DNA from: Bacteroidota bacterium
Lineage (GTDB): Bacteria > Bacteroidota > Bacteroidia > UKL13-3
DNA: 64,000 nucleotides
Assembly: GCA_030680835.1 (NCBI GenBank)
Contig: JAUXUD010000104.1
Coordinates: 25,051 to 89,050, forward strand
Reading direction: 5' to 3'
Part shown: positions 1 through 64,000 of the stretch, piece by piece
Numbering within the stretch: the stretch's first letter is position 1
How the letters are laid out: each line of letters opens with the position of its first letter
Program-made: the position numbers and the translations under genes
Notes under the pieces: model-generated
Database searches by the model: none
What the model saw: only the letters and a program-made list of their open reading frames with translations
What the model was told of the DNA's origin: nothing

Positions 1-509
1 GGTATCATATTGTCTGGACTCGTGATACAAGCCAAACAGTTTTATATGTCAATAACCAAATTAAAGGAACTGCAACTCTTACTGGAGCTAAAAAATATTC
101 ACAATTCGACATTAGTCCTACCAGTACATACATATTTGGGCTTTCATCTATTCTTGGTCGTTTTGATGATACACGTTATTACAAAAGAGTTTTAAGCACT
201 ACTGAAATAGCAGCCTTATTTAATGAAACTCATGGAGGAGGTACTGGAACAAATGAGCTTTTTAGTAATGATGAAATAGTTTTGTTCCCCAACCCTGCAA
301 AAAGCAATCTAACCATTTCTTACTTGGGGAATACAGATCATAAACAAATTTCAGTTTCAGTTTTCGATATAAATGGTAAAGTGCTATTTACAGACAACGC
401 TTATAAATGGAACGAAAACCTTGATATTTCAAAACTAATCCCCGGGATTTATTTTGTATATATTATTTCGAATGATATAAATGTTAAAAAGAAGTTTATT
501 GTGGAATAA
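1..509 (+). CDS. 5'-partial secreted protein: LamG/concanavalin-like region followed by a T9SS C-terminal sorting domain. The listed 282..509 ORF is only its C-terminus.
   Basis: Frame starting at nt 3 is open from the window edge to the stop at 507-509. Translation gives ...TRYYKRVLSTTEIAALFNETHGG... (LamG-like) and ends ...LFPNPAKSNLTISY...GIYFVYIISNDINVKKKFIVE, typical of a Por_Secre_tail CTD. The M at 282 in the ORF track is a TTG inside this frame. Confidence 0.6.
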   Translation, partial: YHIVWTRDTSQTVLYVNNQIKGTATLTGAKKYSQFDISPTSTYIFGLSSILGRFDDTRYYKRVLSTTEIAALFNETHGGGTGTNELFSNDEIVLFPNPAKSNLTISYLGNTDHKQISVSVFDINGKVLFTDNAYKWNENLDISKLIPGIYFVYIISNDINVKKKFIVE

Positions 510-530
510 ATTTCCTTTATAATTTCAACC

Positions 531-569
531 AAAAAAACCTTCAATTATTCAAATATTGAGGGTTTTTTG
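531..569. terminator. Bidirectional rho-independent terminator between convergent genes
   Basis: aaaaaaaCCTTCAATtattcaaatATTGAGGGtttttt: 8-9 bp imperfect stem, flanked by an A-run on one side and a T-run on the other. Confidence 0.5.
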
Positions 570-1242
570 TATGTAGAATGCTCACTTCTATTAGTTCGTG
601 TTCAATGGCATATATAACCAAACCGGCTAAATTTATGCTTCCTGTTCTATATAGTAAATCCTGTCTGTGGCGGTTAACAGTATTTGATGAAATATGTAAC
701 TTTTGAGCAATATCTTCTGTTGAGTTTTGTTGACAAAGCAAAATCAGTACTTCTTTTTGTGCTTTAGTAATTTTATTGCTTGTATCAAATTTTGGCAATT
801 CTTTGTCATAATCCCTGTAAACTTTTACCAATATTGATTGAACCTTTGAACTATAATACTCCTGATTTGTCAAAACCATATTAATAGCCTTACAAATTTC
901 AGACGTTGGTGAATCCTTTAATAGATATCCTTTTGCCCCTTTTTTGCATAACTCATAAACATATTTTGGTTCACAATACATGGTTAGGGCTATTATTTTT
1001 ATTGATGGTTTTATTTTTAAAATTTTTGCTGTTGCCTCTACACCATTCATCTCAGGCATATCAATATCCATCATCACCAAGTCAATTGCTTCTTTTTTTA
1101 TAAGCTCAATTGCTTCTAAACCATTACCAGCTTCAAAAATTCGGGCAACCAAATGGGTTTTTATAAGCACATTTTTAAGACCCTTTCTGAAAATTGGATG
1201 ATCGTCAACCATAAGTACATTAATTTTACATTGAATTGCCAT
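541..1242 (-). CDS. Two-component response regulator, NarL/FixJ (LuxR-type HTH) family
   Basis: Receiver domain (VLMVDDHPIFRKGL...MMDIDMPEMNG...KIIALT) plus C-terminal LuxR HTH (TKAQKEVLILLCQQNSTEDIAQKLHISSNTVNRHRQDL). Confidence 0.85.
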   Translation of the reverse strand: MAIQCKINVLMVDDHPIFRKGLKNVLIKTHLVARIFEAGNGLEAIELIKKEAIDLVMMDIDMPEMNGVEATAKILKIKPSIKIIALTMYCEPKYVYELCKKGAKGYLLKDSPTSEICKAINMVLTNQEYYSSKVQSILVKVYRDYDKELPKFDTSNKITKAQKEVLILLCQQNSTEDIAQKLHISSNTVNRHRQDLLYRTGSINLAGLVIYAIEHELIEVSILHTKNPQYLNN

Positions 1243-1245
1243 GTT

Positions 1246-1986
1246 CTAAATGTTAATAATAAATGATGTCCCTTTACTTAATTCACTTTTTATTTCAAGA
1301 GTACCACTTAGAAAATTAATTCTGCTTTCAATATTCTTTAAACCGATTCCTTTTGAACCGATTAAATCTCTTGAAAATCCAATACCATCATCAGAATAAA
1401 TAACTTCAACATTTCTTTTCTTAGAGGTTATATCAATGGTTATATTAGTTGCAGATGCATGCTTCAAAGAATTTTGAATTAACTCTTGAATCACGCAATA
1501 TAAGGCCACTTCATGACTTTTTTCAAATCTATCCGGCCAATGGTGACAACTTAAATTTATATTAACAGAAGTATATTCCTTTACTCTTAATATATAATAC
1601 TCCAATGATCTTAGGAAACCATATTCACTAAAAGTTTTGGGAATTAAATTATGAGCAAGGCTTCTCACATCATTTATAACAATATCTAACTGTTCACCAA
1701 TGTCCACTTTAATTTTCTTGTCTAACTCTGATAAATTAATCTCATCAATGCATTCCAATTGATTTTTAACAATAGATAATAAAGGCCTGATATGGTCGTG
1801 TAAATCCTTTGCAATTCTTTCTTGTTCTGATTCCTGGGTATCTATTATTGATTTCATTAATTCCTGCTGTTTTTTTTGAAGGTTTTTCTGGTACCGGTAA
1901 ACAACAATTACAAAAAAAACGGAAATGGCCAACATCATTCCTGATGTTGCCGCCATTTGGATTAATAAATCGGTTTCTTTAAACAT
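1246..1986 (-). CDS. Sensor histidine kinase (HisKA_3 + HATPase_c), partner of the adjacent response regulator
   Basis: N-terminal TM helix, H-box (RIAKDLHDHIRPLLS) and HATPase motifs (ELIQNSLKHASA, DDGIGFS, GIGLKNIESR). Lies 4 nt upstream of the regulator on the same strand. Confidence 0.8.
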   Translation of the reverse strand: MFKETDLLIQMAATSGMMLAISVFFVIVVYRYQKNLQKKQQELMKSIIDTQESEQERIAKDLHDHIRPLLSIVKNQLECIDEINLSELDKKIKVDIGEQLDIVINDVRSLAHNLIPKTFSEYGFLRSLEYYILRVKEYTSVNINLSCHHWPDRFEKSHEVALYCVIQELIQNSLKHASATNITIDITSKKRNVEVIYSDDGIGFSRDLIGSKGIGLKNIESRINFLSGTLEIKSELSKGTSFIINI

Positions 1987-2585
1987 AAGAAGGCTTTTAA
2001 AAATAGCAAGGCAATTAATAAACTTACAAAAAAGTTGTAAGTAGCAAAGAAGTATAAAATTAGTTGATTATTAGAATTTTTCAAATAATCAACTAATAAA
2101 TAGATCCCAACGGTAGAAAACCCTGAAATAAATAATCCGGAAAAGAGCCAGAAATTATATGATTCTAACATATTATCTTCCCCTTTATTTGATATTTTAA
2201 TAATCATTATTCCTGCAAACACAGCTTGATATGCAAAAATCATTGAATATCCATACTTATTAAAATCCATGAATCCAGATATTAAGAATGTATAAATTAA
2301 GATCAATAATAATAATAAATTAAAGTAAATTGTCTTTCGGTAAAAGTAGGTTGAAAGATAGGAAACAAATAAAAATGTTGCAATTTGAAATAAATTGTAA
2401 CAAAAATGATTTTTGATCTGGAGATGAGAAAGAATCACGGCAACCGTTTCGAAGATTAATGTACAAAACAAGTAAAAATAAAAGGCCTTGATATCATATC
2501 TATCAAGGCGTTTTATCACAATGCGGAATCCAGATAAAATCGGAATAAGGATTATAAAAGATGTTAAATCAGTAATCCAATACAT
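1962..2585 (-). CDS. Polytopic membrane protein (6-7 TM helices); possible detached or frameshifted sensor domain of the kinase
   Basis: Entirely hydrophobic 207-aa ORF overlapping the kinase start by 25 nt in a different frame. Confidence 0.45.
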   Translation of the reverse strand: MYWITDLTSFIILIPILSGFRIVIKRLDRYDIKAFYFYLFCTLIFETVAVILSHLQIKNHFCYNLFQIATFLFVSYLSTYFYRKTIYFNLLLLLILIYTFLISGFMDFNKYGYSMIFAYQAVFAGIMIIKISNKGEDNMLESYNFWLFSGLFISGFSTVGIYLLVDYLKNSNNQLILYFFATYNFFVSLLIALLFLKAFLCLKKPIY

Positions 2586-2590
2586 TTACA

Positions 2591-2908
2591 TCAGCTATTC
2601 AATAAATTTGACGTTGAACAATAAGGTGGGCATAGTTTACCTACTTCCATTATAATACCTTCCGTTAAATCGTCTTCATTTGCATCTGCGCCTACTATCA
2701 CCAACTTTGGAATATTGTCCGAATCTATGCCATAATAAATTCTGATGCCTACACAATCATCTTGGTTAAGTACAGCCAAAAGTGCTGTTTTACCAAAAAA
2801 TTCTCCTTTAATGTAATCTGATCCGCTTTGAGTATCGCGGTAATTTTTTGTTAAATCAGAAGCATCCTGCAAACTGATGTCGTGGTTTTCATTTCCTGTA
2901 AATGCCAT
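2591..2908 (-). CDS. Hypothetical small protein
   Basis: 105-aa ORF in an operon-like position 5 nt upstream of the membrane ORF. No recognisable motif. Confidence 0.4.
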   Translation of the reverse strand: MAFTGNENHDISLQDASDLTKNYRDTQSGSDYIKGEFFGKTALLAVLNQDDCVGIRIYYGIDSDNIPKLVIVGADANEDDLTEGIIMEVGKLCPPYCSTSNLLNS

Positions 2909-3142
2909 AATTATTTATATATTTTATCGACGCATGATAAATATTCATAAATCAAATAGGTAATTTCATTGATATTAAAATATTAAAAATTTCACAATCA
3001 ATATATTGTGATTTTTACAAAGATAGAATTTTGGTTAGAAATAACCATAGTCAAACCAAGTATAACCATGATTTAAATTGGTGATTTATGATTATATCTT
3101 TTAATTATTATTTCTCCATGTTTGTAAGTATCAAGTTTAATA

Positions 3143-4207
3143 TTGATAATCCCTATGACACCTCTTCCTATCCTTGATCTCATTGCCGGAATGATATTCA
3201 TCTATTTCCTGATGAGCATTATTAGTAACTCAATTGTAGAAGGATTAGCGTCTCTTACTCGTTTAAGGGCTAATATGCTTACAAAGTGGATAGGAGAAAA
3301 TCTACCGGAATTAACGTCTTATTTTGTTAGCCATACTTTGCTAGATGGTCCCAATAAAGGAAAAAGTACTACTTCATATATTTCTTCTGCTAATTTTGCT
3401 TTTGTTCTTATTGATTCCATCTGTAAAGCGGTGGATAGGATTCCAAGAACATTATCAGATATTGAAGATACAATACATCAATTAGAAAAAGATAATAATC
3501 CTCTTTTACCAAAAGATTTTGCTCGTATATTATTGATTTTCGTTTCTGAAGCCAGGGAAAAAGCAAAACTTGAAAATCAAACAAAAACCGAATTAGAATT
3601 GTTTCGTTTGAGTATTGAAAACTGGTTTGACAGTATGATGGAAAGGTTAGGAGGAAAATTTAAACGATGGGCCTCAAAATGGACATTACTTTTTTCATCC
3701 ATTGCAGTTTTAATATTAAACATTGACAGCATTCAATTAGCCAAATACCTTTATGCGGATGACAATGCGAGAAATAAATTAGCTATGGCTGCTTATGAAG
3801 CTCCAGACAATCCTGAATTGAAAGCTGCGGCACGATCTGCTTCAACTATTATTGATACTATTTATAAAGTTCCTGTGGTAAATTTAAATGGCGATACCCT
3901 TATCAGTAAAATTACAAAATCATACCAAGATATAGATACAACCGTAAATAAAATAGCCTCTTTTATACCTATTGGTTGGAAATTGGATGCTGAAAAAGCT
4001 ATATACAAAAGTAGTCTGGCAAAATCTATGAAATTCAATTGCTGGGATTCATTTGGATTTTGGCTGCAAAAAATTTGCGGTTTGCTTATCACCATTTTGG
4101 CCGTATCGTTAGGAGCACCATTTTGGTTTGAGGTACTCGGAAAGGTTGCCAATTTAAGAAATAGTATAAAACCTTCCGCCCAAAAGGAAAATGCCGTAAT
4201 CAAATGA
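3143..4207 (+). CDS. Hypothetical membrane protein
   Basis: 354-aa ORF with N-terminal and C-terminal TM helices. First gene of a tightly packed same-strand block 3143-8858. Confidence 0.5.
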   Translation: MIIPMTPLPILDLIAGMIFIYFLMSIISNSIVEGLASLTRLRANMLTKWIGENLPELTSYFVSHTLLDGPNKGKSTTSYISSANFAFVLIDSICKAVDRIPRTLSDIEDTIHQLEKDNNPLLPKDFARILLIFVSEAREKAKLENQTKTELELFRLSIENWFDSMMERLGGKFKRWASKWTLLFSSIAVLILNIDSIQLAKYLYADDNARNKLAMAAYEAPDNPELKAAARSASTIIDTIYKVPVVNLNGDTLISKITKSYQDIDTTVNKIASFIPIGWKLDAEKAIYKSSLAKSMKFNCWDSFGFWLQKICGLLITILAVSLGAPFWFEVLGKVANLRNSIKPSAQKENAVIK

Positions 4208-4671
4208 GTACAGAAACAACATTAGTTTACGACAGTTTAATTTTTACAATTAAAGAACAAATTACGCATAATCGGGAATTTATTTCTGGGGTATCTGATC
4301 TTTCAGTGAATTTAAATGATACCACTCTAAAATTATTGGCAGGTAGTATACTGGTCATTTTAGGGTCGGGTTATGTAAAGCCAATAGATGGTAAAGCCAA
4401 ATTAATGTATCTATTATTTATACCTGCCTGGATCTTTTTAGGTCTTTCCTTTTATTATGGAAATTTAATCAATGAAAAAATGGTAGCCACTGGGCTTTTT
4501 CGGAATCTTGAAATGATAAAAGCTGTAATAAATGATGATGAAACAGGCATAAGAAGCCTTTATGGACAGCAAAGTAATTTTCTATTAATTGGTGTGGGAA
4601 TTCTTACAATTTGGCTACTTATCTATTTGAGCTGGTGGATTTATACTAAGTCTGAAATAAAATCTAATTAA
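4204..4671 (+). CDS. Hypothetical membrane protein
   Basis: 155 aa with 3-4 TM helices. Start overlaps the upstream stop (ATGA). Confidence 0.5.
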   Translation: MSTETTLVYDSLIFTIKEQITHNREFISGVSDLSVNLNDTTLKLLAGSILVILGSGYVKPIDGKAKLMYLLFIPAWIFLGLSFYYGNLINEKMVATGLFRNLEMIKAVINDDETGIRSLYGQQSNFLLIGVGILTIWLLIYLSWWIYTKSEIKSN

Positions 4672-4678
4672 TAATAAT

Positions 4679-4984
4679 ATGAAACATATATTTCTAATTT
4701 TAGTAATACTGATGTTAACCATTAAAGGTTATTCTCAATGTAAACCTAGTGATTGTGCCAAAATAATAATTGAAAAGAAATGCAAAGAATATTGTGAGAA
4801 AATGATTTTATTGAAAATTCCAGAAGCTGAATTAAAAACGATTATAGACGATGCAGAATCTACAAATAAAATTATTGCTTTCAGAAAATTAGTCAAAAAC
4901 GATGAAAAAGATACTGTGACGCTTAAAGATGTTTTGGGTAAAACAAAATATAAAGCTTTACAATTAAAAAAATTTAAAAACTGA
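4679..4984 (+). CDS. Small secreted Cys-containing protein
   Basis: Signal peptide MKHIFLILVILMLTIKGYSQ, lysine-rich, several Cys. Confidence 0.4.
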   Translation: MKHIFLILVILMLTIKGYSQCKPSDCAKIIIEKKCKEYCEKMILLKIPEAELKTIIDDAESTNKIIAFRKLVKNDEKDTVTLKDVLGKTKYKALQLKKFKN

Positions 4985-5017
4985 TTGATTCATTTATAAC
5001 TAATTTATTAATAAACC

Positions 5018-5458
5018 ATGTCATTAATTAAAGTCGAACGTTACCTTCACCATCCTGATTGTGAAATTTCAAGAGTTTCAATTAATGGTGAATTTTTCTG
5101 CTATAGCATTGAAGATGAATTCCGGACCACAAAAATTAAAGGAGAAACCTGCATCCCTTATGGTATTTATCCTTTAACTACAAGATGGTCACCTAAGTTT
5201 TCTCCTACCTATAAACATGATATGATATGGGTACAAAATGTACCTGGCTTTGAGTACATACTCATACATTGGGGAAATACCGTAAGTGACACTGAAGGTT
5301 GTCTGATTTTAGGTGATAAAATAGGTGTAATAAACCAAAAAGATGCTGTATTAAATTCAAGAGCTACCTATTTAAAGTTCTATGCAAAAGCTATAAACCA
5401 GATTAAAGCAGGTGGGCAACAAATTGAATATGTAAAACTTGATAATTTAATTGTTTAA
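5018..5458 (+). CDS. DUF5675-family protein (phage/MGE-associated, YkuD-like fold)
   Basis: Motif string CIPYGIYPL...RWSPKFSPTY...ILIHWGNTVSDTEGCLILG matches the DUF5675 signature as I recall it (IPxGxY...SPKF...HxGN...GCIL). Confidence 0.55.
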   Translation: MSLIKVERYLHHPDCEISRVSINGEFFCYSIEDEFRTTKIKGETCIPYGIYPLTTRWSPKFSPTYKHDMIWVQNVPGFEYILIHWGNTVSDTEGCLILGDKIGVINQKDAVLNSRATYLKFYAKAINQIKAGGQQIEYVKLDNLIV

Positions 5459-5468
5459 TAAATAAACT

Positions 5469-6368
5469 ATGGCTTATGATTTTTTATTATCCAGCGAAAC
5501 TCTAAACACTGGAAGAAAAGTGCATTATGCACAGTTGGCTGGTAGCAATCAGCCAAAGTTTGTAATTGGATATCCAACACTTTATTTAGGCAATAAGGGA
5601 CTTTTTAATACTACCCTTGAAGCTGCATTTGCATACAAACCTCAAGATTATATAACAGAACATGATTTTTGGGCTTACTTTATCCAACCTACTGCCCAGG
5701 CAGAAAGTAGAGGTTCTTATTTCTGCCTAAATACGTATGATAGGGCCAAATTCACTTTTACTTTTATGCAGTTTGCGGCACATGTTCCTAATGGGGACTT
5801 TATTAATTTTTTCAAAAAATTATTAGCACTTCCAATTGCGAAAGAATATTTTCCCAAATTAATTCTTCAAAATAACCGGATATTTTATCGCTATGATAAT
5901 GGCACTTTGAAGCAATTAGAGGATGACAAGAGCACTGTCGAATTTATGGATTATTTAAATCCGTCCTTGAATGAAATTGAGAATCAAGAATTGATTTGTT
6001 GCGCCAGAATGGTGCATTGGGTAAAAAATGATCCGTTGCATAAACAAATCCAAGTAAATTCTGCCATAGAATTATACAAGAAAAACATGATAGTATATGA
6101 CCGTAGATTTAACCTTGATAATACTCCTGCAAAAGTATGCCAGGTTATTTGTGATATCAGGCATCAAGGTCGTGGCACAAATGACCGGATTGCGGCTGCT
6201 ATAAATACAAATGGAGATTATGATAAAGCTTATCAAAATCTTCTTTTAATTGGAGATACAAATTATTCGGAAAGAATTAAAACAGTCAAAAACACGATTG
6301 ATAAGTTGTTTACTCAGGGTATATTTAATAAAAAGTATAGCCGGGCTAATAATTCTTTTATAGATTAA
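5469..6368 (+). CDS. Hypothetical protein; weak resemblance to glucosaminidase/peptidoglycan hydrolase motif (PTAQAESRGSYF)
   Basis: 299-aa ORF. TAQAESRG is reminiscent of the TAQAxLESGWG glucosaminidase motif but is shortened. Confidence 0.4.
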   Translation: MAYDFLLSSETLNTGRKVHYAQLAGSNQPKFVIGYPTLYLGNKGLFNTTLEAAFAYKPQDYITEHDFWAYFIQPTAQAESRGSYFCLNTYDRAKFTFTFMQFAAHVPNGDFINFFKKLLALPIAKEYFPKLILQNNRIFYRYDNGTLKQLEDDKSTVEFMDYLNPSLNEIENQELICCARMVHWVKNDPLHKQIQVNSAIELYKKNMIVYDRRFNLDNTPAKVCQVICDIRHQGRGTNDRIAAAINTNGDYDKAYQNLLLIGDTNYSERIKTVKNTIDKLFTQGIFNKKYSRANNSFID

Positions 6369-6379
6369 TCTAAATAAAT

Positions 6380-6772
6380 ATGACGGATAAACATACCAAG
6401 GTCCTACTGTATTTAATACTGACAGGCATTATTGCATTTGCAGTCTGGAACTTTTTTGGTGGGAAAGACAAAAATTTGCAAGACGCAATTGTCAAAATGG
6501 AATTGGCACGCAAGAGTATTGATTCAGCGAATCAAAAATTAAATATAGTAATTTCTAATGGTGATACAGTTTTAAAACGTAATCAAGATTTTAAAGCATA
6601 TATAAACTCAGTTGAAAACTTAATAAAATTATCAGATTTGGAGGCAATAAAGCGCGAAAAAGCATATTTCAATAGTCTTGGCAGCTTAAATAAGAGTATT
6701 GACGCTTTGAAAAAGGATTTGGCTAAAACGAATAATAAATTACCTGAACTGGAAAATGGAGTGCTAAAATAA
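6380..6772 (+). CDS. Membrane-anchored coiled-coil protein
   Basis: N-terminal TM helix (VLLYLILTGIIAFAVWNFF) followed by a heptad-rich sequence. Confidence 0.45.
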   Translation: MTDKHTKVLLYLILTGIIAFAVWNFFGGKDKNLQDAIVKMELARKSIDSANQKLNIVISNGDTVLKRNQDFKAYINSVENLIKLSDLEAIKREKAYFNSLGSLNKSIDALKKDLAKTNNKLPELENGVLK

Positions 6773-6794
6773 GAGAATTCTAACTATAATAAAA

Positions 6795-7349
6795 ATGAAG
6801 CTTTACATATTTATTACCATAGTCTTTATGCCAATTACGCAGGCTTGGGCTCAAAATGATAAAATCATATATTATAAAGCCTGTACCGAGGCTAAAAACT
6901 TTTATGCCTTTTCTGGTGATACAGTAGTTTTTAATTGTGACAGTATTCGACTGCTCAACGCCAAGGCATATGGAATATTAGAAGAATCATATAGCAGATT
7001 ATATAAGATATCAAATGAACTAATAAATAAAACAGATTCAGCAGGTCTTATCTATAAAAATCTTTACGAAGAAAAAACTCGAGATTATAATATCCTTAAA
7101 GCGAACTTTGGAGATTTTAGAATAAATACAGAAAACCACATATTGGCAACTGATTCAAATGTCCTAGCCATTAAGAAAAATGCCATAGATGCAAAGACTC
7201 AATTATTTAAAGCTGAGAGCAGTATAACCAAAGGTATTGAGGATATCAGAGCATATGAAAGCGGAAAAATTTGGGTGTATTTAAAAGCAGGAACAATTGG
7301 ATTTCTTGCAGCCACAGCAATAATGTTACCGGTAATTTTAACAAAATAA
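6795..7349 (+). CDS. Secreted protein with C-terminal TM anchor
   Basis: Signal peptide MKLYIFITIVFMPITQAWAQ and C-terminal hydrophobic segment GFLAATAIMLPVIL. Confidence 0.45.
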   Translation: MKLYIFITIVFMPITQAWAQNDKIIYYKACTEAKNFYAFSGDTVVFNCDSIRLLNAKAYGILEESYSRLYKISNELINKTDSAGLIYKNLYEEKTRDYNILKANFGDFRINTENHILATDSNVLAIKKNAIDAKTQLFKAESSITKGIEDIRAYESGKIWVYLKAGTIGFLAATAIMLPVILTK

Positions 7350-7376
7350 ATAAATAAGAAAGTAATTCAAACACTC

Positions 7377-7961
7377 ATGGAATTATTTAATTTAGAAAAT
7401 ATTGGATTGTTTATCTGCTTTTTCCTTCCCGGGTTTATTGCAGTAAAAACATTTCATCTTTTGGTACCAACGGATAGAATTGACGTAACAAATTCGGTGT
7501 TAGAAATTATTGGATTTAGTTGTTTAAATTTATTTCTTTTTTCTTGGATTATTCTGATAAATATACATTTTGGTTGGATTTACATGTATAATTTTTATTT
7601 CATAATAAGTGTATTTGTTGTGCTTTTTATCGGTCCAATTTTATTAGCATATTCATATTTTAAAATTTCCAGATCCAAATACTTTAGCAAAATTGCAATA
7701 GATAAATCTGGGACACCTTGGGATAATTTTTTTGAATTACGAAAAAATTGTTTTGTTGTTGTTACTTATAATAATAATACTCAAGTCGGAGGATATTATG
7801 GCACCCTTTCAAGAGCTTCAGTTTATCCAAAACCGCATCAATTATACCTTGAGCAAGTCTGGATATTAGGTGAAAAAAATTCATTCATAAAGAGAAAATC
7901 CCAAACTTTTGGATGTATATTAAATCTTACTGAGGTGAAAATTATTGAATTTTATAGATAA
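7377..7961 (+). CDS. Hypothetical membrane protein
   Basis: 194 aa with three N-terminal TM helices. Confidence 0.45.
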   Translation: MELFNLENIGLFICFFLPGFIAVKTFHLLVPTDRIDVTNSVLEIIGFSCLNLFLFSWIILINIHFGWIYMYNFYFIISVFVVLFIGPILLAYSYFKISRSKYFSKIAIDKSGTPWDNFFELRKNCFVVVTYNNNTQVGGYYGTLSRASVYPKPHQLYLEQVWILGEKNSFIKRKSQTFGCILNLTEVKIIEFYR

Positions 7962-7979
7962 ACTTTTAAATAAATAATT

Positions 7980-8177
7980 ATGACAAACAAGAGCAAAAAA
8001 TCCGAACAAGAAAAACCAAAACTTAAAGAAGAGTTAGTTAAAAGCCATAAACCCGATATTGAAAAAGGCCGGGATTTAGGTAAATCCGAATGGGTTAATG
8101 AGAATACACAAGACAATTCATACAGACCTAATGTTGATGATGCGATTACACCTCCAAAGGGTGATGATAGTGAATAA
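7980..8177 (+). CDS. Small highly charged hypothetical protein
   Basis: 65-aa Lys/Glu/Asp-rich ORF in the same-strand array. Confidence 0.3.
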   Translation: MTNKSKKSEQEKPKLKEELVKSHKPDIEKGRDLGKSEWVNENTQDNSYRPNVDDAITPPKGDDSE

Positions 8178-8230
8178 TTTAATATAACCTTAATGTTACA
8201 AATAAAATGTTCAATTATAACAAATAATAT

Positions 8231-8620
8231 ATGAAAATCCACATCAAAAAGGACAAGGAAGAAAGTAAAGGTTTATTTGGACTTGGTCAAATAAAAATCT
8301 GGTTTACTGTTCATGCTCATTATGAATTGAATGATGAAGAGAAACAACTTCTTGAAAAGAACAAACATGTTTTGAAGATGGTTGCATTTAATTTCCCATT
8401 CAGAGGATATGATGGTAAGGTTTGGGAAAACAACCTGCCGTTAGTATCTACATTAGTGGATGAAAAGCATTTTAAAAATAAGGGAGAAGGGCATGTTATT
8501 GGATGTGTTTTTTCTAATGGTGAATTACAGGAATTAGAAGACCTTATCAATCAAGGGGCAAAGAATCTGAAAGCTGAATTGTATGGAGGTAGTCAAGGTA
8601 CCTCGGTAAATGAAATTTAA
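8231..8620 (+). CDS. Hypothetical protein
   Basis: 129-aa ORF overlapping the next gene by 11 nt. Confidence 0.45.
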   Translation: MKIHIKKDKEESKGLFGLGQIKIWFTVHAHYELNDEEKQLLEKNKHVLKMVAFNFPFRGYDGKVWENNLPLVSTLVDEKHFKNKGEGHVIGCVFSNGELQELEDLINQGAKNLKAELYGGSQGTSVNEI

Positions 8621-8858
8621 AATAAAAATGGAAAGAAATGACAGTTTGAAACTTCAGTTGTCAAAATTAGATCCGTTGACAATTCTTGATTACCCAATTA
8701 CGCCGGACGAAATACTTATGGGTAGCCGTGTTTGCGATAATTGTGGCAAGAATAAAGATACTTATGGAGGTTATTCATGTTCTAAAGGACACTTCATCTG
8801 CCATTCTTGTGGTAGTAATCATGTCCATTGCCCCCTATGTGGGCATACTTTGAGGTAA
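8610..8858 (+). CDS. Small C3HC4-type (RING/zinc-ribbon-like) zinc-binding protein
   Basis: C-x2-C-x11-C-x3-H-x2-C-x2-C-x6-C-x2-C in CDNCGKNKDTYGGYSCSKGHFICHSCGSNHVHCPLCGH. The spacing falls inside the RING-finger consensus ranges. Confidence 0.5.
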   Translation: MKFKIKMERNDSLKLQLSKLDPLTILDYPITPDEILMGSRVCDNCGKNKDTYGGYSCSKGHFICHSCGSNHVHCPLCGHTLR

Positions 8859-8937
8859 ATGTTTAGTATTTAGCAATTTCGTATCAACTCCCTGTTAACT
8901 AAGAATTTTTTTAATTGCTAATTCTAAAGAAACTATT

Positions 8938-9624
8938 CTATTTCTGTATTTTTAATCCTTTAATTTCTACTAAACCTTGAATGTAAGAATTGTGTAAATT
9001 TTTTGCCATTATTGTATCCCCTTCAATTGATGTATCTTTATGTATTCTATACTCCTTCAAACCACCATCTTCATTGGGCTTATTTGGGACTAAACCTATA
9101 TCTGATGTAGCATAAGTAATTACACCAGTTTTATTGTCTCCATAAAAAGCACTAAATCTACTCATTGGCTCATTATTGGCACGACTTTGACCATAATGAA
9201 AATACCCTTCTTCATTATTGACAACATAATATCTATTTAAAAGATTATGCGCACCGGGTGCAATATTATCTGTTTTAAATTCCGTATTATAATGAATTCC
9301 ATTTTCAACAGTATCAACAATGACAGATCTTTTCATTGTGTCATTTACCTCTTGAAAGAGGATAGTTTTTTTGTTTTCTTTTGCAAAATTAATTAAATCA
9401 TTGATTTGTTGCGTATCTGCTGAATCAATCTTTTCAAGAGTGCGGTTTTTATCTAAAAGTTCTTTTAATTTTTCTGATGAAGGAGGGGTATTATTACAAG
9501 CAGACAATAAAGCAGATAATGTAATCATAGTTCCTAATTTAACCTTTTGTTCAATTTTATTCCCAAATTTTTCAAACATAAATATATTGACAATTATTAA
9601 TAATAAATCCAAGTTCAACTTCAA
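8938..9624 (-). CDS. Lipoprotein, hypothetical (real start probably at the internal MITLSALLSACNN near 9528)
   Basis: Lipobox LSALLSAC. Confidence 0.5.
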   Translation of the reverse strand: MKLNLDLLLIIVNIFMFEKFGNKIEQKVKLGTMITLSALLSACNNTPPSSEKLKELLDKNRTLEKIDSADTQQINDLINFAKENKKTILFQEVNDTMKRSVIVDTVENGIHYNTEFKTDNIAPGAHNLLNRYYVVNNEEGYFHYGQSRANNEPMSRFSAFYGDNKTGVITYATSDIGLVPNKPNEDGGLKEYRIHKDTSIEGDTIMAKNLHNSYIQGLVEIKGLKIQK

Positions 9625-10142
9625 GGATTAATTACAATAATCATATCATGCAAGTACATCAATTACAATACCTATTGATTGAAATTGAGTGAATTTGGTG
9701 TTTATGTTATGAGCTTAATATTCCAGTTCCAACTGTAACATTCTTCTGGAATAATCGGTGAGCTATTATTTAGTTTTATAAATTAAGATAGTTTTATGAG
9801 TAATATTATTCAAGCTTTAGTACGGAATGAGTGGGTTAGTTTGCGTGTATTATCCATTCAAGTTTTAGAACGCTTTATATCCCGGTGTTACCGGCAACCG
9901 AATATGAAGCATTTCTACTTGCCGATTTTACGACATATTTATTTGCCGGTTACACCAGGTCTTCAAATGTTGAAAACGGAATACTTCAACTCTTTTTCAA
10001 TAATTGGATATCCATCTTATTGATTCCAAAGGAACGGATCAAATGATTAACGTTGTTTTATACAATATTAATATTTATTGAAGGTGCATGGCTTAGTGAA
10101 GCGTTACAGGAGCAATGAATCCAACCAAAATTTAAAAATATT

Positions 10143-10772
10143 CTATATAAATTGTTCCCTCCAATTTCCGTTTGGGCTTTCAGAAATAAAGAAACCATTA
10201 GGTAAATTAAAAGATTTTGTAAAAGTTACTTCAGCCAAATTATTTATTCCTTTATCATATTTTTCAATTGACAAGAATGTATCTGGGCCTCTTAATGGTG
10301 CTATTCCTCCAAGTAAATATTGAGGGACAGTTGCTCCCGAATTAAGATGGCATAATTCAGCATTAGAATTTAGTTCCAATGCCTTTTTTAATTCAATTTT
10401 AAAAATAACTGGGTTTTCATTTTTGTATCTTTCAAAATGAGTTTTTAATCGTTTCAAATTTGGCCAAAAAAATACTCGACAATTTAATGTATAAATAAAT
10501 TGCTCACTTGACCATCCACCAGTTAAACATTTTTCAAGTGCTGCATTTAAGGGTCTTTGATCCCTAATCCAAATTTCATTTTCGTTAACTATAAAAGTGC
10601 AATGCACTGGACGTCTCTTTTTTATTATTTGATCTTTATTTTCTACATTAGATTTGTTCACCAATTCCTTTGTGCTAAAAAAGGATTTTGTTTCTAAAAT
10701 AAATTTTAAATTACGCCTATCAGTCAAATGATAAATAAAAGGTACATTTTCAATTAATTTTTGCCTATCCAT
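10143..10772 (-). CDS. Hypothetical protein (209 aa), immediately downstream of the isochorismatase-family gene
   Basis: ORF with N-terminal FIYHLTDRRNLKFILE. Faint resemblance to DarT/DUF4433 (YHFTH motif) is not strong enough to call. Confidence 0.45.
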   Translation of the reverse strand: MDRQKLIENVPFIYHLTDRRNLKFILETKSFFSTKELVNKSNVENKDQIIKKRRPVHCTFIVNENEIWIRDQRPLNAALEKCLTGGWSSEQFIYTLNCRVFFWPNLKRLKTHFERYKNENPVIFKIELKKALELNSNAELCHLNSGATVPQYLLGGIAPLRGPDTFLSIEKYDKGINNLAEVTFTKSFNLPNGFFISESPNGNWREQFI

Positions 10773-10858
10773 AAGCTTTTTTCTTTGCCATTTATTTGCG
10801 ACTTTAAAATTTAGATGTATTGGTTATTTTATGATACGTCCCAAGAGTTATGTTATAC

Positions 10859-11386
10859 TTACCTGAAACTTACTTTAGCCCCAAGGCGATTTTTATAATA
10901 ATTTATAAATTCATTTTGAACTTTAGAATCAAGGGGTAAAACACCTTTGGATGAAATAAAAACATTGTACCCTCTTATTCTTAACTCAAAAACAGCAAAA
11001 AGATCACAAATTTCAGTGCATACTCCTGTTACTTCAATTTCTGTCGGTTTTAATTTTTTTAAAATTTCTTCCAATCCTGTATTCAAAAATATACTTAATG
11101 TATTTTTATATAATACAGTTGATTTTGTTGCGTAGGATTCAAGTTCATCCACAATTTCAGATTCTGTGCTTCCATGCATGCAATGGGGTGGGTAAGGATT
11201 ATTAATTTCTGGATCTGATATTGAATGATTGTCACAAACAAAAATTACTTTATCAGAAGCTGCAAAGTATTTTTCAATTCTATTAATAATATAATTTTCC
11301 ATAACTAATGTTGAATCAGCCAATGACAATGGATAACCTTTCCTACAAAACCCCTTTAATAAATCGATTACTAAAAGTACTTTCAT
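10859..11386 (-). CDS. Isochorismatase-family cysteine hydrolase (nicotinamidase/pyrazinamidase-like)
   Basis: VLLVIDLLKGF (Asp), Lys in the middle, and VTGVCTEICD (nucleophile Cys). Confidence 0.7.
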   Translation of the reverse strand: MKVLLVIDLLKGFCRKGYPLSLADSTLVMENYIINRIEKYFAASDKVIFVCDNHSISDPEINNPYPPHCMHGSTESEIVDELESYATKSTVLYKNTLSIFLNTGLEEILKKLKPTEIEVTGVCTEICDLFAVFELRIRGYNVFISSKGVLPLDSKVQNEFINYYKNRLGAKVSFR

Positions 11387-11390
11387 TTAA

Positions 11391-12728
11391 CTAATTAAAA
11401 AATGTTTTATCCACCACTTTAATAGGAATCTTTGCATCTCCTTTTTCAAAGTTTATATCGAGGTTAAGATCAACTTCTGCTGCCTTCCACCGCTCATCAA
11501 AAGAAATAGTATCCTTTTTGCCTAAATTAATAGTTTGAACTAATTTTTTAAGAGTATGCGTGATGAAATTTTTAATAACATCATCATTATTCATATCAAT
11601 TTGAATATCCTTGTAATCCGGAACACAAGTATGCCATTCGTAGTGTAAAAGGATATTTTTTATAGGTTCTTGCCAATTCCTAATACTAAGGGTGGAAGTT
11701 GCCAAAATAATTCCTTGCAATTTTACTTTTTGCAATGCTTTAAAAACATTGTCTATGCCATTGCCATAATGGGCTATAAAAATAACTTGTCTTTTGGCCT
11801 CGGGTATATTATTCTTAATATTCTTTTCGATACTTTCAGCTATCTCATCTACATCGCTTTCGTAATTTATTCTAATTCCTTGGGCAATAGTACCATTCCA
11901 GTATTTCTTAAATTCTTCCAATGCCCCTATGCCATATTGATCATTTACTACAATATAAGTGGCAGTAGAAAAATTCGCACCATTGGCAAATTGGGCTAAT
12001 TGTTTTCCCTCTTCCTGACTTCGAATATAAAATCGGTATACCAAATTCGGTTTCAAAACTAATTTAGGGGAAGAAGTTACAGTACAAATTAATATTGGCT
12101 TTTGTCCCATAAATTTACATTGTGATAAAATATCTTCAAAATTTGCAGTTAAATCCTCATTAACCTTACTCATAGTAGAAATAAAATATTTTGTGCCTCG
12201 ATTTACCTCTTTTATTATTATTTCCTTTGCAGTTTTATAATCCATTAAGTGATCAATGGGAACAAATTCAAAATCATCAGTCGAGGCTGAATTATTTGAT
12301 TTTAGAAATTCTACATATCCATACATTTGTCTCATCCCATCCTTGTATTGAATTTGTTCTCCAAATGGCAACATCATTACAATTCTGATTTTCCTTTGAA
12401 TATTTGTTTCAGATGCTTTTGACTTATTCCCTAACGCATACCCTAAATTTATTAGTGACATTAAAGCGAATACAATGTAAACCACATAAATAATTTTGAA
12501 AGAGATTGGTTTTTCGTTTCGCTCTTTTCTTAATTTTTTATATTTTAAAAAAAGTATGACCCCAGTTATGATGGCAAGGCATATTGCAACTATTGATAAA
12601 TCAATATACGGTAATTTATATGTTTGATATAAACCAAAACAAGATTGTAAAAAACTAAAAAAGATGGTAATAAATGTGATTAAAGATGTTCCATTACCTA
12701 CATATTTCCAGAAATTGTTTGGTAACAT
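11391..12728 (-). CDS. Membrane-anchored protein with periplasmic ligand-binding-like domain
   Basis: Three N-terminal TM helices then an approximately 330-aa soluble region. 2 nt from the ABC permease gene. Confidence 0.45.
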   Translation of the reverse strand: MLPNNFWKYVGNGTSLITFITIFFSFLQSCFGLYQTYKLPYIDLSIVAICLAIITGVILFLKYKKLRKERNEKPISFKIIYVVYIVFALMSLINLGYALGNKSKASETNIQRKIRIVMMLPFGEQIQYKDGMRQMYGYVEFLKSNNSASTDDFEFVPIDHLMDYKTAKEIIIKEVNRGTKYFISTMSKVNEDLTANFEDILSQCKFMGQKPILICTVTSSPKLVLKPNLVYRFYIRSQEEGKQLAQFANGANFSTATYIVVNDQYGIGALEEFKKYWNGTIAQGIRINYESDVDEIAESIEKNIKNNIPEAKRQVIFIAHYGNGIDNVFKALQKVKLQGIILATSTLSIRNWQEPIKNILLHYEWHTCVPDYKDIQIDMNNDDVIKNFITHTLKKLVQTINLGKKDTISFDERWKAAEVDLNLDINFEKGDAKIPIKVVDKTFFN

Positions 12729-12730
12729 AA

Positions 12731-13537
12731 TTAGTTTTCTATTTCAGTTGACCAGTGTACTACTCGATATTGAATTATTTCAATAATTTTGTTAAGAAGA
12801 AATCCAAAAATTCCCACAATAAAAGTTAAGGCATAAACCCTTACATAATTTTGATTATTCATTTCATCATAAATCATTCCACCTATGCCGGACTTGTTAC
12901 CTATTAACATAAATTCCAAAACCGTAACTACTACAATAGAATAGGAAAGGGCGATTCTGAAACCAGAAAAAATTTCGGGCAATATTTCATACAAAGTAAC
13001 TTTAAAAAATCGTTTTGTCTTATTTATAGAACCATTAATTATATAGAATGAATGTACTCTTTGAAGGACTTGTTTCTCTATTCCAGTCCTAATATTAAAT
13101 ATAACAATAAGGATACATGGATAGGTTGCGAGTATCCACACAATATTTGATGATTTCGAACCAATTAATAATGCAACACCAGGAAGTAAAAAGGTTACAG
13201 GAATAGATCTAAAAAAATCAATAGTAGGTTGAGAAAAACTCCATATAACCTTTGTAGAACCAAGAAATAGTCCAATTATTCCTCCAAAAATTAATGAAAA
13301 CAAAAGTACTTTAGATATTACAAAAATTGTATTCCCAATTGCATAAATAAAAGACTTTTCTCCGAATGATCTAATTATGTCTTCAAATATTATTTGGGGT
13401 TTAGGAAAGGTTGGCGCAAAAAAATTGGCTATCATACACAAAACAAATAGAATTATGGGTAAAATTACAAATCCTATTGCGTTGCTAATTTTTGGATTAG
13501 TTATTAATTTAGTCATTGATTGCTGTTTTAAATTCAT
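12731..13537 (-). CDS. ABC transporter permease (NitT/TauT-type)
   Basis: Six TM helices and an EAA-like loop. Sits between the ATPase and the membrane protein. Confidence 0.7.
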   Translation of the reverse strand: MNLKQQSMTKLITNPKISNAIGFVILPIILFVLCMIANFFAPTFPKPQIIFEDIIRSFGEKSFIYAIGNTIFVISKVLLFSLIFGGIIGLFLGSTKVIWSFSQPTIDFFRSIPVTFLLPGVALLIGSKSSNIVWILATYPCILIVIFNIRTGIEKQVLQRVHSFYIINGSINKTKRFFKVTLYEILPEIFSGFRIALSYSIVVVTVLEFMLIGNKSGIGGMIYDEMNNQNYVRVYALTFIVGIFGFLLNKIIEIIQYRVVHWSTEIEN

Positions 13538-14300
13538 CTAGAAGATAATCTTTATATTCCTTTACCTTTTCATGTTTTAAAAGTTCGTGCCTTGGAAATG
13601 TCTCAACCTTTTCATAATAGAAAAAATCTCTTTTTGGTTGCCAAATTGATTTAAATTTTTCCTTGAAATAAACCACTCGATCAGCTAGAATTGATGCTTC
13701 ATCCAAACTATGAGTTACAAACAAAACTGTTGGATTTCTAATTTGAAAATCCTCATATAAGAAATCCCATAATTCCTGTGTAAGTTTGAAATCAATTCCT
13801 GTCAATGGTTCATCCATTAAAATAATATTTGGTTTATAACTTAAAGCAACCGCTATTGACAATCTTTTTCTTTCGCCACCTGATATTTTGTTAGGATAGT
13901 TTTTCCTTTTATGTGATATTTTAAGATCATCCAATATTTTATCACAATGGTCTTTCCAACCGTCACATTTTAATCTATTTCTTAGGTTATTGGGATAGTA
14001 CAAATTTTCTTCAACTGTCAACCAAGGAAAAAGCATTTTATCTGAATCTTGGGTAACGTATGCGAGATTTTGCATTATTTGATTATTATCTTGCTTTTTA
14101 TCATTTATGTAAAAATTAATTATACCTTTTGTTGGTTTAATAAGGGTAGATATGATTTGAAGTAAGGTTGATTTACCACAGCCACTATTTCCCATTAAGG
14201 CTACCACTTCACCACTATTTATTTTCAAGTTGACATTTTCAAGAACAGTGGTTGCAGGATAAGAATAATTAAAATAAAGATTATTAATTTCTATATTCAT
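13509..14300 (-). CDS. ABC transporter ATP-binding protein
   Basis: Walker A GNSGCGKST, signature LSGGERKRLSIAVAL, Walker B ILMDEPLTGID, H-loop VTHS. Confidence 0.85.
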   Translation of the reverse strand: MNIEINNLYFNYSYPATTVLENVNLKINSGEVVALMGNSGCGKSTLLQIISTLIKPTKGIINFYINDKKQDNNQIMQNLAYVTQDSDKMLFPWLTVEENLYYPNNLRNRLKCDGWKDHCDKILDDLKISHKRKNYPNKISGGERKRLSIAVALSYKPNIILMDEPLTGIDFKLTQELWDFLYEDFQIRNPTVLFVTHSLDEASILADRVVYFKEKFKSIWQPKRDFFYYEKVETFPRHELLKHEKVKEYKDYLLDEFKTAIND

Positions 14301-14305
14301 GATTT

Positions 14306-15322
14306 TTATTGTTTAATGCAAATGTCCTGAGGCAAGGGTACTTTCTTGATTTCATCCATACTTTTTAACTTTTCTAAATATCCTTTGAGATTATTGAAAT
14401 CAATTTGTGTAGAAAGTGAAAGAGGCATTATATTCATAGTATCTGCTACATTTTTGTTTAGTTTTGTAGCTTTGGCTAATATTTGTCTGGCTTCTATCGG
14501 GTTCTTAAGAATAAATTCTACTGATTTATCTATGGCATTAAAAAACGCCTTCGCAATTTTAGGATTTTCTTCCAACCAACGAGCATTAATAGCAGCTACA
14601 CCAATAGGATTTGGGGAATACTGGATTGCATAAACCGAAGTTGAAATCTTTTTGAATCCATAATTTACTATTCCTAAACTCAATGTTGGTTCATAAGTGA
14701 ATAAAGCATCTATTTCGCCATTTTCTAAGGTTTGAATGTGTAATGGAGGATCTAATTCAACAAAAATTGGAATTTCAAGGTCCGGATAATTTGATTTAAA
14801 AATTTCAGCAATAGATTTTTTCGCCGTTGTCCCAGGAAATACTCCAACCTTTTTACCAGACAAGTCCTCAAGTTTTGTCAGGATCGAATTTGATTTCACC
14901 AAAATACCATCAAATCCATTGGCACTTGTTATTGAACTAATTGAGAAAATCTTTGCTGAATTTGGGGTAGTTTCAAGTTGTTTTAATAGGGGTACAATAG
15001 AAAGTTCAATTCCCGCATCAATGTGCCCCGCCACTAAATCTTGTGCGATCAGATTACTTGTTTTAATAGGATTAGCCTCTATATCATCTTCACCAAATCC
15101 TTCTTCTTTGTAATAACCCTTTTCCAAAGCAACAAAATGGGTCAAACTCGAAACCATAGGTAAATACCCTATCTTAATTTTATTTGAATGAATTTGGTTA
15201 TTGCAGCATATTTCAATTGACGAAATAGTTCCTACCCCTAAAATAAGAATAATCAGTTTTAGGTATTTTTTCATTATCCACTTTTTAGTGATGTTCAAAA
15301 TCAATAAATTCTTAGCTTTCAT
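14306..15322 (-). CDS. ABC transporter substrate-binding protein (NMT1/THI5-like, nitrate/sulfonate/bicarbonate family)
   Basis: Signal peptide plus approximately 300-aa periplasmic binding fold. First gene of the transporter operon. Confidence 0.65.
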   Translation of the reverse strand: MKAKNLLILNITKKWIMKKYLKLIILILGVGTISSIEICCNNQIHSNKIKIGYLPMVSSLTHFVALEKGYYKEEGFGEDDIEANPIKTSNLIAQDLVAGHIDAGIELSIVPLLKQLETTPNSAKIFSISSITSANGFDGILVKSNSILTKLEDLSGKKVGVFPGTTAKKSIAEIFKSNYPDLEIPIFVELDPPLHIQTLENGEIDALFTYEPTLSLGIVNYGFKKISTSVYAIQYSPNPIGVAAINARWLEENPKIAKAFFNAIDKSVEFILKNPIEARQILAKATKLNKNVADTMNIMPLSLSTQIDFNNLKGYLEKLKSMDEIKKVPLPQDICIKQ

Positions 15323-15563
15323 ATTTTATTTAAATAATTATTCAGGCCCATAGTCATTTTATATGGTAGTTAATTTTCTGTGTTGTAAAGCTTACATTAT
15401 TTTTTTTAGTATAAATCACTATTTATAACCAAATTTTATTATGGTTATAAATAACTATATTTTAATTATGAATAAAAATATTAAAAGAGATTTTAAAATA
15501 AAAAAGCTATCCAAGTTTGATGTGTACCCTATAAAGTAGACACGTTAAAAGCATTCTGGGCGG

Positions 15564-16415
15564 CTAAACAAAAGACAAAAGATGATTTCTGTATTGTACA
15601 GGAGTCATCTTTTTTATATTCCATTGTGGTCTCTCGTTATTATAATACTCGATATATTTTTCTGTAGCAAATTTTAATTCTTCAAGCGTCTTGCAGTCGT
15701 TGTAATCAATATCATCTTTTAAGTGTCCAAAAAATGATTCCATCGGGGCATTGTCAGTACAATTTCCTTTTCTCGACATTGATTGAATCATTTTTAATTC
15801 TTTAATCCTATCTATATATTCAGGATTTGTGTAATGAAATCCTTGATCGGAATGTATCATCACATTTTTCAAAGATGGTATTTGTGGATTATTTTTCAAG
15901 TAGTCAATTGTGTTTAAAACCACACTCATTCCCAGATGAGGGGAAATATCCCATGCTACAATTTCTCGACTGGCAATATCTTTAACAGCCGACAAGTACA
16001 CCATTCGGTTATTAAAGGGCAGGTAGGTAATATCAGTACAAAAAGTTTTGTGAGGGATTTCTTGCTTAAAATTTCTATTCAATGTATTCCCAAACGTCCG
16101 GTGCAACTGTGTTTTTCTGATGATGGCTTTGTATGGATTAATTCTTCTTATTTTAGTCACCAAGTTGTACTTATTTTTAATCCTAATGATCTTCTTGTGA
16201 TTCATCACGATGCCCTGATTCGCCTTTAGCTTCATTTGTATGGTTCTCCATCCATATTTAGCCCTACCTTTATCAAACACATCCTTGATGAGTATATAGT
16301 CATTGTAATCTTTCTCTGGTTTGTGTGACTGTTTGAGCCACTTGTAGTATCCGCTTTTTGATACTCCTGCAATTTCACAAAGTATTTCTACATTACCTCC
16401 AATCTCCCATATCAT
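15564..16415 (-). CDS. IS3-family transposase OrfB (DDE integrase core). The OrfAB fusion is made by a -1 frameshift, so the true OrfB frame extends upstream to about 16490.
   Basis: rve-like motifs HSDQGFHYT and NCTDNAPMESFFGHLK. Reading the -1 frame from the slippery site gives RGHFFSQTPGQTSGVKLWPKAKFEMIWEIGG, joining OrfA to OrfB. Confidence 0.85.
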   Translation of the reverse strand: MIWEIGGNVEILCEIAGVSKSGYYKWLKQSHKPEKDYNDYILIKDVFDKGRAKYGWRTIQMKLKANQGIVMNHKKIIRIKNKYNLVTKIRRINPYKAIIRKTQLHRTFGNTLNRNFKQEIPHKTFCTDITYLPFNNRMVYLSAVKDIASREIVAWDISPHLGMSVVLNTIDYLKNNPQIPSLKNVMIHSDQGFHYTNPEYIDRIKELKMIQSMSRKGNCTDNAPMESFFGHLKDDIDYNDCKTLEELKFATEKYIEYYNNERPQWNIKKMTPVQYRNHLLSFV

Positions 16416-16441
16416 TTCAAACTTTGCTTTTGGCCATAGTT

Positions 16442-16858
16442 TTACTCCGCTCGTTTGGCCCGGAGTTTGGCTAAAAAAATGTCCTCTTTTTTAAGGTACA
16501 ATACTTCCAATTTCAATCGCTTAATTTTTTCTTCGTCAGTTAGATTTTCCTTTATTTTCTTTCGTCTTCCTCCGCCACGACCCCTCATTTCAATTTTAAA
16601 ACCGTTAATTCCCTTATCTTTAAATACAATCCTCCAATCATGCAGGAGGTACTTGGGTTTGACCTCTCCAATTGTATTTAAATTAAATCCCGCTTGTTTA
16701 AAGATTTCTTTAGGTGACATCCTTTTGTTTAGATATTGATCGACCGCTTTAATTTTAAACTCCGGGTTGTATGTGATATATGTTCCTCTAAATTTTAATA
16801 CATTTTTATTTTTTAACAATTCCTTTATTTGATTTTTAGTGAATGATTGTTGTTTCAT
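16442..16858 (-). CDS. IS3-family transposase OrfA (HTH)
   Basis: HTH/leucine-zipper N-terminus. Ends ...EVLYLKKEDIFLAKLRAKRAE. Confidence 0.8.
   Translation of the reverse strand: MKQQSFTKNQIKELLKNKNVLKFRGTYITYNPEFKIKAVDQYLNKRMSPKEIFKQAGFNLNTIGEVKPKYLLHDWRIVFKDKGINGFKIEMRGRGGGRRKKIKENLTDEEKIKRLKLEVLYLKKEDIFLAKLRAKRAE
16486..16495 (-). promoter_or_regulatory. Programmed -1 ribosomal frameshift site A AAA AAG of the IS3 element
   Basis: Minus-strand ctt aaa aaa gag near the end of orfA. The -1 frame is continuous into orfB. Confidence 0.55.
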
Positions 16859-16969
16859 ATTTATTGATGATCTAATAATATCCCATTTCTGGGTACAAAA
16901 AAAGTGGGCACATTACGTGTCCACTTTAAGGGGTACAGATCAGTTTAGTGAATAGCCTTTTATTTTTTA

Positions 16970-17644
16970 TCAATATATCAACCCATCATCTGCAAAACTA
17001 TAATACTTATTCCCTCCAATAATCACATGATCTCCAATGGATATTTCAAGCAATCTAGCGCCTTCTATTAATTTTCGAGTAAGCGTAATATCTTGGTTAC
17101 TTGCGACAGTGCTCCCGGAAGGGTGATTATGACATAACGCTATTGATACGGCCCGATGTTCAAGTGCAAGCCTGAAAATCTGTTTCGGGTCGGCAACTGT
17201 TCCATTAACTCCTCCAATACTAACCTGAACAGCACCAATCACAGAGTTATTCCTTCGCAAGCACATAATCCAGAACTCTTCATGAGGAAGGTCAGCCAGA
17301 AGAGGATAAAAATAATTAAATACTTCCAGACTGCTGGAAATCTTTTGAATATCCCTTATTGGTTCACTGTGTCTTCGTTTACCAAGTTCAATAGTTGCCA
17401 TAATTCGGAGTGCTTTGTTCATACCAATACCTTTCAACTTCATTAGGTCATACATATTTTTGTGACCTAATTGAATCAAGCTATTGTTGGAAGAATTAAG
17501 CACATCGCGGCTTTTAGGGCCAATAATGAGTTGAAGTAATTGAGTGTTGGTATATGTTCGCATATCAACACTCAATGGAGAATAAATCTGGGTAGGTTCG
17601 ATAGCTTCAGACTGTGCTTGGATATCACTCCTGCGTTGGTTCAT
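16970..17644 (-). CDS. radC: RadC-family JAB/MPN domain protein
   Basis: HNHPSG motif (ALCHNHPSGSTVASNQDITLTRKL) and helix-hairpin-helix N-terminus. Typical accessory gene of integrative elements. Confidence 0.85.
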   Translation of the reverse strand: MNQRRSDIQAQSEAIEPTQIYSPLSVDMRTYTNTQLLQLIIGPKSRDVLNSSNNSLIQLGHKNMYDLMKLKGIGMNKALRIMATIELGKRRHSEPIRDIQKISSSLEVFNYFYPLLADLPHEEFWIMCLRRNNSVIGAVQVSIGGVNGTVADPKQIFRLALEHRAVSIALCHNHPSGSTVASNQDITLTRKLIEGARLLEISIGDHVIIGGNKYYSFADDGLIY

Positions 17645-18527
17645 CTTCTATCTGATCTTTTTCTGGTGGCGGAATGTTTAAAATGTAATCCACTGCTTTT
17701 TGAGCAAGGCCACAAGCATAAATGATAAGGCGTTTGTCAGTTTTCAATTTTGAAATCCAGCCGTTAATATACTCAGTATTAGCTGTGAGATCAATTAACT
17801 TTATTCCGCAATATGCTGCCAGATAACTGGCCCCAATGCTGGCAATCAGTTCTTCAATTGAAAACTTTTCTCCACCCATAGCTTCTTGATGTACCATTTC
17901 CTTTCTGTTCAACCGCAATTTATGTCCTGTTGAATGAATCATTTGCCGGAATAATATTTCAAAATACACTTCTTCATTTTTAATTGAGGAAAGTTCCGGC
18001 ATATTGATATAATCAAAGAGAGGGAGATAGTAGGCCATATTTTCGACATTCCGAATTTCAGGTCGCAACGGCATTTCTTCCACAATTCGGGCACAGATTT
18101 TTAGTGCAGCCGCTTTTGTAATCCGTTTTTTTGGAACTGGGATTAAATGTTCAGGTAGGTTCTCCAATTGTTCAATGTTGAATACCCGATAGTAATTCAT
18201 TATGGCTTGAGCTTTGCCTCCTTCAGGCATATCGAGCCAATCTAAATACATTACAGGCCAAGATTTTTCTCCTTTTTTAACATTGTACCCTGCTTTGGAT
18301 AGTTGTTTGAAGGTGAGGAAATAATTTTGCTTGAAGCCAAGAGATGCTAAAAGCCATACATTGATCCCCCGATAGGAACGATTAGTAATTAAGTTACATG
18401 GGAAATTGGTACCCTCGAAGAGTTGTCTCCAGGGAATGATTCCTTTTTCAAGTAAGTTAATAATTAGTGCAGATATCATTTCTTGCACATTCAGCTTTTC
18501 TGCTGAGGTTTGATTTTGGTCATTCAT
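17625..18527 (-). CDS. ArdC-like protein (ssDNA-binding N-domain + zincin-like domain with a degenerate metal site), copy 1
   Basis: PWRQLFEG...YRGINVWLL...VKKGEKS N-domain. The metalloprotease motif reads FRQMIHSTGH instead of FHELIHSTGH. Confidence 0.7.
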   Translation of the reverse strand: MNDQNQTSAEKLNVQEMISALIINLLEKGIIPWRQLFEGTNFPCNLITNRSYRGINVWLLASLGFKQNYFLTFKQLSKAGYNVKKGEKSWPVMYLDWLDMPEGGKAQAIMNYYRVFNIEQLENLPEHLIPVPKKRITKAAALKICARIVEEMPLRPEIRNVENMAYYLPLFDYINMPELSSIKNEEVYFEILFRQMIHSTGHKLRLNRKEMVHQEAMGGEKFSIEELIASIGASYLAAYCGIKLIDLTANTEYINGWISKLKTDKRLIIYACGLAQKAVDYILNIPPPEKDQIEDEPTQE

Positions 18528-18723
18528 TTTTTTGTTATTTAATTGTGAAAGAATTTATTTGGTTCAATTACAGTGTAGCTAAATGAATGGAAGTTCATAA
18601 GATGAATAAAGGAGTGCAGAAGCACTACAAATTCTAACAATAAAAAAGCAACCCATTTTTGAAGGATTGCTCTTTTTTTAATAAAACCAATGATTTGTTT
18701 CCCTATCGTAATGTAATTGAAAA
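18528..18723. repeat. Intergenic cassette, copy 1 of 2 (about 75-80% identical to 19648-19802)
   Basis: Shares TTTAATTGTGAAAGAATTTATTTG, ATAAGATGAATAAAGGAGTGCA and a hairpin plus T-run terminator (18643-18680) with the second copy. Confidence 0.7.
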
Positions 18724-19647
18724 TCAATCATGAACTGGCTCATATTCAATGTGCTCTTTTACTTTTGGCATTTCAAATGGATCAGCTTTTTGATTGAGAA
18801 TAAAATCAGTGGATAGTTGAGCTTTGGCACTGGCATGGATGATAAAGCGTTTATCGTTTTTAAGAACCTTTAACCAGTTCTGCAAGTAGGCAACATTGTT
18901 TGAAAACTGGCTTTCGGTAACAGTACCTGCAACTGAATTAAGATAACAAGCTCCAATTTCAGCTACCAGTTCTTCCTGGGAATATGGTTCACTGCCGAAA
19001 CTTGTTGACTGAGCAATTTCCTTTCGATTTAACCGGCTTTGATGACCAGTACTATGAATTAACTCATGGAAGAGAGTATTGTAGTAATCAATGCTCTGTT
19101 TGAAGCTATTAGGCTTTGGCATGTTGATATAATCATGTAGAGGAACATAATACGCTTCATTCACTTCATGTTTGATTACTGGCTTTTGAGGCATTTTGGC
19201 TACAATTTCCTCACATATTTGAATCGGTACACCATCCCATATTTCATTATTTGTAACAGGAATACTACTTTCCGGTATCCCTTCACATTGAGTAATATTG
19301 AATATATTATAATACCGGAGCATGTAGGTATACTTCTTCTCCTTTGTTGCTTCATCTTCCTTTTCAAATCGTTTCCAGAATACCACTGGACAAGCCTTTT
19401 CACCTTTCTTAACCTTGCCACCTAATGTCAGTGCCTGGTTGTAGGAAAGGAAATAATTGCTGTCATACTTTAAAGAGAGTAGAAGCCAAATGTTAATGCC
19501 ACGATAGGGTCGTTTGGTTATTAGATTCTGAGGAATTCCGGTTTGTGCCCAAGATTGTTTCCATGGCACAATACCTTTTTCAAGTTCTGCAATGATGCGA
19601 TCTGTGACCATCTGGTACACATCAGGCTTTGGTTTTGCTGTTTCCAT
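18724..19647 (-). CDS. ArdC-like antirestriction protein (ssDNA-binding N-domain + intact HExxH zincin domain), copy 2
   Basis: PWKQSWAQ...YRGINIWLL...VKKGEKA and LFHELIHSTGHQSRLNRKE. Confidence 0.8.
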   Translation of the reverse strand: METAKPKPDVYQMVTDRIIAELEKGIVPWKQSWAQTGIPQNLITKRPYRGINIWLLLSLKYDSNYFLSYNQALTLGGKVKKGEKACPVVFWKRFEKEDEATKEKKYTYMLRYYNIFNITQCEGIPESSIPVTNNEIWDGVPIQICEEIVAKMPQKPVIKHEVNEAYYVPLHDYINMPKPNSFKQSIDYYNTLFHELIHSTGHQSRLNRKEIAQSTSFGSEPYSQEELVAEIGACYLNSVAGTVTESQFSNNVAYLQNWLKVLKNDKRFIIHASAKAQLSTDFILNQKADPFEMPKVKEHIEYEPVHD

Positions 19648-19802
19648 TTGTACACTGTTTAATTGTGAAAGAATTTATTTGATTTGCTTTCAGTGTAACT
19701 GAATGAAGAAGAATAGATAAGATGAATAAAGGAGTGCAAAAACACTACTCTTCCTGTACATCAAAAAAGGCAACTCATTTCTGAATTGCCTTTTAATAAA
19801 TG
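19648..19802. repeat. Intergenic cassette, copy 2 of 2
   Basis: Paralogous to 18528-18723. Contains the terminator-like hairpin ggcaactcatttctgaattgcc followed by a T-run (19763-19797). Confidence 0.7.
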
Positions 19803-20507
19803 TTACCTTAATGATTGCATTACTGCTTTTTTGGTTTGTAAATACAGCTGATAATGATCCCAAGCCCGTGAATTTTTCGGATCAAGATTGCGAACTATTC
19901 CCATTGGTAGAATTGAGATATGATAGCTTTCCTTAAAAGCCTTGTCATTACTTTGGTCAATCCAAAGCACCTCTGACTTGTTGTGGAAATTAAAGAACAG
20001 ATTGAGAGTTGCCATCATAATAAAATCAAAGTCATACTCAACTCCCAAAAACTCATATCTCATATTATTTTTACCTGCTGTAGCAAGCATAATCCGCCCA
20101 CTCCTGCAACCAACATCAAGCACTGCAATGGGCCAATGCTTTGCAATAATTTCCTTGTCGGGTTTAAGGAGTTCAATTGTTTTCAAACTCTCTTTCCATG
20201 ACAAAATTTTCTTTTCGTCATTTGTTGGAATGTGAGCTTCATAAAACTCACCCAATACATCATTGCCATTTTCACTTCCATGCCGTTCAGTAATTTCAAT
20301 CATAAGCCGGTGCAATAATTCCGGAAATATTTTTTTGATTTCCGAATCCGAATACCGGGAATAGGTTTCCATTGTCAATGGAATTGACTGATTGTGCATG
20401 AAAGCTGATAGGGTTACGATTAGATAATCACGAAATAACTGGTGAACATTACGATTTGTGGCAAATTCAAGCATTAAGCTTTCAAAGGTTTCTTTTTTAG
20501 TTGTCAT
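19803..20507 (-). CDS. Class-I SAM-methyltransferase-fold-like protein, hypothetical
   Basis: Motif-I-like VLDVGCRSGRIMLATAG. No DPPY/NPPF motif seen. Confidence 0.4.
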   Translation of the reverse strand: MTTKKETFESLMLEFATNRNVHQLFRDYLIVTLSAFMHNQSIPLTMETYSRYSDSEIKKIFPELLHRLMIEITERHGSENGNDVLGEFYEAHIPTNDEKKILSWKESLKTIELLKPDKEIIAKHWPIAVLDVGCRSGRIMLATAGKNNMRYEFLGVEYDFDFIMMATLNLFFNFHNKSEVLWIDQSNDKAFKESYHISILPMGIVRNLDPKNSRAWDHYQLYLQTKKAVMQSLR

Positions 20508-20560
20508 GGTACATATTTGGTTTTTTTAAAATTATACCAAACAGATCCATCCTTTCTCAA

Positions 20561-20597
20561 GTAACACAAAGGAGTGCTTTTGCACTCCTTTGTGTTA
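20561..20597. terminator. Perfect 17-bp-stem hairpin overlapping the stop codon of 20595-21086
   Basis: gtaacacaaaggagtgc tttt gcactcctttgtgttac. Confidence 0.5.
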
Positions 20598-21086
20598 CTC
20601 CATATTATCATGAAACATCCGGGCTATTACGATGGCTTCAAATATTTTTATATAATACGAATTATTAATCCCCTGTTCCTTTTGATATTCCCGATAAAGT
20701 TCAGGGTGCTTTTGAAGCACATATTCTACGATAACCCTTTTATTTCTCTTCTTCTCCAAAGAGCAATGTGCTTTGATGTCATTTACGGTACAAGAATGCA
20801 AAGTTATATTTTGACTATTTGCAATATCCATAATGCCAGTATTAAGCCCATGTAAGCCTTCCGAACATCGCGCCGGGTGCATAATCTTTACAGCTATATC
20901 TGTGATACATTGTTTAACAACAATGTCCTGTATTGCCGTAAGCATTTTACCCAGCTTCACTTGTGACCAACATTCATTAAACACTTTCATTCTCCACTCA
21001 ACCAATTCTTTTCCCTGTATCAATGCAAGACCCATCGTGTGAGTTCCCGGACTAATCCCGAGAATGTTTTTTCTTTGGTTTTGCAT
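20595..21086 (-). CDS. Hypothetical protein with RuvC/YqgF-like (RNase H fold) N-terminal motif
   Basis: ILGISPGTHTMGLALI resembles the RuvC GIDPG... / YqgF GLDLG... motif, but has Ser where the catalytic Asp is expected. Confidence 0.35.
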   Translation of the reverse strand: MQNQRKNILGISPGTHTMGLALIQGKELVEWRMKVFNECWSQVKLGKMLTAIQDIVVKQCITDIAVKIMHPARCSEGLHGLNTGIMDIANSQNITLHSCTVNDIKAHCSLEKKRNKRVIVEYVLQKHPELYREYQKEQGINNSYYIKIFEAIVIARMFHDNME

Positions 21087-21300
21087 TGTTATGAATGAGC
21101 CAAATATAAAAGGCAGCCCGGCTATTTGTAATTTTTTCCCGTGGGAGATTCATCACATAGTTCAGAGTTTCTCTTAAATATGATTCTGCATACTGACCAA
21201 CCAATTTCTCATGGTGTGCCAATGATCTCATATCATCCAGGGCTATAGCAATTTCATATGCTAACTGTTTTTGATGGTTTGTAATCTCCATACTTTTCAA
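21052..21300 (-). CDS. Hypothetical small protein
   Basis: 82-aa ORF overlapping the downstream gene start. Confidence 0.35.
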   Translation of the reverse strand: MKSMEITNHQKQLAYEIAIALDDMRSLAHHEKLVGQYAESYLRETLNYVMNLPREKITNSRAAFYIWLIHNNAKPKKKHSRD

Positions 21301-21371
21301 TGAACAACTGACCGTCGTTCGTTATTTATTTGATATAAATAAATCGTTATCGTCGTTTCGTTATACTTTTT

Positions 21372-21659
21372 CTACTTTTTACCCCTTGCCCTTTTATCCA
21401 TAACCACCTTCATATTAACACCAAGATCCCCTTTAATATCCTTTAGGTAATCAGAATATAATTCTTTGGCAAGCGTGGAATAAAGGATACTCAATTGAAG
21501 TAAATTTTTCGCACTGGGCATACAGATTCCCTGTTCCCAACGTGCAATCCTGTTTCTATCATGAACATCAAGTATGAATGCAACTTCACTTTGCGTATAA
21601 CCCATGATACGGCGATATTTACGAAGTCTATTTGGAATATGTCGACCTGCATGTCCCAT
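21372..21659 (-). CDS. XRE-family helix-turn-helix transcriptional regulator
   Basis: MGYTQSEVAFILDVHDRNRIARWEQGICMPSAKNLLQLSILY. Divergent from the OLD operon across a 320 bp intergenic region. Confidence 0.65.
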   Translation of the reverse strand: MGHAGRHIPNRLRKYRRIMGYTQSEVAFILDVHDRNRIARWEQGICMPSAKNLLQLSILYSTLAKELYSDYLKDIKGDLGVNMKVVMDKRARGKK

Positions 21660-21980
21660 ATATTAAAAATATCAACGAACCATAATAATAAAAAGAGAAA
21701 CAAATGAGTGACAAAAGCACACCTTTGATGAATAGCTTAAAAAGAAAAACACGACTCATGTGTTGTGTTTTTCTTTCAGACGGAGGCTGATGAGAGAGCG
21801 GCGTGGCTAGTCAGTACTCAATTTAGTATACCAAAAAGACAAAAAATGTCTAATCAGGAGGCCATAATTAACCTGCTTTATTTGCTTCAACACGCTAAAT
21901 TTGGTATGTTTGAAGTATACTTCCTTGAGCCCCCAACATGCTAGCCTAATCAAGTATGTAAATTTTGAATATTAAATGCC

Positions 21981-24233
21981 ATGAAAATAGAATTTGTAGA
22001 AATCCAAAATTTCAGAAAGCTGAATTCATGTAGGGTTAATTTTGACGAGAAAGAAACAATTTTTGTCGGTGCAAATAATAGTGGAAAAACTTCTGCTATG
22101 GACGCACTCATGTATTTCCTTAAAGATAAATCTAGGTTTACAACAAGAGATATAACTTTATCCAATTGGAAAGAGCTTAATGAAATTGGTAATTCTTGGA
22201 TTAGCGAAAGTGGATCAAGTTCCATGGATTTTCATATCAAAGAACTAACGCAATTACTACCCCATCTGGATATTTGGCTCAGTGTTGACAATTCAGAAAT
22301 TCACTACATCAGCCACATAATACCCACACTCGATTGGGCCGGTGGATTATTGGGTGTTCGGTTGAAATTTGAACCAAAGAACATTGGGGATTTATATAAG
22401 GATTTTCTTACAACATATAATGCTTCAAAAAATGCAACGACAGAGGCAGATAAAAAGGGTAAGGGTGCAAAAATACCTTTAAATCTTTGGCCTCATTCGT
22501 TATGGGATTTCCTAGAAAAAAGACTCCAAAATCATTTTGAAATTACGTGTTATATTCTTGACCCCAAAGCACTGATTGAACCTGTGGATGGCTATGCAAT
22601 GACCCAAAACATAACGCCAGGGACATTACCCTTAGATAGTAATCCATTCATTGGCTTAATAAAAATAGATATTATCAATGCACAACGTGGATTTAGTGAT
22701 ACAAATACGGACAATTCTAATTCCCCAAAAGTTGGGGGGAATCTTTCGGCTCAATTACGCGAGTACTACGCTAAACATCTTGACCCTTTTGATCAACCGG
22801 ATGATTCCGATATTGATGCACTGCAATCAATTGAAAATGCAAAAACCACATTTGATGAAAAATTGAAAATAAGTTTCGAAGCATCGTTAAGTGAATTAGA
22901 ATCGTTAAATTATCCTGGCTTCGGCGGCCCAAGCATTACTATATCAAGTAAAATTAGCGCAATTGATGGATTAAATCATGATTCCGCCATAAAATATGAC
23001 ATTTTCAAAGACAGCACATCAAGCGCCGAAAATAAACTAAGCCTGCCCGAAAAATCAAACGGATTAGGCTACCAGAACCTTATCTCCATGGTATTTAAAT
23101 TGATACGTTTTCGAGACGAGTGGATGCAAGTAGGAAAACGCCTGAAACAACAATCATCAGATGATAAAGTTGCAAAATTTGAACCATTACATTTGATATT
23201 AATAGAAGAACCAGAGGCTCATTTACATGCCCAAGTTCAACAAGTGTTTATTCGCAGAGCATACCAAGTGCTTCGCAACAACCTACTATTGGGAGATAAA
23301 AAACAATTTACAACACAACTTATCGTAAGTACGCATTCCAATCACATCGCGCATGAAATTGATTTTAATTCTTTAAGATATTTCAGACGAAAAGCTGCTG
23401 AGAAAGGAAACGTACCAACAACCACGGTCATAAATTTATCGAAAACATTTGGCAATGAAAAAGACACGACTAAATTTGCCATTCGCTATCTTAAAACAAC
23501 ACACTGTGACCTCTTCTTTGCTGATGCCGTTATTCTGATCGAAGGCCCGGCAGAACGTATGTTATTACCACATTTTATAAAGAACCACTACCCAACACTC
23601 GATACATGCTATATTTCAATATTGGAAATTGGTGGAAGTCATGCACACAAACTTAAACCGCTCATTGAGGACTTAGGTATAATAACTTTGATAATTACTG
23701 ATATAGATTCCGTAGATCCAACATTGAAACGGAAGCCAGTTCCACCAGAACGAGCTAAAGGTTTTGAAACTGGCAATTTCACTTTAAAAGACTGGCTGCC
23801 AAAAAAGGTGAATATTGATGATCTTTTTGCTTTAGACAAAAAAGATAAACACTCAACTCAATTTCCGCAACGGGTTGCCTATCAATTTCCTTTAAACACA
23901 ACCTACCAAGATGATAAAGGAGTGGACAAGATTGAAGAAGCATTTCCGTACACATTTGAAGATGCCTTGGCCTTTGAAAATTTGGGCATATTCAAAAGTC
24001 TTACTGGAAATGGAATGATTAAAAAGTTTAATGTTGCCGCAAATAAATCAAATGCAAAAGAATCTGGTAAAGCTATGTTTGAAGCGTTGGAAAGTGGTAA
24101 GAAAGCCGAATTTGCACTAGAATTATTGTATTTAGAAGAACCAAATAAATTGAAAGTTCCGGGATACATTGCAGAGGGCCTCGACTGGTTAAACGAGCAA
24201 CTAAATATCAAACTAGATGCCAACAAAATATGA
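21981..24233 (+). CDS. OLD-family ATP-dependent endonuclease (ABC-type ATPase + TOPRIM), Class-2/GajA-like
   Basis: Walker A VGANNSGKTS, Walker B/D-loop LILIEEPEAHLH, TOPRIM Glu motif AVILIEGPAERMLLPHF and DxD motif LIITDIDSVD. Confidence 0.85.
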   Translation: MKIEFVEIQNFRKLNSCRVNFDEKETIFVGANNSGKTSAMDALMYFLKDKSRFTTRDITLSNWKELNEIGNSWISESGSSSMDFHIKELTQLLPHLDIWLSVDNSEIHYISHIIPTLDWAGGLLGVRLKFEPKNIGDLYKDFLTTYNASKNATTEADKKGKGAKIPLNLWPHSLWDFLEKRLQNHFEITCYILDPKALIEPVDGYAMTQNITPGTLPLDSNPFIGLIKIDIINAQRGFSDTNTDNSNSPKVGGNLSAQLREYYAKHLDPFDQPDDSDIDALQSIENAKTTFDEKLKISFEASLSELESLNYPGFGGPSITISSKISAIDGLNHDSAIKYDIFKDSTSSAENKLSLPEKSNGLGYQNLISMVFKLIRFRDEWMQVGKRLKQQSSDDKVAKFEPLHLILIEEPEAHLHAQVQQVFIRRAYQVLRNNLLLGDKKQFTTQLIVSTHSNHIAHEIDFNSLRYFRRKAAEKGNVPTTTVINLSKTFGNEKDTTKFAIRYLKTTHCDLFFADAVILIEGPAERMLLPHFIKNHYPTLDTCYISILEIGGSHAHKLKPLIEDLGIITLIITDIDSVDPTLKRKPVPPERAKGFETGNFTLKDWLPKKVNIDDLFALDKKDKHSTQFPQRVAYQFPLNTTYQDDKGVDKIEEAFPYTFEDALAFENLGIFKSLTGNGMIKKFNVAANKSNAKESGKAMFEALESGKKAEFALELLYLEEPNKLKVPGYIAEGLDWLNEQLNIKLDANKI

Positions 24234-26137
24234 TGAATATAGACAACCCAACAGCAGATATTCAAGAAAACAATATTGACGATAACGTTGATAACGAAAT
24301 TTTTAGTTGTCTAAATATTAGCGACCCTAAAAGTTTTTTTCTCTTTGCCGGTGCAGGGTCCGGCAAAACTAGATCACTTGTTAATGTATTAAGGAAAGTA
24401 CGAGCCGAAAGCGGGTCAATCTTAACCAGGAACCGGCAAAAAATCGCGGTAATAACATATACTAATGCCGCTTGCAATGAAATCAAAAATAGACTTGATC
24501 AAGATCCACTTTTTTCGGTCTCAACTATACATAGTTTCATTTGGGAATTAATTCGAAACTATCAAGAGGATATTCGTGCATGGGTAAAAAATGATATTTC
24601 AAAAGACATTTTGGACTTACAAGATAAGCAGCAAAGAGGTCGAACTGGTAAAGCCTCAACAGATCGAGCACGGGAGATAGAAACAAAAACTTCAAAACTT
24701 GAAAATTTAAACGAAATAAGGCAGTTCACCTATAATCCAAATGGTGACAATAGAACAAGAGAATCTTTAAATCATTCCGAGGTCATTAATATTGGCGCTT
24801 ATTTTTTAACGAGTAAGCCATTAATGCAAAACATTCTGGTAAGAAAGTTCCCCATGTTGCTAATTGACGAAAGTCAAGATACTAAAAAAGAACTTATCGA
24901 TGCTTTCTTTGCCGTACAAAAGGAGAATTCAAAAATCTTTTCATTGGGACTCTTTGGAGATACAATGCAACGAATATATAGTGACGGAAAACAAAATTTA
25001 GGGCAAGAATTACCTGCTGACTGGATAAAACCGGTTAAAAAAATGAATCATCGCTCACCGAAACGCATAATTGAATTAATAAATAAAATACGATCAAGTG
25101 TCGACAACCAAGATCAATTACCAAATACCTCAAAAGTTGAGGGCATTGTTCGCCTTTTTATTGTTCCCTCCCTTTCTGAAGATAAGGCAAGCATTGAAAC
25201 AAGGATATCAAACAAAATGGCTCAAGTCACCGGTGATAAATCATGGAATGAGAGTGCCGAAATAAAGATATTAACCCTGGAACATCATATGGCCGCAAGG
25301 CGAATGGGCTTTCTTGAGCTATTTTTACCATTATATAGTTTAGACCGATTTAAGACGGGCCTTATGGATGGATCACTTCCGGGAATTCGTCTATTTACCC
25401 AAATGGTTTTACCTTTAGTAAATGCTAAGTTTTCTAATAATGAATTCGAAGTCGCACGGATAGTTAAACAGCATTCACCATTGTTTGATAAAGAAACATT
25501 TCAAAAAAGTACCGATCAAATCGAAATTATTCGAAAATCTAACGAGGGGGTTAATTCGTTAATTTCGTTGTGGAAAGAAGAAACTCCACCTACGTTGATC
25601 GAAATATTAAAAAATTTAAATGAAACCGGGTTATTTTCTATTCCTGACCAATTAAGTGCAATTGCTAAGAGGTCGAATCAAGAGCAAGAAATTGCCGAAT
25701 TCCAAATGGATAATATTGAAGGTGACGAACCCGATGAGTCAATTGATGTTTGGGACAAAGCACTATCAGCACCATTTACTCAAATAGAAGCGTATTATGA
25801 ATATATTTCAGATAAGGCAAGATTTAGCACCCATCAAGGAGTAAAGGGACTTGAATTTCACAGGATAATAGTCATTTTAGACGATGAAGAAGCTCGTGGC
25901 TTCATGTTCAGCTATGAAAAGCTGTTTGGGGCTAAAGACCAATCTGATGGCGATATAAAGAATATACAAGAAGGTAAAGAGACCAGTAATGATAGAACCC
26001 TTCGTCTTTTTTATGTAGCATGTAGTCGAGCTGAAAAAAGTTTGGCTATCATTGTCTATACAAAAAATCCTGCATTAGTCGAAAAACATGTTTTAAAAGA
26101 GGGCTGGTTTCAAAAAGAGGAAATTGAAATTATATGA
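24230..26137 (+). CDS. UvrD/PcrA/Rep-like SF1 helicase (GajB-like)
   Basis: Motif I FAGAGSGKT, Ia VITYTNAACNEI, II LLIDESQDT, III GDTMQRIYS, VI VACSRAEKSLAII. Start overlaps the OLD stop (ATGA). Confidence 0.85.
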   Translation: MMNIDNPTADIQENNIDDNVDNEIFSCLNISDPKSFFLFAGAGSGKTRSLVNVLRKVRAESGSILTRNRQKIAVITYTNAACNEIKNRLDQDPLFSVSTIHSFIWELIRNYQEDIRAWVKNDISKDILDLQDKQQRGRTGKASTDRAREIETKTSKLENLNEIRQFTYNPNGDNRTRESLNHSEVINIGAYFLTSKPLMQNILVRKFPMLLIDESQDTKKELIDAFFAVQKENSKIFSLGLFGDTMQRIYSDGKQNLGQELPADWIKPVKKMNHRSPKRIIELINKIRSSVDNQDQLPNTSKVEGIVRLFIVPSLSEDKASIETRISNKMAQVTGDKSWNESAEIKILTLEHHMAARRMGFLELFLPLYSLDRFKTGLMDGSLPGIRLFTQMVLPLVNAKFSNNEFEVARIVKQHSPLFDKETFQKSTDQIEIIRKSNEGVNSLISLWKEETPPTLIEILKNLNETGLFSIPDQLSAIAKRSNQEQEIAEFQMDNIEGDEPDESIDVWDKALSAPFTQIEAYYEYISDKARFSTHQGVKGLEFHRIIVILDDEEARGFMFSYEKLFGAKDQSDGDIKNIQEGKETSNDRTLRLFYVACSRAEKSLAIIVYTKNPALVEKHVLKEGWFQKEEIEII

Positions 26138-27384
26138 ATACCGTTCCAACAATTACATTAGACACAAACTGCATTATTAATCTTATTGATTTTACCACTA
26201 AGTCTCCAATTTCCGTGGAAGCCTTATCTGAAATAATTAGGTACGGGCTCTTAAATGTAGCGCAAATATCTATTATTACTCGCGTAGAATCTGACTTGTT
26301 AAAGGATAAAAACTCGGAACGTAAAGCTGAAATGTTACGCAAAATTAGTATGTTCCCAATTGTAGGGGCTGTAACAGACGGAGATGATCTGAAAAATGAA
26401 TTACAAAAAATATTATTTCCAGGGCTTACCGATAATGACCCACGTTTTCACAACAAAATTACCGACATAGAACACCTAGTTGGACATAAGATTAATGGCC
26501 GAGATATATTCGTGACTGATGATAAATCAATTCTTAAAAAAAGCGATATTCTTAAAAAAAGCCCTGGCATAATTGTTTTATCACCCGAAGATTGCTTAAA
26601 GTACATTGAAGAAATAGAGGATAAAAAAAGGAAAGTTGTATTGCGAAGTAAAAAGAATAATCCGGACTATGAATCGACTAAATTATCGGGAATTGTTACT
26701 TTTGATTATTCAAATAACGAACATCAATTCAATATTGGGGAGGGATATTTTCTTTTTGAAACATTGTGGAGCAAGGGTAGCAATTCTTCAATTCATTCGT
26801 ATAGGAATCCGCCGAGTATAAGTGCAATAGCCTTAGTCAAAGACAAGTCCGAAATTCAGCAAATTAAAGATGCCGTAACTTATGATTATTCTTCGCGGAG
26901 TAGAACAGTACTGAAGGGTCAAATTCTTTTATTAAAAAATAAAAATGGATTTTATGCGGCCATAAAAATTCTAAAAGTTAAAAGTGATACCCATGGTTTT
27001 GACAGAGATGAATTGACTTTCGAGTATTTTATTCAATCTGATAATACTTCAAGTTTTAACGATGCTCCAAAATCATCGGTAGAAATTAAATCGTTTGCGG
27101 CACATGTTGTACAAATAGGCGGCATTGATTCTCGCAACACAACGAAAACATGCTGGTCAACTGAAGGACAGGAATATTTTGACTTCGACGAACTAGCTTC
27201 AATAAGCTTCAATCGGGGTGGAGATATTATGGGGCTGGCACCAAAAGAAGGCTATAAAATATCTGACTGTTCAAGTCCATCTGGCAATCCTATAATAAAT
27301 GAAGAAGGATATCCACTTGGATGCAGAATTATGTTAGAAGATAAATTGAAAAACGAAATCATTATTTATTGTGAAAAAATCTAG
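26134..27384 (+). CDS. PIN-domain protein with about 260-aa uncharacterised C-terminal domain; third gene of the OLD-UvrD operon
   Basis: ITLDTNCIINLID (first PIN Asp) and IFVTDDKSILKK (C-terminal PIN Asp pair). Start overlaps the helicase stop (ATGA). Confidence 0.55.
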   Translation: MNTVPTITLDTNCIINLIDFTTKSPISVEALSEIIRYGLLNVAQISIITRVESDLLKDKNSERKAEMLRKISMFPIVGAVTDGDDLKNELQKILFPGLTDNDPRFHNKITDIEHLVGHKINGRDIFVTDDKSILKKSDILKKSPGIIVLSPEDCLKYIEEIEDKKRKVVLRSKKNNPDYESTKLSGIVTFDYSNNEHQFNIGEGYFLFETLWSKGSNSSIHSYRNPPSISAIALVKDKSEIQQIKDAVTYDYSSRSRTVLKGQILLLKNKNGFYAAIKILKVKSDTHGFDRDELTFEYFIQSDNTSSFNDAPKSSVEIKSFAAHVVQIGGIDSRNTTKTCWSTEGQEYFDFDELASISFNRGGDIMGLAPKEGYKISDCSSPSGNPIINEEGYPLGCRIMLEDKLKNEIIIYCEKI

Positions 27385-27600
27385 TAACATCACTCTTCTG
27401 CATCATGTGTCATTTTTCTAATTGTTTATTTGCACTCACAACATTCAAATTACGAATATTCCCACATGGGTGAATTTGCCGAAGTTTTGCGGTTCTATGA
27501 TTTCCATTGGCGATGAAAAGATGTATACAATGAAATTTATTTATAAGAACAGTTTAAAAGAATTTTCTTCATTCCTTTTTAATTAAACGGAACAGGCATT

Positions 27601-28194
27601 TTATATAAAAGGAGTTTGCCCCTTGTGCTGATCAATTAAACTCAGAGTTCTCAATAATTCATCAGAATAATTTGATGTGCCGATATTTCTCATGAGGGTG
27701 GTTAACACTTCATCCCGAAATAAAAGTATTTCAAAATTCTGTGGATCTAATCCAAATTCACGTCCCATATCCTCCTTCCAATTGTCAACATTTGCCTGAT
27801 CCAAAAAAGAGAGAGACCATGTGCACCAAACACGCTTGATCAAATTAAAATCCATACCAAGCGAATTATAGGTTCTTTTAATAGCATCGAGGTATGATTT
27901 TCCTTTAGCAAAATCAGTATTAGGGTTTCCGGGTCGCTTATTTTTAGGTACTCCAAAAAACTTTGCCCGCATCTCTGCACTGATGCTGTCAAAGGGTCGA
28001 ACAAATCTTAAATCGTGTGTGACGTTCACTTCAATGTGATAATATTGAGAGGCTTTATTATCTATTGTTAAAATATCAAACTGCCTATTATTGCCATCTT
28101 TAACCATCGCATCAGTTATTGTAAAATGCCCTTTTTGCCGGTAATACGATTCTACCAGCCGTTCTGTTGTATTCATAGATTGTACTTTCTTCAA
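27601..28194 (-). CDS. Hypothetical protein; possible PD-(D/E)xK-like core (QFDILTID...HIEVNV)
   Basis: 197-aa ORF convergent with the defence operon. The nuclease motif is weak. Confidence 0.4.
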   Translation of the reverse strand: MKKVQSMNTTERLVESYYRQKGHFTITDAMVKDGNNRQFDILTIDNKASQYYHIEVNVTHDLRFVRPFDSISAEMRAKFFGVPKNKRPGNPNTDFAKGKSYLDAIKRTYNSLGMDFNLIKRVWCTWSLSFLDQANVDNWKEDMGREFGLDPQNFEILLFRDEVLTTLMRNIGTSNYSDELLRTLSLIDQHKGQTPFI

Positions 28195-28435
28195 AATTAC
28201 TGAAATTGTTCATAATATATTGGCAGACAAAATAATTAAGTTGCTTAATGGTACTGATGAAAAGCGAACAGGCAGTGATGGCTGGGTCGAATTTCATAAT
28301 TTTGAAGACGATTCGGGAACCATTTATGTTCAAGGTGAAAGGATGGGAGACCACTCACTAGGTGAAGGGTAAACTTATTAGTTCACTATTTAATATTAAG
28401 ACCGAATGGTCTAATCTTACATGATTTTATAGCAA

Positions 28436-28633
28436 TTACATTGTGATCTTTATGCCTGGGAGGATTTTTTTGTTGTATTGTTCAACAAGGTCACGCTGGT
28501 CTTTATTTGATTCCCGGATTACCTTGCGAATGATCCGATTTTGTTCTCGTGCGGATGTATTTTGAAAAAAGTCATACAGACCTTTATTTGAAGAGCCCTT
28601 CGCGCTTAATATGTTATTGAGGAAAGTTTTCAT
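28436..28633 (-). CDS. Small basic protein downstream of the zeta-toxin-like gene
   Basis: 65-aa ORF 6 nt from the zeta gene. Confidence 0.3.
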   Translation of the reverse strand: MKTFLNNILSAKGSSNKGLYDFFQNTSAREQNRIIRKVIRESNKDQRDLVEQYNKKILPGIKITM

Positions 28634-28639
28634 AATAAT

Positions 28640-29350
28640 TTATTGTAACAAATCTTGTAATACCAATTCAGTATACTCTATTTTTAGATGCAAATCAACC
28701 TGATCTATATCCAGCCATATGTGCTCAATATCATTTTCAAAATTTTTAACTATCAAGTTTACTTGAATCAGGTTTTTAAATGTGCTTTTAAGCCTATTCA
28801 CATTTTCTTTTGATTTAAAGAAAGACTTAATGAAAAACTCCTTGGGAATACATCTATTTTCAATTGCTTCACGCTTTTTGGTGAAGTCCCAAGCCAATAT
28901 TGGTTCTTGATAAATGTAGTAGATTTTAACAAGCCTGTTATGGTTTAAGGATCGCTGTATATTCGTTACTGCTTTTTCATAATCTATGAGAGTGCCATCA
29001 AGAATAAGATCCTGGTTGTTGTGCAAAGCGTAATCATATACCTTTTCAACTCCTAAGGCAGCGGCACGTTGCATCAAGGTAGCATTTCTATCGTACTGAG
29101 GAAGCATGTCCCGAATTTCATCAGGATCAATACGCACAATGGGCTTTCCTAAATCTTTGATAAATCGCTTAGAAAATTCAGTTTTACCGGCACCAGGAGA
29201 ACCGGCCATAAAAATTGAAACCGGCTTATTGACAGACGAAAATTTCTCAATATCAGCAAAGTGCCTTTGAATAATCCTAGCATGTTCTTTTATAAACAAA
29301 ATTGCAGCCTGTTCGACTTTTAAATCCTGTTCAGATAAATTCTTATCCAT
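28640..29350 (-). CDS. Zeta-toxin-family P-loop kinase
   Basis: Walker A FMAGSPGAGKTEF followed by RIDPDEIRDMLPQY, which resembles the zeta/PezT ...IDxDxFRxxHP region. Confidence 0.65.
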   Translation of the reverse strand: MDKNLSEQDLKVEQAAILFIKEHARIIQRHFADIEKFSSVNKPVSIFMAGSPGAGKTEFSKRFIKDLGKPIVRIDPDEIRDMLPQYDRNATLMQRAAALGVEKVYDYALHNNQDLILDGTLIDYEKAVTNIQRSLNHNRLVKIYYIYQEPILAWDFTKKREAIENRCIPKEFFIKSFFKSKENVNRLKSTFKNLIQVNLIVKNFENDIEHIWLDIDQVDLHLKIEYTELVLQDLLQ

Positions 29351-29399
29351 GAAGATATTATATCAGATCGAGCTAGGGATTTGTAGCTCTTTACTATCT

Positions 29400-31115
29400 T
29401 TATTTATTTCCAAAGAGCTTTTGTGGAGTAGGTATCTGGATAGTCAGCTTGAACGGTATATTGTTGCCAATTTCTCTAATATTTGAAGGTCTATTTGTGC
29501 TCATGCCATTCCTATCGCCAGAGAAGAATGAGACATTGTTTTCGGTTGTTATTGGTATATAACCACATATTTGTAATTCTTGTTGTGTTCCAACAATTTT
29601 TTCTATAACGTTCATCATTATGCCTCTTTTGACCTCAAAACTCAAGTCCATTAGCTTTTCCTTTACGTTTTTAACAAAGACTTCAATTTGATCCATGTCA
29701 GGTATTTTTATTTCTTCACTATTTCGTTCCTGTTCCCTTGCTCTTTCAATTTGAGATTCTAACATGGTTATTTTTTCTTTAATAGGTATTAGAAACTCTC
29801 TTAATTGCTCCAAAGTGAGCATCCCCGCACCGTATGCTCTGTTGAAACGAATCTCTTCCATTTTTGAGTTCATTAATTCATCTTCTATTTGCCTAATCTC
29901 ATCCGGCTGAAATGTATTTTTAGTACTTTTAATATTTTTCCATCTGGTTGCGTGTTCTAATATAATCTGCGGTGAAGTCATCAGCATCGAGATACTTTGC
30001 CAGACCATATTATCTATGATTCTGGCATTGATTCCACCTTGTAAGCACGTCTTAGGCAATGGGAAATTATTTATCCGATCATTGCATCTATAGTACAAGT
30101 ATTTACCATGTTTAGGGCCTTCACCTGACCTTCTCCTACCGCAAGAACAAAAAATTAATCCGATCAATAAATAGTCATATTTTTTATTTCGTATACTTTG
30201 CTTGAAATTTCTTTCAACCCTTTCACGAACGCGATAAAACAATTCTTTATCAATAATTGGAGGTACAGGAATTTTATACCATTCTTCCTCCGGCTTCATC
30301 CTTCTACTACTTTTTTTTACTTTCCTATATTTTGTTGTGCTTTTGGGATTTTCTGGAACAACAGCGTATGAGCTACCCCAATGAGCCTCTCCAATGTAAG
30401 CCTTATGTTTAAGAAGAGTTGTTAAGGTACTGGTACTCCAAACCCCTCTTTTGCTTTTTCTAGGTTTAATTCCGAGCTGATACAATCTTGTTACTATCTT
30501 CCTTTGCGTTAGCCCTTCTTCATCTATCCATTTAAAGATCATCTGGATCACCTTAGACTCTTCTTGATTAACCTTATAGTAACCATGAATTTTGTCCTCT
30601 TTTTTTATATATGTATACCCATACAATGGTTCGCTAACAAGAAGATTACCTTCGCGGACTTTACGAACTTTCCCTAATCTGAATCTTTCCTTTATTTTCA
30701 TTCTTTCATATTCAGTAAAGACACCCCGCATCTTATACATAATTATTTCTTCATCGGTTTTCGGTTGAGGTATCGTTACGAAAAGAACATCAATTTCCAA
30801 TTCTTTTAATTCCTCCATGACTACTTCTTGCCATGCCCCTCGTCTTGCCAATCGGTCCGGGTCATAAATGAGAACAGCCTCCCAATTCCTTTTCTTGGCA
30901 TCCATTCGGAGCTGATCCAAACCTGGCCTTATTAGATTATCACCACTCCACCCTTCATCTAAATATTCTTTTACTATCGTGTAGCCATGCAATTTTGCAA
31001 ATTCAGATACTGCCAAAAGCTGAGTCTCTATTGTACCCTCACTTTCTTGATTTGAGGTAGAAACTCTCCCATAAATTGCGATTAATTTAGTTTTCTTTAT
31101 CAATAAGTTTTCCAT
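29400..31115 (-). CDS. Large serine recombinase (resolvase domain + recombinase domain + zinc ribbon + coiled coil)
   Basis: LIAIYGRVSTSNQESEGTIETQ catalytic region, 571 aa, Cys cluster CSCGRR...YYRCNDR. Confidence 0.85.
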   Translation of the reverse strand: MENLLIKKTKLIAIYGRVSTSNQESEGTIETQLLAVSEFAKLHGYTIVKEYLDEGWSGDNLIRPGLDQLRMDAKKRNWEAVLIYDPDRLARRGAWQEVVMEELKELEIDVLFVTIPQPKTDEEIIMYKMRGVFTEYERMKIKERFRLGKVRKVREGNLLVSEPLYGYTYIKKEDKIHGYYKVNQEESKVIQMIFKWIDEEGLTQRKIVTRLYQLGIKPRKSKRGVWSTSTLTTLLKHKAYIGEAHWGSSYAVVPENPKSTTKYRKVKKSSRRMKPEEEWYKIPVPPIIDKELFYRVRERVERNFKQSIRNKKYDYLLIGLIFCSCGRRRSGEGPKHGKYLYYRCNDRINNFPLPKTCLQGGINARIIDNMVWQSISMLMTSPQIILEHATRWKNIKSTKNTFQPDEIRQIEDELMNSKMEEIRFNRAYGAGMLTLEQLREFLIPIKEKITMLESQIERAREQERNSEEIKIPDMDQIEVFVKNVKEKLMDLSFEVKRGIMMNVIEKIVGTQQELQICGYIPITTENNVSFFSGDRNGMSTNRPSNIREIGNNIPFKLTIQIPTPQKLFGNK

Positions 31116-31377
31116 TTAATTTCATTACTTCTTCAAATAATAAGTCAAAAGCCTTATTGACTTTATCACCTGAAGATTCAACATATTTATATTCTAAAGA
31201 AGGGCAACGACTAATACCCTCGTTGCAACACGAAAGGATTCGTTGCCCTTCACTAGACTCAATATTTTTTTCTTTGGTATTTTCCTTTTCGTGTTGCTCT
31301 TCCATTGTATCAAATATTCAGATGACTGTTAATACCATAATTGTGGCTTAATACCCTGATTTTTATAAGATGAACAA

Positions 31378-32781
31378 ATGTGTTCAAACCCAAGCCCCAC
31401 AACTGCACACCTTTATTCCCCTTATATCCCCAGCTTTATTTTCATATTATTAAGGTATATGAATAATGAAATTAATTATCAAAACGAAATCACCCCCTTA
31501 GGAAAAGTAAATTTCAGAAGTGATAACCGGGAATTCGGAATTAAGGACAAAGACAGACTCTATCACATCTGGGCTATTGGAAAGACCGGAACCGGTAAAA
31601 GCACCCTATTACAAAACATGGCAATAAGTGATATTCAAAAAGGAAAAGGTTGTGCCATCATTGACCCACACGGAGAAATCGCAGATAACATACTCAAATA
31701 CATTCCACATGACCGCATCGAAGATGTGATCTACTTCAACCCGACTGACATGGAATTCCCAATTGCATTTAATCCATTAAAGAATGTCCATCCAGAATAT
31801 CACCACCTGGTGGCATCAGGATTACTCTCAACTTTTCAAAAGTTATGGTTGGATAATTGGGGTCCCCGTCTCTCTCACATCTTAAAGCACTCTCTTTTAA
31901 CTCTACTTGAATACCGGGAATCTTCCCTGTTAGATATTCAACCATTGCTAACTGATATTGAATATAGGCACAAGGTTCTATCAAGAATTAAAAGCCAATA
32001 TCTATTGGCCTTCTGGTACAATGAATTTGATAAATATTCTAATGCCTTTCGAGCAGAAGCAATTGCTCCAATCCTAAACAAGCTTGGATTATTTTCATCA
32101 AGTGTCCCGATCAGAAATATAGTCGGACAAAAGAAACGAGGTTTCCAATTTCAGAAAATCATGGAAGGCAAGATATTCATTGCCAATCTTAGTAAAGGAA
32201 TAATTGGAGAGGATGCCTCAATTCTTCTTGGTTGTATGCTATTAACTTCATTTCAACTTGCTGCTCTTTATCGAGCCTCTCAACCAGAACATACCCGTAA
32301 ACCATTCTATTTATATGTAGACGAAGCCCATTCGTATATGACCACATCATTTGTCGATATTCTTTCAGAAGCTCGTAAATACGGCCTATCACTCTTTTTA
32401 ACCCATCAATACGTTGAACAATTAAAGCCGGAAATTAGATCTGCTGTGATGGGTAATGCAGGTACAATCATTTCATTTCGTATAGGCCCAAATGATGCAC
32501 GATACCTAGCGGAAGAATTCTATCCAGTTTTCAATCACCATGATATGATAAACCTACCGAGATATTGCATGTACCTCAAATTAATGATTGATAATGAAGC
32601 ATCACAGCCATTTAGTGCGACTTCCTTACCATTGATGGTAAAAGAAAAATCATTCAGACGCGAAATTATCGAACATTCAAGAAAGCAATATGGTAAGCCC
32701 CGTAGAGAGGTTGAAAAAATAGTGTACACAGTAGAGCCCCAGCAAACACAACAAACACTTTTCCAGTCATCTATAATCTAA
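31378..32781 (+). CDS. TraD/VirD4-like P-loop ATPase (type IV coupling protein family)
   Basis: Walker A IGKTGTGKST, AIIDPHGE motif, Walker B LYVDEAHSYM. Confidence 0.55.
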   Translation: MCSNPSPTTAHLYSPYIPSFIFILLRYMNNEINYQNEITPLGKVNFRSDNREFGIKDKDRLYHIWAIGKTGTGKSTLLQNMAISDIQKGKGCAIIDPHGEIADNILKYIPHDRIEDVIYFNPTDMEFPIAFNPLKNVHPEYHHLVASGLLSTFQKLWLDNWGPRLSHILKHSLLTLLEYRESSLLDIQPLLTDIEYRHKVLSRIKSQYLLAFWYNEFDKYSNAFRAEAIAPILNKLGLFSSSVPIRNIVGQKKRGFQFQKIMEGKIFIANLSKGIIGEDASILLGCMLLTSFQLAALYRASQPEHTRKPFYLYVDEAHSYMTTSFVDILSEARKYGLSLFLTHQYVEQLKPEIRSAVMGNAGTIISFRIGPNDARYLAEEFYPVFNHHDMINLPRYCMYLKLMIDNEASQPFSATSLPLMVKEKSFRREIIEHSRKQYGKPRREVEKIVYTVEPQQTQQTLFQSSII

Positions 32782-33150
32782 TCGACAAAGTTATTCTGAC
32801 CGTTACCTGTACGAAGTAAGGGTACCGTTGGAAACACTAAAGAGGGTCATTAACAAAGAGACCTTTATATCGAGCACATTCCGATTTAAAGGCTTCTTTG
32901 TTGAGTAAATTACAAATAAAATTGCTTTGCCAAACCGTTTTTGAAAATGATCTTGATAAGTGATGTAAGAGCGAATGAATGTCATTAAGTATATGGTATG
33001 AAGCAATCCAATGAGATGGAGGCAAAACATGGAACAATATGGCTGAAAGCTGTGTTGTTCCATGCAGTGCCTCCGAGACTAATGTTGTGTATTATCTCGC
33101 AAGGTTTATTATAATTATTCGGCAGAATAATTTCAGTGCTTAACATTCCA

Positions 33151-33181
33151 AAAAAAGCTCCCGAAACCGGGAGCTTTTTAG
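33151..33181. terminator. Bidirectional rho-independent terminator
   Basis: aaaaaaGCTCCCGaaacCGGGAGCttttta: perfect 7 bp GC-rich stem with flanking A- and T-runs. Confidence 0.65.
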
Positions 33182-33248
33182 CCTATGAAACAAACCCACA
33201 ATTCTACCCCTAGTTTGCGGGCCAACACAAATATATAAAAAATTACTT

Positions 33249-33587
33249 TTATTTTATATTAATCGGTTTTATATCCTCAGAGGTATCTCCCGGTGCTCCA
33301 ATTGCTTGTAGAACAATTAAATAAAGTCCGGAATTATAATAGGTATTTGTAACTGTCGTATATGAAGAATTTGATTTCGTTCCATCATCAAAATCCCAGA
33401 TAAATGAATTAGCATTTTTTGATGTATTGGTAAACGACACGGTGACAGGTGCAGACTTTCCATCATAATTTACCGTAAAGGAAGCCTGAGCCTTTGTACT
33501 GCTTGTATTTGAAGTGCCTTGATCTTTTTTACAGGCAATAAATGCTGTAGCTAAAAAGACTAAAAACGGGATAAATTTTCTTTTCAT
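33249..33587 (-). CDS. PKD-domain lipoprotein
   Basis: Lipobox FLATAFIACKKD and PKD motif FIWDFDDGTKS...TNTYYNSGLYLIVL. Confidence 0.55.
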   Translation of the reverse strand: MKRKFIPFLVFLATAFIACKKDQGTSNTSSTKAQASFTVNYDGKSAPVTVSFTNTSKNANSFIWDFDDGTKSNSSYTTVTNTYYNSGLYLIVLQAIGAPGDTSEDIKPINIK

Positions 33588-33588
33588 A

Positions 33589-34812
33589 TTATTGTTTAAC
33601 TAATTTTTGAGTATATACACCTGTATTGTCAGTTATCTTGGCTGTATAAATACCATTGACTAACTGGCTAATATCAATTTCAGAACCATTCAATTCCTGG
33701 CTTAATACCAATTGTCCATTTAAGTTATAAATTGAAATGGTCGAATTCGGGTTTATACCATTAACACTTAATTTTTCAGTAGCAGGGTTCGGATACATTT
33801 CAATATTATTACCGGCTTTAATTTCATCTGTGCCTGTTGCGTTTGGATTGAACCTTACCAATCCATAATTTGTCAACCACATAATACCACCGGCATCTTT
33901 TACTATACAACCTACTCCGTTACCTGGAATACCGCTATTTGTGGTAGTAAAATTTGTCCAAGTAGTTCCATCAAATTTAGTTAACGCATTATTTGTACCA
34001 AACCATTTATTATTTTGTGCATCTACTAATATTGCATGGACACTTCCACCAACAGGATATTCAAATGTACTATAATGAGTCCAGGTTGTCCCTGAGAGAG
34101 AAGATACACCTGTTTCTGCTCCAAACCATGCAGTGCCATGTGCATTATCTAAACATATTGAAATAATATACACATCCATATAACCTACTGCTGTATATGT
34201 TGTATTTCCAACAATTTTGTATAAGCCTTCTCCGTATAATGTAAACCAGACATTATCATTGGTTTGATCAATTGCAATACTATTAACATTATAATGTCCC
34301 CAAGACATAGCACTGAGTGTCCAATTTGTTCCATCAAATTTAGAAATCATGCTCATATCATGACCAAACCATATATTACCTTTTGAATCCATTGCCATGG
34401 ATAAAACAGTAGAACGTGCTATTCCTGAGTTTGGTAAAAAAGTCGTCCATACATTAGTTGTAGGATTGAACCTATAAGCACCATTATGCGTAGCAACCCA
34501 AACATTACCTGCCTTATCAATTAAAATTGCAGTACATAAATTGGATGCAAGGCCGCTATTATGCCTGTCATAAACAGTAAAAGTAGTTCCATTAAACTTC
34601 GCAATTCCTAAAAAGGTAGCTACCCACTTGTTTCCCTGTGCATCAATAGCAATATCTGTAACTCCATTATCAGGAATATTACTATTGGTTGTATTATACG
34701 AAATCCATTTTTGAGCTTTCAAATTCCCTGAACTTAAAAGCATCGTTGTTATTATAATTATTATTGTTTTCATCGTTAAAATTTTATTTTTTAGTATTTT
34801 TATTATCTTCAA
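33589..34812 (-). CDS. Beta-propeller (two-component-regulator-propeller-like repeats) protein with T9SS C-terminal sorting domain
   Basis: Repeated ...GNVWVAT/NKWFGT... blades and C-terminal MYPNPATEKLSVNGI...NGIYTAKITDNTGVYTQKLVKQ. Confidence 0.6.
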   Translation of the reverse strand: MKIIKILKNKILTMKTIIIIITTMLLSSGNLKAQKWISYNTTNSNIPDNGVTDIAIDAQGNKWVATFLGIAKFNGTTFTVYDRHNSGLASNLCTAILIDKAGNVWVATHNGAYRFNPTTNVWTTFLPNSGIARSTVLSMAMDSKGNIWFGHDMSMISKFDGTNWTLSAMSWGHYNVNSIAIDQTNDNVWFTLYGEGLYKIVGNTTYTAVGYMDVYIISICLDNAHGTAWFGAETGVSSLSGTTWTHYSTFEYPVGGSVHAILVDAQNNKWFGTNNALTKFDGTTWTNFTTTNSGIPGNGVGCIVKDAGGIMWLTNYGLVRFNPNATGTDEIKAGNNIEMYPNPATEKLSVNGINPNSTISIYNLNGQLVLSQELNGSEIDISQLVNGIYTAKITDNTGVYTQKLVKQ

Positions 34813-34813
34813 A

Positions 34814-35611
34814 CTAAAACATCAAACCCAATTTCAGTCCACTCTGAAAATACACAGGATTAGTTCCTACAATTGCATAATTGTAACCTACCAAATCAGT
34901 ATTATCCCTTGTTGCTGTGCCAATGCCCATCCCAAAATAATAGTCAATGGCAAGCATATCACCGATGGTCCATTGCTTACCGATATTAAACATCACACAA
35001 GCAAAGGACACGGTTCTTCTGGTATAGGTATATGGGTCAAACCATGGATTGTTGTACCAATCATATGTTTTTCGTTCTTCCGAAAATCCACCAAAGACCA
35101 GCTCCGGTTTAAAATAGGAACCTTTTAATAAATGTGATGATTTACCTAAATTGGAATAGTATTCTGGTGAGCGTTTAAATTTGAATCCAAAACGAATAAA
35201 GGCACCGTTTAATTTAGTAATATCATCATCCTTTTGACCCGTACCAATATGTCCAAGCTGAATTTCCCACGTTTTAGTCGGACTGATACTCCTTTCATAT
35301 CCAATTACGAATTTGGAAGAGGCATAAGCGAACACATCAACCTTGATGACATTCTTATCATCCAAAGAAGTATTAATTCCCTGATCCATATACATCTCTT
35401 TTCCTTTTGCCGTCTTTATCTTCACAACCTCCGATTTAGAAATAATTTTAGCTGGACCTGTTTGAGAATTATTATCCCTGTATACAATATTTTCAGGCCC
35501 AATAGCTACTATACTGACATTTAAAACCGTTTTGTCTTTTTTATAAATCAAATCCTGGGCTGTACAAATCTTTGAAAGGCAACAAATTATGAGCACAATT
35601 ATATATTTCAT
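34814..35611 (-). CDS. Outer-membrane beta-barrel protein, hypothetical
   Basis: Signal peptide, alternating hydrophobic pattern, C-terminal Phe (LKLGLMF). Confidence 0.45.
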   Translation of the reverse strand: MKYIIVLIICCLSKICTAQDLIYKKDKTVLNVSIVAIGPENIVYRDNNSQTGPAKIISKSEVVKIKTAKGKEMYMDQGINTSLDDKNVIKVDVFAYASSKFVIGYERSISPTKTWEIQLGHIGTGQKDDDITKLNGAFIRFGFKFKRSPEYYSNLGKSSHLLKGSYFKPELVFGGFSEERKTYDWYNNPWFDPYTYTRRTVSFACVMFNIGKQWTIGDMLAIDYYFGMGIGTATRDNTDLVGYNYAIVGTNPVYFQSGLKLGLMF

Positions 35612-35622
35612 AGCTATGTTGT

Positions 35623-36522
35623 TTAATAGATTCCAAAATCAAACACCTTATCATTTGAATACATAGACGGTGTGGCACCGGTATAGATAAAGCAATACTC
35701 TCCGGCAGATAAACTTCCGGTAATGATAATCTTGTAAATATTTTCTGCGATTTCCTCATAACCAAAAGACACTTTTTGTTTTTCATCAATACCAATGGAA
35801 CTACCATAGCTATTTGATTTACCGATAACAAACTCCCTACAATCCTTCTTTTCTTTCATTTTAACTAATGCAAATTCATTAGGTGAAGTAGCAGAAGCAA
35901 ACCACCAATTAGCTGCCTGATTTAAACTGTTATTGCTGTGATCAAAGTAGAAATAAAACACTATCTGCTTACTTTGTATTTGTTTCCTTGAATTCGCACC
36001 CGACAGTATTGAGGTAGTTTTAGCATTAGCCAATCCATAAGTGTAATGACTGGCAAGAGCCTGGCCAAATCCTCCTGATTTTCCCGAACTCACAACCGTT
36101 GGATCAATTCGTGATAACTGCCTTTCAATATCAGCAGGATTATAATAATAGATACCGGAGTTGTGCATCACCTTAGGATCATTCAAATCAACTATTTCCA
36201 CCTTATTCTTCTCAGTAGATTCAATCATAGCTGATACTATTTCATCAGGAATACCATCATTTTTGAGTTTAACCAATGCATCTGTGGATACATCAAAGGT
36301 GTTCTTCGTAGTTTTAATCTTGTTAATAATGATACCGGTACCCAATCCCTTTTGGAATAGTACGGTAACAGATTCATTGGATAGAATGTCTTGTTTAGGT
36401 TGTGCTGTAACCGTAAATACGGCAAGCAGAATCAGAAACATGGAGAGATAAAAATGTTTTTTTGTTTTCATATGATAAAAAATTAGAAATCGAAGGTATG
36501 ATAAAAAAACAAAAATATCCAC
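35623..36522 (-). CDS. Secreted hypothetical protein (likely start at the internal MKTKKHFYLSMFLILLAVFTVTAQ, about 36471)
   Basis: Signal peptide after an internal Met. Confidence 0.45.
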   Translation of the reverse strand: MDIFVFLSYLRFLIFYHMKTKKHFYLSMFLILLAVFTVTAQPKQDILSNESVTVLFQKGLGTGIIINKIKTTKNTFDVSTDALVKLKNDGIPDEIVSAMIESTEKNKVEIVDLNDPKVMHNSGIYYYNPADIERQLSRIDPTVVSSGKSGGFGQALASHYTYGLANAKTTSILSGANSRKQIQSKQIVFYFYFDHSNNSLNQAANWWFASATSPNEFALVKMKEKKDCREFVIGKSNSYGSSIGIDEKQKVSFGYEEIAENIYKIIITGSLSAGEYCFIYTGATPSMYSNDKVFDFGIY

Positions 36523-36542
36523 TATTTAGGTGTTCCTAATTA

Positions 36543-36851
36543 GTGGTAACTAAAGAAGGGTTTTCAAAGTTGCTTTGCATTATGGCAACTCAAAATAAAA
36601 CTGATACTACTCAGATACTTAAACTCGCAGATCGTATAAAAGAACTACGAATCAAAAAAGGTTATACCAGCTACGAATATTTTGCTTATGACCACGGTTT
36701 GTCCCGTTCCCAATACGGCAGATATGAAAAAGGAACTGACATCCGGTTCAGCAGTTTAATGAAAGTAATCGAAGCATTCGAAATGACCCCGGCTGAATTC
36801 TTCTTTAATTGGATTCCAGATGAACCTAAAAAAACAAAAAAGAAACCTTAG
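36543..36851 (+). CDS. XRE-family HTH regulator
   Basis: IKELRIKKGYTSYEYFAYDHGLSRSQYGRYEKG (Cro/C1-type HTH). Confidence 0.6.
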   Translation: MVTKEGFSKLLCIMATQNKTDTTQILKLADRIKELRIKKGYTSYEYFAYDHGLSRSQYGRYEKGTDIRFSSLMKVIEAFEMTPAEFFFNWIPDEPKKTKKKP

Positions 36852-37252
36852 CGTTTCGGAGGAGAGATTTGAACCTTTATCTATTCGCCAGAAGTGGTAA
36901 AGGAACAAATCCCGGAGGAGACCAATTTATAAAGAGGCCATTGAAAACAATTGTGACTACCGGAAACATTTTGTTTTTTGTGGCTACTTTCATTTAACCC
37001 TCATAAAAGAGACTGGTTCCACGTTCAAAAATGAATGAGTATGCGAATGATTTTTGGGGCGTGGTACAGACGCAAACTCATCATTCCAGATTAAAGTTTG
37101 TAGTGTGAAAGCTATATGCTTTGCCGGTATAAACTTTAAAAGATTGGAATGGTGAACATTTCATTACCCAATAAATTGGCCTAAAAAAATGTTTCAAGAG
37201 TTGATTCTATATAAAGATAACCACTTATATTTGCCTGAATATTTATCTACCA

Positions 37253-38158
37253 ATGGAAGATTTCAGAACCCCTCACGAAAACCTAACCCCTGCTTTAAAC
37301 CATTTTGTTCAAGGAATAGAAAATTTAGTCAATTTTGGTGTACAGATTGTAGGATGGGATTTAGATCAAGAAGGTAAAAGCGATGAGCATTTGCCACCAA
37401 TTTTATTTTTACGAAACTATATCGAGGTGATTGATGCTATTTCTATTCTTGTTAGGCATTCATCAATTGATCCTTGTAAAAATTTACTGAGAACAGCCTT
37501 AGAGAATTTGGCAAACATTGAATATCTTTTAGAAAAAGATACAAATCAAAGATCTTTGTCTTTTCTTGTTTGGAACTTCGTGAATGGTCACATGTCAGCT
37601 CTTAAAGTTGATGGAAAGTCACTTGAATACAAACAATTACGAGACGCATATAATAAAGATAGGTTTCTAAAAACCTCTACTCCTTCAATTCATCCTGATG
37701 CAGAGCAGGCCAAGGCAAATAGCGTGGCGTTATTAGCACATGACAAGTATAAGGCTGTCCATTTGGAATATAGAAGAACAGCAAAAAGGATACAAAACCC
37801 AAACTGGTATTCATTATTCAACGGACCTCGAACCATGAAAAAATTATGTGAACATTTAGAAATAAATGTTCTTTATGAATTGGTGTATCGAACATTTTCA
37901 GAGTCAATTCATGGAACCGACATCATTCAGGGAATGATATACAGTGCAGGACCCGGGCGATCGGCAATTGCCCAAATTAGACACCCAGTAGCAGTACATA
38001 ATGTTACAACACTTTGCACAAACCTTACCCTGGTACTATATACCGACTACATTCAAAAAAGACTTCCGGATAAACATGCTGATTTTTTGAAATGGAAAGA
38101 TGAAATTATGCCGTTCCAAAAAAGCTTGTATGAGCAAGAATTCATTAATTTCGTTTAA
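37253..38158 (+). CDS. Hypothetical protein with HEPN-like Rx6H motif (Abi-like?)
   Basis: ELVYRTFSESIHGTD fits R-x(4-6)-H. All-helical composition. Confidence 0.35.
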   Translation: MEDFRTPHENLTPALNHFVQGIENLVNFGVQIVGWDLDQEGKSDEHLPPILFLRNYIEVIDAISILVRHSSIDPCKNLLRTALENLANIEYLLEKDTNQRSLSFLVWNFVNGHMSALKVDGKSLEYKQLRDAYNKDRFLKTSTPSIHPDAEQAKANSVALLAHDKYKAVHLEYRRTAKRIQNPNWYSLFNGPRTMKKLCEHLEINVLYELVYRTFSESIHGTDIIQGMIYSAGPGRSAIAQIRHPVAVHNVTTLCTNLTLVLYTDYIQKRLPDKHADFLKWKDEIMPFQKSLYEQEFINFV

Positions 38159-38209
38159 TGCCTGCTATCCTGAATCCCTTCTTATCTCAAAACTAGCTAA
38201 GTCAATCCA

Positions 38210-39703
38210 ATGAATTTTGCGATAGATACAGATGGAATCAAAATTAAACCGGAACCAAATAAAAAAGGATTCTGCCAACTTTGCGGTGGGCCTCTCATTG
38301 CCCATTGCGGTCAAATATACTCTTGGCATTGGAAGCATCAAGCGGATCGTGACTGCGATCCCTGGCACGAAAACGAAACAAAGTGGCATAGAGATTGGAA
38401 ATCTCGATTCCCCGAAAACTGGCAAGAAGTAATTCTTGAAAATGAATTTGGCGAAAAACACATTGCAGATATAAAAACAGTAACTAATACCGTAATTGAA
38501 TTTCAGAATTCGCCAATTTCATCTGCAACTATCGAAGTAAGAGAAGCCTTCTATGGGCAAATGATTTGGGTCGTTAACGCGACACCTTTCGTGGAAAGGC
38601 TGGATATTCGGAGCATAGTCACAACCAAATTGCGCGATATTGATTCTCAGTATTCCTATGCTTCGAGTCTTGAGCCTGACCCGTATGACAGTGAAATCAA
38701 ACTCGCTCAAAAGGCGATTACCGACACAAACAGGAATATAAGTAATATTGAGAAGGCTATAGAAAAGGTTCATTCCGAAATTAATCTATTCACCAAGACT
38801 CTTCAACAAATTGATTCCACCATAGAACTACTAATAAACAAGTGGAATCAAAGATACAAAGGAAGTAATTTCTACAACGAACCTCCGGTTACACGCATTA
38901 TTGGGGCATTGGAAAACACTTATAAATTAGAAATTAATTCAATTCTCAACCAAAAACTTGAGCTTAATAATAATCGAAAAGTTAAAGAGGAACTGCTACG
39001 ATTCATTGAAAGTCATAAGGACATACTTATCGAGGGTGAAATGCACAAAGTCATTAAATACAATGGGTTTACCAAGGAAAGCTTTCGTAATATTAAAGTA
39101 ATTTCCAAATTAGAAAAGGATAGTCTGTTTCCGAAAATTTTAAGAATAAACAGTGAAGGAGAATACCTGCAATATGGATATAATCAGGATAAATACATTT
39201 TTGCCGGAGATGTTAGCCAACTTGTACTCAAAACGAAATTAGAAATTCAGAATATTGAAACAGACCATCAGAAGTTAAACGAGGAATTTTCAAAGCTGAA
39301 ACCCCGAATAGGAGAAGAACTGCAAAAAATTCTATCCGAAGGAATTGACCAATCCATAGCGAATATTAAAAAATTAGAGATAGACCTAAATAATCTTTAT
39401 TCTGAACTTGCGAAAAATATTTCTGATGAACATCATTTTTCAAGGCTTCAGACTCAAGAAACTGCGAAGATACAGACAGAATCTGAACACGAAAAACAAA
39501 ATAAAAAGCTTGAAATAATGAAGTCCTTTAAAGGCCGTTACACATATGATTGGAAACATAAAAGACCATCATGGCGGGTAGCGAAGGCTCCCATTTTCAT
39601 AGATATCGGCGAAGATTACTTATTCCACATCTACAGAAAAGGCTACTTAAAAAAAATAACTATTGATACTTTCTTAAGGCATTATCAACGAAGCAAATTC
39701 TAA
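38210..39703 (+). CDS. CoiA-like nuclease-domain protein fused to an approximately 330-aa coiled-coil region
   Basis: N-terminus CQLCGGPLIAHCGQIYSWHWKHQ...KWHRDWK...GEKHIADIKT...VIEFQNSPIS matches the CoiA-family signature. The remainder is heptad-rich. Confidence 0.55.
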   Translation: MNFAIDTDGIKIKPEPNKKGFCQLCGGPLIAHCGQIYSWHWKHQADRDCDPWHENETKWHRDWKSRFPENWQEVILENEFGEKHIADIKTVTNTVIEFQNSPISSATIEVREAFYGQMIWVVNATPFVERLDIRSIVTTKLRDIDSQYSYASSLEPDPYDSEIKLAQKAITDTNRNISNIEKAIEKVHSEINLFTKTLQQIDSTIELLINKWNQRYKGSNFYNEPPVTRIIGALENTYKLEINSILNQKLELNNNRKVKEELLRFIESHKDILIEGEMHKVIKYNGFTKESFRNIKVISKLEKDSLFPKILRINSEGEYLQYGYNQDKYIFAGDVSQLVLKTKLEIQNIETDHQKLNEEFSKLKPRIGEELQKILSEGIDQSIANIKKLEIDLNNLYSELAKNISDEHHFSRLQTQETAKIQTESEHEKQNKKLEIMKSFKGRYTYDWKHKRPSWRVAKAPIFIDIGEDYLFHIYRKGYLKKITIDTFLRHYQRSKF

Positions 39704-39719
39704 CTTTGTCCAGGGGGTA

Positions 39720-39790
39720 CGGGGTAGGATGCCCCGCAAGATACAGTGTTCCGAACAAGATGATTTCTGTTCTTGGAGGAACACTGTATC
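39720..39790. terminator. Compound stem-loop: small GC hairpin plus a perfect 13-bp inverted repeat directly after the CoiA-like gene
   Basis: cggggtaggatgccccg then GATACAGTGTTCC-N25-GGAACACTGTATC. No T-run, so it may be a recombination or operator site rather than a terminator. Confidence 0.4.
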
Positions 39791-39840
39791 TTGCTACCCA
39801 ATCCCATATTCGAATTTTATCTTTCAAATTTCTTCAACAT

Positions 39841-40212
39841 AATTTGTTCCGCAGGAACAGCAAATAGCATCTTTTACATCCATTTTGTTCCGGGGTAACA
39901 GCATTTACTGTTTTCCAAAACAGCTTTTTAAAATAAAAAGCATCCAATAAAAAACAATTCCGATGGAATTCATTTTGGATAACTTTCTTACAAATCATTT
40001 CCCAATATACTGACTATATTATTATGCATTTTAGTCATGCTGTTCACTAGCTGAACAGGCTCATTATCAGCATGAGCCATAATGTCCAAAACTTCTTAAA
40101 CGGCACTTTAGTTGACGAATTCATTTCGAATCTGAATATAAATTATTTAACCAATATGAGACTCATCTCATGTTAAACCCAATAACTATGAATTTAATTA
40201 AACTCTATTTTA
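39841..40212 (+). repeat. About 375 bp direct repeat, copy 1 (paralogous to 45468-45838)
   Basis: About 85-90% identity by eye. Contains palindromes TTGTTCC-gca-GGAACAA, CTGTTCA-ctagc-TGAACAG and GGCTCAT-N7-ATGAGCC. Confidence 0.8.
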
Positions 40213-40313
40213 CTATTTATTTTTATACCCAACACCATGAAGAAGAATTTCAACCGACTTGACAAGTTACCAAGGCTGATATAAGATTATTATAAATTCT
40301 TAAAATCCTACAT

Positions 40314-40772
40314 ATGAAAACACAAATTTTTGAAAAATTTATCACAATCAATTGTGATATAATTCCTGAAATTCCAGAAGTAATGTATGTTAAAAATCAT
40401 CAGAAAAGAGGCCTTATTGAATGGCCACCAAATGATGGTATGAAACTACTTCAACCAAATGATAAACCTACTAATGGCTTAGTGGATGGTGAAGATATAT
40501 GCAAGCACATTTCAAATTTAAAACTGAATGTTCTTAATGCTTGTGTTTTAGATTTTTTGATTATCAATCAAAAGTTAATTCCTAAAAATTGGAAAAAGAA
40601 AATACAAGGAGAATCAATAAGAATATTCTTTCCTGGTACAATATTTCGAAATACAGTTGGACATACTTTTATTAGATACATTTTTTTTGACAAAAAAGGG
40701 AAATGGCAAAAATGCTCCTTTGAAACTGGATCACTGTGGACTAAAAGAGATCACTTAATAGTGGTTAACTAG
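40314..40772 (+). CDS. Hypothetical protein
   Basis: 152-aa ORF downstream of repeat copy 1. Confidence 0.4.
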   Translation: MKTQIFEKFITINCDIIPEIPEVMYVKNHQKRGLIEWPPNDGMKLLQPNDKPTNGLVDGEDICKHISNLKLNVLNACVLDFLIINQKLIPKNWKKKIQGESIRIFFPGTIFRNTVGHTFIRYIFFDKKGKWQKCSFETGSLWTKRDHLIVVN

Positions 40773-40824
40773 TCCATTTTGTACCCATCTTTTACAGAGG
40801 GCTGAATAATTATTTCGGCCCTTT

Positions 40825-41433
40825 TTAATTTTTCTGAGGAACCGATTTGCTGAGAATAATCGTTACAAAAATAAAAGTAATTATTAATTGAATCATAGCA
40901 ATTGAGTTCCCAAAACTTGTCAATGGTTTAACTTCATCATAATTGGCAGCTAATGAATTGGATATGCTATACCAAATTGCATTTAATGAAGATGCGGAAT
41001 CCGGCCATGTAAAATCATTTGTATATGACACCCTATATAAATACGCAAATGTGAAATTTGAATACGCAATTGCAAGTAATAACATAATAAATCGTCTTCG
41101 AAGTCTATCATTTTCGAAAACACTGCTATTTAGTGACTCGTCCTTCCACAAATGATAAAAGAAGTATGTAAAAAGATTCATTATTATAAGATACCAAATT
41201 ATAATTATAGTAAACGTATTCGAAACATTAGAGTGCCATAGAATAATTACGAATAACCATTTGCAGAAGATATAAGTATCTGTTGCTGTTCTTGAATAAG
41301 TATTTATTGAATTTCGATTATTTTTATTAGGATTCAACTTTAGGCCAGCGCTTTTAAAACATTCGACCAAGTTAATTTTGTCCATGATATTAATAATCAA
41401 GTCAATAAACCAATATATAAACCCATTTCTCAT
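40825..41433 (-). CDS. Hypothetical membrane protein (5-6 TM)
   Basis: Hydrophobic 202-aa ORF 19 nt downstream of the 1136-aa gene. Confidence 0.45.
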   Translation of the reverse strand: MRNGFIYWFIDLIINIMDKINLVECFKSAGLKLNPNKNNRNSINTYSRTATDTYIFCKWLFVIILWHSNVSNTFTIIIIWYLIIMNLFTYFFYHLWKDESLNSSVFENDRLRRRFIMLLLAIAYSNFTFAYLYRVSYTNDFTWPDSASSLNAIWYSISNSLAANYDEVKPLTSFGNSIAMIQLIITFIFVTIILSKSVPQKN

Positions 41434-41451
41434 TTATTTAGTTATTATATT

Positions 41452-44400
41452 TTAAGTCAATCTTTTTTTCTTAATATGTTCTGATAAAACTTTAGCATCT
41501 CTTCTTGTTGCGATAGAGAATCGATCTTTCTGTCTTATGAATTCACTAATTGCTTCCTTAAATTCACCCTTTATTTGACCATTCGTATCAATAATATCAT
41601 CAATAAATTCACCTAGTTTTAAATCATACCCGGAAATTCTCTCATCACAAATGTGAACTATACTTTCCGCAACTTTATATGTCAGGTTTTTTAAGTCATC
41701 AAAACATGAATCATTTGTAATAAATAATACTACCCACTCATTATCAAATTTAAAACACCGTTCCTTCAATAGTTTATGAATCATAAATACTTCCCATAAA
41801 CATATTAAGGATCTGAAAGACTCATTAGAATATTCAATTAGGAATAGACCGTAAGTATTAATAACCTTCTTTATTTCATTCAATAAATTTAGTCTTAAGA
41901 TATATTGCTGTTGATCTTTTAATTTATTTTTATAAAAATAACATTCCAATTTTATTTCTGAAGATAATTTATTAATAATAAAGTCAAATATGCCCTCCCC
42001 GTTTAAATCAGTTGCGGATAGAAAGGATACTATTTCCTTTTCATTGTTAGCACATTTATGGAAGTTCAAAACATCTTTCTGTTTAATGAATTTAGAAAAA
42101 TAGGATAGTTTCATTGCATTACCTAAGGCCCATAAATCTCTCATCAACGTGGTAGTGTGTCTAAAGTGTTTTCTTCTTATCCAAGGTTTAAAAGTAAACA
42201 GCCCACCTCGTGGATCAAAAAAATAATCAATGTCGAAATCCTCAGAGGACTTTACGGGCTTGCCTGTTATTTCATCTCGAATTAGGACATTCAATTTACT
42301 ATTCTTCAAGTGGTCACAAAAGATTCGTTTAGTACAAACATGACTGAGATAATTTATCGCGTCATAATGAACCGACCTCTTATTTTTCACATATCCAGAA
42401 AGAATATCCTCAAACTTTTCTACATCATCATTTAACCCAATTTGGTCAACAATTCTTAAGGTACTGCTTAACGATTCCCAAAGGTTATTGATCATTTCGA
42501 TTCTCTGTTGTTCCATAGAATTATAAAATACATCTATGTGCAAAGTATATTTGTCTAAATTAATTCCCTTTATATAGTTGTTCAAACTTAATTGGAATTC
42601 TGATGATATTCCGTTCAAGTCAAGTATTAGAGCGACGTTTCTCATCCTAATATAGTGAAACTCAATTACTGAATGATTCAATTGCCTTGGGGTCGAATAG
42701 CTATCGTTAATTTGAAAAGTGTTATGAAAATGCCATTTGATAAATGATTCAAAATCTCTTCGATAACCTGTTATAAATGTAAGCATGTCTACGATAAAAT
42801 ATCGGTAAATGTCACTTGCCTGTTCTTTGTCAATTATTTTGGAAAGATTTAAATCATCGTTAATTTGTATATGACGAAGTGCCCGATATAAGTCTGATGA
42901 GGAACTGAATCTACTTACATATTGATTCGCGGCTTCATGTGCAAGAATTGAAAAGAATATTTCAGGTTGATAAAGATGATTGTAATTAAGCCTTACTGCA
43001 TATTGAGTTGACGTTACATTTGAGTCAACTGAAACATATGTAAACCCTCCTGGTCCACCAATTACATTAGAATATATCTTATATGCTGCATCATATGAAC
43101 TAACTAACTGATGAATGCCTCCTTTGAATTCCAGATTGTGATCTGTAATCTCAAATAAAGAATGACTTTGTTGAAATCGATTAATATAAGCCATCTGAAG
43201 TTCATCAGTATTGAGGTAGAGGATATTTTGAAATGCCTTTAGAGTAATTGGTTTTGCTTTGCAATTTGAATAATCGATGATATAGTTATATAATTTTTCA
43301 AATCCGGGGCGCAATTCTATAAAATAAGAATACATAATGTGATCTCTTATACTCTCATTAAAATTTGCGAATAGATTATGAATTTTTGATGTGAGTATTT
43401 TGGAAACTCCAATTTTTTTGAAATGTGCCCGCAAGTTGTCAAATTCATCTTGCGTGAATTGCATGTAGTTCAATCTATGATGGATACGTTTATAGCCCTT
43501 GGCCACAACTCCAATGTTGTCAGAATTACTGTCAAATTCTATTTCAGGAATAGAGAATGTATTCTCGGTGTAAAATTGATCCTTATTTATTTGTTTATTT
43601 AATATTATGGAATGAATTACTCTAGCTACAGTTTTTCTACTACTTAGTTTCCGGTAAATTTTTGAAAATTCTCCAGGACCGTAAGTATGACTTTTAATTT
43701 GAGATCCTTTGCCTTTATTTAAAAGATTAATTACAGTTTTTGAATGCCCAGGTTTAACAAACCAACGTTGGAGCAATTTTATTCCTTCGTCTGAATCGAG
43801 TATGCTGGAATTTAGGTTATTCAATACCTGATTATATGTTTTACAACCCTCAATCTGCATATTCTTCAATAATTGACAGTCAAATCCAAGATTAAAAACG
43901 GCTTTTGAAAATATATTTATTCCGTTAATATCTCTCATTCCACATTTGTACCATAATGTTTCTCGGTACATTTTTTTGTCCACCTTAATTTCTGAAATAT
44001 CAAATATATCCTTCAATGTTAGGTTCTTAACCCTTTGTAAAATATTAGCGATAGACTTGTAACTATCACTAAATAGAACTAATTGTAGTTCATGCCAAGA
44101 GGTCGTTTCTAATAGCATAAATCTTGTTGATTTATCGCTCTGCCCCTTATAGTGATCGCAGTACTTTTCGATCGCAAATTGAATTAATTTAAATAATTCG
44201 AAGGAATTACCAATTTTCAACAAGTTATTAATTTTTAATGATGCCAATCCGATTAATGGATTATCTAATGGATGAATAGCACTGTTTTCTTTAAATAAAT
44301 TAACACCTTGAATATTTTTATATATTTTCTCTTCCGGGTCTTCCACTAAAAAACTATATAAGTTATAATCTCTCTCTTCCTTTTTTTTATCGTCCTCTTC

Positions 44401-44862
44401 TCTTAGATGAGGCATTATTCCAGTCAAAATTTGATACCGAAAAGATTTCTCAATATAGGGAGTAATGTCTTCATCTGATTTTGCTTTTGGTGAGAATGGA
44501 TGAAAATAATGGTCCGCAAATTCAAAATCTTCAATCAAAGACAATACTACAATATCCCATTTCCCCATGAGGCAAAAAGCTCTTGGAACGTAAAAGCCAT
44601 TTATAAATTGCCTTTTTAAAGTTTTATAATCACAACCATCAGGTAAATCTGCACTTTCAAAATAATTTCTATGTATACCATCTTCATCCCAATCATATAA
44701 ATGATTACTCAATTCTGTTTTATAATTCTTAAAGGTTTTTACAATTTCGTTTTCGAATAATTCCACAGCGTTCTCATAAGAAGTGCTAATGAAACCAAAA
44801 AAAAGTCCTAAATTTTCATGAGTGTATATTATTTTTGCCATGGGTAGATAAATTGTGTGCAA
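41452..44862 (-). CDS. Large orphan protein (1136 aa), no recognisable motif
   Basis: Uninterrupted 3.4 kb ORF. No P-loop, no HExxH, no obvious repeats. Confidence 0.55.
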   Translation of the reverse strand: MHTIYLPMAKIIYTHENLGLFFGFISTSYENAVELFENEIVKTFKNYKTELSNHLYDWDEDGIHRNYFESADLPDGCDYKTLKRQFINGFYVPRAFCLMGKWDIVVLSLIEDFEFADHYFHPFSPKAKSDEDITPYIEKSFRYQILTGIMPHLREEDDKKKEERDYNLYSFLVEDPEEKIYKNIQGVNLFKENSAIHPLDNPLIGLASLKINNLLKIGNSFELFKLIQFAIEKYCDHYKGQSDKSTRFMLLETTSWHELQLVLFSDSYKSIANILQRVKNLTLKDIFDISEIKVDKKMYRETLWYKCGMRDINGINIFSKAVFNLGFDCQLLKNMQIEGCKTYNQVLNNLNSSILDSDEGIKLLQRWFVKPGHSKTVINLLNKGKGSQIKSHTYGPGEFSKIYRKLSSRKTVARVIHSIILNKQINKDQFYTENTFSIPEIEFDSNSDNIGVVAKGYKRIHHRLNYMQFTQDEFDNLRAHFKKIGVSKILTSKIHNLFANFNESIRDHIMYSYFIELRPGFEKLYNYIIDYSNCKAKPITLKAFQNILYLNTDELQMAYINRFQQSHSLFEITDHNLEFKGGIHQLVSSYDAAYKIYSNVIGGPGGFTYVSVDSNVTSTQYAVRLNYNHLYQPEIFFSILAHEAANQYVSRFSSSSDLYRALRHIQINDDLNLSKIIDKEQASDIYRYFIVDMLTFITGYRRDFESFIKWHFHNTFQINDSYSTPRQLNHSVIEFHYIRMRNVALILDLNGISSEFQLSLNNYIKGINLDKYTLHIDVFYNSMEQQRIEMINNLWESLSSTLRIVDQIGLNDDVEKFEDILSGYVKNKRSVHYDAINYLSHVCTKRIFCDHLKNSKLNVLIRDEITGKPVKSSEDFDIDYFFDPRGGLFTFKPWIRRKHFRHTTTLMRDLWALGNAMKLSYFSKFIKQKDVLNFHKCANNEKEIVSFLSATDLNGEGIFDFIINKLSSEIKLECYFYKNKLKDQQQYILRLNLLNEIKKVINTYGLFLIEYSNESFRSLICLWEVFMIHKLLKERCFKFDNEWVVLFITNDSCFDDLKNLTYKVAESIVHICDERISGYDLKLGEFIDDIIDTNGQIKGEFKEAISEFIRQKDRFSIATRRDAKVLSEHIKKKRLT

Positions 44863-45002
44863 TAAAATATTTGTAAAGTCATTGCAATTATATAAAATTT
44901 ATTAATTTTACACTTCATTTAATAATAAAATGGTGATTTACTGCGTTTTATCGATATTTAATAACTATTTTGACCCGCTAAATTTCAAAAATCAAATTTT
45001 TT

Positions 45003-45425
45003 ATGCAAAAATTAATAGAATCCATACAAATTGGTGACATTCGTGTTAAAACTAAGGATTTACGACAATCACCAATTGTAAGTGTTAAAGAAAACCTTAC
45101 TGATTTATTAACAATAATGGAATTTTTGTATTCAAAAGCAAAAGAAAAAAAGAAAAAGAACCCAGAAATAAGAACATTATCCATGCTACATAATTTATTT
45201 TCATGGCCATTGAGTGATCTCAAGAATAATGTAAAGGATAGCAGTGGACTAGATGTATTTCCAAAATATCTAAATTATCGTAATAAAATTACGAATACTG
45301 AAATGAAAGAACAAAGCACAATACTAAACTCTATCAAAATAAAAAGGCCAAATGACAGACTGATTTCTGGTAAAGATTCAAAATATCTTTCTAGGCGATT
45401 CGGCTTTCAGCCAGACTTTGATTAG
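45003..45425 (+). CDS. Hypothetical protein
   Basis: 140-aa ORF upstream of repeat copy 2. Confidence 0.35.
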   Translation: MQKLIESIQIGDIRVKTKDLRQSPIVSVKENLTDLLTIMEFLYSKAKEKKKKNPEIRTLSMLHNLFSWPLSDLKNNVKDSSGLDVFPKYLNYRNKITNTEMKEQSTILNSIKIKRPNDRLISGKDSKYLSRRFGFQPDFD

Positions 45426-45467
45426 CGGTATTCCGATTCTAGCTTTAACCATTTATTAATTGGTCTT

Positions 45468-45838
45468 ATTTTGTTCCGCAGGAACAACAAACTACATTTA
45501 TTACATCCATTTTGTTCCGGAGTAATTGCATTAACTGTTTTACAAAACAGCTTTTTAAAATAAGCTACATCCAATAAAAAATAATTCCAACGGAATTCAT
45601 TTTAGATAACTCTTTTACAGATAATTTACCGATATACTGACAATATTATTATACACTTCTGTCATGCTGTTCACTAGCTGAACAGGCTCATAATCAGCAT
45701 TAGCCATAATGTCCAAAACTTTTTAAATGGCACTTTAGTTGAAGAATTTATTTCGATTCTGAATACAAATTTTTTAACCAATCATGAGCTTCATCTCGTG
45801 TTAAACCCAATAACTATGAATTTAATTAAACTATTTTT
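45468..45838 (+). repeat. About 375 bp direct repeat, copy 2, candidate oriT/operator region upstream of the mobilisation genes
   Basis: Same palindromes as copy 1 (TTGTTCCGCAGGAACAA at 45471-45487, CTGTTCACTAGCTGAACAG at 45667-45685). Ends about 115 bp before the coupling-protein gene. Confidence 0.8.
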
Positions 45839-45952
45839 TAAGTACCTATTTCTAATCGCATTTACTGCCTTTGAGATGTTAGGCGAAATTTTCTTGTTCA
45901 TTGTTAAGGCAATTAAAACAGGCCTTGAAAAAACTAATAAATAAACAGCGAT

Positions 45953-47428
45953 ATGAATAACCTCACATTATTTTTTCAGGGATTCGGTAGAATCACCTGG
46001 ATCTGCATTACATATTTTGCAAATGGAGTGTTCTGGATACTCACCTCTATTTTTGAAGCAATAGAAAACGGTTTAAATAGTTCAATACCTAAAAAAGAAG
46101 GTTTCGATGCAGATTTTTTATCTCAAGGCGAATTATTGAGTTCATTTAATAAAGGGTTTACCGTAACCGGTGCTAAATCTTTAACTGAAAAGGATAGCCA
46201 TCAACATGTTTTAGTAATTGGGGGTTCAGGATCAGGTAAAAGTACCGTTGTAATTATTCCTTCAATTTTTTCACTCGCAAAACACGGGCATAGTCAATGC
46301 ATCCATGATCCATCGGGTGAACTTTATAATGCTACAGCTGGCTATTTAAGAAGTCTGGAATATGATGTACTGGTATTGGATTATAATAGGCCTGAAATGT
46401 CAGATGGATATAATCCACTTGAAAGAATTAAAACCGGATCGGACATTTTCAAAACTGCAACAACCTTGGTGCAAAACAGTATGGGCAAATCTGGAACAGA
46501 TGCCTTTTGGAATTCACAAGCGGTAAGCTTCATTTCCCTAATGATTACCATTCTTAAAAAACAGAGTGCTAAATACCAAACATTAACTAATGTACGACAC
46601 CTGGTGAATTCCTTTTTAAGCGAACCGGAAATGATGGATAGATTGGTAGCCGGTTGCTGTGATCCGGCCATTCTTAAGGAATACAAATCATTTCTAACAA
46701 CCGAAAAGAAAGTGATGGCGAATGTCATCAGCACCTGCCGGAGTTCATTACAATTGTTCGCTGACGAATCAATTCAACTGGTTACTTCCGAGGACTCCAT
46801 CAATTTTAACAAATTCCGTGAGAAGAAAACCGCATTGTTCATAATGAACAAAACGGCTGATCTCTCATATTACGCACCCCTCAGTTCAACTTTTTTCCTT
46901 CAATTCTTCAATTTCATCATGTCCCAGCCGGTACCTGACAAAAAAACTCGCAGCATTTTCTTCCTTATCGATGAAATGTCCAGCCTATTCCTCCCAACGA
47001 CCATGCAAATCGCTTTATCAAATTTACGTAAGTACCGTTGCGGGATAATGGGAATTATCCAGGACTGTAACCAGTTGGAGCACCTCTACGGCAAAAATGA
47101 AGCCGGTGCCATCCTCTCTAACTGCTACTGCAAGGTTTACTTCCCCGGACAGCCAATTGATACAGCCCGTGAGCTTGAATCCATGCTCGGTAAACGTGAA
47201 TACGAAGATGATGATGGCAAAAAACGCACCAGAGCCCTTTTAACAGCGGATGAAATTAGGGTAATTGATAAGGAGCATGCTTTGATATTTTGTGGCCCAA
47301 ATAGAGCCATATACGCATATATGAAGCCCTTTTACAAAAACTATCGGTATAACGGCCATGCTAAGTTACCAATTGCAAATATGAACCGGAATATCCTTCA
47401 AACTAATGTCCACCTTATCGGCTCATAA
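45953..47428 (+). CDS. Type IV coupling protein (VirD4/TraG/MobC-like) ATPase
   Basis: Walker A VLVIGGSGSGKST, Walker B FFLIDEMSSLF. Size and position next to the relaxase. Confidence 0.7.
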   Translation: MNNLTLFFQGFGRITWICITYFANGVFWILTSIFEAIENGLNSSIPKKEGFDADFLSQGELLSSFNKGFTVTGAKSLTEKDSHQHVLVIGGSGSGKSTVVIIPSIFSLAKHGHSQCIHDPSGELYNATAGYLRSLEYDVLVLDYNRPEMSDGYNPLERIKTGSDIFKTATTLVQNSMGKSGTDAFWNSQAVSFISLMITILKKQSAKYQTLTNVRHLVNSFLSEPEMMDRLVAGCCDPAILKEYKSFLTTEKKVMANVISTCRSSLQLFADESIQLVTSEDSINFNKFREKKTALFIMNKTADLSYYAPLSSTFFLQFFNFIMSQPVPDKKTRSIFFLIDEMSSLFLPTTMQIALSNLRKYRCGIMGIIQDCNQLEHLYGKNEAGAILSNCYCKVYFPGQPIDTARELESMLGKREYEDDDGKKRTRALLTADEIRVIDKEHALIFCGPNRAIYAYMKPFYKNYRYNGHAKLPIANMNRNILQTNVHLIGS

Positions 47429-47433
47429 AAATT

Positions 47434-47862
47434 ATGGCAAAACCTAAGAGCAAGGCATTGTATGAGTATCTGTTATATGCCGGAGTACTAAACAGTACTC
47501 CGGATGAAATTGCTTTGGCTAAGGTTGCCTACCGGAAAGCATACCTATTAAATTGGAAAGAAAAGAAGGCTCCACTGATTAAAGAAATTAGAATTGTTTG
47601 TTCACTGAAAGAATACAAAGACGTTAAAGTTTTCTCAAATAACCTCGGTAAATCTCCAACAGCATTTACCAAATCCCTACTTCTTTCATTTATCACCCAA
47701 CATTCCATGTTACCGAATCAGCAACAACTGGAATCCATTTATCAAAAGATTGGATTGATTATCAATCAAAGTCTGAAAGATAAATCAAATCTTAACCTGA
47801 TCGAAAAACTGATAACGATTGAGGAGGAGTTGAAAGAATATCTTAAATCCAATTCAAAATGA
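47434..47862 (+). CDS. Small mobilisation accessory protein, hypothetical
   Basis: 142-aa ORF between coupling protein and relaxase. Its end overlaps the relaxase start by 4 nt. Confidence 0.4.
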   Translation: MAKPKSKALYEYLLYAGVLNSTPDEIALAKVAYRKAYLLNWKEKKAPLIKEIRIVCSLKEYKDVKVFSNNLGKSPTAFTKSLLLSFITQHSMLPNQQQLESIYQKIGLIINQSLKDKSNLNLIEKLITIEEELKEYLKSNSK

Positions 47863-48707
47863 TATACAAAGTAATGACACGCAGTACACCAACATATAAA
47901 GGACTTATTGAGTATATTCTAAATGAATCCAAAACTCCTGATAGTCATATTTTCACTCATAACCTGCGTTCAAAGAAGCGGGACGTAAAGAATATAACCA
48001 AAGAGTTCATTGAAAACGAATCATACCGAAAATATTCCCGCAGTGATCAGGTGTTTTTAAACCATGAGATTATAAGCTTTAGTAACATGGATTCTGTAAA
48101 GATTCAACCTGCCATGATCCAAGATATTATGAATCGGTATATTTCATTAAGAGGTGAAAATGGTGTTTACCTGGCCAGTGTCCACCAAGATACCAGCCAA
48201 ATACACGTACACATCATGGTATCTGGTTTACAGTACCGGTCAGGCCGTTCCTTTTATATCCCGAAAGACAAATTATTTAAACTTAAGAAAGATTTACAGG
48301 AATATCAAAAAGAGAAATACCCTGAAATTTCTTATAGCCTGCCGAATCATGGTTCCAAAAGAGAATATGTAACCGACCGGAAATGGTTTGCTAAACACAA
48401 AGAAGATAGAAGTATTGAAAAGGTAATTCTGCAGAAAACCATTAAAGAAGCGTTTGAAATATCCTCAACCCAAAAGGAATTTTTAAACCTGCTGGCTAAA
48501 CAAAACCTCCATTACTATGAAAGGAGTGGAAGTCCTGCCGGTATAATTTCCGGCAATTCCAAATTTCGCTTTTCAAGATTGGGTATATCAAAAGAACTAT
48601 TCAACGACCTACCGTTTGATTTTACCGAAGAAAGCCAGGCTTTAAAAGAAATTGAATTGATCAGGAAATCAAGAAATGTCAATACAAATATTGAAATGGA
48701 ACGATAA
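47859..48707 (+). CDS. Relaxase/mobilisation nuclease (MobB-like)
   Basis: Relaxase motif III HxDxxxxHxH in LASVHQDTSQIHVHIMVSG. N-terminal Tyr-containing region. Confidence 0.75.
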   Translation: MIYKVMTRSTPTYKGLIEYILNESKTPDSHIFTHNLRSKKRDVKNITKEFIENESYRKYSRSDQVFLNHEIISFSNMDSVKIQPAMIQDIMNRYISLRGENGVYLASVHQDTSQIHVHIMVSGLQYRSGRSFYIPKDKLFKLKKDLQEYQKEKYPEISYSLPNHGSKREYVTDRKWFAKHKEDRSIEKVILQKTIKEAFEISSTQKEFLNLLAKQNLHYYERSGSPAGIISGNSKFRFSRLGISKELFNDLPFDFTEESQALKEIELIRKSRNVNTNIEMER

Positions 48708-49299
48708 CAAAAAAATAATTAATCCAAATACAACAATGAATAACAACACAAATGTTGAAACCACCCAGGCTGTGGCTGACAACAAATCAAAAACAACTCC
48801 GATCATTGAACCGGATGTAAAATCAACTCCCTCACCTGATGCACCAGTCGTTAAGAAAAGACCGATTGAGATTGCCAGGGATTTACTTAAAGCACAATCA
48901 GTAGTAGTAAGAAGCCAGGTTGAATCTGGCCAGTTTGAAACTATTAATGATGCAATTATTGAAACCAAATATAAGGATGGAAAAAATCAGGAATTCAAAA
49001 GTTACCGGCAATGGAAAAAAGAAGGGTATCAAGTCAGAAAGGGCGAAAAAGCCTTCCTGTTATGGGGTAAACCTAAAGAAAATACTAATTCCAAAATTGA
49101 ATCGGAACAAAAAAATACCGGCAAGGATAGTCCAGACGAGCATGATCCATTCTTCCCGATTGCATTTGTCTTCTCCAACGCCCAGGTTAACCCTAAGGAA
49201 ATCCAGTTGGAACCAGAAGTAAATGCAACAGTTAATGAGCTTGTCAATATCCGGCACAAGAAACAGGATAGAGATTTACAAAACGAAATGACAAGATAA
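48676..49299 (+). CDS. Protein with ArdC-N-like ssDNA-binding motif
   Basis: SYRQWKKEGYQVRKGEKAFLLWGKP parallels the ...G..VKKGEK... motif of the two ArdC-like genes. Confidence 0.4.
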   Translation: MSIQILKWNDNKKIINPNTTMNNNTNVETTQAVADNKSKTTPIIEPDVKSTPSPDAPVVKKRPIEIARDLLKAQSVVVRSQVESGQFETINDAIIETKYKDGKNQEFKSYRQWKKEGYQVRKGEKAFLLWGKPKENTNSKIESEQKNTGKDSPDEHDPFFPIAFVFSNAQVNPKEIQLEPEVNATVNELVNIRHKKQDRDLQNEMTR

Positions 49300-49311
49300 A
49301 TAATAAAGAAT

Positions 49312-50175
49312 ATGGAAATGCAAAACACTGAGGAGGCAGATAAAATCTTCAATGACATTCAATCTCTACGCGATTCATTGAACCCTAACAATCCAGTTAG
49401 GGTTCAAAAGCAGCCTGGAGAAAATAAAATTCTTGAAAACATATTTGCCATTGAGGCAATTAATAAACGAATGAAGGTACTGGAAGAACAGATCAGGACA
49501 CACCCATTGGATTTTATGAGTATTTTAGTATGGGAAGTTCAACTAGAAAAGCTGGGCAATGATGCGGAACACTTACAGAAGCAAAACCAAAAGCTATCTA
49601 AATCATTTAGTCAAAGCTTTCCAGCATCACCACATACAATACCTAAACAATCCAGAAAAGTGAACCCCTTAACAGGATACGCTCCTATTTCTATGTCATC
49701 ACTTGCTCCAAACATCAAAACTGATTTTGAATTAAAGGAAATCCAAAACAAATTAAATGAAGTCTACGAACGGAAAGATTTTCTTTTCATGGAAATCCAA
49801 AATAGTGCAACCGGAATAGCTGATCCTTTGATTCAAAAAGAACTTGACGAAATTACCCAGCTGGAAGCTTCAATTGTCTCAAAACTGGAAGAAATTCAAC
49901 TTTCAAAAGAAGCTAATGTGTTAATGAATACAAATCAAGTGACTGAACCATATTCTGAAATTAAATTTTCGCAGGTTAAAATACCAGATTCAATCACTGA
50001 ACAAGATAATAATAATACGATTAACTCAAACTCTCCCAACTTTTCTGAAAATGAAATCAAAGGGATAACTTACAATAACGAAGATGAACGCAATAATGAA
50101 TTAAATGAAATTCAAAGTGTTCGTGAGGAAATGGAGGAAATAGATAATCCCGATATAGATGATCCGGATATTTAG
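49312..50175 (+). CDS. Coiled-coil protein with acidic tail, hypothetical
   Basis: 287-aa ORF, heptad-rich, ends in Asp/Glu/Asn-rich repeats. Confidence 0.4.
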   Translation: MEMQNTEEADKIFNDIQSLRDSLNPNNPVRVQKQPGENKILENIFAIEAINKRMKVLEEQIRTHPLDFMSILVWEVQLEKLGNDAEHLQKQNQKLSKSFSQSFPASPHTIPKQSRKVNPLTGYAPISMSSLAPNIKTDFELKEIQNKLNEVYERKDFLFMEIQNSATGIADPLIQKELDEITQLEASIVSKLEEIQLSKEANVLMNTNQVTEPYSEIKFSQVKIPDSITEQDNNNTINSNSPNFSENEIKGITYNNEDERNNELNEIQSVREEMEEIDNPDIDDPDI

Positions 50176-50242
50176 AGACCTTGAAAAATAAAAAACTGCC
50201 AAATCATAATGACTCAGCAGTTCAATAATTTTAGCAACCTTT

Positions 50243-50827
50243 TTAAATTAAGGGCTGCAGTTTTTTGGGAAATTTAACTTTAGGCCACCCTTTTTTTAAG
50301 GTTTCAATCACCAAAAAGTAAGTATCTTCCCAGGTACCTTTGAAATGGTAAAGTTCAGGAAATTCCTCAAGGTCAGTTAAAGTGGTTAAAACAAACCGGG
50401 CTGTTCCATCAGCTTTCAAATAAATACCAATGGATTTGTCTGCACCCAGATGAGCGACTGAAGGAAAGAAGTATGATTCTATTATCACATTCTCTTTAAT
50501 CGCCTCTGGATTGTCATCAGTCATTTCTTCATGAATAACTGCCTGAATATAACCATTTTGATCAGGGAAATTACTGAACAATTTCCTCCATTTTTCTAAA
50601 TGGGGCCAAATTGTTTTAAGGTTCCAAACCTGAATTTCAAACGACATGTCAATTGGAGTCTTTTCAACTAACTTCTTTGATATTAGCTCGTTCGAGGCAG
50701 GTAATGAAGATAAGAATGATTTAATGGTTTCAAGTTGACTCCGGTTAAGGTTTAAACCCATTCCAATCCTGTCCTTGATTTCTGTGAGAGATTCAAGATC
50801 TCTGATTTTTAAAATTGCATCGTTCAT
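50243..50827 (-). CDS. Hypothetical protein
   Basis: 194-aa ORF, no motif. Confidence 0.4.
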   Translation of the reverse strand: MNDAILKIRDLESLTEIKDRIGMGLNLNRSQLETIKSFLSSLPASNELISKKLVEKTPIDMSFEIQVWNLKTIWPHLEKWRKLFSNFPDQNGYIQAVIHEEMTDDNPEAIKENVIIESYFFPSVAHLGADKSIGIYLKADGTARFVLTTLTDLEEFPELYHFKGTWEDTYFLVIETLKKGWPKVKFPKKLQPLI

Positions 50828-51004
50828 GTTTTTGTTTGTTAGTGGTTTCTAAAACGACCATTGCAAAACAGACGCTTAAGAAACCACACAACTTCCACAT
50901 GAATATCTTACTTGTATTATATACTATTATTGGATTTTGTCAATACCTGTTAAGGGTTTCCATAAATTCATTTTTAGCCTTTAAACACAGAACAAATCCA
51001 GTAT

Positions 51005-52126
51005 TTAGGGTATTAGTTGCCTATATTTATTCAGATACTTTTGTGCCACATTATCCCAACTCCATGACGAACCTAACTGATGATTATGTAACATAATTTC
51101 ACTCCAATGTTCCCTTTTATCCATAATTGCTAAAATGGCATCTGAAAAATCAGAAGCCTGGAAGGAATTTGAAAGCACCCCTGATTTATTATTAATTATT
51201 GAGGAAGCAAATTGAAAAGGGGTTGATACAATTGGTCGACCAGAAGCAAGCATTAAAGCTAACACTCCACTTGAACTTTGCTCCTTTCTGGTATACGGTA
51301 CCAGGCATACATCCGCTAATTGAATTAACTTTATTAATTCATCTTGAGTTTGGTATTCGCCAATAACTTTTACATTATCCACTAAACTCAAATCATTAAT
51401 TTGATTCAATATTTCTTTACGATAATCTTGGGCTGTTTCATTTCTTGGATGGTTTGATCCAACTATTAAATACTGAAACTTTGGAATCACTGACTTTATT
51501 TTCGTCAATGCTTGTAATGCAATCTCATAACCTTTTGTATTACGCATATATCCGGTAGAAATAAATACTATTTCTGGGAAGCCAGTGCGCTCGGAATTTT
51601 GAATGGGTTCAGTAAAATCAATTTCTGGAACCCCATGAGGTATTACCTCAATTTTTAAAGCTGTAATTTTATATTTTGAGATTAAATATTCTTTTGATTC
51701 ACTACTAAAGACAAAAATAGCATCACTCCGATTCACCAATTTACTAAAAACAACTTCTCTTTTTTCGGGTAATTCAGGGTTTACTGTATGTAGCGTTGAA
51801 ACAATTGGTTTCGAAATATTATCTAATAAGGTATTTAGATTCTCTCCATCAGGTTTGCCGTATATTTTAAATTCGTGTTGAATATCCACTATATCTACCG
51901 CATTTGAATTTAAATAACCGCATATATTCAAGAAGCTTTCTTTATCAGCTTCCTCAATTACCTTCCTTTTGGGACTTATTTTATCATTCTCAGAAATATT
52001 TAATTCTATTTCTTGGATATCAAAATCAGATGAGTTTTTTAAAAGGCAGTTGATTAGACCATGTGAATAACTGGCAATCCCACATTTTGTTGGGAGATAT
52101 GTGCTTATCAATGCAACTTTATTCAT
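51005..52126 (-). CDS. Glycosyltransferase family 4 (GT-B, group-1 glycosyl transferase)
   Basis: C-terminal EQSSSGVLALMLASGRPIVSTPF (E-x7-E-like donor-binding motif). Confidence 0.75.
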   Translation of the reverse strand: MNKVALISTYLPTKCGIASYSHGLINCLLKNSSDFDIQEIELNISENDKISPKRKVIEEADKESFLNICGYLNSNAVDIVDIQHEFKIYGKPDGENLNTLLDNISKPIVSTLHTVNPELPEKREVVFSKLVNRSDAIFVFSSESKEYLISKYKITALKIEVIPHGVPEIDFTEPIQNSERTGFPEIVFISTGYMRNTKGYEIALQALTKIKSVIPKFQYLIVGSNHPRNETAQDYRKEILNQINDLSLVDNVKVIGEYQTQDELIKLIQLADVCLVPYTRKEQSSSGVLALMLASGRPIVSTPFQFASSIINNKSGVLSNSFQASDFSDAILAIMDKREHWSEIMLHNHQLGSSWSWDNVAQKYLNKYRQLIP

Positions 52127-53006
52127 TGCACGATTCTATCTTAATATCTTTCACTTCTATTTTAAAATCGTTTCCATCAGCCCAGGCAAGCATGTAAACT
52201 TTCTGCCTGCTTTCTCTATTTAACAAGGTTTTAATTACTTCAATATTATTAATGGTGAAATGCAAAAATCCTTCATTATCAAAGGTCATTCCAATATCCA
52301 ACCAATTCTTTGATGCTAAAAGTTTAAGATATTTATCTCTATTTTCTAAAATGCCATTTCGATAAGTGGTTACAAATAATTCTTTGATTAAAAAGTTTTT
52401 TGCAATATGTATAACAAAATTATTATCCAAAGATTGAATGCTTCCGTCACCAAATAAACGGCCATCAGTTCGAAATAATTTAAATCCTAACCGGAAATAT
52501 TCAGAATCAGTTTTTACCTGGCAATTAATTTGCTTCACCAATTTTCCTTCTAAAGGCATTTCCAAAAAATCAGCCCACTGAGGTGTTGTTTTATTGCCCT
52601 TGGTTACCCATTTTTTTATAATTGTTGAAGCACTCGCTTGAACACGGCCCTCATTAATATTTTCTTCCAAATCACCATTTTCCAAAGCTAAAAACTTGGT
52701 GTAGTGGAGATCTTGTTTCTTAACATCTTTAGTGTGAATAATTGAACCGTAAGTAAATGGCAAGTTAAAACTTTTGCCGATTAAAGATAAGAAGTCATTT
52801 GAACCCGCCCGTTTTTGATTAAAAATAGCATGCATGTTTCTCCGATGGCTGATATTGTCGGTGAATATATTAAAATGAGTCGCACTGGTTAGAAAGAAAT
52901 CAAAATTATCAAACCCGGTGATTGTTTTATAATCTACGTAATTTTCTATATACCACTTTACAAATCGCATATACTTTTTTCGCTTTAAACTTTCTGGAAG
53001 TAGCAT
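52119..53006 (-). CDS. Hypothetical protein co-transcribed with the GT4 gene
   Basis: 295-aa ORF overlapping the GT4 start by 8 nt. Confidence 0.45.
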   Translation of the reverse strand: MLLPESLKRKKYMRFVKWYIENYVDYKTITGFDNFDFFLTSATHFNIFTDNISHRRNMHAIFNQKRAGSNDFLSLIGKSFNLPFTYGSIIHTKDVKKQDLHYTKFLALENGDLEENINEGRVQASASTIIKKWVTKGNKTTPQWADFLEMPLEGKLVKQINCQVKTDSEYFRLGFKLFRTDGRLFGDGSIQSLDNNFVIHIAKNFLIKELFVTTYRNGILENRDKYLKLLASKNWLDIGMTFDNEGFLHFTINNIEVIKTLLNRESRQKVYMLAWADGNDFKIEVKDIKIESCNE

Positions 53007-53398
53007 AGATATTGGGATTTATTAGATTTTATAGGTTTAATAGGACTTCATAATATTAGAGAAAATCCTGCTTTTATTTTTGAAACCACAATGAGGAACA
53101 TAAACAGAAAATCTCTAACAATAAATACCGAAAGTATGAAAAATCAAGAACAAATCAAATTTCAATTTTTTAACCCTTTAAACCCAATAACAAATGGCAC
53201 AAACATTTAAAAGGTCTCAGGACCAAAAATCAGACAATGAAAACATAAAATTCACCCGCTTCTTCAAAAGCCTTAATAAAGAAAACCAGGCTTTTTTTAG
53301 CAAAGCTGATCCGGCAGTTAAAAATCTGGTTGGTAAAAAACTGTTAGCAAATTTCAAACACATAAAAAAATAACACACTCTTAAACCAATAAATACAA

Positions 53399-54490
53399 AT
53401 GAAAACACAAGAATTCAAAAGGTTCTCTGACCCAGAGTTGGAGGCCAATTTAAAAACAGCCAAATCAGACGAATTGGAGCTAATCAAATTAGAATCCAGG
53501 AAAATGGCAACCCGACCTCTTCACCTTCCTTTATTATGTGGAGACCACATGTCTTCATATTTTGAAGATTTCCACCTTTTCTATCAATCCCTGATAGAAT
53601 CCATCAACAAAAGGCTTCAAAAAGCTACTACTGTAAATTCTGTCATTCAAAAAAGAGAGGCCACCTCCAAAAAAACACTCGCCTTGTCCAATATCATTAA
53701 TGAGACGGACAAGAAATTACTGGTTGTTAATAAAGAGTTGGAGAGCAAGCCTAAGCCTCCTAACCAGAATAATCATAAATGGGTTATGATTATCATCGGA
53801 TTTTTAAGCCTGTTCGATGGTTTTTTCAGCATCCCAATTTTCGAAAGTTACGGTTATTCATATTTCGAATCATGTATAGCTGGTTTAATGTTCTCTATTA
53901 TCCTGGCCTTTTTCGCTCACATGTTTCCGAAAATAATTGCTTTCGGGAAAAACAGAATACAGAGAATTTTAATCACATTAGTGTTAACGATTTTAAGTAT
54001 TGGATTGTTCATCTGGATGTCCATGAGCCGAGTTGCCTACTTGGAAGGAAATGCCCTTGCTAATGGTGCCACCATCAGTTACAACCCTATTCCGTTCATC
54101 TTAACTTCTATATTGATAATCGGAGTTTCAATCTTCGTATCATTTATCTACTACCCGACAAAAGAAGAATTCAAAGCCATCCGGGAATACAATAAACTGG
54201 AGGACGAGAAAGCGGAGCTTCTCAACACAAAAAAGGCATCAGAAGATGAAATTGAGACCTTGGAAAAAGAACAGGATGAATTTATATCGGCTCATGGATC
54301 ACTAATTGTTTACGCCTCAAACCTTGAGAAGAATGTAATAGCCGATGCAAAATCTGCTTACGCGGTTTATAAAAAAAACAATCTGATGAACCGGTCTGAT
54401 GGTAAGCCGGACTGTTTCGACCAGCCATACCCTTTCGATTTTGTTTTGTATTTCATCACCATTAAATTATTACGCAATGAAAACGACTAA
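53399..54490 (+). CDS. Membrane protein with N-terminal coiled coil, hypothetical
   Basis: Four TM helices in the central region. 363 aa. Confidence 0.45.
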   Translation: MKTQEFKRFSDPELEANLKTAKSDELELIKLESRKMATRPLHLPLLCGDHMSSYFEDFHLFYQSLIESINKRLQKATTVNSVIQKREATSKKTLALSNIINETDKKLLVVNKELESKPKPPNQNNHKWVMIIIGFLSLFDGFFSIPIFESYGYSYFESCIAGLMFSIILAFFAHMFPKIIAFGKNRIQRILITLVLTILSIGLFIWMSMSRVAYLEGNALANGATISYNPIPFILTSILIIGVSIFVSFIYYPTKEEFKAIREYNKLEDEKAELLNTKKASEDEIETLEKEQDEFISAHGSLIVYASNLEKNVIADAKSAYAVYKKNNLMNRSDGKPDCFDQPYPFDFVLYFITIKLLRNEND

Positions 54491-55193
54491 AATATTAACC
54501 ACATTCTTTTTAGTATGCTTCTGCATTGCATGTTCAAAAGAAGAGAATATCCCATTCGATACAGAAATTATCGACTTGGTCGACAGGACGAACATTATGC
54601 CATTACGGCCTGATTCAACTTCATTAATCACTTTAGCCGGGTTGGAGCAATCTAAATGGTCGGGAGTTAAAGTGGAGGTAAGCCTAATATCTGATCGAGA
54701 TGTCAACTTCACCTATACGGCCAAAATTGCTAAAGAGAACGCATGGTATGGAAACAAAACCATGCGTTCCATTCAGATTCAGAAATTCAAACGAGAGCTG
54801 AATAACATAATTGAAAAAATTTATGCCGACACATTTTCAGAATTACCGAGGTCAATTATATACCGCACAGTCGCCATTAAACTGAACCAGTTGGCCAAAA
54901 GTTCAGCAAGACGTAAAATCTGCTGTATTTATTCGGACTTGTTAGAAAAGTCAAACATAGATTTTTACTCGCCGGTATACCGCAAATGGATTCTGGAAGA
55001 TCCTGGCTTAGTCATTACCGAATTTACAAAAGAAATGCCTTTAAGCAACCTGGCCGGTATTGAAGTCCATTTTATGTACTTCCCCAAAGGATATGATGAC
55101 AACAATTTTTATATGGCAATAGTTAAGATTTACCGGAGCATGATTGAAAAAGCTGGCGGACATGTTTTTGTAGAAAGTAATATCAACTACTAA
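54477..55193 (+). CDS. Lipoprotein, hypothetical (start at the internal Met of listed ORF 54399-55193)
   Basis: MKTTKILTTFFLVCFCIACSKEEN lipobox. Overlaps the upstream stop by 14 nt. Confidence 0.5.
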   Translation: MKTTKILTTFFLVCFCIACSKEENIPFDTEIIDLVDRTNIMPLRPDSTSLITLAGLEQSKWSGVKVEVSLISDRDVNFTYTAKIAKENAWYGNKTMRSIQIQKFKRELNNIIEKIYADTFSELPRSIIYRTVAIKLNQLAKSSARRKICCIYSDLLEKSNIDFYSPVYRKWILEDPGLVITEFTKEMPLSNLAGIEVHFMYFPKGYDDNNFYMAIVKIYRSMIEKAGGHVFVESNINY

Positions 55194-55208
55194 ACCCTAT
55201 ATCCTAAT

Positions 55209-55469
55209 ATGCAGATAGACTTTATAACCCGTGCTGATCTACTTGAGTTCCGCAACCAACTCCTGACAGAACTGAAAGCTATTATTATCAGTAATGAAAA
55301 GCCTGAGCCCGGACAGTATCTTAAGAGTGGGCAGGTTCGGAAAATACTTAACATTTCTGCTGGCACCCTGCAAAACCTTCGAATTACCGGCAAACTACAC
55401 CCAACCAAAATAGCCGGTACACTGTATTATTCTTTGGATGAGATTCAATCCCTTTTAAGCGGAAAATAA
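55209..55469 (+). CDS. Excisionase-like HTH_17 (MerR-superfamily) DNA-binding protein
   Basis: LKSGQVRKILNISAGTLQNLRITGKLHPTKIAGTLYYSLDEIQSLL. Confidence 0.6.
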   Translation: MQIDFITRADLLEFRNQLLTELKAIIISNEKPEPGQYLKSGQVRKILNISAGTLQNLRITGKLHPTKIAGTLYYSLDEIQSLLSGK

Positions 55470-55472
55470 CAC

Positions 55473-55772
55473 ATGAACCTGTCTAGCGCAATAGTGTTGT
55501 TTTATCAGTTAGCTGAGAAGGACGCCAATATCAGTCCTTCTCATATAGCTATCTATAACGCCCTGTTGTTTGTTTGGTCAGAACAGAAAATTATGCCATT
55601 GTCGATCACCAGGTCGAGACTGATGCGCCTAGCTAAAATCCGTGGCACGGCTACTTTTTCGAAAGTTATTCGTGATCTTAATAAGATGGGCTATTTGAGT
55701 TATATACCCTCATTTGATCCTGCCGGTAAAACTCAAATATTTTTACAGCTCGGAACCGAACCAATAATTTAA
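55473..55772 (+). CDS. Hypothetical small protein, possible DNA-binding partner of the excisionase-like gene
   Basis: 99-aa ORF 4 nt downstream. Confidence 0.4.
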   Translation: MNLSSAIVLFYQLAEKDANISPSHIAIYNALLFVWSEQKIMPLSITRSRLMRLAKIRGTATFSKVIRDLNKMGYLSYIPSFDPAGKTQIFLQLGTEPII

Positions 55773-55776
55773 TTTT

Positions 55777-55918
55777 ATATATTTGCACAACGAATTAAAG
55801 TAAGCAAAACGAGCCGGTGAGTATTTCGGTGAGTTTTGATTTTTGCTTCATTTAAAGTATTGGGAATAAGATCAGGCCGGCTGTTATTCGAATCTCTCCA
55901 GCTCCAAACTTAATAACC
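55777..55918 (+). repeat. Repeat A (about 140 bp) with tRNA-3'-end-like tail, left flank of the ROCO-TIR gene
   Basis: ATATATTTGC...AATTAAAGTAAGCAAAAC...GGTGAGTATTTCGGTGAGTTTTGATTT...AAAGTATTG...TTATTCGAATCTCTCCAGCTCCA. Paralogous to 60143-60275 and 60354-60447. Confidence 0.7.
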
Positions 55919-55972
55919 TAATATCTGATTAACCCCGAATGTTGAAATGGGTATTTAAATTCCAAATATAGT

Positions 55973-58900
55973 TTATATTGATTCAAACAATTTTTTTTCT
56001 CGGAACTCTTTAATAATATTAGTCCAAAACAAAGCCTTTTCCTCATCATTTAACCCACTAATTTTACCATTATTACGTAAGTCATTGTCAATAGATAAAA
56101 TTTTTCCCCTTTGTGCAGCCTGATATTTTCCTAACTTAGAACTTTCCCAATCACAAGCTTTAATAATAATTGGAATGATAATTTTGTTCTGTTCAATTGC
56201 ATATTCAATTTCTATCTGTTTGATGTAATCTGTGTTAAGAAATTTAACGCTAACTAAACAAATCAAAATATCAGACGAAGTAATTTGCCTTTTAATTTCT
56301 TCATCCCACTCTAGGCCAAATTCAATTTTTCTACAATTAAATGTTATTAGTCCTTCATCCTTCAAAGTTACTAAATGATCCTCAAAGTCCTGCAAATAGT
56401 TCTCATCGAATTTAGAGTATGAAATAAATAGCTTTTTTATTTTTTTTATTTTACTCTGCGTAAAAGAAGAAAAGTCGTATGCTAATATCTCGTTATAATT
56501 CATATTATCAATCCTGCCATTTAAAATTTTATATGCCTTTATTTTATAATTATCATTAATATTAAATAGTTCAGAATATCTTACATAATTCATATCGTCT
56601 ATTGAAATATATGCATCCAATGGTATGTAATCTTTTTCGGTTTGTAATGATTTCCATCCACTATATTGTCCAGAATTAGAATACTCAGTCGATTCTTCAA
56701 AAGACAAAGATTTAAATGCAATAAAATCTTCAAATTGAGGAATTCTAAAATGCTTTAAATCCCAGTAAAGTGCTAAAATACTATAAAACAAATATTCACA
56801 AATTAGCGCATCGGTTGATCTGGAGGAATCCAATCTTTCAAAGATTACATTTATTTTCAATTGCTCAAAATCCAAACTTATTAGAACTTTTGCTTCTTGG
56901 TGAAGCGTAAACAAAAGCTGATTTCGCCAGAACTTCTTAACATCTGGTTGAATGCCATAAAAACAAATCACCTGATTAATAAAACCAAATGGGATAAAAT
57001 CATTGAATTTTATAACAAAATTAGGTTTGTTTAAACCAAATACTGATAAGGTATAATCTGGATCATTATTTAATGCGAGAGGCAAAAAATTAGGAACAAT
57101 ATATTCCTCATTTAATCCATCCCTTGCGGGCTGATTTAAAAAAATTATTTTCTGCTCCCTTAAGAGAGTTAATAATATTTTATCATTAATTAGATCTTCA
57201 AACCTTTCTTTGGGGATAATTCCTTTTCCTAAAGTAATCAAATCTTTAATCAAAATATTTTCATGAATATACCTTACTAAATCAGATGGGCTTAACCAAA
57301 CCACATTTTCTAAGCCTTGAATATGTGGGTAATATAAAACCATACCATGACGATGTAAAATTGTTAAATTCGTAACTAAAGATTGGAGTTTTTTATTAGC
57401 ATCCACTTCAGTCAAATTGTAGTTTGGAAGTATTTCATTTAAGTATACATATTTATTTGTTCCATCATTCTGATTAAAAATGTAATCCAAAAAATCTATG
57501 TACCATTGTGGTTCTAGATTACTTCTATCATTATTAAAATTTGTAATTAATCTTTTTAAAAATGCAATAAAATGTCTTCTCCCAGATTCAAAATACTCAT
57601 CCTCCACAATGTCTGTGAATTTTTTAAACGATAAGTTAAAAGCACCTTTAAATCCAGGATATTTCTCATAATCTAAAATATCACTCGAATTTCCAGCCAT
57701 GTCAGCATATCCTTGAATTATTATATATGGATCAGCACCTAGGGATCTTTCCATATATATTTTTTGACCGAGCCAGTAATAGCGATTAAAATTCATTATT
57801 GGCAAAAAATCAGAGTCTACTGTAATTTCATTTTTATCCTTATCCTTATCAAATAGAATAATTTGTAAAGAATCATTGCTTAAGAATGCTCTATATAGAC
57901 CATGATAAAAATCCTGTCCACCAAAGTCAAAAAAAATTGCATTGGGAAGATTCAAACTTGTATTATCTTCGGAAATATAAAATTTCCTTATTCGTAAAAC
58001 GTGTGTACTTCCCTCTGTATATTGATTAATTATATAATCAAGTAATGATGATTTTCCACAAGCATGGTTACCTAATAAAATTATTTTTACTGGTAATCGG
58101 CATTCTAAATTATCTGCACCTAAATTTCTGCCAATTAATTCCTTTAGATAAGGTAAGTGGTTTTCATCCTTTTCTAAAATTAAATTGAATTTATTTAGAA
58201 ATGGATTATTCGCAATCTTTACTTCAGTACAAGTATTTTGATCAATGATATAGTTTAATTCACTTAAGTTTTCAATTGAATTATAATTTAAATTTATTTT
58301 TTTTAATGATTTTAAATTTCGCAATCCTCCAATAGTACAAATTTGATTATTTGAAAAGTTAATTTCTAATAAGTCACTGAGTTGTGGGAAATTATTTATT
58401 TCTGATAAGTTGTTTTTTTGTAAGCTTAGAGATGTAAGTGAATTTAATTTCTCTAAACCATTAGCTTGTGATATTTCATTATCATTTAAATTTAGCAACC
58501 TTAATCGACTTTGATTATTTAAACCCCGAATAACTTGAATATTATTTTCTCCTAATTTTAATTCCAGCAAGTTTATCAGCGACTCTAACTCTTTTATTTC
58601 ACTAATTTTATTCTTTTCCAAATTCAAAAATTCTAATTTATCCAAATAATTTAGCCCCTTTATTTCGATTATTTGATTTCGATCAAGTTTAAGATCACGC
58701 AATAAAATACAATTTTGTAACCCTTTAATTTCACTAATTTGATTATTGCTTAAATCAAGATAGCACACCTTGCGCAAATTTTCTAAGCCATTTATTTCAG
58801 TAATATTATTATCATTTAAAGATAGTGTCTTTAAATTTTCAAAGGCACTAATATCAATAATTCCATTTAATCTTCTATTACTTAAATCTAAGTTTATTAT

Positions 58901-59938
58901 TTGCCCTTCTTCATCCGTCTCATATTTAAATTCATGAATATTTATTTTTAATTTTTCTTCTAGTTCAAGTATTTGCTTTGGTTTAGAATTTGTTCGATTT
59001 TTTTTAAAAGATTCAATAAGAATATGGGCAGCCACTTCTTCCATTGGATTTTTCCTGTCTAATAATGGGTTTGTCTCCGTAATGTCTATACCAATGAATT
59101 TAGTATTTGTAATAAGATTACCCAATAAATATATTGATTCATTTATAGTAAGGCCCTCTGGCACTGGAGTGCCTGTACCATATGAAATGGTAGGGTCCAT
59201 CGTATCCACATCAAAAGAAACAAATATTAAATCAACATACTTAAGATGTTCTAAAGTCTTTTGAAGAATACTTTCAATACCAAAAGACTTTATGTCTTTT
59301 GGAGTAAAGTATTTAATATTCAATTCATGTAGTAATTTAGTCTCTTCCGAATCCAAGTCTCTAACATCAATTAATACAACATCTTCAGGTAACACCTTCG
59401 GTTTGATTTTCTTCTCACCTAACTCTAATAAATTTAACCATTTCCCCAAAGTATTGTCATCCACAGAATTGATCTTATTATTAGCGTTGTTTTGTCCTAA
59501 AGCTATTGATAGCGCCATTCCGTGCATATTTCCAGATGGAGTAGTAAATGGAGTATGCAAATCAGAATGAGCATCAATCCATACAACTCCCAGTTTCTTA
59601 TTTTCATATCTGTCTTTAATTGCACTTATTACCGCTGCACTAGAACTATGATCGCCTGATAAGACTACTAAATATTTATCATCTTTAAGTAGGTTTGAAA
59701 TCGAATCATATGATCTTTGGAAAACTTGTTCAATTGATTCAATATTATTGCAATAAGAATCGAAATTATTTTCACTTTCCAAATCATTTGTAATAATTTT
59801 GGTTAGCTCTGATGATTTTAAAATATCAGAACCAGACTTACTTATAACTTTATAAATTGCATGAGGGCCAAGTTTAGCCCCTCTTGTTCCAGCCCCGAAA
59901 TCTGAGTCAATTAGTATAATATTTATTTCAGGGTTCAT
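55973..59938 (-). CDS. 1321-aa multidomain protein: arginase/ureohydrolase-fold domain, leucine-rich repeats, Roc-type GTPase, COR-like region, C-terminal TIR domain
   Basis: Arginase motifs LSGDHSSS, IDAHSDLH, SFDVDTMDP (aa 1 to about 330). About 11 LRRs LxxLxLxxNxIxxI (aa about 335-600). G1 LLGNHACGKSS and G3 DFGGQ. C-terminal about 155 aa begin with the TIR motif KKLFISYSKFD and contain ...ILICLVSVKFLNTDYIKQIEIEYAIE. Confidence 0.8.
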   Translation of the reverse strand: MNPEINIILIDSDFGAGTRGAKLGPHAIYKVISKSGSDILKSSELTKIITNDLESENNFDSYCNNIESIEQVFQRSYDSISNLLKDDKYLVVLSGDHSSSAAVISAIKDRYENKKLGVVWIDAHSDLHTPFTTPSGNMHGMALSIALGQNNANNKINSVDDNTLGKWLNLLELGEKKIKPKVLPEDVVLIDVRDLDSEETKLLHELNIKYFTPKDIKSFGIESILQKTLEHLKYVDLIFVSFDVDTMDPTISYGTGTPVPEGLTINESIYLLGNLITNTKFIGIDITETNPLLDRKNPMEEVAAHILIESFKKNRTNSKPKQILELEEKLKINIHEFKYETDEEGQIINLDLSNRRLNGIIDISAFENLKTLSLNDNNITEINGLENLRKVCYLDLSNNQISEIKGLQNCILLRDLKLDRNQIIEIKGLNYLDKLEFLNLEKNKISEIKELESLINLLELKLGENNIQVIRGLNNQSRLRLLNLNDNEISQANGLEKLNSLTSLSLQKNNLSEINNFPQLSDLLEINFSNNQICTIGGLRNLKSLKKINLNYNSIENLSELNYIIDQNTCTEVKIANNPFLNKFNLILEKDENHLPYLKELIGRNLGADNLECRLPVKIILLGNHACGKSSLLDYIINQYTEGSTHVLRIRKFYISEDNTSLNLPNAIFFDFGGQDFYHGLYRAFLSNDSLQIILFDKDKDKNEITVDSDFLPIMNFNRYYWLGQKIYMERSLGADPYIIIQGYADMAGNSSDILDYEKYPGFKGAFNLSFKKFTDIVEDEYFESGRRHFIAFLKRLITNFNNDRSNLEPQWYIDFLDYIFNQNDGTNKYVYLNEILPNYNLTEVDANKKLQSLVTNLTILHRHGMVLYYPHIQGLENVVWLSPSDLVRYIHENILIKDLITLGKGIIPKERFEDLINDKILLTLLREQKIIFLNQPARDGLNEEYIVPNFLPLALNNDPDYTLSVFGLNKPNFVIKFNDFIPFGFINQVICFYGIQPDVKKFWRNQLLFTLHQEAKVLISLDFEQLKINVIFERLDSSRSTDALICEYLFYSILALYWDLKHFRIPQFEDFIAFKSLSFEESTEYSNSGQYSGWKSLQTEKDYIPLDAYISIDDMNYVRYSELFNINDNYKIKAYKILNGRIDNMNYNEILAYDFSSFTQSKIKKIKKLFISYSKFDENYLQDFEDHLVTLKDEGLITFNCRKIEFGLEWDEEIKRQITSSDILICLVSVKFLNTDYIKQIEIEYAIEQNKIIIPIIIKACDWESSKLGKYQAAQRGKILSIDNDLRNNGKISGLNDEEKALFWTNIIKEFREKKLFESI

Positions 59939-60142
59939 TTGAGAATAGGCTAATTTTTAAGCTCAAGGCTAATTCAGCTGATGTAAATTTTCATATTTGA
60001 CGAATTTAATTAAATGGATCAAAATTTCAATGTTTTCCTACTTATAATTTGAATATCAGCCCAAAAGGGTTATAGAACTATATTTTAACTGATGGTAAAT
60101 TATTTTATTTTTAATGTAGTTTAAAATTAAAACCTTAAATTA

Positions 60143-60275
60143 TATATTTGCTTTCAGAATTAAAGTAAGCAAAACAAACTGGTGAGTTTTTAGGTGAGTT
60201 TTGATTTCTGGTTCTCATAAAGTATTGATATTACCTTAGGTACATGTTGGGTTCGGTACTCTCCACCTCCACTGA
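60143..60275 (+). repeat. Repeat B, right flank of the ROCO-TIR gene
   Basis: TATATATTTGC...AATTAAAGTAAGCAAAAC...GGTGAGTTTTTAGGTGAGTTTTGATTT...AAAGTATTG...GGTTCGGTACTCTCCACCTCCA. Confidence 0.7.
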
Positions 60276-60353
60276 GTCAATACTAAATTGAATCAAAGTT
60301 AAAACTGGCCTTACGAGCAGTTTTGTTCAACCTAAATTCTCATCAAAAAAATG

Positions 60354-60447
60354 TGGTGAGTATTTAGGTGAGTTTTGATTTCAGGTTTATATAAAGTATT
60401 GATAATAAGTCGCTCCGGAGGGCAGTTCGAATCCCTGCACCTCCACA
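60354..60447 (+). repeat. Repeat C (5'-truncated copy) with the best tRNA-3'-end-like motif
   Basis: GGTGAGTATTTAGGTGAGTTTTGATTT...AAAGTATTG...GGAGGGCAGTTCGAATCCCTGCACCTCCACA (T-loop-like GTTCGAATC). Confidence 0.7.
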
Positions 60448-60466
60448 AGCAGAAAAAAGAGAAAGG

Positions 60467-60501
60467 GAAAGAGAAAGAGTAAAAAATCCTCTTTCTCTTT
60501 C
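60467..60501 (-). terminator. Terminator of the delta-60-repeat gene
   Basis: Perfect 13 bp inverted repeat GAAAGAGAAAGAG-N9-CTCTTTCTCTTTC followed on the minus strand by a T-rich tract. Confidence 0.55.
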
Positions 60502-60559
60502 AATTTCTGTTTCTAAAAAATCATTCGTTTAAAGCGTATGTCAACCAGTTAAAATTTAT

Positions 60560-61987
60560 TTATTGAACAATAATTTTCTGATTATACACTTTTGCTTCAT
60601 AATAAACTTTTACAAAATAGATTCCTTTTGCCAGGGCAGAAAGGTCTATTTGCATTTGCCGATTATTGTTTGATGCCGTATATACTTTTTCGCCGGACAC
60701 ATTGTAAATTTCTAATTCTCCATTTGATGATTGCATATTGTCAAAGGTCAATTGAAAAATTCCATTTGATGGATTTGGATAAGCACTAAAATTGTGTTTA
60801 TCAAGATTGCTTTCATTTATACCAACTCCGGCACCTCCATTTATGCGGGCAATGTAGTTTCTTGCCGTTCCATTATATGAAGTGAACCAGCCACCGATAA
60901 TAATTTTTCCATCGCTTTGTATAGCGGTTGTATAGACCGAAGTGTTTGCTCCGGTTCCCGGATTAAAAGTTGCATCAAGGCTGCTATTTGCATTTAGTCG
61001 GGCAATACGGTTTCTTGCTGTTCCGTTATAGGAAGTGAACCCACCACCGACAATAATTTTCCCATCACTTTGTAAAACGGTTGTATATACAGTACCGTCT
61101 GTTCCGGTTCCCGGATTAAAAGTAGCGTCAAGACTGCCATCGGCATTAAGGCGGGCAATTCGGTTTCTTGCCGTTCCGTTATAGGAAATGAAAATGCCAC
61201 CGATAATAATTTTCCCATCGCCTTGTATAGCGGTTGTTTTTACAGAAGTGTTTGCTCCGGTTCCCGGGTTAAAAGTTGCGTCAAGGCTACCATCAGCATT
61301 CAGACGCATAATGTAGTTTCTTGCAGTTCCGTTATAAGTAGTGAAGGCACCACCGATAATAATTTTCCCATCACTTTGTATAGCGGTGGTATAAACAGTA
61401 CCGTCTACTCCGGTTCCCGGATTAAAAGTTGCATCAAGGCTGCCATTAGCATTCAGGCGTGCAATTCCCTTTCTTGCAGTTCCATTATAGGCATAAAAAC
61501 TGCCACCGATAATAATTTTCCCATCGCTTTGTATAGCGGTAGTTACGACCTTGTCGCCTGCTCCGGTTCCGGTACCCTGATTAAAAGTTGCGTCAAGGGT
61601 GCCATTAGCATTCAGGCGGGCAATACGGTATTTTGTCGTTCCATTATAGGTATTGAAATCGCCACCGATAACAATTTTTCCATCACTTTGTATAGCAGTT
61701 GTATATATAGAAAGGTTTGCTCCGGTTCCCGGGTTAAAAGTTGTGTCAAGGGAGCCATTAGCATTAATACGAGCAATACGGTTTCTTGTCGTTCCATTAT
61801 AGGAATTGAAACCACCACCGATTATAATTTTCCCATCGCTTTGTATAGCTGTTGTTTCGACCAAATCGTTTGCTCCGTCTCCCGGATTAAAAGTTGCGTC
61901 AAGGCTGCCGCTGCCGGGTTGGGCTTTGACATAAAAACTAAAAGCTGTAAATAACAGCATTGATAAAAATAAGGTGATGTTTTTCAT
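60560..61987 (-). CDS. Delta-60-repeat protein with T9SS C-terminal sorting domain
   Basis: Eight tandem approximately 47-aa repeats (SLDATFNPGTG...TTAIQSDGKIIIGG.F.SYNGTARNRIARLNA.G) and C-terminal FSAYPNPSNGIFQLTFDN...GIYFVKVYYEAKVYNQKIIVQ. Nucleotide-level tandem repeats of about 141 bp. Confidence 0.7.
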   Translation of the reverse strand: MKNITLFLSMLLFTAFSFYVKAQPGSGSLDATFNPGDGANDLVETTAIQSDGKIIIGGGFNSYNGTTRNRIARINANGSLDTTFNPGTGANLSIYTTAIQSDGKIVIGGDFNTYNGTTKYRIARLNANGTLDATFNQGTGTGAGDKVVTTAIQSDGKIIIGGSFYAYNGTARKGIARLNANGSLDATFNPGTGVDGTVYTTAIQSDGKIIIGGAFTTYNGTARNYIMRLNADGSLDATFNPGTGANTSVKTTAIQGDGKIIIGGIFISYNGTARNRIARLNADGSLDATFNPGTGTDGTVYTTVLQSDGKIIVGGGFTSYNGTARNRIARLNANSSLDATFNPGTGANTSVYTTAIQSDGKIIIGGWFTSYNGTARNYIARINGGAGVGINESNLDKHNFSAYPNPSNGIFQLTFDNMQSSNGELEIYNVSGEKVYTASNNNRQMQIDLSALAKGIYFVKVYYEAKVYNQKIIVQ

Positions 61988-62254
61988 AGTTTAAAATGTT
62001 TGCTATTCTATATTTTGGTTTGATTACTCATTTGGGGTTTCAATACAACCCTCTTTTTATGGGGTGGTAGGTCTCTACTTTTTTTCAATAGTACAACATT
62101 TTAAAACAATCCTAGACATGTCATAAAATATTATTGCCAGTTCTTGTTTCTATCTGCTGTGTTTCTTTTTCTCTATCTATAAGAACCGTTTCACTTTTTT
62201 AATTGACTATTAGTTTTAACTCCTTCGGCAATTTGAGATCATTAATAAAAAGCC

Positions 62255-64000
62255 ATGAAAAACAAATTGTTATTTGTATTCCTGATTTTACTTTTAAGTA
62301 ATAGGAGTATTGCCCAAAACTACCAATGGGCAAATAGTTTTAGTGGCTCCGGGATAGATGCATCGGTTAAAGGGATAAGCATCGCTGTTGATTCATCCGG
62401 TAATGTATTCAGTATGGGTTCATTTAAAGGAAGCATTGATTTCGATCCCGGCGAAGGAAATTCTATTTTGACATCAGGCGTTCCGGAAGATTTTTACATT
62501 TTAAAAACAGATGCCTCAGGAAATTTTATTTGGGTGAAAAGCATTGCTGGAAACAGTTTCTTTACCGCTAATTCAATGGCGTTAGAAAATAATGGCGTTG
62601 TATATATAACCGGTTATTTTTTGGGAAAAATTATTTTTGACAAGGACTCAACAAATGCGCTGCTTAATACAAAAGATGATATTGAATTATTCATTTTAAA
62701 GATATATTCAAACGGAAAATTTGCATGGTTCAAAAAGTTGGATGACACTGCTGCTGTTTATGCAAATTCAATAAGCACCGACCTCTTTGGAAATATATTA
62801 ACCACAGGTGGTTTTATAGGTAGTACTGATTTTGATCCGGGAGCGGGCACATTTATGATGACACCAACAGGCGATGATGATATTTTTATTTCAAAGCTCG
62901 ATAGCAATGGCAATTTTATCTGGACCAAAAGCATTGGAAGTAAATATGATGAACAGGGGAAAATGATTCAGACAGACATTTATGGGAATATTTATATCAG
63001 TGGGATTTTTCGCGACACAATAGACTTTAACCCTGGTTTGGGAGTATATAATCTAATGGCAACAGACTATGATTCTTATATTGTTAAATTAGACGCAGCA
63101 GGGAATTTTGTCTGGGCAAGAAGTTTTGATGTCCCTACAATATTTTCTTTAAATATCGATAAGCTTGGAAATGTTTTAAGCACCGGATTATTTAAAGGAA
63201 CCGTTGACTTTGATCCGGGAAGTGGGATATTTAATCTGATTGCAATTAGCTCAAATGTTTTCATCGCAAAACTTGATAGTTCCGGAAATTTTGTTTGGGC
63301 TAAATCAATAGGCGGAAATATTTATACGGATGCAGGAACAGCTATTACTGCTGATGATTCAGGAAATGTTATCACTACCGGTTATTTTCAAGACAATTAT
63401 TATGGACCTATAGATTTCGACCCGGGAGTGGGAACATTTTTTCTAAAAGGTTCGGTCAATGAAGATATTTTTATCTTAAAACTCAATCCATCAGGCAATT
63501 TTATCTGGGCAAAAGTTATAGCAGGAAATAAAACCGACATGCCTGCTTCAATTGCACATGACCGCTCAGGAAATATTTATATTACAGGCTATTTTTCGGG
63601 CGCAGTTGATTTTGATCCGGGTACTGGTACAAAAACCCTAATAAGTGGATTGAACACAAATGCATTTACATTAAAATTGGGAAGCTGCCAATTAACAATT
63701 AATTGTCAACCTAAAAATGCCCATATTATTTTAGGAGAAGACGCTCGCTTTTATATAAATACTTCAAATACTTCAGCAACCTATCGATGGCAACTCAACA
63801 TAGGGACAGGTTTTAATGATATTGCTGAACTTGCTCCTTATTCAGGAGTGCATAACGACACTTTAACAATAAGTCACATTGGATTTTATGCAAATAATGA
63901 ATACAGATGTATCATTAGCGACGGAAACTGTTCAGTTACCAGCAATACTGCAAAGTTAAATATAGATTGTGATTTTTCAATAAGCCGGCAACCGGAAGAT
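62255..64000 (+). CDS. 3'-partial SBBP/beta-propeller-repeat secreted protein (not in the ORF track because no stop lies within the window)
   Basis: ATG at 62255 and signal peptide MKNKLLFVFLILLLSNRSIAQ. Repeated ...SGN(F/V)IW(A/V)KSIGG...DFDPG... blades. Frame open to the window end. Confidence 0.6.
   Translation, partial: MKNKLLFVFLILLLSNRSIAQNYQWANSFSGSGIDASVKGISIAVDSSGNVFSMGSFKGSIDFDPGEGNSILTSGVPEDFYILKTDASGNFIWVKSIAGNSFFTANSMALENNGVVYITGYFLGKIIFDKDSTNALLNTKDDIELFILKIYSNGKFAWFKKLDDTAAVYANSISTDLFGNILTTGGFIGSTDFDPGAGTFMMTPTGDDDIFISKLDSNGNFIWTKSIGSKYDEQGKMIQTDIYGNIYISGIFRDTIDFNPGLGVYNLMATDYDSYIVKLDAAGNFVWARSFDVPTIFSLNIDKLGNVLSTGLFKGTVDFDPGSGIFNLIAISSNVFIAKLDSSGNFVWAKSIGGNIYTDAGTAITADDSGNVITTGYFQDNYYGPIDFDPGVGTFFLKGSVNEDIFILKLNPSGNFIWAKVIAGNKTDMPASIAHDRSGNIYITGYFSGAVDFDPGTGTKTLISGLNTNAFTLKLGSCQLTINCQPKNAHIILGEDARFYINTSNTSATYRWQLNIGTGFNDIAELAPYSGVHNDTLTISHIGFYANNEYRCIISDGNCSVTSNTAKLNIDCDFSISRQPED

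Follow-up and report, generated by a model that had tools for sequence, protein, structure and literature searches.

The best fold match for the Roc-COR part of the protein described here is CtRoco of Chlorobaculum tepidum (6hlu, 3dpu, 8r4b), in which leucine-rich repeats (LRRs), a Roc GTPase and a COR region follow one another in a single chain and GTP drives a dimer/monomer switch: nucleotide-free or with GDP the protein is a compact dimer, and with GTP bound it is an open monomer (PMC5714945, PMC11052575). No biological role has been established for bacterial Roco proteins (PMC11378527). The window that we analyzed, a 64,000-nucleotide stretch of a Bacteroidota contig, encodes a protein with the same LRR-Roc-COR order, which matches CtRoco over LRR and Roc at E 1e-52; whereas CtRoco lacks both a TIR output and an N-terminal enzyme, this protein has both, and its TIR domain stands where LRRK2 has a kinase. 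With TIR defense enzymes (Cat1, AbTIR, SpbK and TIR-bearing Avs and bNACHT proteins) it shares the logic of a repeat sensor, an NTPase switch and a TIR effector, although the domain order of Avs proteins and plant TNLs is reversed relative to it and a Ras-like GTPase, rather than a STAND ATPase, serves as its switch. Bacterial LRR-Roc-COR-TIR proteins, among them those of Tenacibaculum (P0004, 'TIR domain-containing protein'), Emticicia (P0007) and Nostoc ('COR domain-containing protein'), have the same chassis, but they begin at the LRR N-cap or bear other N-terminal modules, and none carries an arginase.

The gene is a single, uninterrupted open reading frame (55973..59938, minus strand) encoding 1321 residues, deposited as GenBank MDP1728504.1 ('MAG: arginase family protein [Bacteroidota bacterium]'). 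All motifs quoted in the initial annotation were located in its translation, and the five-domain order proposed there, arginase (residues 1-312), LRRs, Roc GTPase, COR and TIR from N to C terminus, is backed at every domain by profile or fold searches (Pfam and PADLOC matches, and an AF2 fold for COR). Data on the fusion come from one metagenome sample and two assemblies: Logan contig SRR13727518_35362, a separate assembly of 4704 nt, is identical to window positions 55751..60454 (0 mismatches), so that the reading frame, an interruption of which the initial annotation had named as a refutation, is intact base for base in both. The other refuting outcomes named in the initial annotation, profile searches that fail to support the arginase or TIR fold and an identical architecture already annotated in a named defense system, did not occur either. 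The join of an arginase to a ROCO-TIR protein is real.

The LRR array occupies residues 346-600 (58139..58903, minus strand) and was recognized by Pfam, by matches to CtRoco (6hlu, E 1e-52) and internalins, and by direct reading. Pfam LRR_8 and LRR_4 cover residues 349 to about 565, while direct reading counted 10 full repeats of 22 residues plus a C-terminal cap, close enough to the 'about 11' first reported. The Roc GTPase that follows (residues 613-775; 57614..58102, minus strand) is supported by Pfam (Roc, 618-703, E 5e-8), by the AF2 fold and by its motifs, G1 GNHACGKSS (622-630), the switch I T645 and G3 DFGGQ (671-675), of which G623, G628, K629, T645 and D671-Q675 are invariant among relatives. 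The G4 motif is degenerate, reading GYAD with the Asp kept (THAD in close relatives, NKxD in distant ones), and the nucleotide specificity of Roc is therefore uncertain. For COR (A+B, residues 776-1160; 56459..57613, minus strand), the Pfam COR-A match at 829-952 scores 26.4 bits, under the 35.3 cut-off, but COR-A exceeds the cut-off in the homologues P0004 and P0007, and COR-B was found in P0005. An AF2 model of residues 600-1321 (pLDDT 77.5, pTM 0.73) has as its best PDB matches the CtRoco RocCOR tandem (3dpu, 6hlu), M. barkeri Roco2, LRRK1 and LRRK2 (E 4e-15 to 1e-9), extending over 480-650 columns, and by this modeled fold COR is confirmed. A STAND NTPase was ruled out: the only NTPase matches in the protein are to Roc, Ras, MMR_HSR1 and small_GTP, there is no NB-ARC/NACHT/SWACOS AAA+-type ATPase core, and the fold is that of RocCOR and small GTPases. 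The label 'STAND-like' was thus wrong, the switch being a Ras-like Roc GTPase with COR and not an NB-ARC/NACHT ATPase.

At the C terminus, the TIR domain (residues 1165-1321; 55976..56446, minus strand) was assigned by Pfam, PADLOC and alignments. Pfam TIR_2 matches residues 1171-1274 (E 1.6e-11; 45.2 bits, cut-off 28) and PADLOC ThsB1 matches 1169-1281 (E 1.7e-20), with no part of the protein beyond the TIR domain recognized in the PADLOC scan; the TIR profile matches both bacterial and plant TIRs (Cat1, AbTIR, SNC1, RPS4). The motifs are LFISYSKFD (1170-1178) and ILICLVSVKFLNTDYIKQIEIEYAIE (1224-1249), and the invariant TIR residues are F1171, Y1174, S1175, D1178, D1223, S1230, Y1238, E1243 and P1256. 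Glu1243 (codon 56210-56212), invariant in 10/10 and in at least 90% of 23 relatives, is the candidate catalytic Glu; it aligns with the catalytic Glu of Cat1, at a Y+5 spacing one residue off the canonical W-x-x-x-E (W+4), and HMMER placed different PDB TIRs in different registers here. With this caveat on register, the TIR call of the initial annotation stands as that of a ThsB-like domain with a conserved Glu. Membership of Thoeris itself was rejected: no ThsA partner (SIR2/SLOG, TM or Macro) gave a PADLOC or Pfam match in the neighbors scanned, those at 48676-55772 and 60560-61987.

The arginase module (residues 1-312; 59003..59938, minus strand) matches Pfam Arginase (PF00491) at residues 5-309 with E 2.5e-54 and aligns end to end with the Bacillus RocF arginases 6dkt and 1cev, and the signatures named in the initial annotation, GDHS (95-98), DAHSD (122-126) and SFDVDTMDP (241-249), are intact. 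All six binuclear-Mn ligands (rat H101, D124, H126, D128, D232 and D234) are kept as H97, D122, H124, D126, D243 and D245 and are invariant in an alignment of 45 Bacteroidota arginases. Also kept are the equivalents of the catalytic His141 (H139, in SGNMHGM), of the guanidinium-binding Glu277 (E288, in ITETNP) and of the substrate α-carboxylate/α-amino contacts S137, N139, D183 and E186 of the rat enzyme (S135, N137, D196 and E199). At the rat N130 position Bacillus RocF has Asn, whereas the query and at least 90% of the 45 aligned Bacteroidota arginases have His. Standalone Bacteroidota arginases and RocF, which keep the Mn ligands, the catalytic His and the Glu277 equivalent and align with the module over their full length, are single-domain proteins of 300-315 residues, whereas the query runs on into a 1000-residue sensor. 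NCBIfam rocF_arginase (TIGR01229 equivalog) gives 220.6 bits, short of its 227.6 cut-off, and the NCBI product name for the protein is 'arginase family protein'. The nearest known relative of the module is 53% identical, and the root-to-tip distance of the module is normal, indicating an evolutionary rate ordinary for the clade. With every metal ligand, the catalytic His, the Glu and most substrate contacts preserved and a normal evolutionary rate, the module most probably hydrolyzes L-arginine with Mn2+.

Between arginase and repeats lie the junction and the LRR N-cap (residues 313-345; 58904..59002, minus strand), which contain the family motif KPxxILELEExLxI at 318-334. This motif, found by eye in the printed sequences, forms the extreme N terminus of short-form relatives, and in the alignment standalone arginases stop opposite residue ~312, where the relatives' first residues begin; judged from these alignments, the fusion is an exact end-to-end join without a linker. 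An A8 homopolymer sits at the junction (58998..59005, minus strand; codons 311-314, F-K-K-N), where a slip of ±1 would bring a stop after 6 or 14 codons and leave an arginase-only product. No in-frame ATG, GTG or TTG start occurs in the 33 codons past the junction, and the sequence holds no Met between the junction and the Roc domain.

The LRR-Roc-COR-TIR chassis is represented by 274 cluster representatives at E<=1e-30, mostly from Bacteroidota and Nostoc, and almost all of the best 150 of these cover Roc through TIR. Homology to relatives in Tenacibaculum, Emticicia, Chitinophagaceae and Nostoc spans residues ~318-1321 (24-49% identity) and takes in the motifs and the LRR N-cap; the relatives' loci are single-gene, without a conserved partner. 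The family is patchily distributed, with paralogy and variable LRR number; one relative (locus L012) sits in a TIR/patatin island, two paralogues at another locus (L010) adjoin a primase/SSB region, and several relatives lie among ordinary housekeeping or two-component genes. Short forms start at the KPxxILELE cap, whereas members of a recurrent long-form subfamily (P0216, P0220, P0223, P0226, P0294 and others) carry 340-370 extra residues ahead of it and, like the query, have the Roc P-loop around residues 600-650. An AF2 model of the long-form N terminus (pLDDT 80) matches legume lectins and macro domains, the Macro matches in the model search including VEEV macro/ADP-ribose (TMt 0.73), TTHA0132 (0.72), TARG1 and DarG, so that a ConA-like plus Macro module occupies, on the same chassis and at the same insertion point, the place of the query's arginase. 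The chassis thus carries a modular N-terminal slot that is empty, filled by a lectin-like β-sandwich and Macro, or filled by an arginase. The 'two effector domains' of the initial annotation are on this evidence overstated, since the arginase lies on the input (N-terminal) side, in that slot. Its suggestion that the fusion was new has held up: no second protein combining PF00491 with Roc/TIR was found in 5.8 billion protein clusters, 1.84 billion representatives, GTDB species genomes and JGI metagenomes, and within these collections the arginase filling is unique so far. Literature searches found neither a ROCO-based anti-phage system nor an arginase-TIR fusion. The chassis family itself is large and not rare.

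Three repeats surround the gene, as originally reported, where 0 matches are expected by chance. Copy A (55775..55906, plus strand), downstream of the gene, has a conserved core and a tRNA/tmRNA-3'-end-like end (TTCGAATCTCTCCAGCTCCA); copy B (60140..60272, plus strand), upstream, shares 83% identity with copy A across 88 nt; and copy C (60314..60446, plus strand) shares the core alone and has its own inverted repeat, with a fold z-score of -5.3. Each copy has a different tRNA-like end. Copies A and B enclose no further credible gene, just two short antisense ORFs, so the gene does stand alone between repeats. A tRNA/tmRNA-targeted integrative island was considered and rejected: direct repeats are present, but no tRNA or tmRNA gene was found across the whole window, no Rfam match in 55000-61000 and no integrase between the repeats. 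The proposal of defense cargo in an integration hotspot accordingly survives in part. The three repeats and the Gabija, zeta toxin, ArdC, relaxase and T4CP genes also carried by the window favor it, but the gene has a GC3 of 0.18-0.25 against 0.20-0.26 for host-like genes of the window, a matching codon-position composition, and the compositional outlier is the neighboring GC-richer DNA.

Our best reading of the protein is a TIR NADase sensor and candidate abortive-infection protein. The LRR solenoid, with whatever stands N-terminal to it, would form the input side; binding of a ligand or protein there may release the Roc-COR GTPase switch, in a cycle like that of the homologue CtRoco, and the resulting change in Roc-COR conformation or assembly would license the C-terminal TIR to cleave NAD+ through Glu1243, with growth arrest, as in abortive-infection-type defense, or a nucleotide signal as the putative outcome. 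That the gene is a single-chain GTP-switched TIR enzyme of the LRR-Roc-COR-TIR family with an intact arginase captured in its N-terminal slot, in this lineage only, is to us an even bet. We would guess that the arginase is an accessory catalytic module and the protein bifunctional; whether its activity is coupled to the sensor, as a second metabolic output or bait, or rides along is close to a coin toss. An arginase needs no activation step, and the role of a regulated effector consequently fits it poorly. We regard as unlikely the bolder proposal that the arginase does a job within an immune sensor, be it as a regulated second effector pairing arginine starvation of an invader with NAD+ depletion or as an integrated decoy of the plant NLR-ID receptor kind, bait for an invader factor directed at arginine metabolism, and that the swappable-slot LRR-Roc-COR-TIR proteins form an unrecognized single-gene defense family.

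A rival account makes the arginase a passenger. Two complete neighboring genes, one for a catabolic arginase and one for a ROCO-TIR protein, would have been fused through a point change or small deletion; the fusion would be neutral and recent, with the metabolic job of the enzyme unchanged. We consider this account doubtful, though the strongest of the competitors. It is favored by the linker-less join, by an architecture that is a singleton in every collection searched, by the host-like composition, and by an arginase clade that is otherwise wholly single-domain (310-315 residues) and evolves at its normal rate; as a singleton from one metagenome sample, moreover, the fused state cannot be demonstrated to be under selection. 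Yet no arginase gene adjoins a ROCO-TIR gene at any relative's locus examined, which leaves ancestral adjacency unsupported, a recurrent subfamily uses the same junction for other modules, making N-terminal accretion a habit of the family, and 53% identity to the nearest known relative rules out that the arginase was recently acquired from a sampled lineage. That two genes were falsely joined in assembly, by chimerism or by an indel error in the A8 homopolymer, is scarcely credible: the homopolymer lies exactly at the junction and there is a single sample, but two assemblies agree base for base, both halves are read in one frame, and, with no start codon belonging to the ROCO half, an indel there would destroy rather than create a gene.

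The position of the arginase also admits a role as input, as an integrated decoy or metabolite sensor that detects arginine, or an invader factor acting on arginase or on arginine metabolism, and signals to Roc-COR-TIR. In Roco proteins the regulatory side is N-terminal to the LRRs and the output C-terminal to COR (LRRK1/2 and CtRoco folds; PMC11052575), and the sister subfamily fills this slot with ligand-binding folds, the lectin-like sandwich and Macro. Against this, a sensor would not require the full catalytic machinery that has been kept, and the architecture is a singleton. We also know of no phage factor that targets arginase, and we judge this role improbable. More improbable still is a chassis with no immune function, a signaling GTPase whose TIR is a protein-protein adaptor or serves NAD-linked regulation and whose arginase links it to nitrogen metabolism; the lack of an established role for bacterial Roco proteins (PMC11378527) and the housekeeping or two-component surroundings of several relatives would suit it, but the ThsB-like TIR keeps its catalytic-type Glu, and a patchy occurrence, paralogues, differing numbers of LRRs and neighborhoods of mobile or conflict type are typical of conflict systems.

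Bacterial Roco proteins serve as structural models for the Parkinson's disease protein LRRK2 while their role in bacteria is not established, and a Roco protein with a TIR output, a predicted NADase, would give the Roc-COR switch a simple biochemical read-out, NAD+ cleavage. That output points to a conflict or defense role for a family that has hundreds of cluster representatives and no entry in PADLOC, the library of defense systems consulted, and, were the swappable-slot defense family true, this would be the first biological function for bacterial Roco proteins. Should the arginase prove merely a passenger, the N-terminal slot would still be marked as a site where new modules get tried. If the fusion is functional, amino-acid metabolism would join the things that bacterial immune proteins manipulate or guard, and an arginase acting as a regulated second effector would be the first amino-acid-depleting bacterial defense effector, a parallel to arginase-based nutritional immunity.

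The open reading frame at 55973-59938 on the minus strand has exactly the coordinates claimed for it in the initial annotation, its product runs to 1321 residues, and every motif quoted there was found in the translation. Pfam placed an arginase domain at residues 5-309 (E 2.5e-54), LRRs from 349 to about 565, a Roc domain at 618-703 and a TIR_2 domain at 1171-1274, with COR-A at 829-952 sub-threshold in the query, while the NCBIfam arginase equivalog scored slightly below its cut-off (220.6 versus 227.6 bits) and PADLOC recognized solely the TIR part, as ThsB1 (E 1.7e-20). GenBank already lists this exact sequence under MDP1728504.1, 'MAG: arginase family protein [Bacteroidota bacterium]'; it forms a singleton cluster, and its source contig is 185 kb long. 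A Logan contig assembled separately from run SRR13727518 reproduces 55751-60454 with 0 mismatches and carries the same intact frame, so the frame cannot be put down to a single assembler. We regard an artefactual origin of the fusion as very unlikely.

Standalone arginases align with their C-terminal end opposite query residue ~312, and the N-terminus of the short LRR-Roc-COR-TIR proteins, 'M(K/D)..KPxxILELEKxYNI', corresponds to query residues 318-334, 'SKPKQILELEEKLKINI', a match that was judged by eye because MAFFT misplaced it. The positions of these two ends show that the query consists of two complete proteins joined head to tail without a linker. The junction DNA reads TTT AAA AAA AAT, which forms an A8 run at 58998-59005; none of the 33 codons that follow this run is an in-frame ATG, GTG or TTG, and no Met appears in the translation after the junction until the Roc domain, so that the ROCO half is not translatable alone. 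An indel at the A8 run would abolish the ROCO-TIR protein and yield the arginase alone. Of the 14 homopolymers of at least 8 bases in the window, 5 fall within this gene, largely in Lys-rich linkers (the junction run and four other sites, at codons 545, 668, 1164 and 1314), and this may reflect nothing other than Lys-rich linkers in AT-rich DNA. Two of the five lie exactly at module boundaries, namely arginase/LRR and COR/TIR.

Residues 1-312 can be aligned over their full length with Bacillus arginases and with 44 standalone arginases of Bacteroidota, and they retain all six metal ligands, the catalytic His, the guanidinium-binding Glu and most of the residues that contact L-arginine. The sole departure from the mammalian enzyme among these contacts, a His in place of Asn130, is common to at least 90% of the 45 Bacteroidota sequences. 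All of the closest relatives are single-domain proteins of 310-315 aa, and the best of them is only 53% identical. A relaxed or faster evolution of the fused module was considered and rejected: at 65 highly conserved columns the query has 7 private substitutions (up to 5 in other sequences), all of them conservative and none at a ligand, and a neighbour-joining tree gives the query an average root-to-tip distance (0.282 versus a mean of 0.286±0.028). The module is not decaying, and the arginase is very probably active.

The remainder of the protein (residues ~318-1321), which we term the chassis, proved in sequence searches to belong to a sizeable family. The whole-protein search returned LRR-Roc-COR-TIR relatives of 1050-1500 aa from Tenacibaculum, Emticicia, other Bacteroidota and many Nostoc; these are 24-43% identical across about 73% of the query. 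Two more came from scans of GTDB genomes and JGI metagenomes, one in a Chitinophagaceae MAG (44%), the other metagenomic and 1061 aa long (49%). HMMER, run exhaustively with Roc-COR-TIR alone, retrieved 274 cluster representatives at E<=1e-30 (2692 at E<=1e-10), and nearly all of the best 150 matches cover Roc through the end of the TIR domain. Over LRR-Roc the query matches the structure of Chlorobaculum tepidum Roco (E 1e-52), and for the AF2 model of residues 600-1321 (pLDDT 77.5, pTM 0.73) the top PDB matches are RocCOR tandems from CtRoco and M. barkeri Roco2, followed by LRRK1 and LRRK2. These tandem matches settle the COR assignment, for which Pfam alone was sub-threshold, and by the same fold matches the switch is a Ras-like GTPase; the label 'STAND-like' in the initial annotation thus holds as a likeness in logic, not in fold.

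Across the relatives the Roc P-loop, the switch-I Thr and DFGGQ are invariant, and the G4 motif reads GYAD in the query, THAD in close relatives and NKxD in distant ones, with the Asp kept throughout. Invariant TIR residues are F1171, Y1174, S1175, D1178, D1223, S1230, Y1238, E1243 and P1256. As a single-sequence query against the PDB the TIR domain found no match, and a family profile was required; this profile matches Cat1, bacterial TIRs, SNC1, RPS4 and AbTIR, and pairs E1243 with the catalytic Glu of Cat1 at a spacing from the aromatic residue that is one longer than canonical. Emticicia fontis has a pair of ROCO-TIR paralogues (1-1974 and 10001-14506 of the locus) separated by 8 kb, and next to them lies a primase/SSB/AAA_25 mobile region. 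Another locus (L012, 15789-23162, from the genome encoding P0013) is a conflict island, with a CAP12-PCTIR TIR, a patatin-TIR, a TPR-S, a patatin and another TIR gene within 10 kb, and the chassis genes of other relatives are found among housekeeping genes. The homologue in the Chitinophagaceae MAG (locus L005) occupies two consecutive ORFs, 5527-7725 and 7791-9608 (732 and 605 aa), possibly through a frameshift, as a pseudogene, or through a sequencing error.

The N-terminal position filled by the arginase is variable in this family. A motif scan of 157 chassis representatives placed the Roc P-loop at 250-500 in short forms and at ~600-650, as in the query, in at least 23 long forms, whose initial 340-370 residues carry no Pfam domain and are followed by the same KP..IL.LE cap as in short forms. 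AF2 modelled this long-form N-terminus (pLDDT 80.3) as a β-sandwich followed by an α/β domain; Foldseek likened the β-sandwich to legume lectins and the α/β domain to macro domains (VEEV macro domain with ADP-ribose, TMt 0.73; TTHA0132, 0.72; TARG1; DarG). Weak sequence matches agree with the lectin and Macro reading; Pfam by itself did not suffice to call the Macro domain (E 0.17), and the call rests on AF2 with Foldseek. This subfamily, from outside the window, comprises P0216, P0220, P0223, P0226, P0294 and about 20 more proteins; P0294 has ~300 further residues without a domain call, and a profile search for further long-form N-terminal modules gave one match, which was partial. A Macro domain on the same chain as a TIR suggests that the protein senses or hydrolyses its own TIR product. 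Modules have thus been gained repeatedly in this family at exactly this insertion point. In the scan of the 157 representatives arginase motifs were confined to the query, and no other fused homologue came from database searches by the whole protein or by the arginase alone, from GTDB species genomes and JGI metagenomes, or from that motif scan. We also rejected a conserved arginase/ROCO-TIR gene pair, as no arginase gene adjoins the chassis gene at 7 relatives' loci (L005 neighbours excluded).

Across the window, mobile and defence DNA form a mosaic. A complete Gabija system was identified by PADLOC at 21981-26137 (+), with GajA at 21981-24233 (E 6e-286) and GajB at 24230-26137 (E 5e-257); a third ORF that overlaps GajB, 26134-27384 (+), gave a weak PDC-M11A match. 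Mobile-element genes lie at 15564-19647, 28640-32781, 45953-49299 and 55209-55772, and the window encodes an IS3-family transposase, a zeta toxin, a large serine recombinase, a MobA/VirD2 relaxase, two T4CP-type proteins, two ArdC-N+zincin proteins and a third ArdC-N protein, as well as an HTH_17 excisionase-like gene that ends 200 nt from the ROCO gene. The ORF at 41452-44862 (-), of 1136 aa, had no Pfam or PADLOC match and occupies a low-GC stretch adjoining the mobilisable element. For the 295-aa ORF at 52119-53006 (-) kinship with the lectin-like domain was not supported (BLASTP E 0.018 over 24 aa, hhalign probability 2.3%); its C-terminus, 'YMLAWADGNDFKIEV', resembles the long-form 'FAWADGIEFEL' through a common motif 'AWADGxxF'. 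On the other side of the ROCO gene, 60560-61987 (-) encodes a T9SS-sorted DUF5122 β-propeller protein with six copies of a 153-nt tandem unit (61-82% identical), and further downstream the unannotated region 62397-63635 contains further repeats at ~390-nt spacing.

Three direct repeats of ~130 nt surround the ROCO gene, one downstream (A, 55775-55906) and two upstream (B, 60140-60272; C, 60314-60446; all +). They have a common core, GGTGAGTWTTTMGGTGAGTTTTGATTT…TAAAGTATTG; a Bacteroidetes -7-like TAtATTTG opens copies A and B, each copy has a different terminus resembling a tRNA/tmRNA 3' end (TTCGRWWC…CA(G/C)CTCCA), and copy C with its own upstream sequence forms a strong hairpin (z -5.3). Further copies, or heterogeneity, are suggested by the end points of the Logan contig, immediately outside copies A and C. 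A known RNA, a tRNA and a phage att site were each rejected as the identity of the repeats, since Rfam gave two sub-threshold chance matches only (E 0.14-0.23), ARAGORN found no tRNA or tmRNA gene, no viral contig matched and no RNA fold was shared. The copies look like att-type sites, and may belong to the GC-richer mobilisable element, which stops at copy A. The initial annotation considered the setting compatible with defence cargo in an integration hotspot. The repeats, Gabija and the mobile genes favour this view, whereas the host-like codon-position composition and the lack of an integrase between the repeats count against it. Low GC as a mark of foreign origin was rejected, because the GC3 of all five query modules (0.18-0.25) equals that of host-like window genes (0.20-0.26); the outlier is the adjacent GC-rich mobile block at ~45.9-55.8 kb (0.35-0.43).

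Prokaryotic LRR-ROCO proteins are on record (PMC11378527, PMC7159879), as are ROCO-TIR combinations, for example TPR-ROCO-TIR in Chondrus (PMC11378527). Neither the literature nor the databases searched contained an arginase-ROCO or arginase-TIR protein or a tested ROCO anti-phage defence system, and the literature searched had nothing relevant on arginase in defence systems. In Roco proteins GTP is described as driving a switch of Roc-COR in conformation and oligomeric state (PMC5714945, PMC11052575). The query's Roc-COR would act likewise, given its homology with CtRoco and LRRK2, and the LRR side, by its position and the same homology, is presumably regulatory. The domain after COR would then be the output, here a ThsB-like TIR with its conserved Glu, whose most likely action would be triggered NAD+ cleavage leading to growth arrest or a signal. 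The domain identities, conserved catalytic motifs, family, slot and exact, unique fusion are directly supported; the overall picture, a GTP-switched TIR NADase sensor with a captured arginase, we hold to be an even bet. Whether the arginase is functionally coupled, as a second metabolic output or a bait, or is instead a passenger is similarly balanced, at roughly equal probability. The arginase fusion is striking but a singleton, and the lead that should prove more lasting is the LRR-Roc-COR-TIR family, whose N-terminal slot is swappable.
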